Origin: an uncultured Desulfosarcina sp.
GTDB taxonomy: Bacteria > Desulfobacterota > Desulfobacteria > Desulfobacterales > Desulfosarcinaceae
Reading direction: 5' to 3'
DNA length: 64,000 nt
Assembly: GCA_963674945.2 (NCBI GenBank)
Contig: CAXXWQ010000004.1
Span: 992,001-1,056,000, forward strand
Below the pieces are notes generated by a model, which did no database searches, was not told the DNA's origin, and worked only from the letters and a program-made list of their open reading frames with translations. Positions 1 to 64,000 of this stretch are shown here, piece after piece. Both the position numbers and the translations under genes were made by a program. Positions within the stretch are counted from its first letter, which is position 1; each line of letters opens with the position of its first letter.

Positions 1-1
1 T

Positions 2-1027
2 ATGGACCTGTCTACACAGTACATGGGACTTGCGTTAAAGAATCCGATCATTGTGGGAAGCTCCGGGATGACCGGCTCGGTGGAGAAAGTCAAGACGGCA
101 GAGGCGGCCGGAGCCGCTGCGGTGGTTCTGAAATCGATCTTCGAGGAGGAGGTGGCACTGGAGTACGCCGACTTCATGAAGACGGCCCAACAGTTTCCCA
201 AAGAGAGCCAGTACTTCGATTACGACGGGCGTAAAATTCCCATCGAGTACTACGACTACCTGGTTCGCGAGGAAAATCTGAAAAAGTATGTCACCCTGGT
301 CACAGAGAGCAAGAAGGCCGTTTCGATCCCGGTCATTGCCAGCATCAACTGCTTTCTGCAATCCGTTGAATGGATCTCCTATGCACAACAACTGGAGGCG
401 GCCGGTGCGGATGCGCTGGAGCTGAATATGTTTTTTCCGCCCACGGATTTCAAGAGAACGCGTGTGGATCGCAAGGACATCTATTTCAAGGTCACAGAGG
501 AAGTCACCCAAAAGCTCTCTATTCCGACGGCGCTGAAAATCAGCTACTATTTTTCCGATCTGGGCCCTATGATCCAAAAATTGTCGCAGACCGGAATTGC
601 CGGTTTGGTGCTCTTCAACCGCTACTTCAGCCCGGATATCGACATCGATAACTTTTCCATCACCAACGGATTTGTTTTCAGCACACCGTCGGACCTGTCC
701 ATGTCTTTGCGCTGGATCGCCATTATGGCCGGGAAGGTGGATTGTGACCTTGCGGCTTCCACCGGTATCCACGACGGGGACGCAGTGATCAAACAGCTCT
801 TGGCCGGCGCGGATGCCGTTCAGGTCGCCTCCTGCCTGTACAAGAACGGAATTGACTATCTGGGTGTAATGATCGACCGCCTTCAATCCTGGATGACCGC
901 GAAGCGGTTCGATCATATTGGTGCTTTCAAAGGCAAAATGAGCCAGGAGAAGACCGCAGACCCGTCCATTTACGACCGTGTACAGTTTATGCGCTACTAC
1001 GGAGGCAAGAAGAATGTCGTCACCTAA
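2..1027 (+). CDS. Dihydroorotate dehydrogenase-like FMN protein
   Basis: LKNPIIVGSS, GAAAVVLKS, ADALELN, AGLVLFNR, ASTGIH and GADAVQV motifs of the DHOD-like TIM barrel. Confidence 0.88.
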   Translation: MDLSTQYMGLALKNPIIVGSSGMTGSVEKVKTAEAAGAAAVVLKSIFEEEVALEYADFMKTAQQFPKESQYFDYDGRKIPIEYYDYLVREENLKKYVTLVTESKKAVSIPVIASINCFLQSVEWISYAQQLEAAGADALELNMFFPPTDFKRTRVDRKDIYFKVTEEVTQKLSIPTALKISYYFSDLGPMIQKLSQTGIAGLVLFNRYFSPDIDIDNFSITNGFVFSTPSDLSMSLRWIAIMAGKVDCDLAASTGIHDGDAVIKQLLAGADAVQVASCLYKNGIDYLGVMIDRLQSWMTAKRFDHIGAFKGKMSQEKTADPSIYDRVQFMRYYGGKKNVVT

Positions 1028-1163
1028 ACGACTGCCGTTTCTTACAAAGGAAAAGAGATATTTTTAACATTTTCGAAAAAAACGAGACGACACACGCTTT
1101 GGCGATCCGGCAAACTATAATTGAATGGGCGCCAGGCAAGGACCATAATCCGTGAAAGACGCC

Positions 1164-1316
1164 ATGACCCTTCGGTTAATCCTCGGCGATCAGCTTAACA
1201 CGCAGCAGGGCTGGTTTCGGCAGGTCCGCGAAGACACCCTTTACACCCTTATGAAAGTTTGCCAGGAGATGGATGCCGTCAGGGCGCACATTCAAAGAAA
1301 TCAGTGTCTCGGTTGA
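1164..1316 (+). pseudogene. N-terminal fragment of a cryptochrome/photolyase-related protein (FeS-BCP/PhrB-like)
   Basis: Manual translation gives MTLRLILGDQLNTQQGWFRQVREDTLYTLMKVCQEMDAVRAHIQ; LRLILGDQL is the typical N-terminus; stops after 50 aa. Confidence 0.65.
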
Positions 1317-1507
1317 ATGATGTTCAGTTGGCCGGCGTATCGGCCGACGACGTCACCCTCAAAACAGTTCTCCAATTCGTCGTCACTGACGCTTCTGGCA
1401 TCCCTGAGTTCATTCAAGGGACAGACAAATTCGTTGCCGGCCCCATCTTTTACCTTTACATAAACGGTTTCGTTGGTTTCCGTATTCATGGGTATGCTCC
1501 TTTTCAA
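1301..1507 (-). CDS. Small acidic hypothetical protein
   Basis: 68-aa ORF with protein-like composition (VYVKVKDGAGNEFVCPL), co-oriented just downstream of the ADP-ribosylglycohydrolase. Confidence 0.6.
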   Translation of the reverse strand: MKRSIPMNTETNETVYVKVKDGAGNEFVCPLNELRDARSVSDDELENCFEGDVVGRYAGQLNIIQPRH

Positions 1508-1522
1508 TAAAACTTGTTCGCG

Positions 1523-2315
1523 TTACTGTTTACATGATTGACTGTTTATAAATTGCTCCAGGTTTGCCGGAGGATGACGCAATCCATCCAACCACGGCTT
1601 CGGGAAGGATTCAGGCCCATTGGCCGCCCCCAAGAGCGCCCCCAGAACTGCTCCCCTACCGGCATTGTCCCCACCGAGATTGGTGTTGGCGATGAGTCCG
1701 CGGGCGGTATCATGATGATACTTCAAAGCCAGATACAGCGTCACCGGCATGGCATCTTCCACATAACAGGCGCTACTGACATGTTTTCCAACTACCGTCT
1801 CGTCGGAATCTTTTAGCCAACGGAAAAATGGAAACCCCACCAATGGGTTGTCCTGGTTTCGAATTTTGGTAACAAGTGTATCTTCGAGCAAAGCGCCGTT
1901 TAGAACTGGAAGAAGTATATCCAAAAGCAAAATCGATGTACCGTTCCAGGTAGGCATCACTGTCATAGGTGCCATTTTCGACAATGGTATCGATCAGCAA
2001 TCCACAGAGCTTCAAATTGAGCGTATTCTCACCGGCCTGTAAAAACTGGTGGTAATGAATGCAATGCCGTCCCCAATATTTTCGCTGATCGTGAAGAATA
2101 TCGAAGGATCGATCGGTCACATAATCCACCGAGCGCCACAATATACTGTCAGGGTGAGGATTTTTGGGTCTCTGATAACTTGTGACATGGCCATAATCCC
2201 GGTAGAGTGCCTGTCGATCATAGTACCAGTGCACTGGCATGGCCAACGCATCCCCAATGAACATTCCGAGGATCGCACCTTTTTTTCGAGCCTGAAGATC
2301 AACCGTTCCCTTCAT
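1523..2315 (-). pseudogene. ADP-ribosylglycohydrolase family protein, split by a frameshift and probable internal deletion
   Basis: N-part GMFIGDALAMPVHWYYD (ORF 1773-2315) and C-part SACY...GGDNAGRGAVLGALLGA (ORF 1523-1984) lie in different frames; junction at about 1925-1930. Confidence 0.8.
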
Positions 2316-2729
2316 CTTGCCCCCTACAGCTCACCCATCGAACACGGTCGAATCGATGCTTTATGAATGTATGTATAGCTTCCATGTCGCCAGCAACTGA
2401 AATGATTGTCTTCATGTTGGTTACCCCCTTTCAGCGTCCATCCTTTCGGTTGTCGATGACCATTGCCGCGCATCGAAAAAATCGAAGTTTGTCTACTGAT
2501 CAACAAAGTATTCACCATGCAACGCATCTGCAAACTGGCCTCGGGCCAGAAGGGTCAGGATGGGGAAAATCATATCTGCTCGTAAATAATGAGGATTTGA
2601 AGAGTTGAAAAGGCTGCAAGGTAGGTCAGACCTACTACTGAATACCTAAAAGACTCTTTGTAATAAAACCAAAGCAGGTCAGTGCTTCCATAGTCGGGTG
2701 ATAAACGTATGCAAAGCAAGCGGTTTAAA

Positions 2730-3749
2730 CACACCGAATCAAACATAAACGCCACGGCAACGGCGCCCACACCGGCATTGGCGCCGACGACCGGTGAGAT
2801 GTTGACTGTGGCCAGCGGGGAGTGCGCTGTGAATACCGTCATCCGCTGGGCATACCAGTCCGCCGCCGGCCGATTGTTGGCATGCAGAACAATGTAGTCC
2901 CGGATGGTTGGTATGCACATGCACGCGCGCAGCGCTGGCGGCACCGGCGACCACTACGGAATCGCCGCTTTCTTTCAGTATCTCGGTCAACCGGTTGGGT
3001 GCCAGCGAACAATTGCGGATCAGGGCCTCGGTGCAATAGTGAAATCTCACCTGTTGTGGCAAATGGCCTTCTGCGGGCACCGCATCGTCCAACTCATCGG
3101 GAAGCCATGTATCAGCGGCCGATTTAACAAGATGGCGGATTGTTTTCTGACGGATGCATTCGATCATGCCTTCGATAAAGAAGACGAAGGCGCATGCCCC
3201 GGCATCCACCACGTTGGCCCGGGCCAGGACCTCCAATTGGGTTGGGGTCTCGGCCAATGACCGTCGAAGTGTTGCGTTGGAATCCACAAGCAGCTGGCCA
3301 AAATCGTCGCAGCGGCGGCGGTTGGTGTATAGGAATTCCGACCAGGCCCTCACGATCGTCAGGATGGTGCCCTCCACCGGTTTCTCGATGGCCTCGTAGA
3401 CGTATCTCACCGCCTTTTTTGCACTGACTGCGAACTGTTCGATGGAGATTCGGGAAATTTCGGCAGTTTCTGCACTGATGCCAAAGGGGAATTGCCCGAA
3501 AATGACTCCTGAGTTGCCGCGTGCGTTCAACAAGGCTGTTTCGGCGATCTGATCCAGTACTTGCTTATAGGGACGCTCCGGTCTCACCGTATCGACGACC
3601 GCGGCCAGGGTAAGGGTCATATTGGCCCCGGTGTCACCGTCCTGGACGGGAAAGACATTGATCCGATTCAACTGCTTCCGGTGGGCATGCACCTTCCGGT
3701 AACCGGCCAGAAACATGTAGTACAACCATCTACCATCGATACTTTTCAT
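2730..3749 (-). pseudogene. DAK2 (fatty acid kinase-like)-DegV fusion protein with most of DegV deleted
   Basis: NRINVFPVQDGDTGANM, ARGNSG, KPVEGTILT and VVDAG, then RVHVHTNHP jumps in another frame to the DegV C-terminus ISPVVGANAGVGAVAVA. Confidence 0.8.
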
Positions 3750-3840
3750 GAGAGCGAATCTCTTTTTTTTCTTCCTGACAATTTCAAGGAAAGAGAAAAG
3801 GACTGTGAGAACTTATCATCAATACTGCCCGTTCCTAATT

Positions 3841-4509
3841 TTACGCAGGGATCTGTTCGCAGTCTTTGTTTTGATAAACCTGCCGTTCACGATTCGTCCA
3901 ACGAATCCGTTTTCGATTGGCTTTCAGAAGGATTGGATCAGTTGTACCCAAACCGGATGTTCTGCACCCGGCTTGTGTCCGAAGGTTGAAAGCGCTGATG
4001 TGCGTTTGACTTTGTATTGCTTTCGATTTCTTGACATCTGCCAGGCTCTTTGTTCTCTTTATGGCATACCTCGATGAAAAATGTACAACGATAGCCAGTA
4101 GCGGACTGGTCGCCAACCAGGCGGCTATGGCACCGAATCCGATCTGTTTTACGGCCAGCAAACCACTCCATACATCATTTTGTAGCGATGACACCATTGC
4201 ATCAAAGGAAGCCGTCGAATTGCTTGCGTCGAACCATATGTTCCCGAGAGCAATGTAACCGCCCAGCAGCAGAATTTGCAAGGGATAAACACCATAGTTT
4301 ACAACTTGAATGATGCCATGATTCAACCGCAGCACTACTGCGAACAAAGCACACAGCACCGTTGCCACTCCTGGTATGGGAAACACACCCAATACGACAC
4401 CCAGGGTAACACTCACGACAATTTTTTCTGGGTTTGTACCCTGTCTCAGCGCATGATGAATGGCATTTATCAGTGTCTCCAGGGAGATCATCACAAAGTT
4501 CCTTTTCAT
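3841..4509 (-). CDS. DUF2062-like membrane protein
   Basis: QGTNPEKIVVSVTLGVVLGVFPIPG...RLN motif and hydrophobic helices. Confidence 0.75.
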   Translation of the reverse strand: MKRNFVMISLETLINAIHHALRQGTNPEKIVVSVTLGVVLGVFPIPGVATVLCALFAVVLRLNHGIIQVVNYGVYPLQILLLGGYIALGNIWFDASNSTASFDAMVSSLQNDVWSGLLAVKQIGFGAIAAWLATSPLLAIVVHFSSRYAIKRTKSLADVKKSKAIQSQTHISAFNLRTQAGCRTSGLGTTDPILLKANRKRIRWTNRERQVYQNKDCEQIPA

Positions 4510-4852
4510 CGGTTGTTGTAGAATATACCTGCCGATTGAAATTGGGGAGCTCAACGAAAACCTATAGTCCTATAAGTCCTAAAATTGCCAGTGTAGACCA
4601 GAATTCAATACGATCGGTTTGGTTGGCCATTGACAGGATAAAACTGCCAGTCGGGCAGTCCACACCAGTTTTTATTTCAAGACTGGCGTCTTTCTGTGTC
4701 CTATGAACACTGATGACCAATGATTTCATGGGTAGGTTTGACCCACCACAATACGGTCATCCGAATCGTATTGCCCGTTCCTGCCAACTGCTACATAATG
4801 AGGTGTGAATACAAAGATTGTTATTTGCGGAAGAAAAACAGGTGAAATTCTC

Positions 4853-5434
4853 ATGAGAATGATCTATTCGTTACTAATTCTATTGTCAGAATCTGTTATT
4901 CTACCAGTCTCCAACAGCCTGGCGAATCAGGATGAAATGATCGAAAGACTACAAACCGGAAGTCATATCCTAATGGTTCGTCATGCGTTGGCACCCGGCA
5001 GTGGTGACCCAAAGGATTTTAGGATCGGCGAATGTTCCACGCAGCGTAATCTTAACGAGGCTGGCCGCGCTCAGGCAAGAAGCATCGGCGATTGGCTTCG
5101 TGCTACAGGCGTCGTGTCTGCACGTGTGTATTCCAGCCAATGGTGCCGGTGCCTCGAAACGGCACGGCTGATGCAAATGGGTCCTGTACAAGAATTACCC
5201 GCGCTGAACTCATTCTATGAGCGCGTTCAGGACCGCAGACCGAACATCAACGCCTTGAACGATTTCATCTCCCGGCAGCCCGTGGATGGCGAATTGATTG
5301 TATTCGTAACGCATTTCGTAACTATTGCTGCCATAACCGGAGAGAGTGTTTCCTCGGGCACGGGCGTCCTGTTGGAATTGCGCCAAGATTCGTCCTATGA
5401 AGTGGTTGGTAAGCTGACTTTTGATAGGCAGTGA
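4853..5434 (+). CDS. Histidine phosphatase family protein
   Basis: RHALAPG, CSTQRNL, SSQWCRCLETA and VTH motifs; N-terminal signal-like segment. Confidence 0.88.
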   Translation: MRMIYSLLILLSESVILPVSNSLANQDEMIERLQTGSHILMVRHALAPGSGDPKDFRIGECSTQRNLNEAGRAQARSIGDWLRATGVVSARVYSSQWCRCLETARLMQMGPVQELPALNSFYERVQDRRPNINALNDFISRQPVDGELIVFVTHFVTIAAITGESVSSGTGVLLELRQDSSYEVVGKLTFDRQ

Positions 5435-5458
5435 TCTTTTTCTCCTGGTCATTTATCA

Positions 5459-7209
5459 CCTGATTTTTGCACAACGAAAAATAGAAAAGGAAGAAACCAT
5501 CTGGGAATCCTGTTATAAAGGGAGGTGACTGCCTTCCACAATATAAACAGGAGGTACCCAGATGGTAAAATATAGTAAATCAAAAAGCCGTAAAAACCGC
5601 AAGAACAAAGGGTTTAAGAAAAACGCCGCCAAGGCCAGAAAAATCAATGCTTCTACACCGCATGAGACATGCAGTGAGCAGCTGAGCCCATTTGGCGGGC
5701 TTTTAGCGGTGATCAAATTTTTCGATTTGATCGATTTCAAACAAATATTTAACGCCACCTATCATGCACCTGCTCGGCAACCAAAGCTGGGCCACTATTC
5801 GATGGTGGTAGGACTTCTGATGCTACTGTTTATAGGCTTTAACAGAATCTGGCATTTTACCTACATCCGACTCGATGCCATGCTGTGTGGATTTTTCCGG
5901 CTGACAAAGTTGCCGGTGGCGAGCACCTTCTGGCGATACCTTGACAGCTTGGGTATCAACCAAGCCCAGTCCCTTCAGAACCTCATGAGTATTTTGCGAG
6001 ATCGAGTGTGGCAACAACTGGGTTTCAATTATTTCCGGATATGCATCGATATCGACACCACCGTCGAGACGCTGTATGGCAATCAGCAAGGCGGCCGTAA
6101 AGGCCATAACACCAAAAACCGGGGCAAGAAAGGCTACCGGCCGGTGCTGTGCTTCATTGAGCAGACCCGGGAGTGTCTTATAGGAAAGCTTCGAAAAGGC
6201 GAGACACTCAGTGGCAAACAGACCGCTACCTTTATCCTCCAGACAAAATCCCATTTGCCCGGTTGTGTTCGCCAAGTCTTGCTGCGGGCAGATGGAGAGT
6301 TCCTGAGTTGGGAAAGTGTTCAGGCTGCAAGACACTGCGGTTATGACTTTATCATCGCCAACAAGAGATGCGATCCGCCTTTTGATACGAGTGGTTGGTA
6401 TCGGCCTTGGAAACGCAATGATGTTGAGTATAACAGCTGTGTCTATCAACCCCTTGGTTGAGATACCCCGTGTCGGTTTGTGGCCATGCGTATACCGAAA
6501 GCCAAATCAACTTCAAACCAGCAAGTGCAATGCGCGCTCTTTGAAGACGACAACTATACATACCGGATATTCTGCACGAGCCTTTCAGGGCCGGCCCATG
6601 AGGTGGTCAGCCAGTATGATAAACGCGCTGACGTTGAAAACCTGGTGGGCGAGGCCAAACGCGAAGGTCTTGCGGCCATCCCATCGGCAAAGTTCAAAAA
6701 CAACTACGCGTTCTTTCAACTGGTGCTGCTGACCTATAATATCTGGCGATACCTGAAGCTGCTGGCCGCCAAGAGCCAAGTCGGGAAACAGATGCCGTCC
6801 TTGAAAACGGTGTCATCCAATACGATCCGGATCGCCCGTCTGAAGCTGCTCTTTATTGCCTCCAAAGTTGTCAAAGATCAAAACCGTGATAAGGTCAAGT
6901 ACTCCATATACGATGCAAGAACACCCGCGATGATCCACTTCCTCAACTTTCTGGATCAAACGCGATTGAAACCGAAGCCGTGGAGGCGAGCGGCATGTTG
7001 AACGTCTGCGTAACTCGGGAGAATATCATGCAAGAATTTTCTTGCACGACAATTTCCTTTGTATATGGGCAGTTAAACGAAACACGGGTAAACTGTATAC
7101 TTCATACTAAAGGCAACGATCATGTGTTAGAGTAGAAAACGAACTCTTCATCATTTTGGAAAAATTGGCCACCGTGGCCATTTAAAGCTAATTGCGTGCA
7201 AAATTCAGG
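5459..7209 (+). mobile_element. IS1380-family insertion sequence
   Basis: Terminal inverted repeats CCTGATTTTTGCAC (5459-5472) and GTGCAAAATTCAGG (7196-7209) flank the transposase; no clear target duplication. Confidence 0.85.
5562..7001 (+). pseudogene. IS1380-family transposase with an in-frame TGA at 6459-6461
   Basis: LSPFGGL, IDIDTTV, GYRP, LLRADGEF and YDKRADVENLVGEAK; the two ORFs share one frame and are separated by a single stop. Confidence 0.88.
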
Positions 7210-7650
7210 TAACAATCAATGATGTTGCCTTCGTAATGAATAACAGGAGGGATGTCCCTGCTTTTGAATACGGCTTCAAAACCTGCCTCCACCAACACCT
7301 GATCAACCGTTTTTTCGCCGATGACCGGAACGGTTCAGGGGGGTTATGTCTCACAATTCACCAGGCGGATGGCTTTTATATTTACGGTTGTCAGCAAAAC
7401 TGGAACGACGGGAAAAACTAAAGATGATTCACATGTTGACTAAGCATGGTGCCAAATGGCTTCCCGCTGACCGTTCAGAAATCGGAGACCATCGTCGATC
7501 ATTGCTCTTATGATCTCTACATCCAATGGGCTGAGGATGTTTTCAAGGGCAAGCAGATTGCTTGCTTTATCATCAATCGACGATCAATATCTTGGGCATC
7601 TCCTATCGCTCCTTTATCTGCGAACCACTCACCGTCACAAAAAGCCAGCC

Positions 7651-8859
7651 TTACGCGGCCGGTAACGTCGGCACCCCCTTCATGGCAGGCAGGTAGATAT
7701 GAAAGCTGGCACCGGCGCCGACTTCCGATTGGGCCTGAATATATCCGCCATGCCGGCTGATGATCGAATGCGCAATGGCCAAGCCAAGCCCCATCCCCTT
7801 AACGCTGCCCCGCTCTTTGGTTGAAAAGTATGGGTCAAATATCTTATCAAGATTCTCTGCGGCGATCCCCGGACCCTCATCCGTGATAGATATTTTTACA
7901 TAGGATCCGGGACGCATGGTGGCCCCAATCGAATTGCCTTCCGACCAAGCTTCCCAATTTAAGGCCCGAATTTTAAGGGTTCCCCCTTGGGGCATGGCCT
8001 CCCTGGCATTGGTGGCCAAGACGTAAAGTACCTGCTCCATCTGCTTGAGGTCAGCCTCGATATTCCACAACTTTTCCTGGAGAGAGAATTCATACCTAAC
8101 GTTAGAACCGATCAGGGCGGCAACGATGGACCTCAACATCAGCTCGACGGAAATGACCTCCTTGCGCGGTTCTCCGCCGCCGGAAAAGGTGATGAACCGG
8201 CTGGTAAGCTCCGTTGCGTTGCCAACCGCCGTTTCTGCTTCAGCCAGAAGGCGGTCAACGCGATCGTCCTTAATGCCATAAAGGCGGGCCAATTCGATCT
8301 TGCCAAGTACCACAGTAAGCATATTATTGAAATCATGTGCTATCCCACCAGCCAAGGTGCCCATGGCTTCCAACATCCTGGTCTTGAGAAGCTCCTGCTC
8401 CGCCTTTTTGCGCGCTTCGATTTCTTGCGCCAGTGCCAGCACCAATTCCTCCAGGCTGGCCTTCTGCCGGATAATTTCGGCCTTCTGCTCGTTGAGCTCG
8501 AGAAATACTCTCACCTTTGAGAGTAAAATTTCGGGACTGAAGGGCTTGGTGACGAAATCCACCCCGCCGGAGGCATAGCCCCTGAAGATGTGGGGATCGT
8601 CGGAGTAAACTGCCGATAAGAAAATGATGGGTAGATGTCGGGTTCGCTGGTCGTTGCGAAGCAGGCCGGCCAGTTCGTAGCCATCCATGGTTGGCATCTG
8701 GACGTCCAGAATCGCCAGTGCGAAGTCATGGTTGAGGCTGGCCCGCAGGGCCTCATCGCCGCTTGCTGCCTTGATGATCTCGACATCCAGGCTTTCGAGT
8801 ACTCGTTGTAGGGCCAACAAATTGTTGTCTTTGTCATCTACGATCAGGATTTTGTCCAT
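7651..8859 (-). CDS. REC-HisKA-HATPase hybrid sensor kinase
   Basis: ILIVDD...ILDVQMP receiver, LAGGIAHDFNN H-box, DEGPGI and GMGLGL boxes. Confidence 0.92.
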   Translation of the reverse strand: MDKILIVDDKDNNLLALQRVLESLDVEIIKAASGDEALRASLNHDFALAILDVQMPTMDGYELAGLLRNDQRTRHLPIIFLSAVYSDDPHIFRGYASGGVDFVTKPFSPEILLSKVRVFLELNEQKAEIIRQKASLEELVLALAQEIEARKKAEQELLKTRMLEAMGTLAGGIAHDFNNMLTVVLGKIELARLYGIKDDRVDRLLAEAETAVGNATELTSRFITFSGGGEPRKEVISVELMLRSIVAALIGSNVRYEFSLQEKLWNIEADLKQMEQVLYVLATNAREAMPQGGTLKIRALNWEAWSEGNSIGATMRPGSYVKISITDEGPGIAAENLDKIFDPYFSTKERGSVKGMGLGLAIAHSIISRHGGYIQAQSEVGAGASFHIYLPAMKGVPTLPAA

Positions 8860-8879
8860 GGCCTTCACTCTCTGTCCGG

Positions 8880-9497
8880 TTAAACGCGTTTGCAAAAGGT
8901 CCTTCCCAATTCGTATAGCAAGCGGCCGATACGGTCGATGCTTAGCACGTAATCCGCTTGCGTCTCATTCAGTGCTTCAAGGGGCATGGTTGGATAGGTT
9001 GCGGTTTTTGGGTCCTGAACGATGGCAATGCCCCCCTTGGATTTAATGCGGCTCAGGCCGGCGGCCCCGTCCTTGCTGGCGCCCGTGAGGATCACGCCGA
9101 TAAGGCCGTCCCCGTAAACATCCGCGGCCGTCTCGAAGAGCACGTCGATGGAAGGCCTAGAAAAATTTACCTTCTCTTCCGTGGAAAGGGCGAATGTCTT
9201 GTCTGCCTCGATTAACAAATGATAATTTGCAGGCGCCAGATAAACCACTCCCGTCTGGACGACTTCTTTCTCTTCGGCCTCCTTGACCGCCAGCCGACAG
9301 TCCTGGCGTAACTGTGTCACCAAAAAGTCATCTTGCTGGGGATGCATGTGCTGGACGATGATCAAAGAAAGGCCAAAGTCAGCAGGCAGTACCTTCAAAA
9401 GGGTCTGCAAGGCATCGAGACCACCGGCGGAAACTCCGGCTACTACCGCTTGATACGGTTTTGTCCTTAAGGACTCATTTTTCGATAAATCTTCCAT
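8880..9497 (-). CDS. cheB: CheB-type methylesterase (no receiver domain)
   Basis: GVSAGG, IVQH, SRPSIDVLFETAA and LTGASKDGAAG. Confidence 0.92.
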   Translation of the reverse strand: MEDLSKNESLRTKPYQAVVAGVSAGGLDALQTLLKVLPADFGLSLIIVQHMHPQQDDFLVTQLRQDCRLAVKEAEEKEVVQTGVVYLAPANYHLLIEADKTFALSTEEKVNFSRPSIDVLFETAADVYGDGLIGVILTGASKDGAAGLSRIKSKGGIAIVQDPKTATYPTMPLEALNETQADYVLSIDRIGRLLYELGRTFCKRV

Positions 9498-10300
9498 TTA
9501 GAACTTATCACCTTGAAATTGTCGGCAACTTCCGTGAATTGAAGCGATTCCTTGCTGCCCAAAGCCAGAACCCCGCCCCGCACGAGGCTCTCATGGAAAA
9601 GCTTGAGTACCTGGTCCTGCAGTACCTTGTCAAAATAAATCAAGACATTACGGCACAATATCAGGTGAACCTCGCTGAAAACGCCATCGGTCGATAGGTT
9701 GTGATTGGCAAAGGTGATGTTTTTTTTGAGCGCCTTATCCAGAACCGCCGCATCATAACCGCTACGATAATACTGTGAAAACGAGCCGCTCCCGCCGGAG
9801 CGATGATAGGCAGCGGTATATTCCTTCATTTTTTCCAGAGGATAAATTCCCTCCTGGGCCTTGGCCAGGGCAAGGTCATTGAAGTCCGTGGCAAAAATGG
9901 TCGTACGCTCGTAAAAACCTTCCTCTTTAAGAACAATCGCCAGTGAGTAGACCTCCTCGCCCGTCGCGCAACCGGCGTGCCAAATTCGGACATAGGGAAA
10001 GGTCTTCAGGTGAGGTATGACCTGCTCCCGTAAAAATATGAAAAACTCAGGGTCGCGGAACATCTCGGATACGGTGATGGACAGATCGCAAACGAGCTTT
10101 TCGAATAGGGTTTCATCGTGAAGCACCGGGGGGATCATGTCACCGATTGTCACAAATCCAGAGGCAGCGACAAAGCCTCGTATGCGCCTCTTGATGGAGA
10201 CCCGCGAATAGTTCCTGAAATCATGGCCGTAACGCCTATAGATGGCCTCCAGCAGCAGATCGACCTCGATTTCCTCGATTTCTTCAGTGAGCATACCCAC
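9467..10300 (-). CDS. cheR: CheR-type protein-glutamate methyltransferase
   Basis: VSEMFRDP, IWHAGCATGEEVYSLAI, ATD and LCRNVLIYF. Confidence 0.94.
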   Translation of the reverse strand: MGMLTEEIEEIEVDLLLEAIYRRYGHDFRNYSRVSIKRRIRGFVAASGFVTIGDMIPPVLHDETLFEKLVCDLSITVSEMFRDPEFFIFLREQVIPHLKTFPYVRIWHAGCATGEEVYSLAIVLKEEGFYERTTIFATDFNDLALAKAQEGIYPLEKMKEYTAAYHRSGGSGSFSQYYRSGYDAAVLDKALKKNITFANHNLSTDGVFSEVHLILCRNVLIYFDKVLQDQVLKLFHESLVRGGVLALGSKESLQFTEVADNFKVISSKWKIYRKMSP

Positions 10301-10333
10301 AAAAACCTCAAGTGTCCAAAAAGAAGCCCCCTG

Positions 10334-13300
10334 TTAAAGAATGCACTCCCGGCGGTAAAGCCAAACCCGCAGCATGGACAAGAGCCGGTCGACCTCGACG
10401 GGCTTGGAAAGATAATCATTGGCGCCTGCCGCAAGACACTTGTTGCGGTCCTCCTTCAAGGCCTTGGCCGTCAGGGCGATGATCGGCAAATCATGAAAGC
10501 GCGGCTGTTTGCGGATCTCCCTTGCGGTCTGGTATCCGTCCATAACCGGCATCATGATATCCAGCAGCACCAGCGCGATCTCCGGCTGTGTTTCCAAAAG
10601 GGCCAAGGCTTTCCGACCATCTTCTGCCTTAATCACGTTCAGCCCTTTTTCGGTAAGTATTTTCGACATAGCGAACAAATTACGCATGTCGTCATCGACC
10701 AGCAGGATGGTCTTTCCGGCCAGTGCGGTATCGCGCTCATGCAGGTTAATGATCATCTGCCTTTTTGCCGGCGTCATCGCGCTGACGGTCTTGTGCAAAA
10801 AGAGGCTTACCTCGTCTAAAAGACGCTCTTCGGATTTGACGCCTTTGATGATGATGCTTTCGGCATGCTTGCGAAGCGCCATCTCCTCTTCACGGGTCAG
10901 TTCCTTTCCGGTGTAAACGATCACCGGCGGCATGTCCAAATCCTTTTCTTCAGCCATGCGATCCAAGAGTTCGAAGCCGCTCATATCCGGTAGCCCCAGA
11001 TCCAGGATCATACAGTCGAAACGTCGCTTCTTGAGCGCGGCCAAAGCCGCGGTACCGCTTTCCACCTCCTTGATGGTAAGGTCTGCCTCCCCGATTAGCT
11101 TGACGATCCCACGGCGAAGATCGGCGTTATCTTCGACGACAAGCATCTCCTTGATTTTCTTGGCTACCACCTGTTCGATTCTTTCAAAAGCCTCATCCAG
11201 CTTTTCGCGACTCATCGGCTTGGTCGTGAAACCGATGGCTCCCCGTTGCAAGGTATCCAGTGTAGTTTCTTCAACGGAAATGATATGAACCGGAATATGG
11301 CGAGTCGCAGGATTTTCCTTCAGCATATTGAGGACCGTCCATCCGCTCATGCCTGGCAGGCGGATGTCCAGGATGACAGCATCCGGAATATAATTTTCGG
11401 CCAGTTTCAGCCCCTCTTCGCCAGTAGCCGAAACCAGAGCCTTGAAGCCTTTTGTCTGACATTTACCGAGCAGGATGTAGGCAAAACCGGGATCGTCTTC
11501 AATGATTAAAATACTCCGGTCGTTATCGCGGATTTTATCCCGGTCATCGGAAAAGGCGTGGACTGGCTTGGGCAGTTCATGCTTTCTGCAGATTTCAATG
11601 GGCAGCGTGCCGGTAGGATTTGCTTGCCGTGCCTGCAGTTCAACATCGGTTTCGGGGGCGGCATTTTTTATTGTGAACACCAGCGGTAGGTAAAGTACAA
11701 AGGTCGATCCTTGTTCGGGAATGCTGGTGAGCTGAATTTCCCCACCAAGCAGCTTGGCCAGTTCACGGACAATGGACAAACCCAGCCCGGTACCGCCATA
11801 TTTCCGTGATGTGCTGCCGTCGGCCTGTTGAAAGGCCTCGAAGACTTGCATCTGCTTGTCCAAGGGGATGCCGATACCGGTATCCGTAACGCAAAAAGCC
11901 ACGCAACTTTCCGGTGTCAAACCGCTTCTGGCCAAATTCACACCGCTGCCGGGCCGTTCCATCGTTACGTTCACCGATCCTTTTTCGGTAAACTTCAAAG
12001 CATTGGAAATAAGGTTGTTGAGAATCTGCTGCAACCGCTGGTTGTCGCTCCTGATACGCTGCGGCATGCCGTCGCTTATACTGACGATCAACTCCAATCC
12101 TTTTTGCACCGCAATTGGTTTGAAGTTTTGCGTGATGCTGCTTGCCACGTCTGAAAGATCGATGTCTTCGATATTCAGGGTCATGCGACCCGCCTCGATC
12201 TTGGAAAGATCCAGGATCTCGTTGATCAGCTGGAGCAATTCCTGACCGCTTTTGTGAATGACGCCGGCCGATTCGACCTGATTTGGGTCCAAATTGCCCT
12301 TGGCATTCTCCTGTAGATCGCGCGAAAGCAGCAGAAGGCTGCTAAGAGGGGTTCGTAGTTCGTGGGACATGTTGGCCAGAAACTCCGATTTGTATTTGCC
12401 GGTCACTTCCAGCTCACGGGCGCGTAGCTCCAGTTCCTGGCGGGCATTTTCGAGAGACTGGTTTTTCCGATCGATCTGCAGTTTCTGCTTCTCCAGGTAA
12501 TGGTTTTTCTCTTCGAGCTCCTCGTTGGTTGCTCTTAATTCCTCCTGCTGCTGCTTCAATTGCTCTTCGGATTTTTTCAAAGATTGGGTCTGTTGCTCTA
12601 GTTCCTCGTTGGCCACACGCAGCTCTTCTTCCTGTACTTGCAGTTGTTGGGTTTGTTGCTGGGTTTGCGAAAGCAGTTGCTTGAGCTTGGCTTGGTTCTG
12701 CACAGTATATACGGCAATGGCCGCAACGCTGGAAGCGTCGCGTAAAAAATCCAATTGGGCTTCTTCAAACGTTTCGATTGAACCCAGCTCGATCACACCC
12801 TTGATCGTATCTTCGAAAAGCAGGGGCACTGCGACGATATGGTGGGCAGGGCTGTCCCCCAGGGACGAACTGACACGCAGGTAATCATGCGGCAAACCTG
12901 GAACGGAAATGATCTCTTTTTCAAGTGCAGCCTGACCGGCCAAGCCCTCTCCTGGCTTGATGACCGTGGCCAGTGTATCGCCTTGGTCGGCGGCGTAGCT
13001 CCCATGCAGCGTCAGGAAGCCGTCGTCGGACATGACATACAGCGTTCCGACCTGGGCGTCGAGGTAGCTCGCTAAAAAGCTGAGCATTTCCGCCGCCAGC
13101 ACCTTCAGGTCGCCTTGGCCCACAATAATGCTGTTCAGTTCGTTCTTGCCTGTCTTGATCCAGTCCTGCAGGTCGCTTTGCCTTTTGGAATCTTGCAGCG
13201 CCAAGGTCATCTGATTGACGGCCTTGCCAAGATGATCGTTATGTCCGCCGAGGGTTACATGTTGGCTCAAATCTCCGGCTGCAATGGCCATGGCCACGTC

Positions 13301-14083
13301 GGCCTTGTCGCGCAGGCCCATTTGCATCTCCCGGAATGAATTCGCCAAGGCGCCAATTTCGTCCTTCTGATCGATCAGTACATCGTGCCGCAGGTCTCCT
13401 TTGGCAATATTATTCATGCGCTGTACGATCATCTGCAACGACGGGGTGATGCTCTGGGCAATGAGCCAGGCAATCCCCATGCTGAGCGCAATTGCGGCAC
13501 CCAATAACCAGGTAATTATCGATCTGGAACGCTCCTGCTGGTCGCGGGCCGCCTCGCGGAAGCTTTGGGCTTTTCCATAGGAAAATTCGATCAAGGCATT
13601 CAGCTTGTTTCTCAATTCGTATGTGCGTTTCTGATGCGCCTGATAGAAAATCTTGTCCAGTTTATCCTTTGATCCAGCGCGTATTTCCTCTAATTCCTGA
13701 TCGAGCTTGCTTTTCCAGTTGCTGAAAGCCTGTCGTGCGATCAGGACCTCATCCTTGTTGCCCAGATGCCCGTCCTTTACTATCTCGAACTTTCCCAAAA
13801 GTTGTGGCGCCACTTCGTTGATGCGGCGCTCGACTTCATCTAACTCACCGGCATCACTGGCAAACAGAAGCCTGCGCAACTGTTCGTTCATCTGGTTTAT
13901 CTCCGCCCTGATATCCAGTACTGCGTAGCCCACGGCAATAGGATGTTTGAACATGTTGTTGACAATACCGGCCAGGATGTTCATCTGGCGAATGGCCATA
14001 CCACCGACGATTAGCGTCAGCAAAATCACCAACACAAATCCAATGGTGAGTCTTGTGCCGATCTTTAGATCTCCCAGTTTCAT
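10334..14083 (-). CDS. Membrane hybrid histidine kinase (MCP-type four-helix sensor, HAMP, GAF, coiled coil, HisKA/HATPase, three REC domains)
   Basis: Two TM segments, DEIGALA HAMP, FLANMSHELRTPL, DTGIGI, GGTGLGL, and receivers ILIIEDD, MLVVEDN and ILLVDDD. Confidence 0.93.
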   Translation of the reverse strand: MKLGDLKIGTRLTIGFVLVILLTLIVGGMAIRQMNILAGIVNNMFKHPIAVGYAVLDIRAEINQMNEQLRRLLFASDAGELDEVERRINEVAPQLLGKFEIVKDGHLGNKDEVLIARQAFSNWKSKLDQELEEIRAGSKDKLDKIFYQAHQKRTYELRNKLNALIEFSYGKAQSFREAARDQQERSRSIITWLLGAAIALSMGIAWLIAQSITPSLQMIVQRMNNIAKGDLRHDVLIDQKDEIGALANSFREMQMGLRDKADVAMAIAAGDLSQHVTLGGHNDHLGKAVNQMTLALQDSKRQSDLQDWIKTGKNELNSIIVGQGDLKVLAAEMLSFLASYLDAQVGTLYVMSDDGFLTLHGSYAADQGDTLATVIKPGEGLAGQAALEKEIISVPGLPHDYLRVSSSLGDSPAHHIVAVPLLFEDTIKGVIELGSIETFEEAQLDFLRDASSVAAIAVYTVQNQAKLKQLLSQTQQQTQQLQVQEEELRVANEELEQQTQSLKKSEEQLKQQQEELRATNEELEEKNHYLEKQKLQIDRKNQSLENARQELELRARELEVTGKYKSEFLANMSHELRTPLSSLLLLSRDLQENAKGNLDPNQVESAGVIHKSGQELLQLINEILDLSKIEAGRMTLNIEDIDLSDVASSITQNFKPIAVQKGLELIVSISDGMPQRIRSDNQRLQQILNNLISNALKFTEKGSVNVTMERPGSGVNLARSGLTPESCVAFCVTDTGIGIPLDKQMQVFEAFQQADGSTSRKYGGTGLGLSIVRELAKLLGGEIQLTSIPEQGSTFVLYLPLVFTIKNAAPETDVELQARQANPTGTLPIEICRKHELPKPVHAFSDDRDKIRDNDRSILIIEDDPGFAYILLGKCQTKGFKALVSATGEEGLKLAENYIPDAVILDIRLPGMSGWTVLNMLKENPATRHIPVHIISVEETTLDTLQRGAIGFTTKPMSREKLDEAFERIEQVVAKKIKEMLVVEDNADLRRGIVKLIGEADLTIKEVESGTAALAALKKRRFDCMILDLGLPDMSGFELLDRMAEEKDLDMPPVIVYTGKELTREEEMALRKHAESIIIKGVKSEERLLDEVSLFLHKTVSAMTPAKRQMIINLHERDTALAGKTILLVDDDMRNLFAMSKILTEKGLNVIKAEDGRKALALLETQPEIALVLLDIMMPVMDGYQTAREIRKQPRFHDLPIIALTAKALKEDRNKCLAAGANDYLSKPVEVDRLLSMLRVWLYRRECIL

Positions 14084-14297
14084 GAGCTGATCTTACCCCT
14101 CCCTCTCATTTTTGCCTTTAAATTATTCAAAGCCTTTTTGCCCATGGCTAAGAATTCATAAAATGGCAGCGCGAAGTGCATCCTTGTTTTTCTCTGTCCT
14201 TCAAGTTGCGATGCAATTTATCCATTTATTTTAAAATGGTGGAACAAGGGAATGCTTAGTCTGATCCTCGGAAAATAACGAAAAAATAAAGGATTTT

Positions 14298-15314
14298 TCA
14301 ACAAAAAACGCTATCTGAATTTAGCGGAATTAAATATTTCGCTGAACCCAGAAAACCGGTAAGGACGATCATGGCGGGCCGGTCGTCGATGCCCAGCAAC
14401 TTCTTATCCAGACTCTTGAAATCGCCGATCTTGTGAGACTGCCACCACAGGGCCTTTTCCCATGTGTCGGGAATGGGCAGACCGGGCCGCCAACGGATGG
14501 CGTCCGCCTCGTTGACGCCGGCTGGCGAAGAAGTTGGATTCGGTATTTCACCGCCGAATACCAGGCGACAGAGATGTCGCTGCGTCTTCTCGTCCGGTTC
14601 TTGTAATTGTTTTCCATCGGACCAGTAGCGGGTGATATGACCCGGGCTTTGTCGGTGCGTAAAAGCGGACGGAGGCAGTTCGAGACTGAATCCCGCCGAA
14701 GCGCCGATCACTTCGTAAATGGCCCGGGCGATGGCAAAGGCCGGCAGGTGCTGATCCCATCCGCCGGGCGGCACAAGTGTGACCGGACCATCGGGGGTGT
14801 CCACCCGCACGCCGTCCGCTGCCCTGCTGGCCAGCCAGTTGTCGGCCAGCAGGGTAAGCGCAACGGTGCCATGGTCCAGATCGATGGTCAACTCCAGATC
14901 CCCGATGTAAAAGAGCGAACACAGATCGGCGTGTCGGGAGAACTGCCGAAGGCACGAGAGATATTGATCCTGCTGGGTCCATGCCGCTGCCGGCAGTGAA
15001 AACTGTTCCACCGTCTCCTCGTCCGGCGAGGGAAAGTAGTTGAGTTGAAAGCGACCCGCAAGTTGTCGTCCCGACCGTCCGGCTCCCATCCAGACCCAGG
15101 CGAATACTCCTGGCCAGCCGGCGATCTTGACGGTCCATGCCTCGGTATCGGTGGCGCATTGGTTTACCCCCCGCCACCCCAGGTGATGACGCACCGCCGG
15201 TACGAAATTGGCGCGCACCACCATGGCGCGCAAAATGCCCGGCAGGGCCGTTTCCGGGGAAGCCTCGATGTCGCCGGGGTAGAGTTTGCGCAGCGATTGA
15301 AGACAAGATGCCAT
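14298..15314 (-). pseudogene. CobW/COG0523 GTPase with a long N-terminal extension, truncated at the Walker A motif
   Basis: ORF ends ...DDRPAMIVLTGFLGSAK then unrelated AT-rich sequence; LTGFLGxGK is the start of the CobW GTPase domain. Confidence 0.7.
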
Positions 15315-15391
15315 GCGTCGATGTTCTCTCCTTTTCATGGGGTGCGGCCGGGCCACAATTACGACCCGGCCGCTTGCTCGGGGTCCGGGGG

Positions 15392-16558
15392 TCAGACGCC
15401 GAAGCTGATGGTATCGCCGTTGCCAAGATAGGCCGGATCCTTGGAGCGGTGGCGGGCCGTTCCCTTGATGACCGGATAGCCCGCGGCAATGAATTTCTTG
15501 GCGCACACAATGCCGGTGCAGTGGTTGCAGCCAATTTTCTCAAAGCCGTATTTTCCCAGGGAGATCACCAGGTCGTCATACTTGGGGTCCCAGTCGTCAA
15601 AGGGGGAGATGTGCAGCCCCCCGTAGATGCCGTGGAAGTTGTCGCCATCGTATTTGATCTCCCGGTAGGCGGTCTCGGCGAACTGGATGATGCTCTGGTG
15701 GCAGCATCCGGTCACGCTTACCAGTCCCTTGTCCTTGACGTTGAAGTAAAGGGATTGCTCGCCGTAGACACGGCAGATGATGGGAATGGCGAAAACGAAC
15801 CCGGCCATGCCCGGAACCACCTTGTTCAGGCCTGCTTTGACCACGTGCAACGGGCCCTTGTGGCCGGCGTCCTTGATGTACTGCAGTCCTTCCTCGTAAA
15901 ACCCTTCGGGAACGTAGATGGGGATGGTCGGGTCGTACTTCAACGTAACCGGCAGTCCCCAGAAGTGATCGAAATGCTCGTGGGAGATAAACAGGGCCTT
16001 GATTTCCCGGTTTCGCAGCATCTGGTCGATGCCTTCGCGACGGAAGCACTCGTCCGTCCACTGGTAGGACCACCCGCTGTCCAGAAGGTATTTGGTTTTT
16101 TGGCCGTCCAGTGCCTCCACCTCCACTAATGCCGCATACCCGCCGGCATTTTCCGGATGCACCGAGAGCTTTTCCGTGATCGCCCACGCCTCGTCAATGC
16201 GGTCGGGCAGCAGGTGCTTGATTTTGGCGATGCCATTGGCATAGGACCCTTTTCCCAAACCGGTACCATCGCCGAAGGGCGGCCAGTTATAGTCGTACTG
16301 GTTTACCAGCAGGCCGCCGGCACCCTTGATGTCGCTCATCAGGTCGGCATTTTTGAACCAGCTGGTTTCGGTAATATTGGTAATTTTGACGCTCTTGCAG
16401 GCACCGATATCGGTCAGCTTGCGCTTTACTTCGGCAAATTGGCGTTTTCGCCAGGGCGAGTAGGAATAAATGCCCATGGATGCCAGCATTCCACCCATGA
16501 CGCCCACGGCCGCCCCCTTGAAAAAATCGCGCCGGCTGATATTTGATTTTTCCGACAT
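15392..16558 (-). CDS. Tat-exported MBL-fold metallo-hydrolase
   Basis: SRRDFFK Tat motif; SHEHFDHFWGL, TGCCH, GGLH and NHCTG. Confidence 0.85.
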   Translation of the reverse strand: MSEKSNISRRDFFKGAAVGVMGGMLASMGIYSYSPWRKRQFAEVKRKLTDIGACKSVKITNITETSWFKNADLMSDIKGAGGLLVNQYDYNWPPFGDGTGLGKGSYANGIAKIKHLLPDRIDEAWAITEKLSVHPENAGGYAALVEVEALDGQKTKYLLDSGWSYQWTDECFRREGIDQMLRNREIKALFISHEHFDHFWGLPVTLKYDPTIPIYVPEGFYEEGLQYIKDAGHKGPLHVVKAGLNKVVPGMAGFVFAIPIICRVYGEQSLYFNVKDKGLVSVTGCCHQSIIQFAETAYREIKYDGDNFHGIYGGLHISPFDDWDPKYDDLVISLGKYGFEKIGCNHCTGIVCAKKFIAAGYPVIKGTARHRSKDPAYLGNGDTISFGV

Positions 16559-16588
16559 GATCGACTCCTTTTCTAAATGGCTTGTGCG

Positions 16589-18001
16589 TTACTTGATAAT
16601 ATCGATGGCACGATAAAACGCCGGCAGCAAAGCAACGGAGATAAAGTAGATGGCCACACCGGCCAGCACTCCGCCGCCCAGGCCCCATCCGAACGATGTT
16701 CCCCATCGCACTTCGGCGATGGCCTGTTGCCGGGCCTGGTGGTCCGCTGCGATCTCTTCCGCGGTTTTGGGCACCGCCTTCCACGCCGGCCAGTTGTCCA
16801 TGAACCAGTGATGCACCAGCCAGATATCGATCAGCCAGATGGTGGGGATCATGGGAAACTGCTGGGGATGAGAAAAACCCTTCTGGGTCCCTAAGAAAAG
16901 ATGGGAGATGCGGTAGTAGAAGATGTAGAGCAGCACGGCCGCCACGATGGTCACGGTGGTGCGGATCAGGACATTGACCGGCATGCTGAACTTTTTGGGC
17001 CAGTTGCCGCAGTAGAAGGTGACGAACAGCGCCGGTACCAGGAAGAACACCGCCATTTCACCCACATGCAGCCAGCGCCAGTCGGGCGCGAAATCCCGCC
17101 GCGTGCCGCGGATGGCCGGCCCGTACGTCAGTTCCTGAACGAAGTAGAGAAAAAAGTGCATGGCAAAGGCGATGGCGATGATTCCGAAAAAGGCAACCAC
17201 CCGGCGGCGCCAGGGTGTGCGGATCATATTGAAGGGAAACCGTTCCCAGATGGTCTCCACCAACCAGACGGTGACCGTACAGCACATGATCCAGGAGACG
17301 TGGAAGTTTCCTGAAACCGTATCGGCGAATTTTTCCCAGTACGGGGGCGTGATTCCGGTAAAGGCCTGCCAGGGATCGTACAGAATCGCCATGTGTGAAT
17401 GCATGGTCGTAAAATAGACAAGGGTACTCAGGAAAAAGGTCATGATCAACATGCTGAAACCTTTGGCCGGCTGTTTCAGTCCCTGCCAGGGGGCCTCTTC
17501 ACAGGCAACCACCCAGGCCGGGCTCAGCCAGGATGCGATGGCGGCGAACATCAAACATGCCAGGGAGGCATATTCGATGGCAAAAAACTCGGTGATGCCG
17601 GGCAGCCGGGTCAGGCGCTCGGGATTGAAATAGGCGAGACCGAAGTTGCCCAGAATGCCTTCGAAAAAGCCTTTGATCAAAATCAGCAGGATACCCACCG
17701 ATACGGCGGTAAGAATGATCCCCTTCACCAGCGGGTGGGTTTCGCGAACCCATTTCTGGCTGAAGGGCCAGTAATTGAAGAGGTAAACCATCCAGATGAG
17801 CACAATCAGCCACCAGCGGGTATACATATAACCCACATAGGGCGTGTACATGCGCATTATCCCCCGGGGATCCTGAAAGATCCACCATGTCAGATAGAAT
17901 ACCGCCACGGTCAAGACCAGACTGACCAGGGCCGGAATGGGGCCCTTCCAGCGCTTTTCCAACCGGCGGCTCTCCAGGTAATTCATGGATTGCCCTTCCA
18001 T
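16589..18001 (-). CDS. Multi-pass membrane protein, putative amino acid/amine permease
   Basis: About 11-12 hydrophobic helices, Trp-rich; RBS AAGGAG before the ATG. Confidence 0.7.
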   Translation of the reverse strand: MEGQSMNYLESRRLEKRWKGPIPALVSLVLTVAVFYLTWWIFQDPRGIMRMYTPYVGYMYTRWWLIVLIWMVYLFNYWPFSQKWVRETHPLVKGIILTAVSVGILLILIKGFFEGILGNFGLAYFNPERLTRLPGITEFFAIEYASLACLMFAAIASWLSPAWVVACEEAPWQGLKQPAKGFSMLIMTFFLSTLVYFTTMHSHMAILYDPWQAFTGITPPYWEKFADTVSGNFHVSWIMCCTVTVWLVETIWERFPFNMIRTPWRRRVVAFFGIIAIAFAMHFFLYFVQELTYGPAIRGTRRDFAPDWRWLHVGEMAVFFLVPALFVTFYCGNWPKKFSMPVNVLIRTTVTIVAAVLLYIFYYRISHLFLGTQKGFSHPQQFPMIPTIWLIDIWLVHHWFMDNWPAWKAVPKTAEEIAADHQARQQAIAEVRWGTSFGWGLGGGVLAGVAIYFISVALLPAFYRAIDIIK

Positions 18002-18677
18002 AATGTCACTCCTTTGTTAAACAGTCCTTAGTGTAAGCCAGCAGATAAAATGTTGCCCGATAGAATCGTTGAAACGAGGCCACCTCCTTTCCATCATGGA
18101 TTTCCTTGGATCTATATCGACGGTGCGATGGTTTATGGATTTGCGTATCTTTTGATGGTTGATAGAGAGAGCTGAGATGGGTCGGTTACCCGGCTGAAGG
18201 CGTGTGGGCGGATCCTGAAGCGATCTCTCTTTTGGGAGCATTGACCGGCAACAGCCGGGCTTTATGGACCCGAGACGCCTCTTCGCCCTGAAATCGTGAT
18301 ATGGGGAAGGTGGTTTGGTACCTTGGGTCTTACACGATGAAATTGTCAGGCGGTCCGTCATCTTTCGGACTCCTGTCCAGGTGCTGCAATGCCTCCACAA
18401 CAGTTGGAGACATCTTGATGCCTTTTTGAGTGAATAGTATACGTCACTGACGCAGAGTAGTGTTGAATACCCAAACCAAGTCACTGCCCAAAAGTTCTCT
18501 CCAAGGCATCAAATGAAACATCTCCAATCATCCTTCTGTAAATGGTAATAGGATATTTATTACCCAGACCTCTTCCCCTACACTTATCGATAATAAACCA
18601 ATCCCCAATGTATTGAGAGATGACCAAAGGTCAGATGCTATCAATATGCATAAACTGGAGAGTTAATAAGCTTTAAC

Positions 18678-18693
18678 AGCAAACCTTGTGCCA
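18678..18693 (-). promoter_or_regulatory. Sigma54 (-24/-12) promoter
   Basis: Minus strand reads TGGCAC-AAGGT-TTGCT, an exact consensus, oriented toward the permease operon. Confidence 0.65.
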
Positions 18694-19111
18694 GGCTTTC
18701 AGACATATAACGAACGATCCATCTACGCCGATCATGGCATTGATTATGATCATGATTTCAACAATTGCCTATATTGGAAATATGCAATCTCAGAAGGACT
18801 CAAGGGACAGGATTGACCGTTGGAATTAGACTACGAGAAGATGGTTTATTGTGGAAATGGCATTTCCCATTTTACTTATATGTCGAGATATTTCATATCC
18901 AAATTGTAAGCGAGTACCTGTTTCAATTTTACAGACTGCAAAATTTCCTGACAGGCTGTCATGTTCCAATCGTAATTTTACCATTAAGGCCGTAAAGTAC
19001 TATTATACCGAACAGTTGTGTTTTTAAAAAATTTTTTGAAAATAGAATTCCGTTTGCCGTGCTTCACCGCAAATTAAAAATATAGCTTCACTACGCCTAC
19101 CACGTTAGGAC

Positions 19112-19189
19112 AGCCTTACCTTGCAGATTGAAGACGAAACCTACATCTTACTCAGGGTAGGAACACATGACATTTTGAAAAGCGCCTAA
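19112..19189 (+). pseudogene. C-terminal remnant of a RelE/YafQ-like toxin
   Basis: Translates SLTLQIEDETYILLRVGTHDILKSA*; the GTHD ending is typical of the family. Confidence 0.5.
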
Positions 19190-20056
19190 CAAAAAAACAC
19201 CCCATCTTTTTTCAGTTTTGAGACATCGGTTTTCAATTCCGAAACGTCTGTTTTTAACTGGAATTATAATGTGTTGTTCGTTTTGATTTTGTCTGAGTGC
19301 AAGGCTGTTCTACTCAAATCATTATTACGAAGACCTTGCCTTCCAGCAGCGTGTCTAAAAAGAACAGACAGTCCGGTTTGAAAAGGTCGCAAACATGTAC
19401 ATTTGAAATGGCATGATTGCTGAACACAATCCTTTTCCTTCTCCACTGGATATAAAGTGGGCTATAATCAAATTTTACCCCATACTGTGTAAAACTCGGG
19501 GGGAAATGCTATTGAAATGGGAATTTCAGTCAAAGAGGCTATTTCCCAACTGCTGTTCACCGCCCATCACCGCCTCAAATCCCGATTTCAACCCACCCGA
19601 TACGGCACACTTGAGGCGTTAGATTTCTATTGATCTCACAGAATTTTGGGTATATGTCCTAGAATATAATTTTTTGAATTATCTTTTTGTCAAAACTGCA
19701 TCGACCTGATTGCTGATCCTGCCAAGATTTCCACTCCATTATTATTGGATTTTTGTTATTCAGTCGCGAAATATGCTGATATTTATTGGTTTCGTTACTG
19801 CTGTTGGATATGGCCTTTCTGATGTTATGCGTTGCTCTGGGTTCTTGGGTACGTTGAATGCTATCCACGTAAGAAAAGCTGGGGTACTTTTTTCATAACA
19901 TTGCATTGGTGTGGTTTTTCCTTTTCATCCTTACTGAACCGTTGACAAAGGATATGACCGGCTTTTTTTCGTTTTTAAGATCCGATCCATCCAAAACAGA
20001 CGACACCAGTGACCGATAACATTTTTCATCAACAGACAAAATCAAGGAGAGGAACG

Positions 20057-20158
20057 ATGGGGATTAAAACGAAACAAAACTTCTCTATATTTTTACCTGG
20101 AGTCTTATTTCTTTTTGCTTTCTTTATAATTTTCGTCAATGATTGCTGCGCAGAAGCT
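20057..20158 (+). pseudogene. 5' signal-peptide part of a secreted protein gene interrupted by an IS
   Basis: RBS AGGAG, then MGIKTKQNFSIFLPGVLFLFAFFIIFVNDCCAEA abutting the IS end. Confidence 0.55.
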
Positions 20159-22634
20159 GAAAGTGATTTGCAATACATGTTCAGAACACTGCATCTCCGG
20201 GAAAACTATGTGACACCTCCGGCATGATTTGAGGTGCTGCAGCCATTTAGTTCGAATATCATTTGCAGCTCGGTACCGGGGTATTTTACCTGCGCACTGT
20301 TCAGATGCGCAAACAGTTGGCAAAGAGCCCGATTGGCCGCTGGGAACGAAGCGCCGTGCAATCGTATATTCAATTGCTGATTTTCAATATCGGGCAGTAC
20401 ATCGCCTTCGGTCTGGAACAGTGTCTGGAGAAGACTCCGTGCATCCGACGAGTTTACCGTCGGACCCGTGAGCAACCCAACCATTGCCGTCTCTGCACGA
20501 TATGCAATCATACGAACCGTGTCCATCAGGCGTTTTCTGCCCGGTTGTAAACGTAAAAATTTATCTTTTGCTTCAAGTTCTCCCCACGTGATGTGTTTAC
20601 TTGTCTGTTTTCGTTTTTCTTTCAACTCGCTGAGTTGATACTCCATCTTTTCGATTTCTTCTAACAGCTCGGCCTTTTTCTCTATCCACTTCTTAAACTT
20701 TACCGGTTTGTCTTCATTTTCAGGGTGAATGGTCATCTCGGCAAAACAGGCACGACGATATCGTAGCTTGTTCTGCAACGAATTACGGGATTGATTCAAT
20801 TGCCGCCAAACGGGGTTGATTACCCGTTCGGTATCAGGAAATTCAACGACACCATAATCTAAAAGCACATCGATATCAAAATGTTGCATCATATAGTTGA
20901 AAAAGTTTTCCTGACACCACCGGCTGAACATGCGTGCTGCCAATTGAGTATGCGGCAAATCGAAAGCGGTGCTGATTACGCTGGTCTGGTGTCCGGAATC
21001 GGTCAGTTTTCGCACTTGTCGCATCCATGTTGCACCCTTACCAGATCCCACCAAACTACCCATTTCGCAAAGCCGCATCTTCACCACCTCTTTGTTTGGC
21101 ATCGCAACTTCATACTCGGTGAACCAATGCTCCGGCCATGATTCACCAGGATGCTTATGATACGTCATGCAGCCGATTCGATGGCGATCCCACATTTCCT
21201 TGAAGAATGCGGGACTATATCCTTCCCTGTCGAAAACAAGAACGAACCGGCATAAACATGGGTTCTCTTGTAGTTGCTGCAAACCGGGTTGATTCGGAAC
21301 GTCTTGCAACAACCGGGGAACGATATCGTCTCTTAAAACCGCCAATAATCCAGGATCGATCTGCTTTTCGACGACAAAAAAAGGTCGGCCAATCGCATCG
21401 TTAACCCAATAGTCGGTAATGCCCCTCATGCACAATCGTTCCCGGGACACGTAGCGGCGCGGTAGTCGGGTCAATTTTCCATGATAAACACGTACATGCC
21501 CGTCAACATAAAGCGCGCCAACCGATTCGGGCGCCTGTTCCATCCAGTATTTACCGAGGTATGCGGCCCACTTTTCCGCGCCGTGGTCTGCGCTCAACGC
21601 ATCCATCTTGTAACGCAAACAGCGAACCTCCGGTGCACGATCCAAGCCCAATAACTTACCAAATTCTCCCGGAGCATGGCCTCGTATTTTTTCTGTCGTC
21701 TTGATCCTGCATAAGGCCATAAACGAAAGCAGCAACAAGACATGAAAGATCGTGTAATAGCCTTTGACTTGGCCGAGGAACTGTTTTGCGCCGGTAAACA
21801 ACCCGTTTGCCACCAATGACGGTATCGCACAAAGAACGCCTGCTTTGGGAACGTCCAGGCATCTGTCAAAACGAACCGGCGCACCAACCATTTTGCCCAA
21901 TGATGCCAATATGCGTTCCCCGACTCGGTTGCAAGCCGTCCCCATACCATCGGCAGCAGCCATGTCGACCATGTCCCGATCTGATTTGGTTAGACACGGT
22001 TCACCAATCCTTGATTCGATTAACCGACCATCATCTATAGCTTTGCGAAACGTATCGTATTTAATGCCAAGTTCCAGGGCGGCATCTTTTTTCGAGCACC
22101 CTTGATCCAGTAAACGTTGGGCTTGTTCAAGCACCTCAGGTTTGAAAACCTTGCCGCCGCGTCGTCCCCGCCGCTGAACGAAAAATGCCTCGGCGCCGCC
22201 GGACCTGAGTTTGTTCACGGATCGGATGACATTGCTCTTGGATACGCCGAATGTGTTTTGGATATCGATCTGGCGGCAAGCTCCGGATTCAACCAGTTGG
22301 GCTGTTATCATCCGAAACATTCGTTGATCGCCTTGTCTGTGAGAATAAATCGGAACGGTCGATAGAAAATAGGTCCAGGTCGTATCGTCACGAAATACAC
22401 TGACAAGCCCGTTGATTTGTCTTGCACCGCGAGGAATAAGTGGTAGTATCTGTTGAGGCATGGCATCCTTTTCCTTTCATTTATCCGCCAAGATAATAAG
22501 GTTAAAGGTGCCATGTTCATTTTCCGGTTGCAATACCTTACCGGCCTGCTGGATTCAGACTCCTATCTTTCTGTTTTTCAACCACTTACATTATGTTTTG
22601 CTTGCCATATGCAACAATTAGGAAATCAAGTTTC
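20159..22634 (-). mobile_element. Insertion element carrying a 751-aa putative DDE transposase
   Basis: Imperfect inverted ends GAAAGTGATTTGC / GAAACTTGATTTCC; splits a secreted-protein gene; boundaries approximate. Confidence 0.6.
20206..22461 (-). CDS. Putative transposase (N-terminal HTHs, DDE core)
   Basis: YVDGHVRVY, VFDREG and RWCQENFF acidic motifs; HTH-like FGVSKSNVIRS and AALELGIKYDT. Confidence 0.8.
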   Translation of the reverse strand: MPQQILPLIPRGARQINGLVSVFRDDTTWTYFLSTVPIYSHRQGDQRMFRMITAQLVESGACRQIDIQNTFGVSKSNVIRSVNKLRSGGAEAFFVQRRGRRGGKVFKPEVLEQAQRLLDQGCSKKDAALELGIKYDTFRKAIDDGRLIESRIGEPCLTKSDRDMVDMAAADGMGTACNRVGERILASLGKMVGAPVRFDRCLDVPKAGVLCAIPSLVANGLFTGAKQFLGQVKGYYTIFHVLLLLSFMALCRIKTTEKIRGHAPGEFGKLLGLDRAPEVRCLRYKMDALSADHGAEKWAAYLGKYWMEQAPESVGALYVDGHVRVYHGKLTRLPRRYVSRERLCMRGITDYWVNDAIGRPFFVVEKQIDPGLLAVLRDDIVPRLLQDVPNQPGLQQLQENPCLCRFVLVFDREGYSPAFFKEMWDRHRIGCMTYHKHPGESWPEHWFTEYEVAMPNKEVVKMRLCEMGSLVGSGKGATWMRQVRKLTDSGHQTSVISTAFDLPHTQLAARMFSRWCQENFFNYMMQHFDIDVLLDYGVVEFPDTERVINPVWRQLNQSRNSLQNKLRYRRACFAEMTIHPENEDKPVKFKKWIEKKAELLEEIEKMEYQLSELKEKRKQTSKHITWGELEAKDKFLRLQPGRKRLMDTVRMIAYRAETAMVGLLTGPTVNSSDARSLLQTLFQTEGDVLPDIENQQLNIRLHGASFPAANRALCQLFAHLNSAQVKYPGTELQMIFELNGCSTSNHAGGVT

Positions 22635-23426
22635 CTGATGTTAGAAAATTTCGAAAACACTTTTAATTCGAATGCAGATGTGGGGTTTTTGCCATCCGGA
22701 TGGTCGCTCTATTATGACAGCGGCAAAGTTGTATTTAATCAAGGGGCAGATAGCCATCATGGAAAATCCAGTCTTCATGCAGATGTACAATACCACCCGA
22801 CTGATTATTCAATTATCGAAACTGTTATTTCAGGGGAACCTGGCAGTACAATAGATTTGCAAATTCAGGTCAAAAGCTTACCTGAAGATGGCGCTATTGC
22901 CCAAATTCGATTTGCCATTTGGGAGGCATTTTCAAACCCTGAAGTTATTATGACTTCATATTCAAATCCCAACAATGAATGGGTTACAATAAGATTAGAT
23001 GAAATAGAAATTGATTCTGATGGCGAATTCATCTTCGAAATCAGTATCGCACAAGTGAACTCCGCCGGATATACGGATGTATATTTTGATTGCCTCACTT
23101 CCAATGATAGTAACCTGCAATTGAAAAATAAAGTGACCGAATTTTCTGTAACGTTTCAAGCGAACGTTGGGGGATCTATAACAGGTGACCTGGTTCAGGA
23201 GGTTCGTGATGGTGGCGATTGTACGCCTGTGACAGCAGTTGCCAATCAAGGATACATGTTCACTGGTTGGAGTGGTGACTATACCGGCACTGAGAACACG
23301 CTAACCATTACCAACGTAACTTCCGACATGACGATTATTGCAAACTTTACACAAACCCGTGGCGGCGTCGATGTCGGTGATGGTGGGGGTGGCGGTGGCT
23401 GCTTTATCAGCACACTGACAAGATAA
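22635..23426 (+). pseudogene. 3' part of a secreted protein with an InlB-B/Flg_new-type repeat and a GGGGCFI C-terminal tail
   Basis: TPVTAVANQGYMFTGWSGD...ITNVTSDMTIIANF repeat; ends GGGGGGCFISTLTR. Confidence 0.7.
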
Positions 23427-23650
23427 TTATCCCGATTTTCCCTTTTAAAAAAAGACGGTCATCAAAAAATGGGACCGCCATAGTTCTCCTTCGCCTGCAT
23501 TTGTAAACAGTATAAGCGTTGTGATATCAACAACCTGTACGACCTAAAACAGATCTATCGGGATAAGAGGCAATGTCTCACACAGCATCCTGACTGATAC
23601 GAGTGAAAAGAGGGATTGCGGGAAGTATGTTAATTCGCCAGAGATCGCAT

Positions 23651-24271
23651 TCACAGACGAAACGAATCTCGATATTTTTTTGCCAGTGGGTCCTCCCCGT
23701 TCGGAAACATGGCACCGAATGGTTCAAAGACTTCGATATCCGTCAACGTACAAAAGTGCATGCCTTTTTTGCTACCCGTCATCATCAATGGCCTGGCTTT
23801 TTGAACATCCAACCCGCCATTCGAATTGAGGACCTCATCGGCCACTTCCAGGCGCAGCAATTTCCCCATGACCAGCACATAATTTGTCTCTTCATAGGTT
23901 TTGAACAATTCGCATTCCATCCAAGCGTAGCTTCCGGCAATTCCAGGAGCACGAATTGTTTCCGAGGGCTTCTCATTCAATCCTGCCAACTCGAATTCAT
24001 CGACCTCCGGCAGAGAGTACTTTGCCGTGGGGACGACCTTGTCCGAAAAATCGATACCCACCAGATTCACCACGAACTCTCGCGTTTCCCGGATATTGAC
24101 CAACGTATCTCTTCTGAAGGACGAGGCGAGACAAATCAGGTCTAAGGGGCGAAGCACCGGCATGATGCAGGAATAGGGCGCGATGTTTCGCACGCCATCT
24201 TGGCTGAGGGTTGATATCAATGCCACGGGCAGCGGCATGAGGCCTTCTCGCATAAAGGGTTTCAAAATCAT
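23651..24271 (-). CDS. Flavin reductase (DIM6/NTAB) family protein
   Basis: PLPVALIST, NIAPYS, DTLVNIRETREFVVN and MEC. Confidence 0.88.
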   Translation of the reverse strand: MILKPFMREGLMPLPVALISTLSQDGVRNIAPYSCIMPVLRPLDLICLASSFRRDTLVNIRETREFVVNLVGIDFSDKVVPTAKYSLPEVDEFELAGLNEKPSETIRAPGIAGSYAWMECELFKTYEETNYVLVMGKLLRLEVADEVLNSNGGLDVQKARPLMMTGSKKGMHFCTLTDIEVFEPFGAMFPNGEDPLAKKYRDSFRL

Positions 24272-24291
24272 GGTATTTCTCCCCCACTTTT

Positions 24292-24912
24292 TCAAAGACA
24301 ATCCCGGCAGACCCTTTGTCCGCCCGAAGTTTCCATTTTCGAGGGCATGGTGGGCTCACCGCAGATGGCGCAGGGTTCGGAGGGTTCAATGCGGGCTCTG
24401 GGCGGTGGCTCTATTTCCACGGCCGTGATATGGAAAAGTTCTTCCGCGGGAGTTTCAAGGATCTGTCGGGCGCGCTCCAAATGAATCTCATTGAACCGCT
24501 GCCTCTCCTCGTCCGCAATATTGCCGTCAATCACTTTCCGGATCAGTCCCATGTGTTCCTTGTCCGGCCGGAAAGCGTTTGTCCTCAAGGAGACCCTGAC
24601 GCCACTTCCCGTATTCCGGGAAAAGAGTGTCAAGACCATCTTGCCGTGGTCCTTGTAGATAAAATTGCCCTTGCCGAAGGTGCATCCCGTGAGCACCTGC
24701 ACCGCATCGGCCGAGCAGGCGTCCGTCTCCACGACGGCCACCACCTCTTCATCCTCGGCCCGGCTCGCCCGCAAATGGTCCAGCGCAGTTCGAGCCGCCT
24801 TAAAGCCAATGGAGAGGCCCGGGCAAACATGGCCATGAAACGCCTTGCATTTTTTGAAATCCTCGCTGTTCATGATATCGTCTGCTGTCATGATCGGCAT
24901 CCTTTCCATCAA
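24292..24912 (-). CDS. FmdE-family protein with C-terminal zinc finger
   Basis: FHGHVCPG, ETDACSADAVQ, GCTFGKGN and CAICGE...CRDC. Confidence 0.9.
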   Translation of the reverse strand: MMERMPIMTADDIMNSEDFKKCKAFHGHVCPGLSIGFKAARTALDHLRASRAEDEEVVAVVETDACSADAVQVLTGCTFGKGNFIYKDHGKMVLTLFSRNTGSGVRVSLRTNAFRPDKEHMGLIRKVIDGNIADEERQRFNEIHLERARQILETPAEELFHITAVEIEPPPRARIEPSEPCAICGEPTMPSKMETSGGQRVCRDCL

Positions 24913-26006
24913 TTTACAAACTTCGCTTTTTGTCCGATGGGACCGTAATCGTTCTGCATGCTTTGATATACGGGATTTCCCACTAAAAATGTATAAATTT
25001 CATCCGCTTTTTGTTGCAGGTTCACATCTTCAAACTGCTTTTCGAATAATATTTTCCCAATCGCATAAGCATCGGCCAATGCCGTACAGATGTTGGTCGT
25101 GTACCAGTTAAACGGATGGAGCGTATAGACCCGGCTGGTGGAAAATGCTTTCAACGCATGATAAATTTCCGGTTTCTTCCGATAATCCTCCTGGACGAGA
25201 GCTATTCCGCCGCAATCGATGAAAACAACGTCCGGATTCAATTTCAACAACGTCTCCTTGTCCATGACCACATGGCTGCCGATACTGGCTTGAACATGTT
25301 CGGCAATGTTTCTTGCACCAACCCATGTAAACGGGATATAACGTTTTTCCGTACTTTCAATGCCTTGGATACCGCGGTAACCAATGCCGCCAACATAGAC
25401 TGTCGGTTTCGAATCTTCGGGGATCACCTCGGTCCGCAAGCGCATGTCCTTTCGAAGGGATTCGATATATGCCACAACCTCATCGGCCCGTTTCTCACGG
25501 TTCAAAATTCTCCCGGACGTGCGGATGGCATCGTAGACAGCTTCATCGAAAGTAGCGAAAGCACCATAACTCAATACTACCACAGGAATTCCAACGGTCC
25601 GCGCTACCTCATCCGCCAGTGAGGCGTCCATGTAAGTAATGAATATCACCTGCGGTTTGAGTGCAAGCAAGGCTTCAAGGTCCGGCTTCTTGTTGATGCC
25701 GGCAGGACCGCCCGGTCCGCAACGGGGCAATTTGGAAAGTTCCGGGTGAGCAATCCAGTATGGTCGGCCGCCGGGGTTCATTTTTTCCATATCTTCCACG
25801 CCGACGACTTTCGACGCTGCCTGAAGATAGACAATCAACCGAAGCGCGCCAGGCCCCAAACAAACGATCCGGTCCGGATCAAAGGGGGCTGTCACGTGCC
25901 GCCCGGCCATATCTGTCACCTCGATCGTCCGGGCGGCAGTGCAAATGGTAGATAGCGCCAGTATTACGGCAAGAACGCAGATGGAACAAAGACCGATCTT
26001 CTTCAT
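24909..26006 (-). CDS. ABC transporter substrate-binding protein, iron-siderophore/cobalamin class
   Basis: Signal peptide, VTDMAGR...RIVCLG, PDLEALLALKPQVI and ETLLKLNPDVVF. Confidence 0.9.
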   Translation of the reverse strand: MKKIGLCSICVLAVILALSTICTAARTIEVTDMAGRHVTAPFDPDRIVCLGPGALRLIVYLQAASKVVGVEDMEKMNPGGRPYWIAHPELSKLPRCGPGGPAGINKKPDLEALLALKPQVIFITYMDASLADEVARTVGIPVVVLSYGAFATFDEAVYDAIRTSGRILNREKRADEVVAYIESLRKDMRLRTEVIPEDSKPTVYVGGIGYRGIQGIESTEKRYIPFTWVGARNIAEHVQASIGSHVVMDKETLLKLNPDVVFIDCGGIALVQEDYRKKPEIYHALKAFSTSRVYTLHPFNWYTTNICTALADAYAIGKILFEKQFEDVNLQQKADEIYTFLVGNPVYQSMQNDYGPIGQKAKFVN

Positions 26007-26023
26007 GTACTTCTCCTTAACAT

Positions 26024-26776
26024 CTATAGGGGCACTACGATGGTATGACCCTCGAATTGTTTTAACGCCACCTCAATACCATAAACATCTCGAATCACCT
26101 TTTCGTTCAACGTTTTCCTGTTTGAAATAAAATGAACTTTTCCTTCTTTTAAGAAGAGGAAAATTTCGGCAAACCGAACTGCGATATTCAGGTCATGAAT
26201 AGCGATAATCGTCGAGATTCCGTAGGTTTTTGAAAGGTCCCGGATCAGACGCATCACTTCGATCTGATTTTTCAAATCAAGGTTGCTTGTGGGCTCATCC
26301 AGCAGAAGAACTTTGGGTGTCTGTGCCAATGCCCGGGCGATGATGACTTTTTGAAGTTGCCCGCCGCTCAGATCACATACACGTCTCATTGAAAGCGATT
26401 CTAAACCAATTCGCTGAAGGATGCTTTCAACGATGGCATAATCTTTTGGCCCGGCTTTTAATCCCATGTGGGGTTTACGACCCATCAGAACCGTCTCGAA
26501 AACGTTCATGCCGGAATCAAAATGGCGCTGGGGCACATACCCGATATGACGGGCGACGTTTGCCCGGCGCATATCGGATATTTTTTTCCCATCCAGCAGC
26601 ACGGTCCCTCGATGAGGAGATAGAATTCGATTCAAGCATTTAAGAAGCGTCGACTTGCCGGCTCCGTTCACCCCCAGGATGCACATCATGGTACCACTTT
26701 CAACGCGAAAACTCACTTTTGAAAGCACGGGATGACTGTTATACGAAAAGCATATGCCGTCTGCGACGAACTTCAT
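26024..26776 (-). CDS. ABC transporter ATP-binding protein (FecE/BtuD class)
   Basis: GVNGAGKST, LSGGQ, LLLDEPT and HDLN. Confidence 0.93.
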   Translation of the reverse strand: MKFVADGICFSYNSHPVLSKVSFRVESGTMMCILGVNGAGKSTLLKCLNRILSPHRGTVLLDGKKISDMRRANVARHIGYVPQRHFDSGMNVFETVLMGRKPHMGLKAGPKDYAIVESILQRIGLESLSMRRVCDLSGGQLQKVIIARALAQTPKVLLLDEPTSNLDLKNQIEVMRLIRDLSKTYGISTIIAIHDLNIAVRFAEIFLFLKEGKVHFISNRKTLNEKVIRDVYGIEVALKQFEGHTIVVPL

Positions 26777-27849
26777 TTGTGCTCCTTGACGAGAAAATAG
26801 AGGAACACAGGCGCTCCCAGAAACGAGGTGATCACACCCACCGGCAATGATCCGGAACCGATGAAAAACCGCCCGAAGGTATCGGCGGTAAGCAGCAATA
26901 TTGCGCCCAGAACTGCGGAAAATGGGATTAATATGCAATGATCGTCACCCACAAGACGCCTTGCGGTATGGGGTGCGATCAGACCGAGAAAACCGATGAT
27001 GCCGTGAAAACTGGTTGCCAGGGCAGCAACGATTGTCACGATGGCCATACCGGTGAGACGGATCGTATTCACACTGATACCAAGTCCTTTTGCTGTCTCA
27101 TCCCCTAAGGAAAAGGCATTTAAGTCCCACCGGAATATTACAAGGAAAGTCGAAATCAGAAACACGGCGCCTGCCAGCAATCCGATTTCCTTCCAGCTGG
27201 AACGGGCCACATCCCCGAAGGTCCAAAAAACGACCTGGGCCAGTTCAGTCTCGGTGGCAATGTATTGAATCAGGTAGATTCCCGAAAGAAACAAAGAATG
27301 CATTGCCACGCCTGCCAGAATAATGGCCGTCGGCGAGAGTCTTTTGAATTTTGCCAAAAACAGAATCACAAGGGTTGCGGTCATTCCGCCGGCGAAAGCG
27401 AATGCCGTAACCGAAACCATGCCTGTACCGAATATCACAATGGCGGCAGCGGCGCCGAATGCGGCCCCGTGACTGATTCCGAAGGTAATGGGGGAGCCTA
27501 AGGGATTTCGCAAAAGCGTCTGCAGACATAGTCCCGACAGGGAAAGTCCCCAACCGCAAAGGATGGCAGCCACCACTCTTGGCAGCCGGATATTGGTAAT
27601 CACCACGGCGGTGGTGGCATCGGTGTTGCCAGTCAGTGCGCCGAACAACCCTTTTACAGGGATATCATAGGCCCCTTTTGCAACCGCAAATACGGCGACG
27701 AGAAAAATCACCCCGAGAAACAAAGCCAAGAGATAGTACTTTTTGTGGACGTGTTTCAAATAGACGGACGTAATGGTGCCGGGGGATGCGCCATACTGGT
27801 TGCCGGAATCTTTGATTGTACTGGTAAAATGTTCTATCCCACTTTCCAC
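26773..27849 (-). CDS. FecCD/BtuC-family ABC permease
   Basis: IRLPR, QTLLRNPLGSP, GDETAKGLG, IGFLGLIAPH and LPVGVITS. Confidence 0.93.
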   Translation of the reverse strand: MESGIEHFTSTIKDSGNQYGASPGTITSVYLKHVHKKYYLLALFLGVIFLVAVFAVAKGAYDIPVKGLFGALTGNTDATTAVVITNIRLPRVVAAILCGWGLSLSGLCLQTLLRNPLGSPITFGISHGAAFGAAAAIVIFGTGMVSVTAFAFAGGMTATLVILFLAKFKRLSPTAIILAGVAMHSLFLSGIYLIQYIATETELAQVVFWTFGDVARSSWKEIGLLAGAVFLISTFLVIFRWDLNAFSLGDETAKGLGISVNTIRLTGMAIVTIVAALATSFHGIIGFLGLIAPHTARRLVGDDHCILIPFSAVLGAILLLTADTFGRFFIGSGSLPVGVITSFLGAPVFLYFLVKEHK

Positions 27850-27958
27850 ACCAAAATTCCCTCTTCAACGTCTGTCGTGTGGCGAATCAAGCCGTCTTTT
27901 TCATGACAGACCAATTATTTGATCTTAGCTCCATGAATAATTCACAAGTCCGTTAAAA

Positions 27959-28015
27959 ATAAAAAAGCCACGAGGTCACGTCGCAGTTCTGGTGCGATGA
28001 AACCTTCGTGGCTTT
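27959..28015 (-). terminator. Leader hairpin/intrinsic terminator (possible attenuator) of the ABC operon
   Basis: Minus strand AAAGCCACGAAGG...CCTCGTGGCTTTTTTAT, between promoter and start codon. Confidence 0.65.
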
Positions 28016-28130
28016 GGTGTTCGTTACGAGAGCCCCTCCCTGTCCGGGGATGAGGCCGCTGGCAATCGGTTTCTACGAAATAGTGTGCCTGCAGGCAGTG
28101 TGGTCGGCTTCGGCCGCCGAATGACTGCCT

Positions 28131-28159
28131 TACATATTGAATCGTTCAATGGATGTCAA
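28131..28159 (-). promoter_or_regulatory. Sigma70-type promoter
   Basis: TTGACA-N17-TATGTA on the minus strand; the spacer contains palindrome TTGAA-CGA-TTCAA. Confidence 0.5.
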
Positions 28160-28228
28160 GCGATTCGTCGGCGGTCGTCAATGGATAACAATGGGGTTAA
28201 TGGAACCGTTGTTTGCCAAAAGGTTAGA

Positions 28229-28660
28229 CTACATCTCAAATTGAATCCCGACCACGCCGTTGATGCCGGGCATGGGATAGCCGGGCTGGTACTCGTAGTC
28301 CACATCGGTCAGATTCTCGCCGGCCACGAACAGTTCTCCTTTATATTTGCCGGCCATCCAGTCGAACATGTAGCTGAGTTTGCCGTTAACCAGATAGTAG
28401 CTGTCCACGGTATCGTCGTTCGCGGTATCGGCCCTGCGCGTCTGCGAGTTGACATGGATCGAGGAGACATCAAATCCAGCAAGGGATGATTCCAGACACT
28501 CATGAACATGGGCGCACCACCCACCAGGGTCTTGATTTCTGCCCCCGGTCGGCTCGATCCCATGCCGCGGATGAAAATGCCGCCTCCCTCCGCCCCACCG
28601 AAGGACCCCACCGGATTGAAGCGCGACATGTTGACGCCGGGGGGCTGGCGCAAAGCGGTT
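28229..28660 (-). pseudogene. TonB-dependent receptor remnant (plug fragment joined to the last beta-strands)
   Basis: LRQPPGV...IFIRGMG...NHPLLDLMS in one frame and ENLTDVDYEYQPGYPMPG...GIQFEM in another. Confidence 0.8.
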
Positions 28661-28701
28661 TCGATCCGTTACGATGGAGAACGCCGTGAGGCATCGGCGA
28701 C

Positions 28702-29307
28702 TTGGCAAGCACCGCCGGAGCGAAAATGGCCACCGACTTGATGGGTGTCATGCACATGCTGACATACGGATGTTTCGATCTCGGATTTCTCAGCGGCGCA
28801 CAGGTCGATAAATTTGGAAATGTCAATTCGACGATAATCGGCGACTATTATCACCCCAAAGTCAGATTTCCCGGCTCAGGAGGCGCGAATGCCATTTCCA
28901 CCTTTTCCAAAAGGCATGTGCTGATAATGGTGCATCGAAAACATCAATTTGTGGATAAGGTTGATTATCTCACTTCTCCCGGATATTTTACCGGCCCAGG
29001 CCAACGCGAAGCGGCCGGTTGTCGCCCGGGCAGCGGGCCTTGCGCGGTTATTACGACATTGGGAACTCTTAAATTCGATGATGAAACCAAAGAAATGTAT
29101 TTGGATACGGTCCATCCGAATGTGACGGTGGAACAAGTCAAGGAAAATACAACCTGGGATCTCAAAGTATCACCCAACGTCGGCGTAACAGAGCCGCCGA
29201 CCGTTGAAGAGATCCGGATTATGCGCGAAGAACTGGATCCTTATGCCATTTACCTCAAGAGGGAAGAATTTCAAAAAAAGGCGATCGAATTTTTAATTAA
29301 CAAATAA
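28702..29307 (+). pseudogene. CoA-transferase beta subunit (GctB-like), N-terminally truncated
   Basis: FLSGAQVDKFGNVNST, GSGGAN and VDKVDYLTSPG; lacks the N-terminus and an alpha-subunit partner. Confidence 0.75.
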
Positions 29308-29354
29308 GATATTTTTGAACTCAGGGAAGTCTTGAAAGTCTGAAAGCAGTTACG

Positions 29355-30464
29355 TTATGCATAAAACCCGCGTGCATCGACGCGTTCTTTCTCCAGTCCT
29401 TTTTGTGTGAGCAGATAGAACTCGTCATACTGATTGACACAATGACTCACGGCGACGGGAACGATGCTTAGGCGCTGCCCGATTTTCGGTGGCGTTTTGC
29501 ATCGGCTGACGTCGACCCAGCCGTGCTCTTCGTGGAGACGGAAAATGCGCGCCTCGGGATATTCGGGGATAAAGCCCATTTCGAGATTCTCGTGCCGCAA
29601 AAGCTGCTTGGCGGACAAGGCCTTGGCGCCGGCGTCGATGATCACCTGACCGGCAACGACGTCCGAAACCACGGTGGCGATCACGCGGGCCGCACATTCG
29701 TCGAGTGTGCAATGCTCAAATTTTAGGCTGAAATAATCCTGATAAACGGCCGTGCCGGCCCGGATTTCGTTGACGTACTTCACCCGATGGGTGTTGAAAA
29801 TCGACGGGGTCGAGCCGGACGAAACGATTTTGGGTTTGAGGCCGGCGGCACACAAGGCCTCGTGGGCCGGTTCCCACAACCGGTTGATCTGTTTGAAGCT
29901 GTCGGCTGATCCGGCGGCATCGCCGTAAAGGTGACCCAGATAAAGCTGAACGCCGTCGAAGCGAAGGCCCTTGCGATCGGCGGCCAAACGGGCGAGACGG
30001 GTGACTTGTCCGGGATCGGCCACGCCGCAGCGGTGAAGCCCCGCGTCGAACATGATCAGAATACCGATGGTCGATTGATGAACGGCAGCGGCATCTGCCA
30101 GTTGGTCGATCAGATACTCGGTGTCGGCGGCAACACGGATGCAGTGCGTGCACGCCAATCTGGCCAAGGATGTGGCACGCCACTTACCCACCGCCGGATA
30201 GGCGACCAGGATATCGAGATCTTGGATTGCCGACATGACCTTGGCCTCGCCGACCTTGGCCACGGCAATGCCAACGGCCCCGGCCTCGAGCTGCATCCGG
30301 GCAATGCGAAGGGATTTGTGCGTCTTGATATGGGGGCGGACGGCGAACCCGTTGCGGCCCCCATACTCCTGGACCCGCCGGACATTTTTTCTGGCAATGG
30401 CCTCGTCGATCAAGAGGAAAGGCGTTGGAACGGATGCGGTGAAGGCGTCCAGGTTATCGACCAT
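29355..30464 (-). CDS. Fold-type III PLP enzyme (D-threonine aldolase/D-serine dehydratase/alanine racemase-like)
   Basis: RPHIKTHK (PLP Lys), AKVGEA, DAGLHRCGV, SGSTP, EIRAG, IDAGAKALS and EEHG. Confidence 0.88.
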   Translation of the reverse strand: MVDNLDAFTASVPTPFLLIDEAIARKNVRRVQEYGGRNGFAVRPHIKTHKSLRIARMQLEAGAVGIAVAKVGEAKVMSAIQDLDILVAYPAVGKWRATSLARLACTHCIRVAADTEYLIDQLADAAAVHQSTIGILIMFDAGLHRCGVADPGQVTRLARLAADRKGLRFDGVQLYLGHLYGDAAGSADSFKQINRLWEPAHEALCAAGLKPKIVSSGSTPSIFNTHRVKYVNEIRAGTAVYQDYFSLKFEHCTLDECAARVIATVVSDVVAGQVIIDAGAKALSAKQLLRHENLEMGFIPEYPEARIFRLHEEHGWVDVSRCKTPPKIGQRLSIVPVAVSHCVNQYDEFYLLTQKGLEKERVDARGFYA

Positions 30465-31269
30465 GATCGTTCTCCTTGACGACAAACACCGACGTGTTAT
30501 TGACCGGCGGCGTTGGCCGGATGCGCCGGTATTCCTTTAGGGGAGGGACAAGCCCACCGACATGATCCATATCGAAAAGTCGCCGCAATCCTTTTTCATA
30601 GATGCGGTAAGAAAGCTTCATCCCACCGGGCAGGCGCCCGGCCAGGTGGGTGAAAATTTCCTCCTTGGGAACGGCGTCGGCCCCCACCATGATCAGGCTG
30701 CACGGCGAAGACAGCGGCAGCAGGAAATGATCGCCCAAGACGACTTCGATGTTTCCACCAAGTCCCAACGCGTCCAACACCCGGCGCGATAGGTCGGCAT
30801 TGATGGGTTCCTTTTCAATCCCGACGCCCCGGATGCCGCATTGCTTGACCAGGGCGATCAGGCTCAGGGGCAACGGTCCGCTGCCCAGAAACACCACCCT
30901 GTCATCGGGTTTCAGATCTGCGCCTTTCGATTCCATTTCCGCCAGTTGCAGGTAGTTCGGGTAGTAGATGAATCCACTGAGTATTTTCCAGGGGGCGTCG
31001 CCGTCGATAATGGCCATGGCCCGCTGTCTTTCCAGACGCAGGCCGTGGACTTTTTTGAGCCGGGCGATTTTTTCGATGGCCGGCTGCAAAGACCTGTCGG
31101 CGATCAGCGTGTCGACCCGATGGTCGTCGACATCCAGCGCTGCCAATCGATTCAGGGTTTCCACATGCGGAAGAAATACATCCTTTGCACCGTCGAGAAT
31201 CTGCTTCTCGGTCAGATCACGGCAGTCGTCATAAATCTCCAATAGTCGATGTTTGATCTCTTCCAGCAT
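30454..31269 (-). CDS. Nicotianamine synthase-like protein 2
   Basis: FIYYPNYLQLAEME, VFLGSGPLPLS and PPVNNTSV match the NAS/MtNAS pattern. Confidence 0.85.
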   Translation of the reverse strand: MLEEIKHRLLEIYDDCRDLTEKQILDGAKDVFLPHVETLNRLAALDVDDHRVDTLIADRSLQPAIEKIARLKKVHGLRLERQRAMAIIDGDAPWKILSGFIYYPNYLQLAEMESKGADLKPDDRVVFLGSGPLPLSLIALVKQCGIRGVGIEKEPINADLSRRVLDALGLGGNIEVVLGDHFLLPLSSPCSLIMVGADAVPKEEIFTHLAGRLPGGMKLSYRIYEKGLRRLFDMDHVGGLVPPLKEYRRIRPTPPVNNTSVFVVKENDHGR

Positions 31270-31274
31270 GTTTC

Positions 31275-32162
31275 TTACTTTTCCAATTTGGCCGCGACAA
31301 TCGTGTTATTGACTCTTCCCACGGGATAAAACGTCTTGACGATGCGAAAGCCGTTGATTTCGTCTTCGGTTACCGGCTCATGCAGGATGGCGCGCATGCC
31401 GGTATAGGTCCGGAAGAAAACCAGGGCATCGGTTTTGCCCCTCTCCCGCAGAATAATGCGCAAATTGCGGAAAATCCGTTCCTTGGGGTCGGCCATGGCC
31501 GCGACCAGGACCATGTCCCAATCAAGCTCCCGAAGCAGGGTTTCGTCGCCGCGGACAATTTCGACTTCCTTCTCCAACCCCAGGCAGCGAATGACCTTGC
31601 TGGACCAGTCGACGGCGTCTTCTGAAATATCCAGCCCCACGGACCGGATACCTGCCAGGCGATTAAAAAGAATGAGGCTGGAAGGCACCGGGCCGCAGCC
31701 GATGAATACCAGTCGGCTGCCACTGTCAATCCGGTTGAGTTCGATCTGGTTTCGCACCAGGGCCTCGTAGCGGGGATAGAGCGAAAAAGATTTCAAGGCT
31801 TTCCATGGGGCGTTGGATGCCAGCAGCCTTTCGGCCAGGTGAACTTCATGGATACTGAAAAAGGTGTTGTAGTAGGAACGGATGTTGGGAAGGACGGACC
31901 GGATCTCGGGTTCATCCAGAATCAGCCCGGCAAGGTGCGGGCCGGCGTCCATGTGGGCCAGGTCGTCGAGAAGCAGAAAGAGTCGATACAGGTCCTCGGG
32001 ACCCAGCGTATTCAACGCATCGTCGTCATAGTGTTCGATCCGTTCGGCAAAGGCCATGATATGGGGCTTGATGATGGTAAGGCTGTGCTGACAATCTTTG
32101 CAGCAGCCTAAAAAGTCATGTTTTTTCAGTTCGTGCTCATGGTGATAGTTGACATCGTGCAT
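31275..32162 (-). CDS. Nicotianamine synthase-like protein 1 with His/Cys-rich N-terminus
   Basis: FSLYPRY, FIGCGPVP, GDET, VAAMADPK, RTYTGMRAIL and VNNT, closely resembling archaeal MtNAS. Confidence 0.88.
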   Translation of the reverse strand: MHDVNYHHEHELKKHDFLGCCKDCQHSLTIIKPHIMAFAERIEHYDDDALNTLGPEDLYRLFLLLDDLAHMDAGPHLAGLILDEPEIRSVLPNIRSYYNTFFSIHEVHLAERLLASNAPWKALKSFSLYPRYEALVRNQIELNRIDSGSRLVFIGCGPVPSSLILFNRLAGIRSVGLDISEDAVDWSSKVIRCLGLEKEVEIVRGDETLLRELDWDMVLVAAMADPKERIFRNLRIILRERGKTDALVFFRTYTGMRAILHEPVTEDEINGFRIVKTFYPVGRVNNTIVAAKLEK

Positions 32163-32186
32163 GGGAATCGTTTTCCGGGTTGGATG

Positions 32187-34058
32187 TTATTTTTCCTGGT
32201 CTGGATTCGGGTCATTTTCCTTGGCGGCGGTCAGGGAGGACTCATCCCGGGCCGAATGGTCGTGGTCGTGGACGCCATGATCGCCTTCATTATGATGATC
32301 ATCATGATATCGCCTTGCTGCATGCTCGTGCGGATCATCTTTGCCGGGATGGCTGTGCAGAAAACGGTGTCGGTGAATGTGATGGTGCTTGTGGAGGTGG
32401 TCGTGGGCCATCAACTGGTGTTCATGGGGATGATCGTGCAGATGCCGGTGAAAATGGCTGTGCTCGTGTTCGTGTTGCAAGGCCAGGATGGCCTCGCTGC
32501 AGCGCAGACGGTAAGTATAGGCCAGGCCGTTGAGATTCGCCAGCCCTGGATCCTTGAAAAACCCGTCCGTTGACATGTCCTGACAGATTGCTCCCTGGTG
32601 CATGATCACCGTCCGGCGGGTCAATGCACCGACAAAAAACATGTCATGGCTGACCAGCAGCAGGGTTACATCCAGTTCCCCGAGGATGGCCAACAGCAGT
32701 TCCTCTCCCCGGGGATCGAGTCCGGCCGAGGGTTCGTCCAGGACGATCAGCTTGGGCGACATGGCCAACACACAGGCCAGGGCCAGGCGTTTGCGCTCGC
32801 CGCCGGACATGTGTAGCGGAACGCGACCTTCGAACCCCTCCAGGTGCACCAGGGATAGCGCTTCTTCGATGCGCTGGCGGACTTCGTTTTTGGAAACGCC
32901 CAACTGCCTCAGGCCAAAGGCGATCTCCTCTTCCACACTGGGACAAACGAGTTGATCGGCGCTGTCCTGGAAAACCATGCCGATGTTGCGCCACAAATAC
33001 CTGCGCGAGTGGCGGGTCACGGGCCGGCCTTCAAAAAGATAAGTCCCGTCGCCTTTATGCAAACCCAGCAGGCAGGCCAAGAGGGTGCTCTTCCCGGCCC
33101 CGTTTTCGCCCACCAGGGCCATCCGCTCGCCGCTTTCGATGCAAAGATCGATCCCGGTCAAGGCATGGGTCCCGTCCGGATACCGGAAATGATAGTCGTG
33201 CAGATCGATCATGGGCGGAACGGGCGAAGTTGTCGAAGGGCAGGCAATCCGGCAAGTGCAGGCCGGTTGCCCGATATCCACGCAATTGGTAGTGGGTTCC
33301 AGCCGGAAAGAGAAATCGAGGCCGTGGGATCGCAACCGGCTGCGCTGGGCCACCAGGTCGTTCATGGTGTAGTCGTGGGCGATGCGTCCCTTCTCCATGA
33401 CCACGGCCCGTTGGCACAGTTCATAGAGAAAAAGCAGGTCGTGACTGACACAGACGAGCGTTCCCGCAAAATCCATCAGCAGATCCAGAAAAACCTGTTC
33501 CTGGCTGGGATCCAGGTTGGCGGTTGGCTCGTCGAGAAGCAAAACTTCCGGCTGCATGGCCAGCAGTCCGGCCAATGCTGCCCTTTTTTTTTGCCCGAAA
33601 CTAAGATGATGCGGTGGCTTATAGGCCTTGTCCGCCAGATGAACCCGCTCCAATGCCCGGAGAGAGGCCGCATGGGCATGCTCACGGGCAAGGCCCTGAT
33701 TGGAGGGCCCAAAGGCAACATCGTCGATCAAGGTATGCCCGAAAAGCTGATCGTCGGGGTCCTGAAACAAAAGACCGATGGAAAGCCGGCTGCGATCGAG
33801 ATGATCGTCTTGGAGCGGCTCTCCCTTAAAACGTACGATCCCATCGTCGGGCAGCAACAATCCGCAGATTTGTTTGATCAACGTCGTTTTGCCGGACCCG
33901 TTTTGTCCCACCAGGGCGATGCGGTCGCCCGGGGCAATCTCGAGGGTAATTCCGCTTAGGGCCTGGGGACCATCCACATAACGATAGTTCAAATCCGTAA
34001 GGCAAAATAGCGGATCTTTCACTCCGGGTGGCGGTATGTGAGCATTTTTTTCGTGCAT
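32187..34058 (-). CDS. ECF transporter ATPase (NikO/CbiO), two fused ATPase domains with a His-rich tail
   Basis: Two Walker A motifs (GQNGSGKT, GENGAGKS), FQDPDDQL / FQDSADQL, and a C-terminal poly-His tract. Confidence 0.9.
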   Translation of the reverse strand: MHEKNAHIPPPGVKDPLFCLTDLNYRYVDGPQALSGITLEIAPGDRIALVGQNGSGKTTLIKQICGLLLPDDGIVRFKGEPLQDDHLDRSRLSIGLLFQDPDDQLFGHTLIDDVAFGPSNQGLAREHAHAASLRALERVHLADKAYKPPHHLSFGQKKRAALAGLLAMQPEVLLLDEPTANLDPSQEQVFLDLLMDFAGTLVCVSHDLLFLYELCQRAVVMEKGRIAHDYTMNDLVAQRSRLRSHGLDFSFRLEPTTNCVDIGQPACTCRIACPSTTSPVPPMIDLHDYHFRYPDGTHALTGIDLCIESGERMALVGENGAGKSTLLACLLGLHKGDGTYLFEGRPVTRHSRRYLWRNIGMVFQDSADQLVCPSVEEEIAFGLRQLGVSKNEVRQRIEEALSLVHLEGFEGRVPLHMSGGERKRLALACVLAMSPKLIVLDEPSAGLDPRGEELLLAILGELDVTLLLVSHDMFFVGALTRRTVIMHQGAICQDMSTDGFFKDPGLANLNGLAYTYRLRCSEAILALQHEHEHSHFHRHLHDHPHEHQLMAHDHLHKHHHIHRHRFLHSHPGKDDPHEHAARRYHDDHHNEGDHGVHDHDHSARDESSLTAAKENDPNPDQEK

Positions 34059-34068
34059 TGGGCATCTT

Positions 34069-34989
34069 TCAGAAAAAAACGCGGTCATATACCAGCAAGG
34101 CCACACCGACGGCCAACCACAGGCCTGCACCGGCAAGGTCCATGGGCCGAAGGCGCAGTTCGGCCTGAACCGGGAAGCGTCCCTTGTAGCCGCGCGCGCG
34201 CATGGCGTCGAATACCCGTTCGGTGCGCTCGAAGCTGCGCACGAACAACATCCCCAGGAAATTGGCCATGGCCCGGATGGTGGCCAAATCGGACCGTTTA
34301 CGAAAGCCACGCACCTGCATGCCGGTGGACATGCGCCGTGCCTCATGCCGGAATACGTTCAAATAGCGGTAGCTGAGCAGTACCATCTGGCCGGCCATGT
34401 CCGGCACACCCAATCGGGACAGTCCCTGCAATGTAACCGGCAGGGGCGCGGTGGCCAGCAGCGGCTCCATGAGCAGGGTAATGGCCACGGCCTTGGCGGC
34501 AATGGTGGCGGCCAGCCAGAAACCGCGCATGCTGAAATGAAGCCAGTGCCAGTCACCGAAAACGATGACCGTATCACCGCCGTGAAGGGGCACGGTAAAA
34601 GGCATGACCAGCAAAAACATGGTAATGAAACCCACGATGGCCAAAAGCCGCATCACTACTTTTACCAGGGACACCCGGGCTACCACCAATACCAGGCACG
34701 ACAGGCCGATGGCCACGAGCGCCGGCGTCATCTGCTGGATGGCCGTGATCATGAAGCTGTAAACCAGGATGGTGACGATTTTACAGCGCACGTCCCAAAG
34801 GTGAAGCAACGAGCCGCCGGCCGTGCCTTCCAGTTGCGGCACCGACCAGTCCGGATTATCTTTTTCCGCACTGCGCTTACGGACCACCTTCCGGAGCAAG
34901 GTCACCCCGGCGGCCAATAGTCCCAGCGGCGTGATCACCATGGCGAGAAACTGCCACAGCGGGAACCGGATGAGGGTCACATCAGCCAT
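34069..34989 (-). CDS. cbiQ: ECF transmembrane T component (NikQ/CbiQ)
   Basis: WDVRCK, LSYRYL, RSFERTERV and AMRARG. Confidence 0.9.
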   Translation of the reverse strand: MADVTLIRFPLWQFLAMVITPLGLLAAGVTLLRKVVRKRSAEKDNPDWSVPQLEGTAGGSLLHLWDVRCKIVTILVYSFMITAIQQMTPALVAIGLSCLVLVVARVSLVKVVMRLLAIVGFITMFLLVMPFTVPLHGGDTVIVFGDWHWLHFSMRGFWLAATIAAKAVAITLLMEPLLATAPLPVTLQGLSRLGVPDMAGQMVLLSYRYLNVFRHEARRMSTGMQVRGFRKRSDLATIRAMANFLGMLFVRSFERTERVFDAMRARGYKGRFPVQAELRLRPMDLAGAGLWLAVGVALLVYDRVFF

Positions 34990-35611
34990 GCGCCGGCCTG
35001 TGGGGGCTTTCGAAGGCACTCAGCAACAAGGCCGGCTTGACACGCGCCAAAAAGCCCACCGTCAGTGCGCTGACCGCACCTTCGATGATAATCACCGGCA
35101 CATGGGCCGCCAAGGCAATCTTGGCCACACCGAAGAAATCCTCGCCGCCGGTGACGAGCAAAACGGCAAGGATAAGCGCCGCCAATACCGTTCCTGCGGC
35201 ACCTGCCAGGCCGCCGATCAATGCCTGGCGCGAGGGTGTGCTACCCTTGAACTTCTGGAAAAACCAACCGCACACGAGTGCGGGAACGCCCATCATCAAG
35301 GCGTTGGCGCCCAGGGCCGTCAGGCCGCCGAATTGAAAGAGCAGACTCTGCAGCAAGAGGCCGAGACCGATGGAGAGAAAGGCCGATGGTCCCAAAATCG
35401 CCCCGGTCAGCCCCGGAATGATGAGATGCACACTGGTCGGACCGAAGGGGATGTGGATCAGGGAGGCGACAAAGAATGCCGCAGTCATGACAGCCAGTTT
35501 CGGCATCTCCTCGCTTTTGGTTCGGCGTGCACTCCAAACGGTCAAGCCGGTACTGATTGCATAGCCGCCAATGGCCACGGAAACGGGAAGAACACCGTCG
35601 GAAATATGCAT
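34982..35611 (-). CDS. cbiM: Ni/Co ECF substrate-specific component (NikM/CbiM)
   Basis: N-terminal MHISDG metal-binding motif, SVHL and GGLTALGAN. Confidence 0.93.
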   Translation of the reverse strand: MHISDGVLPVSVAIGGYAISTGLTVWSARRTKSEEMPKLAVMTAAFFVASLIHIPFGPTSVHLIIPGLTGAILGPSAFLSIGLGLLLQSLLFQFGGLTALGANALMMGVPALVCGWFFQKFKGSTPSRQALIGGLAGAAGTVLAALILAVLLVTGGEDFFGVAKIALAAHVPVIIIEGAVSALTVGFLARVKPALLLSAFESPHRPAHG

Positions 35612-35614
35612 AAT

Positions 35615-35911
35615 TCACTCCTTGCGCCTGGAGGCCACGTATGCAGCCACACCAAACAGGCCGAAAATATAGCCGATACCAGCGAATACGTCTTTAAGCC
35701 CGGGCTTGTCCAAATCCGCGCGCAAGGCTGCGATTTCCCGCTGGATACGCCTGAGATCAGCGGACAACTTGCCGTTTTGCTCCTTTAGCACCTCGATCAC
35801 CGTTTGCGAGCCCTCACCGTACGATTCCTCCGCCCAACCACCACCTGAAAGGATAAATAGAAAGAGGCACGCGATACCGATCGTCAGACCCCTTCGAATG
35901 ATTATTGTCAT
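35615..35911 (-). CDS. NikL-like accessory membrane component (C-terminal type)
   Basis: Coiled coil plus DVFAGIGYIFGLFG TM helix, immediately upstream of nikM. Confidence 0.7.
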   Translation of the reverse strand: MTIIIRRGLTIGIACLFLFILSGGGWAEESYGEGSQTVIEVLKEQNGKLSADLRRIQREIAALRADLDKPGLKDVFAGIGYIFGLFGVAAYVASRRKE

Positions 35912-36240
35912 TTTCCCGCCTCTACCTCGGATTTTTTCAGCTTGAAACTGTTCTTATGCCCCATGGTTGCATCGATGACGATGTTGAAATCGTCGATCTT
36001 GGGGATATCAAAACTGAACAATCCACCGTTGTCGGTGACCCCTTCCAGAATCAGGTTGCTCTGGCTGTCATACACCATCACCTTGCCTCCTTCCACGGGC
36101 TTACCGTCCGGAAAATAGCTTTCGGTGTATATTTTCCCACTTTCTGCGTAGGCAAATAGGTTGACTTTATGTGCCAGCGCTGTTCCGCTAAAGAGCAGCA
36201 TCACAACCACTGCCACAAGCAAATATTTCATGGTCTTCAT
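35908..36240 (-). CDS. NikL-like periplasmic accessory component
   Basis: Signal peptide ending ALA/HKVNLFAY, YFPDG and MGH. Confidence 0.72.
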   Translation of the reverse strand: MKTMKYLLVAVVVMLLFSGTALAHKVNLFAYAESGKIYTESYFPDGKPVEGGKVMVYDSQSNLILEGVTDNGGLFSFDIPKIDDFNIVIDATMGHKNSFKLKKSEVEAGK

Positions 36241-36335
36241 CGCGGCCTCGATTCTTTTTTAAATCAATATGCAAAAACCGGCGCCCTTCCTGATAGCGAA
36301 GGGCGCCTGGTGGATATTCGTCAAACCATGCCCGC

Positions 36336-37142
36336 CTATTTCATGTCGCGGGTATGCACCCAGAAAACCGCACCGATTTCCACGCCCTTGTCGTGGCCAT
36401 CGTGCTTGATTGTCCAACTTGCTTCGTTCAAGGCGGCAAATCCCCACCACCCCGCCTTAGGCATGGCATAGCTGAAGACACCGTTGGCATCGGCCTTGAC
36501 CACCTGGGTCACATAGGGGTCGGCCGGTGGAACGATCTTGCTGATATTGCCGGGAGACGCATTTAAATACTCGACCTCCACCTCGGCAAAGGGGACCGGT
36601 TTGCCCTTGAGCAGCACCTGTCCGGTGAACAGATTTCCGGTCCACAGCCCGTAGGGTCGCGTGAAGGGAATGATCTCGGTTTCCAACCCCACATGCTGGT
36701 CCCATCCTTCCTCCAGACCCAGCGCATCCACGCAGACCTTGGTGTAGTGAATGATAAAACAGTCCTCGGCGGGTTCCCAGTAAGGTTTCGGCTCGACATA
36801 AAAGGTGTAGTCGCCGGGCCTGCGGATTTTATAATCGGTTTTCCAAAAGGTAAATGACTCACTCTGATCCGGACTTTTCCCCTTGGCTTCCTGAAGGCTG
36901 CCCAGCAAATCGGTTTTTTTCCCGTCGTGCATTACCCCGAACTGCTTGGGTTTGACCATCTCCATGTAGTGCCCTTCCATGGGGTGGATGAACTTGACCT
37001 CCACGGTCAGGGTTTTATTGTCATCCTGGGTCACGATGTCATCCGATGGAATCACCGTACCGAAATGGGCCGCCGCCGGATTGGCCGCCATCATCACCCA
37101 TGCCATCATTACCACCGATACCAAACAAAGTTTCGTACGCAT
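36336..37142 (-). CDS. DUF4198/NikK-like periplasmic Ni-uptake component
   Basis: Signal peptide then [21 protein letters not shown] and GWWGFAAL. Confidence 0.85.
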
Positions 37143-37195
37143 CACAGTTTTCTCCTTTCCGGATTATATAATAATTTGATTGATCATCGCAATCA

Positions 37196-38323
37196 TCAGA
37201 ACGCAACGGCCAGCTGAGCGGTAACGGTATCCGCCTCCATTACATCGTCTTCATACTCGTCGTGCAGGTATTCCAATGCCAGATTGGTGTTTTCGAAGAA
37301 GCCCCAGTTCACCACGATGCCATATTGGGTTTCCGGCATGAAATCCGCACTATCGTCGGCCCCGCCGTAACGCAGGGCCAGTTCCAGGCTGTCTATGATC
37401 ATCGCGCCGAACTCGAGGTTCCAGGCTGATGGTTTTTGCTCCCGGGTATCCGCTGCGTCGTAGAGTTCGCCGGCCTTGAACGAGTCGAGTGCGGCGACAT
37501 ACTCACCGATCAGCTTGAAACGTTCCATGATTTCGATCGTCGCAAATGCGCTCCAGCCACCAATCTGATCGTCGAGTGAATCGACCTGGACAGCCTCGGA
37601 CAAGGAATTCGAAGAAGCCAGATTGGAGGTGTAGGAGGCACCCACCGTGAGGAAGGGAAGGGGATTGGCCACAACGGCGGCCACGTAACTGTCGACGACG
37701 TCATCGTCCCCGGCCTTATCGATGCGGCCGTTAAAAGCGCCCACGGAAATGTCGATCAATTCATCGCCGATGCGGTAGCCGGCAACCACCGCCCCCTCGG
37801 CGGTTTCCCCCAGCACCAGGGTGCTCGGGTCGGTGACGAAGTGGCTGTCAAAATAGCCGAACGGTATGTATTGACGTCCGGCGATCAGATATGCGGAGAA
37901 GGCTTCCGTTCCCGTGATGGTAATAAACCCCTCGTCCACGAAAAGATCATCTTCCTCATACTTGAACAATACATGACCATCCACGTGATCGACGATGCGG
38001 GCATCTACGGCCAGTTCCACGGTGGCCAGGTCCACATCGCTTTCCTTGGTGTCTTCTTCCGCCGGATCGTCGTAGTCTACCTTTTGATAGCCGGCCTCAA
38101 CCTCTATCAATCCACTGATCTGTATGCGGTCATACCACTTGTCTCCCTCCACGGTTCGACCCAGGGCCTGTTCCAGACGTTCGATCCGTTCCTCGATGCC
38201 GGTGACACCACCGGCTTTGGGCTCCGTTTTTTCCTCGGCACCCGATTCTGCGGCTGAAAAACTCGTGGCAACGCATACCATCATGGCAACCATCAAAACC
38301 CCGACCACTTTACTTTTCATCAT
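37196..38323 (-). CDS. LbtU-family outer-membrane porin
   Basis: Signal peptide, ISGLIEVEA, LATVEL, GRQYIPFG, LGET and terminal TAQLAVAF. Confidence 0.78.
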   Translation of the reverse strand: MMKSKVVGVLMVAMMVCVATSFSAAESGAEEKTEPKAGGVTGIEERIERLEQALGRTVEGDKWYDRIQISGLIEVEAGYQKVDYDDPAEEDTKESDVDLATVELAVDARIVDHVDGHVLFKYEEDDLFVDEGFITITGTEAFSAYLIAGRQYIPFGYFDSHFVTDPSTLVLGETAEGAVVAGYRIGDELIDISVGAFNGRIDKAGDDDVVDSYVAAVVANPLPFLTVGASYTSNLASSNSLSEAVQVDSLDDQIGGWSAFATIEIMERFKLIGEYVAALDSFKAGELYDAADTREQKPSAWNLEFGAMIIDSLELALRYGGADDSADFMPETQYGIVVNWGFFENTNLALEYLHDEYEDDVMEADTVTAQLAVAF

Positions 38324-38742
38324 ACTTCTCCTCCTGTAACATTGAATTGCTATTGGGCTGCATCGAGAAGCAACCGTGCCATACCAATCATCTGCATTCC
38401 ATCGACGTTTATGAGACACCATTAGAATTGCGAGTTGAATTTCTTTTAAACAAGGAATAGAAAGGGCAACGATATCGCGCTTACCCTAAAAGGAGACCTT
38501 CGTGGACTTGATGATTTAAAATCTTTCGATCTTGGTTCTTCGTTGGTTCTTGGAAGGGCTTCGACCCTTAAATTAAATTTGTTTTAAGGCAAATCATTAA
38601 ATTAATCAATCGACTTTTTCGTTTGAGATAAACGAAAGTATGGCGGGGTCTGTCGATATCGGAACAATCTCAAAAGGTACGCCCTACACACCAGCACCTC
38701 TTCCACCGTTCCCATACACCGAATGAATGATCCCTTTCGGGT

Positions 38743-38982
38743 TCATGTCCCGACATGCTTGACGGCGATGGCGTCCAGAGGGCATGCCTCGATACAATCC
38801 CAGCACCCCATGCACATGTCCTGAAAAATCATCGGTGATTCAAAAGGGCCGTCAAGTTGTTTGATTACTTTGTGGTCACAAGCCGGTACGGCCAAACAAC
38901 GCCCCTCTCCGGGGTCGCATCGGTTCGGATGGCAACTTTCGTAGTCAATCGAAGCAAATGTTTTTTTGGACTGTAGATTCAT
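38743..38982 (-). CDS. Small 4Fe-4S ferredoxin-like protein
   Basis: CHPNRC...C...C and CMGCWDCIEACP. Confidence 0.85.
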   Translation of the reverse strand: MNLQSKKTFASIDYESCHPNRCDPGEGRCLAVPACDHKVIKQLDGPFESPMIFQDMCMGCWDCIEACPLDAIAVKHVGT

Positions 38983-39188
38983 CTTTACCCGCTAATCGTG
39001 TGAACTGTCCGAGTTCCTATATTTTTTTGGCCGGTCTCAGTTATGGGGGAGTCGCCGCCTTTTTCAGCCCAAGAATCGGGGCGATGGATGCCAGGTCGAC
39101 ATCGGCGATCTGCCTTCGGTAATGGCGATAGTTCTTTTCGAAAATTTCCGCGGTTTGGTCCATGGATGAGGCCATTTCTCCCCCCGTA

Positions 39189-39770
39189 TCAGGCCAAACA
39201 GCCCCTGCAAACCAGCGCCCCGTTCACGGATTCCAGTTCCCGATGAATCTGTTCCATCCAATCGGGCATTTTCAGTTTATCCACCATCAGGTAACTTTTA
39301 GAATACGGTTTTACGTCGATGATCGGGCTGCCATCCACCGCTTCCAGTCCTTTAACAGTAAGCACGTTGCCGTTGCGCGCAACCAGAGAAACCGCCGAAA
39401 CCAGCACTGGGTTAGGTCGGGCCGGGCTGCAGGTGGCAAAAATGCCCTGCATGGGCATATCCTTGCGCCCCATGGGATGCACTTTTCTTAGCCTGCGCCG
39501 GGCCGGGTCGATCAGGTGCGGCCAGTAGAGCACCAGCACATGGGAAAAGCCCTCAATGCCGTCGAGAAGTTCCTCCATCTCAGGATCGATGACCAACTCA
39601 CAGATGCACTCTTCCACCTCCCGATGATGGGCCTTGACGCTTTCCATGCGCATTTCCAATGAAAGGTCGGATTCGCCCGCCGACAGGATGGGTTCCACGA
39701 TCTTGCTGCGCACCACGCCCACAGGCTGCAAGTCCATTTCCGGCGTGTCTTGTTGCCGGGCGTCGTTCAT
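39189..39770 (-). CDS. tsaA: TrmO/TsaA-family SAM-binding methyltransferase
   Basis: GIEGFSHV, GIFATCSPARPNP and EAVDGSPIIDVKPY. Confidence 0.88.
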   Translation of the reverse strand: MNDARQQDTPEMDLQPVGVVRSKIVEPILSAGESDLSLEMRMESVKAHHREVEECICELVIDPEMEELLDGIEGFSHVLVLYWPHLIDPARRRLRKVHPMGRKDMPMQGIFATCSPARPNPVLVSAVSLVARNGNVLTVKGLEAVDGSPIIDVKPYSKSYLMVDKLKMPDWMEQIHRELESVNGALVCRGCLA

Positions 39771-39916
39771 GTTCTCCTCCTCTGCGGTTGTTATTCGATA
39801 AACGAAACGATTTGCCTTTGGAAGAAGACCTCCACCACCCTTTGCGCCTGGTGTTTGGTAATACCGGTCGACTGTCGTAATTTATCAACTAAATCCGCCT
39901 TGTTCATTTAAACACC

Positions 39917-40117
39917 TTATTTCGCGGTCTTTACTCGCTTGCCCAACATCTCTTCCAACGGATTGGCACCCATGGCAACCAGGCGGTCCATGATTGCCTG
40001 CTTGAGTGCTGCATCTATTTCGCTTCGAAGCGAATCCATCCCGGCCCAACCATTGTTGACCGAAAAGGCCGCACAGACAATACAGCCTATCGTTATCCAC
40101 CATTTTTTCACTTTCAT
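39917..40117 (-). CDS. Hypothetical small exported protein
   Basis: Overlaps the upstream stop (ATGA); signal-like N-terminus. Confidence 0.45.
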   Translation of the reverse strand: MKVKKWWITIGCIVCAAFSVNNGWAGMDSLRSEIDAALKQAIMDRLVAMGANPLEEMLGKRVKTAK

Positions 40118-40359
40118 TTAGTGACTCCTTTTCGAATACACAATATCAAATTCTCATTGGTACGTATCAAAAAAGCGTTTATCGGCGACTCTTTGCAGGT
40201 TCTGAATTGATCTATGACTTCTCCAACCTCGTGTCTTTTCTCTTTGATGAAAAAGGCAAGGGGCAAAAACTGGGTGTCATCAAAATCCACTGCCACCGGT
40301 CTTTGGATGTAATCCAGTTGATCTTCGCTGATCGCTCGTAACGCTTCATCTCTTTTCAT
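40114..40359 (-). CDS. Hypothetical protein
   Basis: 81-aa ORF coupled by ATGA overlaps to both neighbours. Confidence 0.55.
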   Translation of the reverse strand: MKRDEALRAISEDQLDYIQRPVAVDFDDTQFLPLAFFIKEKRHEVGEVIDQFRTCKESPINAFLIRTNENLILCIRKGVTK

Positions 40360-40553
40360 TCGGATTTGTTTTCAAACAAGACGCGGTGATCGACAAGTTC
40401 CATTGCCTTGATTCGTCCGGTTACGGTTTTTTGTTCACCGAACATGCTGACCAAATGCCACTGGTTTTCTCCTATTGGTTCAATTCGATCCACCGACTCC
40501 ATGATCAGTTCTTCCCTGTCATTGACGACTATATATGCATTTGCTTCACACAT
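40356..40553 (-). CDS. cooT: CooT-family nickel-binding protein
   Basis: MCEANAY start (Cys2), IMESVD, MFGEQK and LVDHRV. Confidence 0.85.
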   Translation of the reverse strand: MCEANAYIVVNDREELIMESVDRIEPIGENQWHLVSMFGEQKTVTGRIKAMELVDHRVLFENKSE

Positions 40554-40570
40554 AAAAGTCTCCTTATTGT

Positions 40571-40786
40571 TCATCGATCATCTTTTGTTCCTATGGATGA
40601 TAGTGCATTCTCCATACATTCGAGGCTCTCGGCGGTTAAAACTCCAATTTCCCGAATGTACCGCGCGCTATCGCTATTTCCAGTTTTCTCAAGTTCGTCG
40701 GCAAACTGTTCATACTCCTTCATATGATCTGAAGTATGTTTTAGCCAGTGTTCAATCCGGATTTTCGCCTTCATTTCAAATTCCAT
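40571..40786 (-). CDS. CooJ-like nickel chaperone
   Basis: HWLKHTSDH matches H(W/F)x2Hx3H in a helical protein adjacent to cooT. Confidence 0.7.
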   Translation of the reverse strand: MEFEMKAKIRIEHWLKHTSDHMKEYEQFADELEKTGNSDSARYIREIGVLTAESLECMENALSSIGTKDDR

Positions 40787-40968
40787 AGTATCCTCTCACT
40801 TGTGTTGTCCCATTTTCTGCTTCCCATCTTCCGAAATCCGATTTCTCTCGTAATACTGTTTGGTTGTCTTTGGCCTGGAAGAGCTTTTTACGAGTTCATC
40901 AATCTTCAGTTGCTGAAAAAGCAGTAATCGTTGTGAATGAAAAGCTGTGTCTTTGCCGGTTATTACGA

Positions 40969-41478
40969 TCATGCCTTCATGGAAGCTTTTTTTAGAGGCA
41001 CACTTTCCATTTCCTGCAATCCCAATGCAAAAATCTCCATACGAATTCTCCGGACAGCCTTTGCAATTGCGCCGCGAACCGGCTCTGATATACGATACCC
41101 ATTCGTATCCTTTGGTTCGATCCAGATAAATACCAGTTTCTCGGGAAATCCTCCGGCCAGATCCGTCCTTGCCAAGACCGCCAGAAGTCGCTCTATGGTG
41201 GTATCCTCGGCGGCCATCCAGGTTGCATGCTCCTTGAAAATGGTGCCATTCCAAACATGCAGTCCACCGGGCACACCCGATAGGCGCAGTGGCCCGACAA
41301 CGATGGCCAGATCTGCCTTGTACAGCAACCCGCCGGCATAATTGGGGTTGTCGCCCAGGTAGGAGATGTGAATGGACCGGCCAATTGTCTCGTTGGCCAC
41401 GGACTCCAGAACGAAACAGGCAGCACCACGGTCTCCTTGAAGCACATCGCCTATTCCGAGGATGGTGATCTTTTTCAT
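40969..41478 (-). CDS. Hydrogenase maturation protease-like protein (degenerate)
   Basis: ITILGIGDVLQGDRG, FIWIEP and ISEPVR patterns of the HybD/HupD fold. Confidence 0.72.
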   Translation of the reverse strand: MKKITILGIGDVLQGDRGAACFVLESVANETIGRSIHISYLGDNPNYAGGLLYKADLAIVVGPLRLSGVPGGLHVWNGTIFKEHATWMAAEDTTIERLLAVLARTDLAGGFPEKLVFIWIEPKDTNGYRISEPVRGAIAKAVRRIRMEIFALGLQEMESVPLKKASMKA

Positions 41479-41526
41479 TTCGTTGGCCCTATTTTTTCAT
41501 TTCAGCGTGTACCTAAACTGTGCGTT

Positions 41527-42321
41527 TCAAAGGACTTCTTCCAATTGCAGATCTCTGAATACGGCATCCATGGTACGGCAAACCCGGTGCGCCTCCTGTT
41601 CGGAGCCGGCAAATCCGATCCAGCATTGCCAGATTTCATCTTCGTTTCTCCATGCATTTCCGTCCGGCTTCAACAGATCCTCCTGATTACAATTGTCCAA
41701 TACGCGGTTGAACAAGGCGATCTTTTTGATCAGATTCGGCTCCGAATCCTCCCCGCCGTTGTTCCGGTATTCTAAATAGAGACTGTCCTTGACATGGTTG
41801 TACAGTCCATATTTGAAATCGTGGATGCGGCGGGGAATGTTGGAAAGGACCCACTGCTGGTTTTTTCGCACCAGTTCCTTTCGGATGCGTTCTTTACAAT
41901 CAACGACAGCGTTGGTTAGCTTCTGTTGTAACTCCTCACGATCTACCGTTTTTTCTTTCATGGGAATAAAGTTCTCATGCCACTCGTCGAATTCTTTTAT
42001 GAATGCCGACCGGATTTCCGGATCCGATATTTCTTGGGCAACCGCCTTCGGATCCGGCGTCAGCAGATCGTCCAGATCGATCAGGACTTCATCCACGATC
42101 CAACTAAAGGGTTTTCCAGTCTGCGAATCTTTGCCGATACGATGAACCAAATGAGCAAACTGGATACGGGCCGTAGCGTCGGTATCGGCTAATACACGGA
42201 ACCCCCATTTCCCGGTTACGGATGGACAATCCGGGAATGTGCCGCGTTCGTGAAGGTCAAAAACACAGGGAACCTTGTACTTGGGTTGATAAATCACAAA
42301 AAAACCCTCGGAAATTTTCAT
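41527..42321 (-). CDS. Hypothetical protein, first gene of the metal locus
   Basis: 264-aa ORF with AAGGAG RBS; no family recognised. Confidence 0.75.
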   Translation of the reverse strand: MKISEGFFVIYQPKYKVPCVFDLHERGTFPDCPSVTGKWGFRVLADTDATARIQFAHLVHRIGKDSQTGKPFSWIVDEVLIDLDDLLTPDPKAVAQEISDPEIRSAFIKEFDEWHENFIPMKEKTVDREELQQKLTNAVVDCKERIRKELVRKNQQWVLSNIPRRIHDFKYGLYNHVKDSLYLEYRNNGGEDSEPNLIKKIALFNRVLDNCNQEDLLKPDGNAWRNEDEIWQCWIGFAGSEQEAHRVCRTMDAVFRDLQLEEVL

Positions 42322-42545
42322 TTGGCTCTCCTTTTATGGTTGGTTTTAATCCTATCGCTATTTGGCCATGGTCGAAGAATGCCTGCCAATTGTGAGATGT
42401 TGCACTTTTATTTAACCTTGGCTTTTGTATCCCTTACGGTTGAGACCGAATCCTTCCCGCAGGCCACGGACATATTTTGACAGACGACTGTCTTCGTGTC
42501 GCGCTATCGGTTTTGTGAAAGTTACCTGGAATTTGAGCCGGAGAA

Positions 42546-42598
42546 ATAAAAAAGCCATGCCGGCCGCCTGGTAACCGATGGTTGGGCCTTCATGGCTC
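42546..42598 (-). terminator. Leader hairpin/terminator (possible attenuator)
   Basis: Minus strand AGCCATGAAGGCC...GGCCGGCATGGCTTTTTTAT. Confidence 0.6.
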
Positions 42599-42677
42599 TA
42601 CTTGGAAATGATAGTGATGATATTTCGTGAAATGCCATTTTCCTAACGGCAGATTGTGTCACCCTTTAAAACAAAAT

Positions 42678-42704
42678 GTGTTATTTGTAAACAACTTATT
42701 TACT
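42678..42704. promoter_or_regulatory. Putative NikR-type operator
   Basis: GTGTTAT-N13-ATTTACT, one good half-site, overlapping a minus-strand TTTACA -35-like hexamer. Confidence 0.4.
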
Positions 42705-42931
42705 GAAATGTTCCGTTTTGGAAAATTGGCTCAAATCGCGGTAACCAATTGACATTACAAAATTAATGGCCTAAAAAAGAGTCATAATGCAAGTTTGCTC
42801 CGCTATCTTTCCCTGTAAAACAAAAATAACGGAAATCGCTGGGACATGGCCTTTGCGATGAGGTACGGTTCTCATGCTCTTCCCGGATTAGCAAAGTGAT
42901 TCGATACAATGATTTATTAAGGAGGTGGATG

Positions 42932-44146
42932 ATGGGTACACAGCGGACTTGGAAAACGAAAACTTTACACAATTATGCAGTGATCGGCGCTATATTGTTC
43001 ATCGCTATCTGCTGTGGCGGTTGCGGCGGCGGGGGAGGCGGCGGTGGTACCGCATCGGTTGATTCGGGTGTTGCTGTTATCGCTGAAATTTCCTCATCAG
43101 GTGGAATCGTCAAACATCCCGACGGATTTTTCATTGAATTCAAAACGGATGATGTTAGCGAAACGATCTCAATATCAATTTCAAAAGTTGCTCTTCCGTC
43201 CGCCTTGCCGGATCAGATCCAAGCCGTATCCGATACGTTTCAAGTCGATATGGATAAGACTTCTCTGATGAATCCGGTCACCATCGCATTTGAACTCAGC
43301 GATGCTCAGAATCAGCAAGATGCCGGCACATTGGGCATATATCGATGGGATGGAGAAGGATGGTACAATGTCGGTGGACACAAAGAAGATGGTGTGATGT
43401 CTACGCAGGTGCGTCACTTTTCGGCATTTGTATTGGGCACGGGACCCAGCCTTCATAAAGTCGTCGAGTTTGAAAACAATGGGACGTATGATGCCTGTGT
43501 CTCGGTCGCGGATTACGAATTGGCTCATCCGGATATGGATTCCCCCATCGATAGAAACTTCAGTGTAATTGTCTGGTCACTCGGACATGACAATTCAGGG
43601 CATCAGGGGATGTGGCTTCCCCAGGGAAGCTTCCAATTCTGTACTCAATGGTGGGATAACACAACATATAAAAATTACCATCGATTTTTGGGGGATAGTC
43701 CGCCAGACCCATGGAATTATACGCTGTCCGAGACCACTGGAACGACCATCATTCCTTTCGATACCAGCACAAACAAGATGGAAGGTTTATGTCCACCACC
43801 TTTCAATACGGCTTATGGCGAAAGTCGTCGATATGCAGACTGTGAAGACGGCCAGGGGTTTCTGGGAGACTGGGTGTTTTTCATTGAAGGTGCCGAAGAA
43901 GGCGGATGGCACTATTATGTTGAATTAAAAGATGATTGTACACTCGCCTGGACATCTTACGTCATGTGGGCCTATAATAACTCCGGTATTGGTCAGTGGG
44001 GATATGACGGCGCAACCAATGAACTCTGGTGGATATTGACAAGCATTGTGTCGGGCGGAACGGTAACCCCCATCGATAGTACGCACATGCATGTAAATGA
44101 TCCTGATTTGAAAGATGGCAAAGTATGGGAGTGGCGTCGGGATTAG
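42932..44146 (+). CDS. Putative lipoprotein
   Basis: GGAGG RBS, hydrophobic segment, Cys then poly-Gly linker; ZU5-like SSGG...HFSAF region. Confidence 0.7.
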   Translation: MGTQRTWKTKTLHNYAVIGAILFIAICCGGCGGGGGGGGTASVDSGVAVIAEISSSGGIVKHPDGFFIEFKTDDVSETISISISKVALPSALPDQIQAVSDTFQVDMDKTSLMNPVTIAFELSDAQNQQDAGTLGIYRWDGEGWYNVGGHKEDGVMSTQVRHFSAFVLGTGPSLHKVVEFENNGTYDACVSVADYELAHPDMDSPIDRNFSVIVWSLGHDNSGHQGMWLPQGSFQFCTQWWDNTTYKNYHRFLGDSPPDPWNYTLSETTGTTIIPFDTSTNKMEGLCPPPFNTAYGESRRYADCEDGQGFLGDWVFFIEGAEEGGWHYYVELKDDCTLAWTSYVMWAYNNSGIGQWGYDGATNELWWILTSIVSGGTVTPIDSTHMHVNDPDLKDGKVWEWRRD

Positions 44147-44190
44147 GGAACTTTGCCAAGAAACCTTTCATCATTTCAAATTTCATGATT

Positions 44191-44230
44191 TCCCCCTCGC
44201 AAAGGCAAGCCGTTGCATTTTGCGAGGGGA
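44191..44230. terminator. Stem-loop after the lipoprotein gene
   Basis: CCCCTCGCAAA...TTTGCGAGGGG inverted repeat. Confidence 0.5.
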
Positions 44231-44477
44231 ATGTGCAAATTTTTAAACACCGGTGGTGATATTCTCCACCTGGTTTTCCATATCCAACTCTTTTGCCAAA
44301 CCGTAAATTCCCTGTAATAGCAATTGGTTGTCCCTATTCGCGGTGCTTCCGGGATCTTGGGCGGATCATCGTGTCCGATGGATGGCACTTTTATTGCTGT
44401 ATCACTCTTTTCACTTGATCTTCATAATCGAAATACGCCTGTTGTGGAGCGAACCAGGCGTTTTCGGGGGCAACGAA

Positions 44478-46016
44478 ATGATGGCATTCAATATAGCGCG
44501 GTACGGCTTGGTGATTCGTCGGTTCTGTGCCGTTGGCCTGGCGTTTCTGATGATGAACATAATCTGTGCATGCGGCGGTGGTGCTCCTGTCGCAGATGAC
44601 AAACGCCCTGAAATCAGCGACCCGGGCAATGCGTCCGAATCCCCCGATATTCCGCCTGTGGAAGACCTCACCCAATGGGAAGCGGACGATTTCGAACATG
44701 TCTATGACGTGGGGCCCGGTCGTGCGTTCGCCGAACCGGGTGATGTGCCCTGGGAGTCGCTGCAGCCCTCCACGCTGGTGCGCATCTACTACCGCGATAT
44801 CCCTTACCGGGCCAAGTGGGTGGTCAATGTCGCCGGCACGGCCGAAAAACCGGTGGTGATTCTGGGAATGGCCGACAATGACCGCCGACCGTGCATCAGC
44901 GGAGAGAATGCCGTGACACGCCAGGCGCTCGATTACTGGAACGAGGTGCGTTCGGTGATCAAGGTGGGCGGGTCGAGCACTCCCGACAATCCCGCCGGAC
45001 CGTCACACATCCACATCCAGGGATTGGAGATCCGCAGCGCGCGGCCGTCTTACAGTTTTTCAGACGATGCCGGTTCTCAGGAAAGGTACAGCCAGAATGC
45101 CGCCGCCATTCATGTGGAAGAAGGAGAAGACATCACCATTGCCGATTGCATCCTGCGCGACGCAGGCAACGGGATCTTTTCCGGATCGGCTTCATCCCGT
45201 CTGATCATTCGCGCCAACCTGATTTATGACAATGGCATCGATGGCAGCATCTACCACCACAACTCCTACACCGAGAGCCAGGGAATTCTTTTTGAACGAA
45301 ACCACTACGGGCCTCTGCGCAGCGGTTGTTTGGGCAATAATTTGAAGGATCGTTCGTGCGGCACCGTCATCCGATACAACTGGATCGAGGGCGGCAACCG
45401 CCAACTGGACCTGGTGGAGACCGATTATGCGCATATCGCAGACGATCCATCTTACCAGGAGACGTTTGTCTACGGCAATCTGCTCATCGAACCCGACGGA
45501 GCCGGCAACAGTCAGATTCTGCACTATGGCGGCGATGGTGGTGATGTCGACATGTACCGTCGAGGAACCCTTTACTTCTATCACAACACGGTGGTCTCCA
45601 CACGTTCGGGCAACACCACCCTCTTGCGCTTAAGCACCACCGATGTGAACGCCGATGTGGTGAACAACATTCTTTACCCTTTTGCCGGTGGAAGCCGCCT
45701 TGCCATCACCAGCGGAAACGGCCAGACACGCCTTTTCGGCAACTGGCTGCCCGAGGGATGGCAAATTACCCACGAGGCCGGCCTGGAAGAAGGTGCTGCG
45801 CTTCTGGACCTGGGCAATCAAGAGGGACTGGCACCCGGGTTTGTGGATGAAGACGACCAGGATTTCCACCTGGCCACCGGTTCCGACGCCTGTGGCAATG
45901 CAGAGGCCCTGCCTGCGGCCGTATTGTCCTATCCGCCGGATCATCAATATGTCGTGCACCGGCAATACGAACCCCGGCATTTTGAATCGGATATCGGTGC
46001 ATTTGAATGCTTCTGA
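44478..46016 (+). CDS. Right-handed beta-helix (pectate lyase-like) exported protein
   Basis: Lipobox-like ICAC, YDVGPG, HNSYTES, GNNLKDRS, IRYNWIEGG and terminal DIGAFE. Confidence 0.78.
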   Translation: MMAFNIARYGLVIRRFCAVGLAFLMMNIICACGGGAPVADDKRPEISDPGNASESPDIPPVEDLTQWEADDFEHVYDVGPGRAFAEPGDVPWESLQPSTLVRIYYRDIPYRAKWVVNVAGTAEKPVVILGMADNDRRPCISGENAVTRQALDYWNEVRSVIKVGGSSTPDNPAGPSHIHIQGLEIRSARPSYSFSDDAGSQERYSQNAAAIHVEEGEDITIADCILRDAGNGIFSGSASSRLIIRANLIYDNGIDGSIYHHNSYTESQGILFERNHYGPLRSGCLGNNLKDRSCGTVIRYNWIEGGNRQLDLVETDYAHIADDPSYQETFVYGNLLIEPDGAGNSQILHYGGDGGDVDMYRRGTLYFYHNTVVSTRSGNTTLLRLSTTDVNADVVNNILYPFAGGSRLAITSGNGQTRLFGNWLPEGWQITHEAGLEEGAALLDLGNQEGLAPGFVDEDDQDFHLATGSDACGNAEALPAAVLSYPPDHQYVVHRQYEPRHFESDIGAFECF

Positions 46017-46192
46017 AAAATCTTTCCCCACCATCAGGATCAAGATAGCGGCATCGGAGGCCATGTTGGCCCGCTGCATCGATTGTCTAATGATCAATCG
46101 TGTGGTATTCGAATTTCGATTTCAGGTGTGAATGAATATGGCGTGGGATCTCGTATCTCTCACCAAAACCAATTCACCTCCCATGGAAGCAT

Positions 46193-47214
46193 ATGGAAAA
46201 GGAATACGAACACATTCTCAAGCAGGCGGCTTTGGCCCATGAAGAGGGCAGGCTTGCCGATGCGGAAAACGCCTATCTGGAAGTATTGAGTGAAAAACCG
46301 GATTCGGGACCGGTGCTGAATGCGCTTGGAACGGTCTTTCTGGACCAGTCCCAATCGGACAGGGCAAAAAAGGTTTTTGAAAAGGCGGCCAACCTGAATC
46401 CGCCCGATCTATCGGCATGTTATAATCTTGGCAGGCGCAAGCAGTTGGAGGGTGACGAAAAGGGGGCCATAAACATCTACAGGGCCATCGTTACGCAGGA
46501 GCCCAGATTTGGCCTGGCATGGAACAACCTGGGGTGGTGTACCGGGAAATCGGCGAACCGGAGGAAGCCATCTCCTGTTTTCGAAAAGCCGTGGCATTTG
46601 CTCCCGACATGGCCGAGGCATGGAACAACCTGGGTGTGGCACAGGATGAGTTTGATATGATTGAAAACGCCTGCCGGTCATACCAAAAGGCGATTGAAAT
46701 ACAGCCAGCGTATGCATCCGCCCACTTTAACCTCGGGGTCTCTCTGCAGAAAAGGGGGCAATTCAAGGCAGCCGAGGACCATTACAACAAAGTGCTGGAA
46801 ATCAAACCGGACGACGAGGCGGCGATTTTTATGCGCCAGAGCCTGGGGAGATCCACAATTCCCGATGCCGCCCCGGCACAGCATGTGCGCAGGATTTTCG
46901 ATCGTTGTGCCGGCACGTTTGAAAAGATTCTGGTAAACGATCTGGAATACAAGACCCCTGAACTTTTGTTCAACCTTGTACGCCCACATCTAAAGCAAGA
47001 TCTGACGGTTCTGGATTTAGGCTGCGGCACCGGTTTGGGCTCACAATTCTACCGGCCCTATGCAAAGCTGCTGATCGGCGTCGATGTGTCTCCCAAAATG
47101 CTCCAAAAGGCTTTGGAGAAAAATATCTACGAGGATCTCAGCGTCTTTGACATCCTTCAAGACTGGGCATTTTCCCAACCGTTCGATCTCATATACAGCT
47201 ATAGGGATTGTTAA
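46193..47214 (+). pseudogene. TPR-repeat plus SAM-methyltransferase protein, frameshifted and truncated
   Basis: AWNNLG/VVYRE broken at a G-run (about 46530); LDLGCGTG; ends shortly after FDLIYS. Confidence 0.82.
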
Positions 47215-47508
47215 TTGTGGCAGAAAAGGGTCTCAAATAGACATTCGTGTTTAATGGTCAATGGTATAAAATCGAGGTTACTTTCGATAGATTCTAAAGA
47301 ATTCTTTCCGCCGGACGAAATTAATGATAATCGATCTCATTAAGCCGAAGAACTGTTGCTGAATCTCCAGAGCCTCCATCGCTCCGCATCCCCCTCTTGT
47401 TCCACGCGACAATTCAACCTCTTTCATAACCATTTATAAGTAAGCGCTGAATACGTTTTAGCGAACCATGAAGAACCGTTATCCAAACCTGACGGAGACC
47501 TGATTTCG

Positions 47509-49563
47509 ATGAATAAGAGATATAAGATCGCCACCAGAATCTTACTGCCTGTCATCTGTATGACGATTGTTGCTTCCATAGCGCTGTTTTTCATTGCCGG
47601 AAGCACGTTCAATGGAATCATGGAACGGAATCTCGAACAAACTGCACGCTCCAAGGCAAACGATATTACCATCAGTGAGGGGCGCATCGCCAACAAAATG
47701 CTTTCCCAGGCCGCCCTTTTCAGCCAGGCGGATGCCGTTAAAAAAGCATATGAGACCGCATATCAGGGAGATGTAAACAACGCCGACGACCCCCATATGG
47801 AATCGGCACGCCGGCAGTTGCATGGGTATTTTGCATCCATAGAGGAAGGATACCGGAAAATTCACGATGGAAAAGCCTTTCGGATTCACTTTCATGTTCC
47901 ACCAGCCAGGAGCCTTTTGCGGTTATGGAAAAAGGACCAGCACCAAAGCGACGACCTGATCACCTTCCGTGACACGGTAGCGACCATCAGCCGGGGCAAC
48001 CACAAACCGATTACCGGAATCGAAATCGGCAGAGGCGGATTCGCCATCCGCGGGATCGTACCCATCTTTGCCGATGACGGTAGATATCTGGGATCCGTGG
48101 AGTCGTTGTCCACATACGATCCGCTGGTAAAGTATAGCGTCAGCAACGGCAATGAGTACATTGCCGTATATATGAACAAAGAATTTCTTCCTGTCGCCAC
48201 GCGCCTGCAGGATTCATCTAAATATCCAGTCGTTGGAGATAAATTTGTCCATATCACTTCTACGAAAAAAGAAATCACGGATACGGTCGTCACACCGGAG
48301 TTGTTGGCATCCGGGCAAACGGGGCAGGTTTCGGTCAGGATGGACAATTATTTCATATCGGCTTTTCCCATCCACGATTTCAGCAACAAGCAAATCGGTG
48401 TAATCGCCTATGCCTATGATGCTGGTGATCACTATGCCATGGTGGATAAAATCCGATGGGGTATTGCCGGTTTGTGCGTTCTTCTTTCGGTCGGGATCGT
48501 CTTGCCACTGGTATTTTGCGCCCGTTCGGTGATCGTGCCGATCAACCGAACGATCGTCAGGCTCAAAGATATCGCGGAAGGTGACGGGGACCTGACGAAA
48601 CGGTTGGAGATCATAAAACAGGATGAAATCGGCGAAATGGCCCGATGGTTCAACACATTCCTGGATAAGCTGCAGACCATGATCCGCAAAATCGCTGAGA
48701 ACTCTTCTAATGTCGATCAGTCTTCCAAAGAATTTGCGGAAATTGCTACACATGTATCACAAGGGGCCGGCGATACCTCACAGCGTTCGAACAACGTATC
48801 CACCGCGATAGAGGAGATGAGTGCCAACCTGAACAGTGTGGCTGCGGCCATGGAGGAGTCCTCGACAAGCGCGTCCATGGTGGCCACGGCTACCGAAGAA
48901 ATGACAGCGACGATAAATGAGATTGCCCAAAATGCGGAGAAAGCGCGTTCTTCTTCCGACCAGGCCGTTCAAAGAGCGGACAAGGCCTCCATACAGATGG
49001 ATGAATTGCGTCGATCAGCCCAAAACATCGGCAAGGTGGTCGAAACGATCACTGAAATTTCCGAACAGGTCAACCTGTTGGCCCTCAATGCAACCATCGA
49101 GGCGGCCCGGGCAGGCGAGGCCGGCAAGGGCTTTGCTGTAGTGGCCAACGAGATCAAGGAACTGGCCAACCAGACCTCCGCGGCGACACTGGAGATCAAG
49201 GATATAATAACGAATATCCAGAGCAGCACCGACGGATCGGTGAAAAGTATCGAAGAAATAACGGCGGTCATAAAAGATTCAAACGGAATTATTGCCACGA
49301 TTGCCACCGCTGTCGAAGAACAGTCTACCGTGGCGCAAGAGATCGCCGATAGCATTGCCCAGGCGTCTGCCGGCATCCAGGAGGTGAACGAAAATGCGAA
49401 CCAGAGTTCTGCCGTGGCGACCCGCATTACGCAGGACATCGCAGTCGTTGACCGGAGTGCCGGAGAAATCGCCGTCAGCAGCAATCGGATGACGTCAAAG
49501 GCGGAAGCGTTGAAACGAATGGCTTCAGAACTCAACCAGGTTGTCGCCATTTTCAAAGTATAG
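47509..49563 (+). CDS. Methyl-accepting chemotaxis protein (Cache sensor, HAMP)
   Basis: [34 protein letters not shown]; two TM segments; GDLTKRL. Confidence 0.95.
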
Positions 49564-49720
49564 TCCATGTTTGTCCAGAAGAAGAGAAGTCTTTTTCAAG
49601 CCAGTTTCAAACGACGATACAAAGCAACAAGACGGCCTGTTTTAAAGCTTTTACGATAGTGCCACGCGAATACGAAAAGAGTTATTAGGACTGTCAGACA
49701 CCAAAAAGCAGAGTTCATCC

Positions 49721-52651
49721 TTGCCAATCCTTCCCATGACATTGACAGAATTTTTTGAACAGTACCGGTTCTGGCTTCTGGGCCTGTCCGGTTCGTTTGT
49801 ACTGATAGCGTTGATGCTATTTCTGGCGCACCGCTTAAAAACGAACTTACAGACTTCCGTTTTGGCCGCCGAAGAGAGAGAACAGTCCCGTGTCTTCCTG
49901 CAAACGGTTATTGACGGATTTCCAGAGGCATTGGTTGTGATCAACCGTGATTACTCCATGGCACTGACCAATCGGATGGCGAAAGAATTGGCAGGTGGCC
50001 ACGACTTTGCGACAATATGCGTCAAGTGTCCTCTGTTTTTATGTGACGATGCGTCCAGTTCTTGTTCAAACAAGGACAACTGTCCGATAACGAAAGCGAT
50101 GGATACACAGCAAACGGTTACCTTAGAGCACATTCACCAAAATATATCGGGCCATCGGCAGATCCTTGAAATCATAGCAACGCCAATCCTAGACGAAAAA
50201 GGAGAAAGCATCCAGGTCATCCAGTCATTTCGCGATGTAACCAAACGCAGAAAGGCGGAAGAAGAGCTGCGGAGAAATGAGGCGTTTCTGAACACACTGC
50301 TGGATGCCATTCCGCTCCCGGTGTTTTTCAAGGATGCAGATCGACGATATCTGGGCGTGAACCGAGCTTTCGAATCGTTTGTTGGTATAACCAAGGAACA
50401 ACTGGTGGGAAAAAGAGTCTATGAGATCCATCCGACCGAGCAGGCAAAAACCTACGACCAAAAGGATAAGGCGCTTTTACAAAACGGGGGCAGTCAGAAA
50501 TACGAATCCAAAATCTTGACCCATCATGGCCAACTATCTGATATTGTACTTAGAAAGGCTGCTTTTCATGACAACCAAGGCGATGTCATCGGGTTGATTG
50601 GGACCATCACCGATGTCACCGAGGGCAAACGGCATGAAAGGGTCCTCGCCGCCCGCCTGAGGCTCAGTAAGTTCTCGGACGGCCACACGGTCAGTGATTT
50701 GCTTCGACGATGCCTGGACGAAGCCGAACAACTTACGGAAAGTAAGATCGGTTTCTTTCATTTCCTGGAAGCCGACCAACAGACCCTTTCGTTGCAGATG
50801 TGGTCTACGAATACGGTGGAGCGCATGTGTCGGCTTGAGCATTCGAATACCCACTATCCCGTTGGCAAGGCGGGTGTCTGGGTCGATTGTATTCACAAAC
50901 GAAAGGCCGTTATTCACAACGACTATCCGAACCTTACGCATCGCAACGGATTTCCCGAGGGGCACGCACCGGTCATTCGGGAATTGGTGGTTCCTGTTTT
51001 CAGAGGTGAACACATCGTGGCGATTATCGGAGTCGGCAACAAGGAAAGGAATTATACCGAGCAGGATGTGAAAACCGTTTCGGATATTGCCGATATGGCA
51101 TGGGATATTGTTCTTAGAAAGAGGGCTGAAGACGCACTTAGGGAAAGCGAGGAACAATACCGAACCATGATGGAATCGATGGTCGATTCTGCGTACATCT
51201 GCGCTAAGGATTTTCGCGTGGAATATATGAACCCTGCAATGGTCGATCAGGTCGGGCACGACGGCTCAGGCGAACTCTGCTATGAGGCGATTCATGGTTT
51301 CAGCAAACCCTGCCCCGGTTGCATCCACGAAAAGGTGATGAAGGGCGAACAGGTCACCAACGAATATAGTGACGCCAAAAACAACAAGACATTTCATGTT
51401 TCCAGTTCTCCAATTTTTCATATGGATGGAACGATTTCCAAACTCACCGTGTTTCGCGACATTACGGAGATCAAAACAATGCAGACCCAACTCCAGCAAG
51501 CACAAAAAATGGAGGCCATCGGAGCACTGGCGAGTGGCATCGCGCACGACTTCAACAACTTGCTGTTTCCGGTGATGGGGTATGCAGAGATGCTCAAAGA
51601 AGATCTGCATCCGGAAGATCCGAAATATGATTTTGTCGATCAAATTCTCAAGGCGGCCAGTCGATCACGCGACCTGGTGTCTCAGATTCTGTCATTCAGC
51701 CGGCAGAACGATCAGCAGTTGATCGCATTGAAACTGCAGCCGATAATCAAAGAAGCCTTGAAATTTCTACGTTCATCGATCCCAACGACGATTGATATCC
51801 GCCATCGCATTGATTCGGATTGTGGTATGGTATTCGCCGATCCAACCCAGATTCATCAAATCATTATAAACCTTTGTACTAATTCTCTGCACGCCCTGGA
51901 AGGAAAAGAAGGCAGAATAGACGTGACGTTGCATCAGGTTTTCGTGAAGGAACCGCAACGGCTCTCCGTCAATTTGTCACCAGGAAAATACGCACGCATA
52001 ATCGTTTCCGACACAGGGCATGGCATCAACAGTGACATCATCAACAAAGTCTTCGATCCGTATTTCACAACCAAGGAAGTCGGAAAGGGAACAGGATTGG
52101 GACTATCCGTGGTTCTGGGAATCGTCAGAAACTGCATGGGAGATATCCGAATATCCAGTTCCCCCGGATCCAAAACGACGGTCGAGATCTACCTGCCGAT
52201 TGTCAAAAATGCAGTCGATACAAGTATTGAAAACGATGTACTTTCGATAAAAGGAGGCTCGGAATCCATACTGGTGGTTGACGACGAAAAGGAAATCGTC
52301 AGAATGTTCAAGCAGATGCTCGAACGTTTGGGGTATGGGGTCTCGCCCCATACAAGCAGTATGGATGCCTTGACGGCATTTAAAATCAATCCCCATGACT
52401 TCGATCTGATTTTAAGTGACATGACCATGCCCAATAAGACGGGAATTCAACTGGCCATGGAAGCAAAACAAATCCGATCCGACATTCCGATTCTCATCTG
52501 TACGGGTTTCAGTGATCAGATTGATGAAGGGAAAAGCAAAGCCGCGGGTATACAGGGAATACTGAAAAAACCGATCATTTCCCATGATTTGGCAAGGGCC
52601 ATACGAGAGGTCTTGGACAGCCGGAACAAAAGCATCCCAACCAACAATTGA
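49721..52651 (+). CDS. PAS/GAF hybrid histidine kinase, possibly N-terminally truncated
   Basis: PAS repeats, GAF, GIAHDFNN, GTGLGL and C-terminal receiver; begins directly at a single TM segment. Confidence 0.88.
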   Translation: MPILPMTLTEFFEQYRFWLLGLSGSFVLIALMLFLAHRLKTNLQTSVLAAEEREQSRVFLQTVIDGFPEALVVINRDYSMALTNRMAKELAGGHDFATICVKCPLFLCDDASSSCSNKDNCPITKAMDTQQTVTLEHIHQNISGHRQILEIIATPILDEKGESIQVIQSFRDVTKRRKAEEELRRNEAFLNTLLDAIPLPVFFKDADRRYLGVNRAFESFVGITKEQLVGKRVYEIHPTEQAKTYDQKDKALLQNGGSQKYESKILTHHGQLSDIVLRKAAFHDNQGDVIGLIGTITDVTEGKRHERVLAARLRLSKFSDGHTVSDLLRRCLDEAEQLTESKIGFFHFLEADQQTLSLQMWSTNTVERMCRLEHSNTHYPVGKAGVWVDCIHKRKAVIHNDYPNLTHRNGFPEGHAPVIRELVVPVFRGEHIVAIIGVGNKERNYTEQDVKTVSDIADMAWDIVLRKRAEDALRESEEQYRTMMESMVDSAYICAKDFRVEYMNPAMVDQVGHDGSGELCYEAIHGFSKPCPGCIHEKVMKGEQVTNEYSDAKNNKTFHVSSSPIFHMDGTISKLTVFRDITEIKTMQTQLQQAQKMEAIGALASGIAHDFNNLLFPVMGYAEMLKEDLHPEDPKYDFVDQILKAASRSRDLVSQILSFSRQNDQQLIALKLQPIIKEALKFLRSSIPTTIDIRHRIDSDCGMVFADPTQIHQIIINLCTNSLHALEGKEGRIDVTLHQVFVKEPQRLSVNLSPGKYARIIVSDTGHGINSDIINKVFDPYFTTKEVGKGTGLGLSVVLGIVRNCMGDIRISSSPGSKTTVEIYLPIVKNAVDTSIENDVLSIKGGSESILVVDDEKEIVRMFKQMLERLGYGVSPHTSSMDALTAFKINPHDFDLILSDMTMPNKTGIQLAMEAKQIRSDIPILICTGFSDQIDEGKSKAAGIQGILKKPIISHDLARAIREVLDSRNKSIPTNN

Positions 52652-53380
52652 TTGCCGCTTTTTCCTTTTTTTTACATTTGAGAATCAGATATTACTTCTC
52701 TCTCATCCATCCCTTTGGGTTTGGGGCTTGATGCGTTTTTCAACAAAGCAAGCATCAGCGGATCAATGACGCCAACGCCCCTAACAACACCATCGTTCAT
52801 ATACTTTTTTAGTCTTCTATCCGCCAGTTGCCTGCTTCCACCGGATTTTTTTCCCAATCTGTCGAAAGTCTCTCTCGGTACGAATTCAAGTTCTCTGATC
52901 AATTTTTATCGCATTCTGTTGGAAACGGTTGTTGCGCTTACCATGCCGCTGTAGCATTTGGCAGGAACTTCATGTCTGCATAATTTATTATGTTATGTAT
53001 GGCTGTTATAAAATAACACAATAGATATATTATAATTCTTACTCTTGACTTATGTAATATTTTTTTGATGTACACAGTTTTTCAAATTGCTCTTTGGGTG
53101 CAGACGTTTTGATTTTCCAAAGTGGCACAAAAAAATTTCATCCATAAAAAATGCAGCAATAATAAAGAAATAAGGGGATCATGATCATGGCGACACGATA
53201 ACTGAAACTGGGGAAAATGGAAAATGCTCCCGAATGGTATGGCAAGCCGCTCCTTGAACGCTAGGAAGGCCACATATTGGGCTGAAAGACATCTTTGATA
53301 TGGGTTCTACGTTCTTCAATAAGGGCAAGACGATGTGATAGACCATATCGTCTATCGAACATGAAAAATAATGGTGAGAA

Positions 53381-54631
53381 ATGAGCATAATTAGGTCTGT
53401 ACGTTGCAGTATTTTGTCTATGGCAGTATTTATTTTAATCACCGGCAATGTTTTTGCAGGGGCGGCCCCCAGAAACATTACAACGCAGAGCGCCCAGGCA
53501 TGGCTTAGCGGTTTAGGTCGATTTGCGGAGACCGAAGACGCGGACACTGTGCTTAACAATCCAGCGGGCGCGGCGTACATGGATGATGGCATACATATTC
53601 ACTTATCGATAATGATGGGGGATAATATTTATAATATTAAGAATGTGGAAACCGGTGTGGAATATGAAAACGAATCCCTCGGAATGATTCCCGACTTTGC
53701 GTTAACGTATAAGAAAAACAATTGGGCCGTTTTTCAAACCATTTCCTTTCCAGGTGGCAAAGGATCGGGAAATTATGATAAACACCCCCTTTTTGATTAT
53801 ATGGCCGATAACTTTGGCCAAAATATTGCGGCCGAGAATCAGAAATTTGAGTTTTCCGGTGGTAAAACGGCCTTTTCGCTTGGAGGGGCCTGGGCAATAA
53901 ATGATATGTTTTCGGTTGGATATGCCATGCGAGCAGTTTATTCATCAAGTTTTGTCGATGCCGAAGCGACATTTATCAACCAGGATACCGGACAAGAACT
54001 TGGCCGCTTTAGACTGGACCAAGAGTACGAGGGTTGGGGCATCGGGCACTCGTTTTGCGTGCTTTTCAACTACGATGAGTTCAAACTTGGCCTGCGATTC
54101 GATCCTGTAGTAAAAATCAAAGAGAAAGCTGACATAAAACCAGGCGACGATTCCGGAATCCCCAATGGGTCAAAAGAAAACCAGGATCTTCCGCCCGCTC
54201 TGCTTACAGGTGCAAGTTATCAACTCACGCCTAAATTCAAGTTCGGTGGCGGATTCGTCTATTATTGGCAAAAAGGTATTAATGGAGACGATGAACCGAT
54301 TACGGAGCAGTGGGATAACGCCTGGGAAATACAAGGATTCGTTGAATACGCACTTACACCGGAATGGGAGCTATTGGCCGGTGTTAATTACATTTATCAT
54401 GGTCTTCCAGACGAAGTGTATACGTTAGCAAATACGTCATTTTCCAATTGTTGGTCCTTCAATGCGGGTGCACAGTGGCGTCCCATACCCCATTGGACCT
54501 TTATAATGGGCCTCGGACATGCTTTTTACCCGAACAACCCAAAGACTGACGCTGAAGAAATCGGACTTTTCGAAAGAAGTGCAGGCAGACCGGTAATCAA
54601 TTTTATAGCTGGTATTGAGTACAAGAGATAA
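53381..54631 (+). CDS. FadL/OmpP1-family outer-membrane channel
   Basis: Signal peptide, DADTVLNNPAG (NPA motif) and beta-strand pattern. Confidence 0.8.
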   Translation: MSIIRSVRCSILSMAVFILITGNVFAGAAPRNITTQSAQAWLSGLGRFAETEDADTVLNNPAGAAYMDDGIHIHLSIMMGDNIYNIKNVETGVEYENESLGMIPDFALTYKKNNWAVFQTISFPGGKGSGNYDKHPLFDYMADNFGQNIAAENQKFEFSGGKTAFSLGGAWAINDMFSVGYAMRAVYSSSFVDAEATFINQDTGQELGRFRLDQEYEGWGIGHSFCVLFNYDEFKLGLRFDPVVKIKEKADIKPGDDSGIPNGSKENQDLPPALLTGASYQLTPKFKFGGGFVYYWQKGINGDDEPITEQWDNAWEIQGFVEYALTPEWELLAGVNYIYHGLPDEVYTLANTSFSNCWSFNAGAQWRPIPHWTFIMGLGHAFYPNNPKTDAEEIGLFERSAGRPVINFIAGIEYKR

Positions 54632-54644
54632 TTTGTAGAAGTTC

Positions 54645-54697
54645 TAATTTGATCTGACAGTTACCAATTTTTAGAAGGTGTCTGTCAGGTCAAATTA
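54645..54697. terminator. Inverted repeat after the FadL-like gene
   Basis: TAATTTGATCTGACAG...CTGTCAGGTCAAATTA. Confidence 0.55.
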
Positions 54698-55060
54698 AGG
54701 CTACTTTTATCTCTTCTCAGAGGCATCTTCCATTTTTAAGCGGCTCGGTTCCCACACGCCCAATGCCGACTGTAACGGATACCTCTCCAACACGGTGCCA
54801 GTCGGCCTCTACTGCAGATATATTCAATCCGACCTTCCGAAATCATCGAAAGAGCTATTACAGATTCCAACCCTATCCAAACTTTGACTCAATTACAGAT
54901 ACGCTTTGCATGCAAAAGAAAAATGGGACCAAAGTAATCTATAGCTTGGTTTTTGGGGCTTGATGCGTTTAACAACAAAGGGTATGTTGGCTCGATATCG
55001 CACCCATTAGAACACATGCCATACCCGGCACCAGAAGCGTTATGTTATCAAGGATAGGCA

Positions 55061-56260
55061 ATGAATAAAAAGGACTTAATACAAATCGCGGACACGACGC
55101 TGCTCAAAGTAACGGATAGACCCGAAATCGTAATGCAAAAAGGAAAAGGCCTGTATCTTTTCGATACCGAAGGCAACCGATATCTGGACTTTGTCGGCGG
55201 CTGGGCGGTAAACTGCCTGGGCCACTGCCCCGAGGTCATTTCCGATGTTCTCGCTGAACAGTCCCGTCTTTTGATCAACGCAAGTCCCTCTTTCTACAAT
55301 CTGCCCATGCTGGAATATGCGGATCGATTGACGAAAAACAGCTGTTTCGAGCGTGTCTTTTTTACGTCCACCGGTGCTGAGGCCAATGAAGGCGCAATAA
55401 AACTGGCCAGAAAATACGGTACCGTTCATAAACACGGTGCCTATGAGGTGATTACCACCCATCAAGGCTTTCACGGCAGGACATTGACGACAATGTCGGC
55501 AACGGGAAAGACGCAATGGGAAAACCTTTTCGAGCCGAAAACAAAAGGGTTCGTAAAAACGATATTCAATGATTTTGAATCCGTCAGAGAGGCCGTCACG
55601 GAAAGAACGTGCGCGATTATGATTGAGCCGATTCAAGGAGAAGGGGGTGTAAACGTTGCCACTGCCGATTATGTGAGAAAATTGCGCAATCTATGCGACC
55701 GGGAAAATATCCTTCTCATATTCGACGAAATTCAGACCGGCATGGGAAGAACCGGCAAGTTGTTTTGCTATGAACACTACGGCATCGAACCGGATATCAT
55801 GACGCTGGGCAAGGGGATCGGCGGCGGTTTTCCGCTGTCGGCACTGCTCGCCAAAGAGCGCCTGAATATTTTCCAACCCGGCGACCAGGGCGGCACTTAC
55901 ACGGCACAACCTTTGGCCATGTCGGTGGGTCTTGCCGTACTCAAGGAATTGCAACGAAAAAATCTGATCGCTCACTGCGAAAAAATGGGTGGCTTCATCT
56001 TGCACCGGCTGTCCGTGTTATCCAAAATCCATGACATCGAGAACATCAGGGGAAAGGGATTGCTGATCGCATTTGATCTGCAAAAAATGAACGGGGCCGA
56101 GTTGGTAAACAGATGCCTGAAGGACAAACTTTTGATTAATTCACCAAAAGAAAAGTCAATCCGGCTCATGCCGCCACTCATCGTCAATGAAGACGAAATT
56201 GAGGAAATGTTGACGATTTTACAAAAAAATATAGAGTGCACCACTGGGGAAACGACATGA
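55061..56260 (+). CDS. argD: Acetylornithine aminotransferase
   Basis: YLDFVGGWAVNCLGH, GAEANEGAIKLARK, FHGRT, EPIQGEGG, DEIQTGMGRTG and TLGKGIGGG. Confidence 0.88.
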   Translation: MNKKDLIQIADTTLLKVTDRPEIVMQKGKGLYLFDTEGNRYLDFVGGWAVNCLGHCPEVISDVLAEQSRLLINASPSFYNLPMLEYADRLTKNSCFERVFFTSTGAEANEGAIKLARKYGTVHKHGAYEVITTHQGFHGRTLTTMSATGKTQWENLFEPKTKGFVKTIFNDFESVREAVTERTCAIMIEPIQGEGGVNVATADYVRKLRNLCDRENILLIFDEIQTGMGRTGKLFCYEHYGIEPDIMTLGKGIGGGFPLSALLAKERLNIFQPGDQGGTYTAQPLAMSVGLAVLKELQRKNLIAHCEKMGGFILHRLSVLSKIHDIENIRGKGLLIAFDLQKMNGAELVNRCLKDKLLINSPKEKSIRLMPPLIVNEDEIEEMLTILQKNIECTTGETT

Positions 56261-57138
56261 GGTATCAGGGGAAAGTATACAGACCGCCTTTTGAGGCCAA
56301 CGGCTTGCTGATTCAGGCGACACTGGGTTGCACACATAACCGATGCATGTATTGCGGCATGTATCGTGATAAAAAGTTTCAAATTCGCCCTTTTGAAGAA
56401 ATAGAAGAGGATCTGATCATCGCGAAAAAGACCTACCATACCGTGCCTTCAGTTTTCCTCATGGACGCGAACCCATTAGCGCTGAGCATGGAACGGTTAC
56501 GGCCGATTTATCATAAAATCAGAGAACTTTTTCCCGATGTTCAACACATCAACATGTATGGAAGGTATTCCGATGTCCTGAGAAAAAGCCGGGAGGAGCT
56601 TTATGAACTCAAGAATCTTGGATTATCGTGCCTTACCGTGGGAATCGAGTCCGGGAGCGACACGATTTTAAAAAAAATCAACAAGGGCTTTACTTCCGAG
56701 AACATTATCCGGGCCTCCGCCATGTTAAAAGCCGCCGGCATTGCCCAGTTTACATCGATTATTCTGGGGATCGGCGGCATATCCGGTTCCTATGAGCATA
56801 CTACGGAATCCATTCGCGTTCTAAACGAGACAAAACCGGAAGGTGTCGGCCTCAGTACCCTCAGGCCACAGGAAAAGACGCCTTTATATGAGCAGATACA
56901 AGACGGTTCATTCGAGCTTCCCACCTATGAGATCGTATATGGCGAATGCATACGAATGTTACGGGAGATGGAATCGCCTTCCACTGTGTTCATAGCAGGC
57001 TTTTTAGAGCCGCAGCCGATTGTAAAAAATGGTATCGTGGGAAAGGATGCTGAGCCTTTCTGTCGATCGTTAGAGGATGCATATCGATCGAACACTGAAG
57101 CCTTGAAAAAGAAGATTCCTGTGGGCCTGCCTTTTTAA
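56257..57138 (+). CDS. Radical SAM protein
   Basis: YRPPFEA, GCTHNRCMYC (CxxxCxxC) and GIESGSD; ATGA overlap with argD. Confidence 0.88.
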   Translation: MRYQGKVYRPPFEANGLLIQATLGCTHNRCMYCGMYRDKKFQIRPFEEIEEDLIIAKKTYHTVPSVFLMDANPLALSMERLRPIYHKIRELFPDVQHINMYGRYSDVLRKSREELYELKNLGLSCLTVGIESGSDTILKKINKGFTSENIIRASAMLKAAGIAQFTSIILGIGGISGSYEHTTESIRVLNETKPEGVGLSTLRPQEKTPLYEQIQDGSFELPTYEIVYGECIRMLREMESPSTVFIAGFLEPQPIVKNGIVGKDAEPFCRSLEDAYRSNTEALKKKIPVGLPF

Positions 57139-57590
57139 TCATTTCATTTTGGTTGACGCCATCTCTTGACGAGCAATTCGCTGATCGTCCTGCAGATAGA
57201 AGTGTCTCACTCGATTTTCAATTATGAGAATATCCTCAATTAAAAAATGAGACATATAATTCGTATCTAAATTTTTCCGGCACACCAACATATTTTTCTC
57301 CAACATACCTTAATTTATATGGTTACTTGCTTGTACTGATAACAATTATCGATAATCATAATTCCCATTCAAATTCTTATCGATATTATAAATTTGATAA
57401 AACCATTCAGATCGGTTAGGTTTCTTTTATCCACACGCTGAATGATGAACAATTCTCCAATACAATGTAGATGTTTTTCAAAGCGGTTGTAAACGAATGT
57501 CAAGCACATCCGTCATGGGAAAACGACACCCCATTGGACCCAACGGATGATAAATACTCAAACAGGTTAAACGAAATATAGGAGATTCTC

Positions 57591-58598
57591 ATGAAAAAAA
57601 TTTTCTCTGCAACAGCGATGCTAATTCTTTTTCTGCCCGGGTTCTCGTTTGCGGAAATTCCCTCGGGGAAATTGACCCTCACCCTGACGCCGGCCGTGGA
57701 AAAGGGAGTCAAAAACGTTGATCTGTGGGTGCCCTATCCCATGAGCGATGAATTCCAGACCATTTCGGACATGTCCGTCACGGGAAATTACACCGCGTCG
57801 GCCATTTACCGTGACCCGGCATCCGAAGCCGTATACGTTCACGCCACGTGGACGAACCCGTCCGCGCAACCCCGTTGCGAAATGTCATTTCACGTCAGCC
57901 AGAAAGACCGGCGCAACACCAACCTGAAAGATTCGGGAAAGGATTACCCCGAGCTGGTATCCCGTTACCTGGAATCGACCCAATATGTTCCGGCCGACGA
58001 TTTCGAGATGAAGAACATCGCCGATAATGCGATCAAGGGGAAAAAGGGCACGCTGGAAAAAGCGCAGGCCGTATACGACTGGGTGGTGGAAAACACCTAC
58101 CGTGACCCTGAAGTCAAAGGCTGCGGCCTTGGAATTCCGGGCCGGACACTTCAACAGTGCGGGGGCGGCGGCAAATGTGCCGACCTGTCCACCGTGTTCG
58201 TGACCCTGGCCCGTGCCGCGGGAATTCCGGCCCGGGACGTATATGGACTTCGCCTTGGATCGCCCAAGGACGGGGACGTGACCAGCGGATTCCACTGCTG
58301 GGCCGAATTTTACCTTCCGGGCACCGGATGGGTGATGGTGGATCCGGCCGATGTTCGCAAAATGATGCTGGTTCATAAAGTCAAACTCGAAGATGCCGAT
58401 GACTGGAGAACCTTTTTCTGGGGCGGCGATGACCTGTTCCGCGTTGTCCTTGAAAAGAATTCCCGCGGCGTAAAACTGAACGGTGCCAAAGAGCCCGTTA
58501 ACTACTTCATGTATCCGGCAGCCCAGGTGGATGGAACGATGCTCAACTATTTCGACGCAAAATCCTTCAGCTATAAGGTTACCTTTGCAAAGGAGTAA
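57591..58598 (+). CDS. Exported transglutaminase-like protein
   Basis: Signal peptide; GKCAD, HCWAEFY and VDPAD catalytic triad. Confidence 0.88.
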   Translation: MKKIFSATAMLILFLPGFSFAEIPSGKLTLTLTPAVEKGVKNVDLWVPYPMSDEFQTISDMSVTGNYTASAIYRDPASEAVYVHATWTNPSAQPRCEMSFHVSQKDRRNTNLKDSGKDYPELVSRYLESTQYVPADDFEMKNIADNAIKGKKGTLEKAQAVYDWVVENTYRDPEVKGCGLGIPGRTLQQCGGGGKCADLSTVFVTLARAAGIPARDVYGLRLGSPKDGDVTSGFHCWAEFYLPGTGWVMVDPADVRKMMLVHKVKLEDADDWRTFFWGGDDLFRVVLEKNSRGVKLNGAKEPVNYFMYPAAQVDGTMLNYFDAKSFSYKVTFAKE

Positions 58599-58619
58599 TC
58601 CGGAGTCGCAACCAATACC

Positions 58620-58653
58620 GGTCCGGAAGCTTCGGCTTCCGGGCCTTTTTTTT
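58620..58653 (+). terminator. Intrinsic terminator
   Basis: CCGGAAGC-TTCG-GCTTCCGG followed by a T-tract. Confidence 0.75.
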
Positions 58654-58681
58654 ACCATTCATCCAACCAAGCGAGATTTTC

Positions 58682-59332
58682 ATGGAAAACAGACGACACT
58701 TTATCAAAAACGGCTTGATGCTCTGTCTGGGAGCCGGCAGTGCACTGGCCGGCGGGACGGCACTTGCCTTTCCTTCCACCGGCACGAAACGCTGGGGGAT
58801 GATCATCGACAGCGCCCGTTGTTCGGGATGCCAGTCCTGCATGGTTGCCTGCAAACTCCAGAACGACACCGCCCCGGGTAGCTTCAACACCACCATCACG
58901 GAAAGGGAATCCGGAACCTATCCCAACGCCGGAATTCGATTTGAGGCCAACCTGTGCCGTCACTGCACAGATGCTCCTTGTGTATCGGCCTGTCCCACCG
59001 GTGCGGCCTTTGTTCACGAATCCGGCCTGGTGATGACCGACTGGAAACGCTGTGACGGAAACGGGGCTTGCATAGATGCCTGCCCTTACGAAGCCCGGTT
59101 CCATGACATCCGGTTCGAGAATAAAACGGACAAATGCGACCTGTGCCTCCACCGAATCAGTCAGGGGCTCGTTCCTGCCTGTGTGGAAAACTGCTCGTCC
59201 GGCGCCCGGATCTTCGGACGTCTGGACAAACCCGAGGGAGAATTCGCCCGATACCTGCAATCAATTCCTGCAAGTCAGCAGAAAACGGGTGCAGTGTTCA
59301 TTATTGCCGCAGACAAGAAGGGAGGCCGATGA
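58682..59332 (+). CDS. TtrB-like four-cluster Fe-S subunit
   Basis: Tat RRHFIK; CSGCQSC, CRHC...C...CP, CDGNGACIDACPY and KCDLC. Confidence 0.88.
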   Translation: MENRRHFIKNGLMLCLGAGSALAGGTALAFPSTGTKRWGMIIDSARCSGCQSCMVACKLQNDTAPGSFNTTITERESGTYPNAGIRFEANLCRHCTDAPCVSACPTGAAFVHESGLVMTDWKRCDGNGACIDACPYEARFHDIRFENKTDKCDLCLHRISQGLVPACVENCSSGARIFGRLDKPEGEFARYLQSIPASQQKTGAVFIIAADKKGGR

Positions 59333-62145
59333 TGAAACCATCTCAGTCAAAGAAGCAAACCCGGATCAACCGGCGAGACCTGATCAAAACCGGAGGTATG
59401 GCCGCACTGGGCGTGTTGGCGGCCGGATCGGGCCATGCCTCCCCCGCAAAGCAATCCCTGGATCCCAGGGATGTCCAAAAATCCGCTGCAACCCGTCTTT
59501 CCCCGGAGGCCAAAACCGTGCATTCGGTCTGCCTGGCCTGCAACGCACGCTGCGGTGTGCGGGGTGTGGTCAAGGAGGGCAAACTGGTCAACATTTCCGG
59601 CAACCCCTACCATCCCTACAACACGCAGTTCTCACCCATCGATTATGACACAGAGGTGAAAACGGCGTTGAAAGAAGCCAGCCCAATCTGCGGTAAGGCC
59701 CTGGACACCCCCAACCACATCTACAGCCCCTATCGCCTTCGCAAACCCCTGAAACGCTCAGGCCCCAGGGGATCGGGAAAATTCGAACCCGTATCCTGGA
59801 ACGATCTGATCCGTGAAATCGGTCAGGGAGGCAAACTGTTCGCACATCTCGGAGAAGATCGCATAGTGCCGGGTATCCGTGATCTTTTGTCCGACGAGCC
59901 CATTGATCCGGTGGACCCTTGTCTGGGAAACCATCGCAACGGCCTGGTTTTTCTCACCGGACGTCTCCAGAGCGGCCGAAAGGAGTTCATCGACCGTTTC
60001 GTGAAAAGCGCCGTTGGTTCCAGAAACCGCATCGGTCACACGGACATCTGCGGCCTCGGTTTCCGTATGGGCAATTTCGCCCTGAGCGGCGGCACCCAGG
60101 TGGAACTCAAAGCCGATCCCAAAAATGCCGACTACATCCTTTTGTTCGGAGCCAATATCTACGAGGCCCTACAGCCAGGCGTCAACACCTACGGCGCCAT
60201 GGTGGCCCGTCGGCAGGCCGACGGGCCACTCTCCTTTTCCATCGTGGATCCAAGGGCTACGCGGGCTGCGGCCCATGCCCAGGACTGGCTTGCCGTCAAA
60301 CCGGGCAAGGACGGTGCGCTGGCCATGGGCATCATCCGATGGATGATCGAAAACAACGTCGTCAACCGAGAATACCTGAGTACGCCCAATGAAAAACAGA
60401 TCAAAAAAAAGGGATTCGGCGTTCTTTCCAATGCCAGCCATCTGGTGATCTGCGATCCCGGCCATCCGGACAACGGGGCATTCTTGCGCATGAAACATCT
60501 CGATCCGTCCCTGAACGATACCCCGGGGCAGGAAAAGGTGGTGTTTTCGGTGAATGGCAAAGTTCCTCGTCCGGCCGCATCCATTGGTACGGCGGACCTC
60601 GACAGACAAGCCACGGTAACCGACTATTTCGGCAATGCCATCCAGGTGAAGACCGCCTTTGCCTTGCTTAAACAAGAGGCCATGGCCCACCCCCTTTCCG
60701 AGTATGCGGCCCAGTGCGGTGTGGGTGAGGGGCAGATTGCATCTGTAGCCCGGGAATTCTCGTCCCATGGGACACGGGCTGCCGTGACCCAGTATCACGG
60801 AGCGGGCAACTATGTGAACGGCACCTATGCGGCCTACGCCATCGCCGCCCTCAACGCACTGGTGGGCAGCGTCAACATGAAAGGCGGGTATCTGAAAGGC
60901 GGGGGCGGATGCGGAAAACCCACAGCCGGACTTTTCGACCTCAAATCCTTTCCTGGCAAAAAGAAAAACGGCGGCGTAGCCATCTCCCGCGAGAAGGCCC
61001 ATTATGAGAAATCCGCCGAATTTGCCCAAAAGAAGGCGAAAACAGGCTCTGGCTATCCCGCCGAACGGCCCTGGTTCAGCTTTACAAAGGGTGGACTATC
61101 GGTGGAAGCATTGAGCGGCATCGACCAGCAATACCCCTACAAAGCCCAGGTCCTGTTCACATACCTTTTCAATCCGGTATATTCCATCCCAGGCGGATAT
61201 CGGTTCAAGGAAACCCTGGCTGACCCGGATAAGGTTCCCCTTTATGTTTCCATCGATACGGCCGTCAACGAATCCAATGTGTATTCGGATTATATCATAC
61301 CGGACCTTAGTTTTGCCGAGGGCCATTACGGATGGCTCACCCCCCATGCGCCGGGTCTCTCCTTTACCGGTATCCGAAGCCCCATGATCGAACCGTTGAC
61401 GGACAAAACCCCTGACGGGCGGCCCATCTGCACGGAAACCCTGCTCATCGACCTGGCCGTGTCCCTGGGCCTGCCCGGATTCGGTAAAAAGGCCATCCCC
61501 GGAGCGGACAACACCCTTCATGATCTGATGTGCGCGGAGGATTTTTACGTAAGGGCCTTCGCCAACATTGCCCATGGGGCCAAACTCCCCCATGCGTCGG
61601 ATGAAGAGGTGCAGTATGTGGAATCGAAGGGTTTACTTCTCGATGACCTGGAATCCGGTTTCCCCTTTTCCGTGGTCACCTATAAAAACAGGCTGCACAC
61701 CCAGTCCCGGTCCCTTTGGTCCCAGCATTCCATGGAGATCCAAGGCGAAAACCGGGTGGAAATGAATGAAGCCGACGTGAGAAGACTGGGTCTTACAGAC
61801 GAAGACACGGTGATTGTGGCCTCTCCTAGCAATCCCGCGGGCATCCGAGGAAAGGTGCGGTCCACCGCTTTGATCCGGCCTGGATGCGTGGCGGTCTCTT
61901 TTCATTTCGGGCACACCCAGTTCGGCGCGGGCCCACTGGATATCCCCGGTGGCGAGTCCGCGTTCATGGGCGGACAATCCATCATCAAGGGCCGGTCCCT
62001 GGTCACCAATCCGCTGTTTGCCAAGGGGCTGAACTTCAACGACGTGGCCCTTCTCGAGACCCATCTGAACCGCACCCCCATGGTGGATCTGGTGGGCGGT
62101 ATTCCAGACTTCAGCAGCACCCGGGTCTCCATCACCAAGGTATAA
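59329..62145 (+). CDS. TtrA-like molybdopterin oxidoreductase catalytic subunit
   Basis: Tat RRDLIK, CLACNARC, GNPYHP, PLKRSGPRGSG, HTDICG and FHFGH. Confidence 0.85.
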   Translation: MMKPSQSKKQTRINRRDLIKTGGMAALGVLAAGSGHASPAKQSLDPRDVQKSAATRLSPEAKTVHSVCLACNARCGVRGVVKEGKLVNISGNPYHPYNTQFSPIDYDTEVKTALKEASPICGKALDTPNHIYSPYRLRKPLKRSGPRGSGKFEPVSWNDLIREIGQGGKLFAHLGEDRIVPGIRDLLSDEPIDPVDPCLGNHRNGLVFLTGRLQSGRKEFIDRFVKSAVGSRNRIGHTDICGLGFRMGNFALSGGTQVELKADPKNADYILLFGANIYEALQPGVNTYGAMVARRQADGPLSFSIVDPRATRAAAHAQDWLAVKPGKDGALAMGIIRWMIENNVVNREYLSTPNEKQIKKKGFGVLSNASHLVICDPGHPDNGAFLRMKHLDPSLNDTPGQEKVVFSVNGKVPRPAASIGTADLDRQATVTDYFGNAIQVKTAFALLKQEAMAHPLSEYAAQCGVGEGQIASVAREFSSHGTRAAVTQYHGAGNYVNGTYAAYAIAALNALVGSVNMKGGYLKGGGGCGKPTAGLFDLKSFPGKKKNGGVAISREKAHYEKSAEFAQKKAKTGSGYPAERPWFSFTKGGLSVEALSGIDQQYPYKAQVLFTYLFNPVYSIPGGYRFKETLADPDKVPLYVSIDTAVNESNVYSDYIIPDLSFAEGHYGWLTPHAPGLSFTGIRSPMIEPLTDKTPDGRPICTETLLIDLAVSLGLPGFGKKAIPGADNTLHDLMCAEDFYVRAFANIAHGAKLPHASDEEVQYVESKGLLLDDLESGFPFSVVTYKNRLHTQSRSLWSQHSMEIQGENRVEMNEADVRRLGLTDEDTVIVASPSNPAGIRGKVRSTALIRPGCVAVSFHFGHTQFGAGPLDIPGGESAFMGGQSIIKGRSLVTNPLFAKGLNFNDVALLETHLNRTPMVDLVGGIPDFSSTRVSITKV

Positions 62146-62213
62146 TCAATCGCCTTCCGGCCGTGGTGTCTTCCCAGGACAGGAATTTCAGTAACGGTTT
62201 ACAAATTTTAACG

Positions 62214-62248
62214 AAAAAAGGGAGTCAGCATCTCTGCTGATTCCCTTT
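62214..62248. terminator. Terminator between the ttrA-like gene and the tRNA
   Basis: AAAGGGAGTCAGCA-TCTC-TGCTGATTCCCTTT flanked by A/T tracts. Confidence 0.7.
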
Positions 62249-62273
62249 CATCATATTACTTCTTTATTCTCAC

Positions 62274-62362
62274 TGGTACCGGGGACGGGACTTGAACCCG
62301 TACAATCACTAAGGATCACGAGATTTTAAGTCTCGCGTGTCTACCAGTTCCACCACCCCGGC
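62274..62362 (-). tRNA. tRNA-Leu (anticodon TAA)
   Basis: GCCGGGGTGGTGGAACTGGTAGACAC...GAGACTTAAAATCTC...GGTTCAAGTCCC...ACCA with a long variable arm. Confidence 0.96.
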
Positions 62363-62434
62363 AAATGGCAATGTAAAAAGTGAAACCCCAAGTACAAACC
62401 CGTGTGCAGCTAATAACGGGGATCTGCTGAAAAG

Positions 62435-63157
62435 TCAAGATACCGGCTGCGAAAACGATACCTGGCGCGAGGAAGATTTTTCAATGCGGATGAAATCGAC
62501 CACGCCGTGGCAGCGGCAGGCCGTTGCGATCATCAGCGGACGATGACAATTTTCCATGACGGTCTGAAATGCGTTGAAAAGGTCCCCCGGAAGGATCCCG
62601 CCGACGCCGGGACGGAGCTGATGGCTTCGAAAAACGATGGGCAGGACGCTGTCCACGTCCAGCCGTTTCAGGAGTCGAAAGAGATCCATGGGACGAGGTT
62701 TTCCCGTGTGGGTGCACCTGTTTTTCGGCTCGGGACAATCGTCCGGACAGATGAAATCGGCATGACTGACGTAAACCTGACCGGTCGTTCCCCGAAGGGG
62801 ATGGGGCATCTTCGTAAGCCAACCGTCGGGCACGGGGATCGGCTCCATGTGGAAATGTTTTGGAAGCTTTCGCACCAGCCATTGCTTTGCCACATGGATC
62901 GGAATGGCCGGAACGATCCAATCCACCAATGCTTTTTCATGCAGCATTGCCGACAGCCACGCAATGCCGTCCTGACAAACCACGGTAACCGTGGGGTCAT
63001 CGAAACGAATGTGTTTCTTATCCACCACGGTGATGATCGCCCCCGGCTGTCGCTCCTTGATTCGCGAAACGGCAATCCGGCCGAATCTTCCAGCACCGAT
63101 GATCCAGTAGCGTTTGGATATTACGGGGTTTTTCCTTTGCTGCTTGTTATTGTCCAT
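62435..63157 (-). CDS. Rossmann-fold NAD-binding protein with Cys-rich C-terminus
   Basis: IIGAGRFG, VPAIPIH, CPDDCPEP and TACRCHGV. Confidence 0.75.
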   Translation of the reverse strand: MDNNKQQRKNPVISKRYWIIGAGRFGRIAVSRIKERQPGAIITVVDKKHIRFDDPTVTVVCQDGIAWLSAMLHEKALVDWIVPAIPIHVAKQWLVRKLPKHFHMEPIPVPDGWLTKMPHPLRGTTGQVYVSHADFICPDDCPEPKNRCTHTGKPRPMDLFRLLKRLDVDSVLPIVFRSHQLRPGVGGILPGDLFNAFQTVMENCHRPLMIATACRCHGVVDFIRIEKSSSRQVSFSQPVS

Positions 63158-63257
63158 GGCATTTGGTAAAAAATACTCGTCAATGACATCGAAGTGGAAC
63201 TATCGTCAATCCAGAAATGGCATTTCCGGATGGGCGCGAACGATCCCGGCGAGAAAG

Positions 63258-63872
63258 ATGACGAATACGCCCCACATTATACTGGCATCCCAATCCCCCA
63301 GACGGCGCTACCTGCTCGAACAGGCGGGGCTTGATATAAAGGTGATTCCCAGCCGTTTCGATGAGGATTCAATCCCAATAACAAGACCGGCCTCCTATGT
63401 CAAAGCCCTTGCCGAGGCCAAGGCAAAAGAGATCGCTGTGCAGTATCCGGAACATTATGTAATCGGCGCCGACACCATCGTGACCATCGACGATCATTTT
63501 CTCGGCAAACCCGGCGATGTCGACGAAGCAAGGGCCATGTTGAAGCGGCTGAGCGGGCAAACCCACTTCGTCTATTCGGGGTTTGCCATCCTATGTATAC
63601 ATCGAGAGGCCTGTTTCACCAAAGCCGTCGAGACCAAAGTACAATTCAAGGAATTGACCGATGAGGAGATCGACTGGTACATACAGACGGGAGAGCCTTT
63701 CGACAAAGCCGGTGCATATGCCATTCAGGGGATCGGTACCTTCCTGATACGGCGAATCGATGGGTCCTATACCAATGTGGTCGGCCTGCCGGTATGTGAA
63801 GTGATCGAGGAATTGATCAGGATGGGTGTGGTGACATTTTCCGGCAACGACCCAAAAGGATTGACGGCTTGA
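63258..63872 (+). CDS. maf: Maf-family nucleotide pyrophosphatase
   Basis: ILASQSPRR, IGADTIV, GKP, DKAGAYAIQG and NVVGLP. Confidence 0.94.
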   Translation: MTNTPHIILASQSPRRRYLLEQAGLDIKVIPSRFDEDSIPITRPASYVKALAEAKAKEIAVQYPEHYVIGADTIVTIDDHFLGKPGDVDEARAMLKRLSGQTHFVYSGFAILCIHREACFTKAVETKVQFKELTDEEIDWYIQTGEPFDKAGAYAIQGIGTFLIRRIDGSYTNVVGLPVCEVIEELIRMGVVTFSGNDPKGLTA

Positions 63873-64000
63873 AGGAACGAATAGAAAAAATACGGGAAAA
63901 AATCGAAAATGCGGCCCTTCGATGCGGACGGGACCCGCAGTCGATCCGTCTCGTGGCGGTGAGCAAAACCGTGGGTGTCCATCGCGTCGAACAGGCCATC
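63869..64000 (+). CDS. yggS: YggS-family PLP homeostasis protein (partial, runs off the window)
   Basis: TTG start; LKERIEKIREKIENAALRCGRDPQSIRLVAVSKT. Confidence 0.85.
   Translation, partial: MKERIEKIREKIENAALRCGRDPQSIRLVAVSKTVGVHRVEQAI

Follow-up and report, generated by a model that had tools for sequence, protein, structure and literature searches.

A probable nickel-uptake operon of an uncultured Desulfosarcina sp. raises the question of why two enzymes resembling nicotianamine synthase (NAS) and a pyridoxal-phosphate (PLP) enzyme should be encoded beside a metal transporter. The window analyzed here is a stretch of 64,000 nucleotides (contig CAXXWQ010000004.1, positions 992,001 to 1,056,000), and a sequence-only reading had proposed that one ten-gene system makes a nicotianamine-like chelator for nickel. 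Sulfate reducers, methanogens, and ANME need nickel enzymes yet inhabit sites where sulfide precipitates nickel, and we know of no demonstration, in the accessible literature, of what physiological part the NAS products of archaea play.

Organization of the Operon

The proposed co-orientation of the genes, with short gaps or overlaps, was confirmed: all ten ORFs lie on the minus strand with the limits first drawn, in the order porin-nikK-nikL-nikL'-nikM-nikQ-nikO-NAS1-NAS2-PLP. For the chosen starts, they are separated by 53, 95, −4, 3, −8, 10, 24, 5, and −11 nt, the last value being the overlap of the NAS2 end with the ATG of the PLP gene (30464). An LbtU-family porin of 375 aa (37196..38323; NF033652, 269 bits, cut-off 90) is followed by a NikKMLQO-type ECF set, in which M, Q, and O are accompanied by K and L. 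NikK (DUF4198, 268 aa; 36336..37142) matched PF10670 with 204 bits. NikL is divided over two ORFs, an N-terminal half of 110 aa (35908..36240) and a C-terminal half of 98 aa (35615..35911), which matched positions 2–99 (97 bits) and 136–180 (50 bits) of NF058648, both below the cut-off of 100. The transporter also comprises the S component NikM/CbiM, starting with MHISDG (34982..35611; PF01891 (CbiM), 175 bits), the T component NikQ/CbiQ (34069..34989; TIGR02454, 118.6 bits, cut-off 111.8), and the double ABC ATPase NikO (32187..34058), whose C-terminal tail is His-rich (29 His among the last 100 aa). Then come NAS1 (295 aa; 31275..32162), NAS2 (271 aa; 30454..31269), and a fold-III PLP enzyme (369 aa; 29355..30464; PF01168 and PF14031).

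The host genome contains exactly two NAS genes, one CbiM/NikM match, and one DSD1-like match, all in this operon; with a single nikM match, any one gene has a chance of ~0.3% of lying within 10 kb of it. Several NiFe hydrogenase matches and three CO dehydrogenase matches were also found in the genome. The island further carries a gene with a SAM-binding TrmO N-terminal domain (39189..39770, minus strand; PF01980), and it has been rearranged, with TonB-receptor and CoA-transferase remnants at 28085-29307.

Family Assignment of NAS1 and NAS2

Both enzymes had been described as resembling MtNAS, and our data support this. They scored 67.8 bits (NAS1) and 82.9 bits (NAS2) against PF03059 (cut-off 27.1), and MtNAS was the best PDB relative of both, with E-values of 3.5e-48 and 7.7e-29, respectively, against 2e-4 and 2e-6 for CntL. 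The predicted structure of NAS1 (pLDDT 89.9) matched MtNAS (3FPE) with a TM-score of 0.92 and an rmsd of 1.7 Å. A helical N-terminal domain and a Rossmann SAM domain were recognized in the NAS1 model and, for NAS2, from the sequence alone. The catalytic pair of MtNAS, Glu81/Tyr107 (PMC10491745), whose equivalents are described as essential in AtNAS1 (PMC10248798), corresponds to E106/Y132 in NAS1 and E80/Y106 in NAS2, and is invariant in the alignment (65/65 NAS1 rows and 111/111 NAS2 rows). As sequence and fold matches point to MtNAS, an assignment to ordinary methyltransferases was rejected, and both proteins likely transfer aminocarboxypropyl groups from SAM to an amino acid.

Each subfamily has features of its own. 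NAS1 bears an N-terminal His/Cys tag (H..H.H...H....CCxxC) and, at MtNAS positions, Phe77 (Gly in MtNAS), His80 (Leu in MtNAS), and Gln114; the Gly77-to-Phe and Leu80-to-His replacements would make its helix face bulkier, the pocket roles being assigned from helix position and not from coordinates. NAS2 shows Lys or Arg73 and Asn106, together with the motifs YPNY and YRIYEKG. Neither enzyme carries the signature of MtNAS orthologues (positions 70/73/77/80/106/113/114 and placement on the same branch), and the rows bearing this signature formed a branch of their own in the tree. NAS2 formed one clade (support 100/99) and NAS1 probably another (90/78), each with bacteria and archaea inside. A recent bacterial duplication as the origin of the pair was rejected by the AU test (p 0.0001). 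Both the NAS1 and the NAS2 subfamily are therefore old, and both spread across Desulfobacterota and Methanosarcinia. Weak NAS1 matches (E ~5e-4) were also seen in G010, G013, and G024.

The PLP Enzyme

The closest PDB relative of the PLP enzyme was D-threonine aldolase (E 1.4e-30), and the protein atlas placed it in generic DSD1-family clusters only. The PLP lysine is kept (K54 in the TTG frame, Lys59 of AxDTA). The metal ligands of the family, His347 and Asp/Cys349 (PMC4401734), are replaced in the alignment by Ala/Asn and Ser/Ala. The replacement was found in 50/50 locus orthologues and in 119/120 database matches (one was not parsed), whereas the ligands were present in 7/7 ordinary homologues from relatives; judged by alignment, the enzyme has thus lost the metal ligands of D-threonine aldolase and D-serine dehydratase. 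The structure model (pLDDT 66) falls below 50 in the C-terminal domain and so gives no active-site geometry, and the metal-site call is taken from the alignment. Racemization or epimerization would be the most likely chemistry, a tentative assignment that carries the same weight as other reactions; elimination or breakdown is possible but a little more doubtful.

An orthologue was found in 10/100 relatives, each of which also carries the NAS pair; the other relatives had none. The PLP gene was absent beside NAS2 in 14/48 testable bacterial loci and 20/20 archaeal loci, and was not found in the seven NAS2 carriers of the even phylum sample. The triplet as an obligatory unit was therefore rejected, and the PLP gene is an optional companion of the NAS pair.

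Conservation of the Neighborhood and the Nickel Link

NAS1 immediately precedes NAS2 in 54/56 testable bacterial loci and in 6/7 loci of the even sample; of the NAS-NAS-PLP triplet, it is thus the first two genes that hold together, and the NAS1-NAS2 pair forms the conserved core. Many archaea have NAS2 without NAS1. The porin adjoins the pair in only 1/12 relatives and was rejected as a stable part of the operon, so that the ten genes do not stand as one conserved system.

ECF genes were found within 10 kb of NAS in 13/20 bacterial loci having 8 kb on both sides (some bacterial loci were chosen by likeness to the window, and kin in these counts are not independent), in 9/20 archaeal loci, and in 11/15 Methanosarcinia NAS-pair loci. 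Against this, no nik genes were seen near NAS in 7/20 well-flanked bacterial loci, nor at any of the seven NAS2 loci of the even phylum sample within the stretch fetched (three stop at a contig edge), two of which carry TonB genes. The proposed transporter link, which recurs in both domains, is therefore strong, yet not universal. CbiM/NikM occurs in 91/100 relatives and the NAS pair in only 11/100, which marks the putative chelator as accessory.

The M genes linked to NAS are of at least three types, 28–89% identical to the NikM of the window, with NikK/L or a PDGLE-type N as partners, and His-rich tails recur on the linked NikO in bacteria and archaea. NikK/NikL or NikN are reported to mark the nickel branch (PMC545781, PMC2667541), and some NikKMLQO systems to serve cobalt (PMC2667541); subunit type and context argue for nickel as the metal of this transporter. 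The F430 nickel chelatase CfbA lies near NAS in 5/20 archaeal loci and adjoins NAS2 in 12/157 loci (NF033198, 153 bits, cut-off 120); one locus (L114) reads nikK-L/M-Q-O-NAS2-cfbA on one strand. Other neighbors include a TrmO-like gene (7/12 relatives' stretches), frequently a class I methyltransferase, tetrapyrrole-methylase-like genes (14/157 loci), and, in close relatives, a recurring FecCD-type operon.

A Leader RNA Ahead of the Operon

A terminator-like hairpin leader, absent from Rfam and newly seen here, heads the NAS operon and nik, TonB, and FecCD operons across the order. Three copies lie on the minus strand of the window. Copy 1 (38457..38518), 134 nt 5' of the porin ATG, scored 30.1 bits (E 0.037) with a covariance model whose alignment already included it; its 3' arm is degenerate, and it folds alone no better than shuffles (z 0.48). 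Copy 2 (27958..28024; 48.7 bits, E 3e-6) precedes an operon with domain matches to a FecCD permease, an ABC ATPase, a periplasmic binding protein (SBP), FmdE, and a flavin-reductase-like protein (23651..27849, minus strand); these genes, which have the leader in common with the NAS operon, are a candidate importer of metal chelates. Copy 3 (42545..42608; 48.6 bits) precedes an orphan gene (264 aa; 41527-42321), for which the protein atlas gave no usable match, and a hydrogenase-maturation-protease-like gene (40969-41478). Of two hairpin patterns, the loose one matched 67 times, mostly by chance, and the tighter one matched 4 times in the genome and 3 times in reversed or complemented controls, so that leader calls come from the covariance model only.

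Among the 148 leader matches listed, 29 lie on the same strand and at most 5 kb upstream of nikM/cbiM (chance ~0.05% per match); they belong to 27 genomes, 22 of which have no NAS. At two loci (L113 and L126), the leader stands upstream of NAS1 without an intervening nik gene, and it is also found ahead of TonB receptors and of FecCD and Opp-type importers in the host genome and its relatives.

A known riboswitch was rejected as the identity of the leader: Rfam at gathering score returned one tRNA and no riboswitch in the window, and three copy-rich loci gave no family match on any leader copy at E up to 1. Searches with the published delta-proteobacterial NikR consensus and two other consensuses found no good site at 28000-41000, and the host genome has no NikR_C match. 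A dual-hairpin antiterminator of the ANTAR kind would show a pair of hexaloop hairpins, with an ANTAR protein encoded nearby; in the leader, 35/36 copies could form a single hairpin of 3 bp with a loop of 5 nt, with covariation not above shuffles. The one ANTAR gene of the genome, whose neighbors look nitrogen-assimilation-like judged by sequence starts, was set aside as a partner of the leader because it is located elsewhere, unlinked. The leader is likely an attenuator, and likely switches the NAS genes on together with nickel uptake, making it a testable candidate for NikR-independent control.

Exporters and Cnt Components

The absence of CntM and of an exporter in the operon had been pointed out and was borne out more widely. 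PF10100 (CntM) had no match in the host genome (98.7% complete), nor in the control genomes, and no CntM-like cluster was found in 157 loci. NAS1 and NAS2 reached 28.7 and 28.9 bits with the CntL equivalog NF033601 (cut-off 350). Cnt clusters are described as nearly always including an MFS, EamA, or MATE exporter (PMC7438024). Among the 29 scanned of 51 multi-TM neighbors (177 loci), no EamA exporter was found, and MFS occurred at two loci and MATE at one; thus, no conserved exporter is linked to the NAS genes. About eleven EamA genes lie elsewhere in the host genome.

Proposed Role and Alternatives

Taken together, the earlier interpretation stands for the enzyme family, the lack of CntM and exporter, and the nickel-ECF link, and falls for the conserved ten-gene system. 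It is fairly probable that the product of the NAS pair is a nicotianamine-like chelator with a part in nickel handling, in one compartment or another. As to which, the evidence leans toward the cytosol: our leading, if tentative, proposal is a thermonicotianamine-like compound, probably cytosolic, that would hold imported nickel for nickel enzymes. We infer a course running from leader readthrough and entry route, through the division of labor between NAS enzymes and PLP tailoring, to nickel handover. Under low nickel, transcription would read through the leader terminator, and Ni2+ would enter via the porin and NikKLMQO. NAS2, which many archaea have in the absence of NAS1, may be the core synthase, and NAS1, with its bulkier helix face and His/Cys tag, may add or prime one unit and perhaps sense metal. 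In Desulfobacterales, the PLP enzyme would act without a metal, tailoring either the starter or the alpha-amino end that is left free. The chelator would then buffer nickel against sulfide and pass it to hydrogenase, CO dehydrogenase, or, in archaea, CfbA.

We consider it rather unlikely, and less probable than the cytosolic role, that the product is a secreted nickelophore, released by an unlinked exporter and recovered as the nickel complex by TonB plus FecCD or Opp importers, helping to dissolve nickel from sulfide. Known bacterial NAS-like products are reported to be secreted and re-imported by FecCD or Opp systems (PMC7438024), the leader is shared by FecCD-SBP, TonB-receptor, and Opp-type genes, the host genome has EamA genes outside the locus, TonB/ExbB genes flank some nik-less NAS loci, and a product in the D configuration, if the PLP enzyme yields one, would be in keeping with secretion. 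However, the conserved exporter of Cnt clusters is missing here, FecCD genes lie within 10 kb of NAS in only 4/77 genome loci, and the genes found with NAS in archaeal loci are those of an ECF and of a chelatase that is cytosolic. ECF S components of the CbiM/NikM class, moreover, bind bare ions. A chelator for cobalt or several metals, or one detoxifying excess metal, is improbable: the absence of a cobalamin riboswitch from the window, the scores of the M genes tested, in the window and at linked loci, which all stayed below the TIGR00123 cbiM cut-off, the NikK/L or PDGLE-type N partners, and the nickel specificity of CfbA speak against cobalt, and co-location with uptake genes against detoxification. 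On the other side stand the NCBIfam name of the M genes (CbiM), the cobalt-linked NikKMLQO systems, the tetrapyrrole-methylase-like neighbors, the lack of NikR and its box, and the several metals that nicotianamine-like molecules are reported to bind (PMC7438024).

More improbable still is that the acceptor of the aminocarboxypropyl groups is RNA, protein, or a precursor of polyamines, in the last case with the PLP enzyme acting as a decarboxylase, and that the metal context is secondary. RNA and other metabolites do receive such groups (PMC10491745), fold III includes decarboxylases (PMC4401734), and TrmO-like and class I methyltransferase genes are frequent neighbors; yet sequence and fold favor MtNAS far above other methyltransferases, the PLP enzyme is DSD1-like and not ornithine-decarboxylase-like, besides being missing from archaeal loci, and metal genes are neighbors in both domains. 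That ordinary genes of a metal island came to lie together by chance, to which the rearranged island and the unstable porin might point, is highly improbable: this reading is largely refuted for NAS1-NAS2-PLP by the restriction of the PLP orthologue, among the relatives, to carriers of the pair, and for NAS-ECF by a link that recurs in bacteria and archaea while ECF type and gene order vary, and it holds for the porin.

A bolder form of the chelator proposal, which we regard as doubtful, would have sulfate reducers and methanogens/ANME share a new nickel carrier, an aminopolycarboxylate built in assembly-line fashion by the two NAS subfamilies, both ancient, and delivered to F430 chelatase, hydrogenase, and CO dehydrogenase, with new, metal-free tailoring chemistry by the PLP enzyme and a nickel-responsive leader replacing NikR for the whole uptake regulon. 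The gene set is small and expressible, as it needs two or three enzymes with SAM and amino acids, and cultured carriers exist (Desulfosarcina, Desulfospira joergensenii, Desulfobacter curvatus, and Desulfonema magnum), so that chelator structure and nickel delivery are directly testable.

Comparison with Known Systems

The NikR-controlled NikKMLQO systems of delta-proteobacteria (PMC545781) share the transporter gene set; here, NikR match and NikR box are lacking, and a leader hairpin is present. D-threonine aldolase, D-serine dehydratase, and BhcC (DSD1 family) share fold, PLP lysine, and ~27% identity with the PLP enzyme, whose metal site at His347 and Asp/Cys349 is replaced. The cnt systems (staphylopine, pseudopaline, yersinopine, and bacillopaline) likewise place a NAS-like enzyme beside metal importers, with an optional stereochemistry enzyme (CntK), whereas our locus has an ECF importer, two NAS, neither CntM match nor exporter, and a PLP-dependent fold-III enzyme as the extra one. 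Plant and fungal NAS have the catalytic Glu/Tyr and a Tyr-x-Asn motif resembling that of NAS2, and use three SAM units with an azetidine start; the plant VGMD motif (PMC10248798) reads VGAD in NAS2 and VAAM in NAS1, and nicotianamine is described as an intracellular chelator in plants and fungi (PMC10341464). Closest is MtNAS of Methanothermobacter thermautotrophicus, with the same fold and Glu81/Tyr107, ~36% identity, an anaerobic host, and no opine dehydrogenase. A single enzyme is reported to perform both transfers there (PMC10491745), whereas two subfamilies are present here, NAS1 with Phe77/His80/Gln114 and the His/Cys tag and NAS2 with Lys or Arg73 and Asn106.

Operon Architecture and Gene Content

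All ten co-oriented ORFs claimed in the sequence-only reading (porin, nikK, nikL, nikL', nikM, nikQ, nikO, NAS1, NAS2, and PLP) were found on the minus strand in a short-gap array, with successive gaps of 53, 95, −4, 3, −8, 10, 24, 5, and −11 nt, and profile searches upheld the family assignments. NAS1 and NAS2, the two nicotianamine synthase-like proteins, both scored above the PF03059 cut-off. As had been claimed, the nearest relative of both was MtNAS, the thermonicotianamine synthase of Methanothermobacter thermautotrophicus, and CntL was matched only distantly. By homology search, the PLP protein was DSD1/D-threonine-aldolase-like. No NAS genes beyond these two were found in the genome (7.08 Mb, 98.7% complete), where CbiM/NikM and DSD1-like proteins had a single match each. 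Between porin and nikK there is a sigma-70-like site, and 3' of nikK a terminator-like hairpin, both of them consensus matches only; from sequence, we infer that the operon genes would be co-transcribed.

Between the PLP gene and the FecCD operon, the island is interrupted by remnants (window 28085–29307), fragments resembling a TonB-receptor gene and a CoA-transferase beta subunit truncated at its N terminus. The window also holds one tRNA gene (62277–62362, minus) and ORFs that are transposase-like by their starts (5562–7001 and 20206–22461).

NAS1 and NAS2 as Distinct Subfamilies

In a tree of 38 protein rows (MtNAS stood outside the tree, its residues being read from pairwise alignments), NAS2 formed one group (support 100/99) and NAS1 probably another (90/78), and both groups included bacteria as well as archaea. 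The rows that carry the MtNAS signature (P0156 and P0161) split off separately. A tree holding Desulfobacterota NAS1 and NAS2 together was rejected (p 0.0001). Glu81 and Tyr107 (MtNAS numbering) were invariant in 65 NAS1 and 111 NAS2 rows. NAS1 kept Tyr73 and Arg106, with Phe at 77 (64/65) and His at 80 (65/65); NAS2 carried Lys or Arg at 73 (110/111) and Asn at 106 (111/111). Positions 70–81 probably face the chamber, because they lie on a single long helix in the predicted NAS1 structure. An N-terminal His-rich CCxxC tag was present in 72 of 86 distinct NAS1 starts, and Methanosarcina-like copies did not carry it. NAS2 is likely the core synthase, since many archaea have single or doubled NAS2-type genes and no NAS1.

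Conservation of the Locus

Among 100 relatives, 12 had a strong NAS1 match, followed by NAS2 in 11 of their 12 stretches; G015 retains no more than a NAS1 fragment (L044:8270–8560) adjoining a transposase-like ORF, an apparent pathway loss. PLP came after NAS2 in 10 of the 11, the remaining one being a contig end, nikMQO lay upstream in 5/12, and a porin in 1/12. Exactly those 10 relatives had a PLP orthologue (64–85% identity), and six others had 29–31% homologues. Searching with a NAS2 profile yielded 77 genome loci, drawn from the 80 best-scoring of 123 stretches, and 80 metagenome loci, the top 80 of 168; among the 80 genome stretches used, the nearest named relatives were Desulfosarcina, with NAS2 identities of 67–75%. 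In the 57 bacterial genome loci, NAS1 stood beside NAS2 in 54 of 56 testable cases, and PLP adjoined NAS2 in 34 of 48. Conservation of the gene set held for the NAS1–NAS2 pair and not for PLP and porin as fixed parts.

The claimed link to a nickel transporter was partly borne out: genes of the nickel-type ECF importer (M, Q, or K) lay within 10 kb in 13 of 20 bacterial loci flanked by 8 kb on both sides. In an even phylum sample of 400 genomes, NAS2 was found in seven (six paired with NAS1), no PLP orthologue was detected, and the stretches fetched around the seven loci contained no nik genes, so the ECF–NAS link is not universal. Locus samples overlap in source, and related genomes are not independent.

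Across 20 archaeal loci, ECF genes occurred in nine, CfbA in five, and PLP in none. In the class Methanosarcinia, 62 of 251 genomes exceeded the NAS cut-off; 15 of 20 stretches chosen from these 62 carried the NAS1–NAS2 pair, 11 of the 15 with ECF genes, usually with nikM-N(PDGLE) and nikQO on opposite sides. One family of class I SAM methyltransferases, which might add another tailoring step, was present in 23 of 157 NAS loci and in 9 of the 15 Methanosarcinia pair loci (e.g., L063:8070–8840, L249:6274–6873, and G000:C2:57242–57997 in this genome); the same family was also found under the leader RNA described below.

Several other neighbours were observed. In Methanosarcinales and Methanophagales, NAS2-type genes flank cfbA, the F430 nickel chelatase gene, sometimes as NAS2-cfbA-NAS2 (L101, L105, L108, L110, L114, L193–L199, and L201). 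At L078:12536–13495 and L166:4320–5279, where NAS1 is absent, a nickel transporter of the NicO/RcnA family separates NAS2-PLP from nik genes. Two different ECF metal transporters bracket the NAS genes in L045 (11867–15833), L249, and L252. Eight loci (L056, L112, L122, L134, L135, L140, L144, and L195) have selenium genes adjoining the NAS island as a cluster of a YedE transporter, an Se/S carrier, and an ExtI-like porin, with tRNA-Sec in L134.

A Candidate Leader RNA

When the region upstream of the porin was aligned with that of one relative, a common terminator-like motif emerged, in which GCCANGAAGG is followed by a variable stem-loop and then by a complementary arm and a U run. Across 36 copies picked by hand, five of the 13 stem pairs had changed on both sides and many G-U pairs occurred; covariation of the stem exceeded 500 shuffles and slid controls, in copies found by pattern, a route biased towards pairing. 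Within the 5' arm, a small competing hairpin was possible in 35 of 36 copies, its covariation not being significant. With a covariance model, this genome yielded four copies, which precede the porin-nik-NAS-PLP operon (window 38457–38518, minus; a weak match), the FecCD operon (27958–28024, minus), the orphan/hydrogenase-protease genes (42545–42608, minus), and a TonB receptor-methyltransferase-ABC operon (G000:C2:60509–60576). The orphan (41527–42321, minus), a 264-aa protein followed by a hydrogenase-maturation-protease-like gene, had no Pfam, NCBIfam, or atlas match, and its homologues recur in the same islands of other loci.

The model found copies in 79 of 100 relatives. Distances to nikM were examined for 148 matches listed, with 149 further and two own-genome rows left out; among those listed, 29 lay on the same strand within 5 kb upstream of nikM/cbiM, one on the opposite strand, and one downstream. 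The 31 ORFs after the 30 top-scoring loci encoded TonB receptors (7), DUF4198 (4), FecCD (4), binding proteins (4), Opp ATPase, FmdE, DUF3842, DUF3450, and a methyltransferase (1 each), and seven were left unassigned. Of the bacterial NAS loci searched, 17 of 60 had a leader match, many of them having contributed to the model; of 27 archaeal loci, none did. No NikR_C match was found in the genome. We infer that the leader senses nickel; it is a candidate NikR-independent nickel attenuator of an RNA family not in Rfam.

A palindrome, TGCAAY-N5-RTTGCA, lies 40–60 nt upstream of several leader copies (L086:8756 region, L089:2312, L113:8574, L134:18608, and L140:18561). It resembles the Desulfovibrio Zur box of PMC545781, whose spacer is 3 nt rather than 5 nt.

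Retention or Secretion of the Proposed Product

Our leading, still tentative, reading is that the NAS1–NAS2 pair would make a thermonicotianamine-like chelator, that its synthesis would be under nickel-uptake control, and that it would be kept inside the cell. The main rival, in which the product is a nickelophore that is secreted and then recaptured through the co-regulated TonB/FecCD/Opp systems, seems rather unlikely. Exporter genes unlinked to the operon are present in the genome, which would allow secretion. No CntM or exporter cluster was found among 65 gene clusters present in at least 3 of 157 loci (33 representatives scanned). CntM had no genome match either, with the positive control silent too. 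The 177 loci held 51 multi-TM neighbours without a label; the 29 that were scanned included no EamA, two MFS proteins, and MATE in one locus, and the others fell in scanned or named clusters. An APC permease was a repeated neighbour (8 of 157 loci). The earlier claims that CntM and a linked exporter are lacking agree with these surveys.

A chelator serving cobalt, or detoxification, is improbable, and chemistry unrelated to chelation slightly more so. Chance clustering of these genes we regard as very improbable.

Comparison with Known Systems

The NAS literature found concerns the cnt, plant, and MtNAS systems. Within the literature searched, no paper linked nicotianamine synthase to Methanosarcina or to sulfate reducers, although a 2020 Metallomics review of NAS diversity, outside the search, may show these neighbourhoods; the word "nicotianamine" is absent from the main text of PMC11247825. 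Together with this paper, we used PMC10491745, PMC10248798, PMC7438024, PMC12454661, PMC10341464, PMC545781, PMC2667541, and PMC4401734. The locus is real, conserved, and, as far as searched, uncharacterised, with nicotianamine-like chelator biosynthesis as its predicted role.

The strict linkage of PLP to NAS2 suggests that the enzyme would tailor either the starter or the product, by a reaction that is a guess. According to PMC4401734, D-threonine aldolase and D-serine dehydratase need two metal ligands. Both were replaced in 50 of 50 PLP orthologues, where an invariant Cys lies two positions later. They were likewise replaced in 119 of 120 database matches and were kept in 7 of 7 ordinary homologues; an aldolase or dehydratase assignment was therefore set aside. 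The enzyme of the window shares with these two enzymes the conserved PLP lysine and differs from them in its replaced metal ligands.
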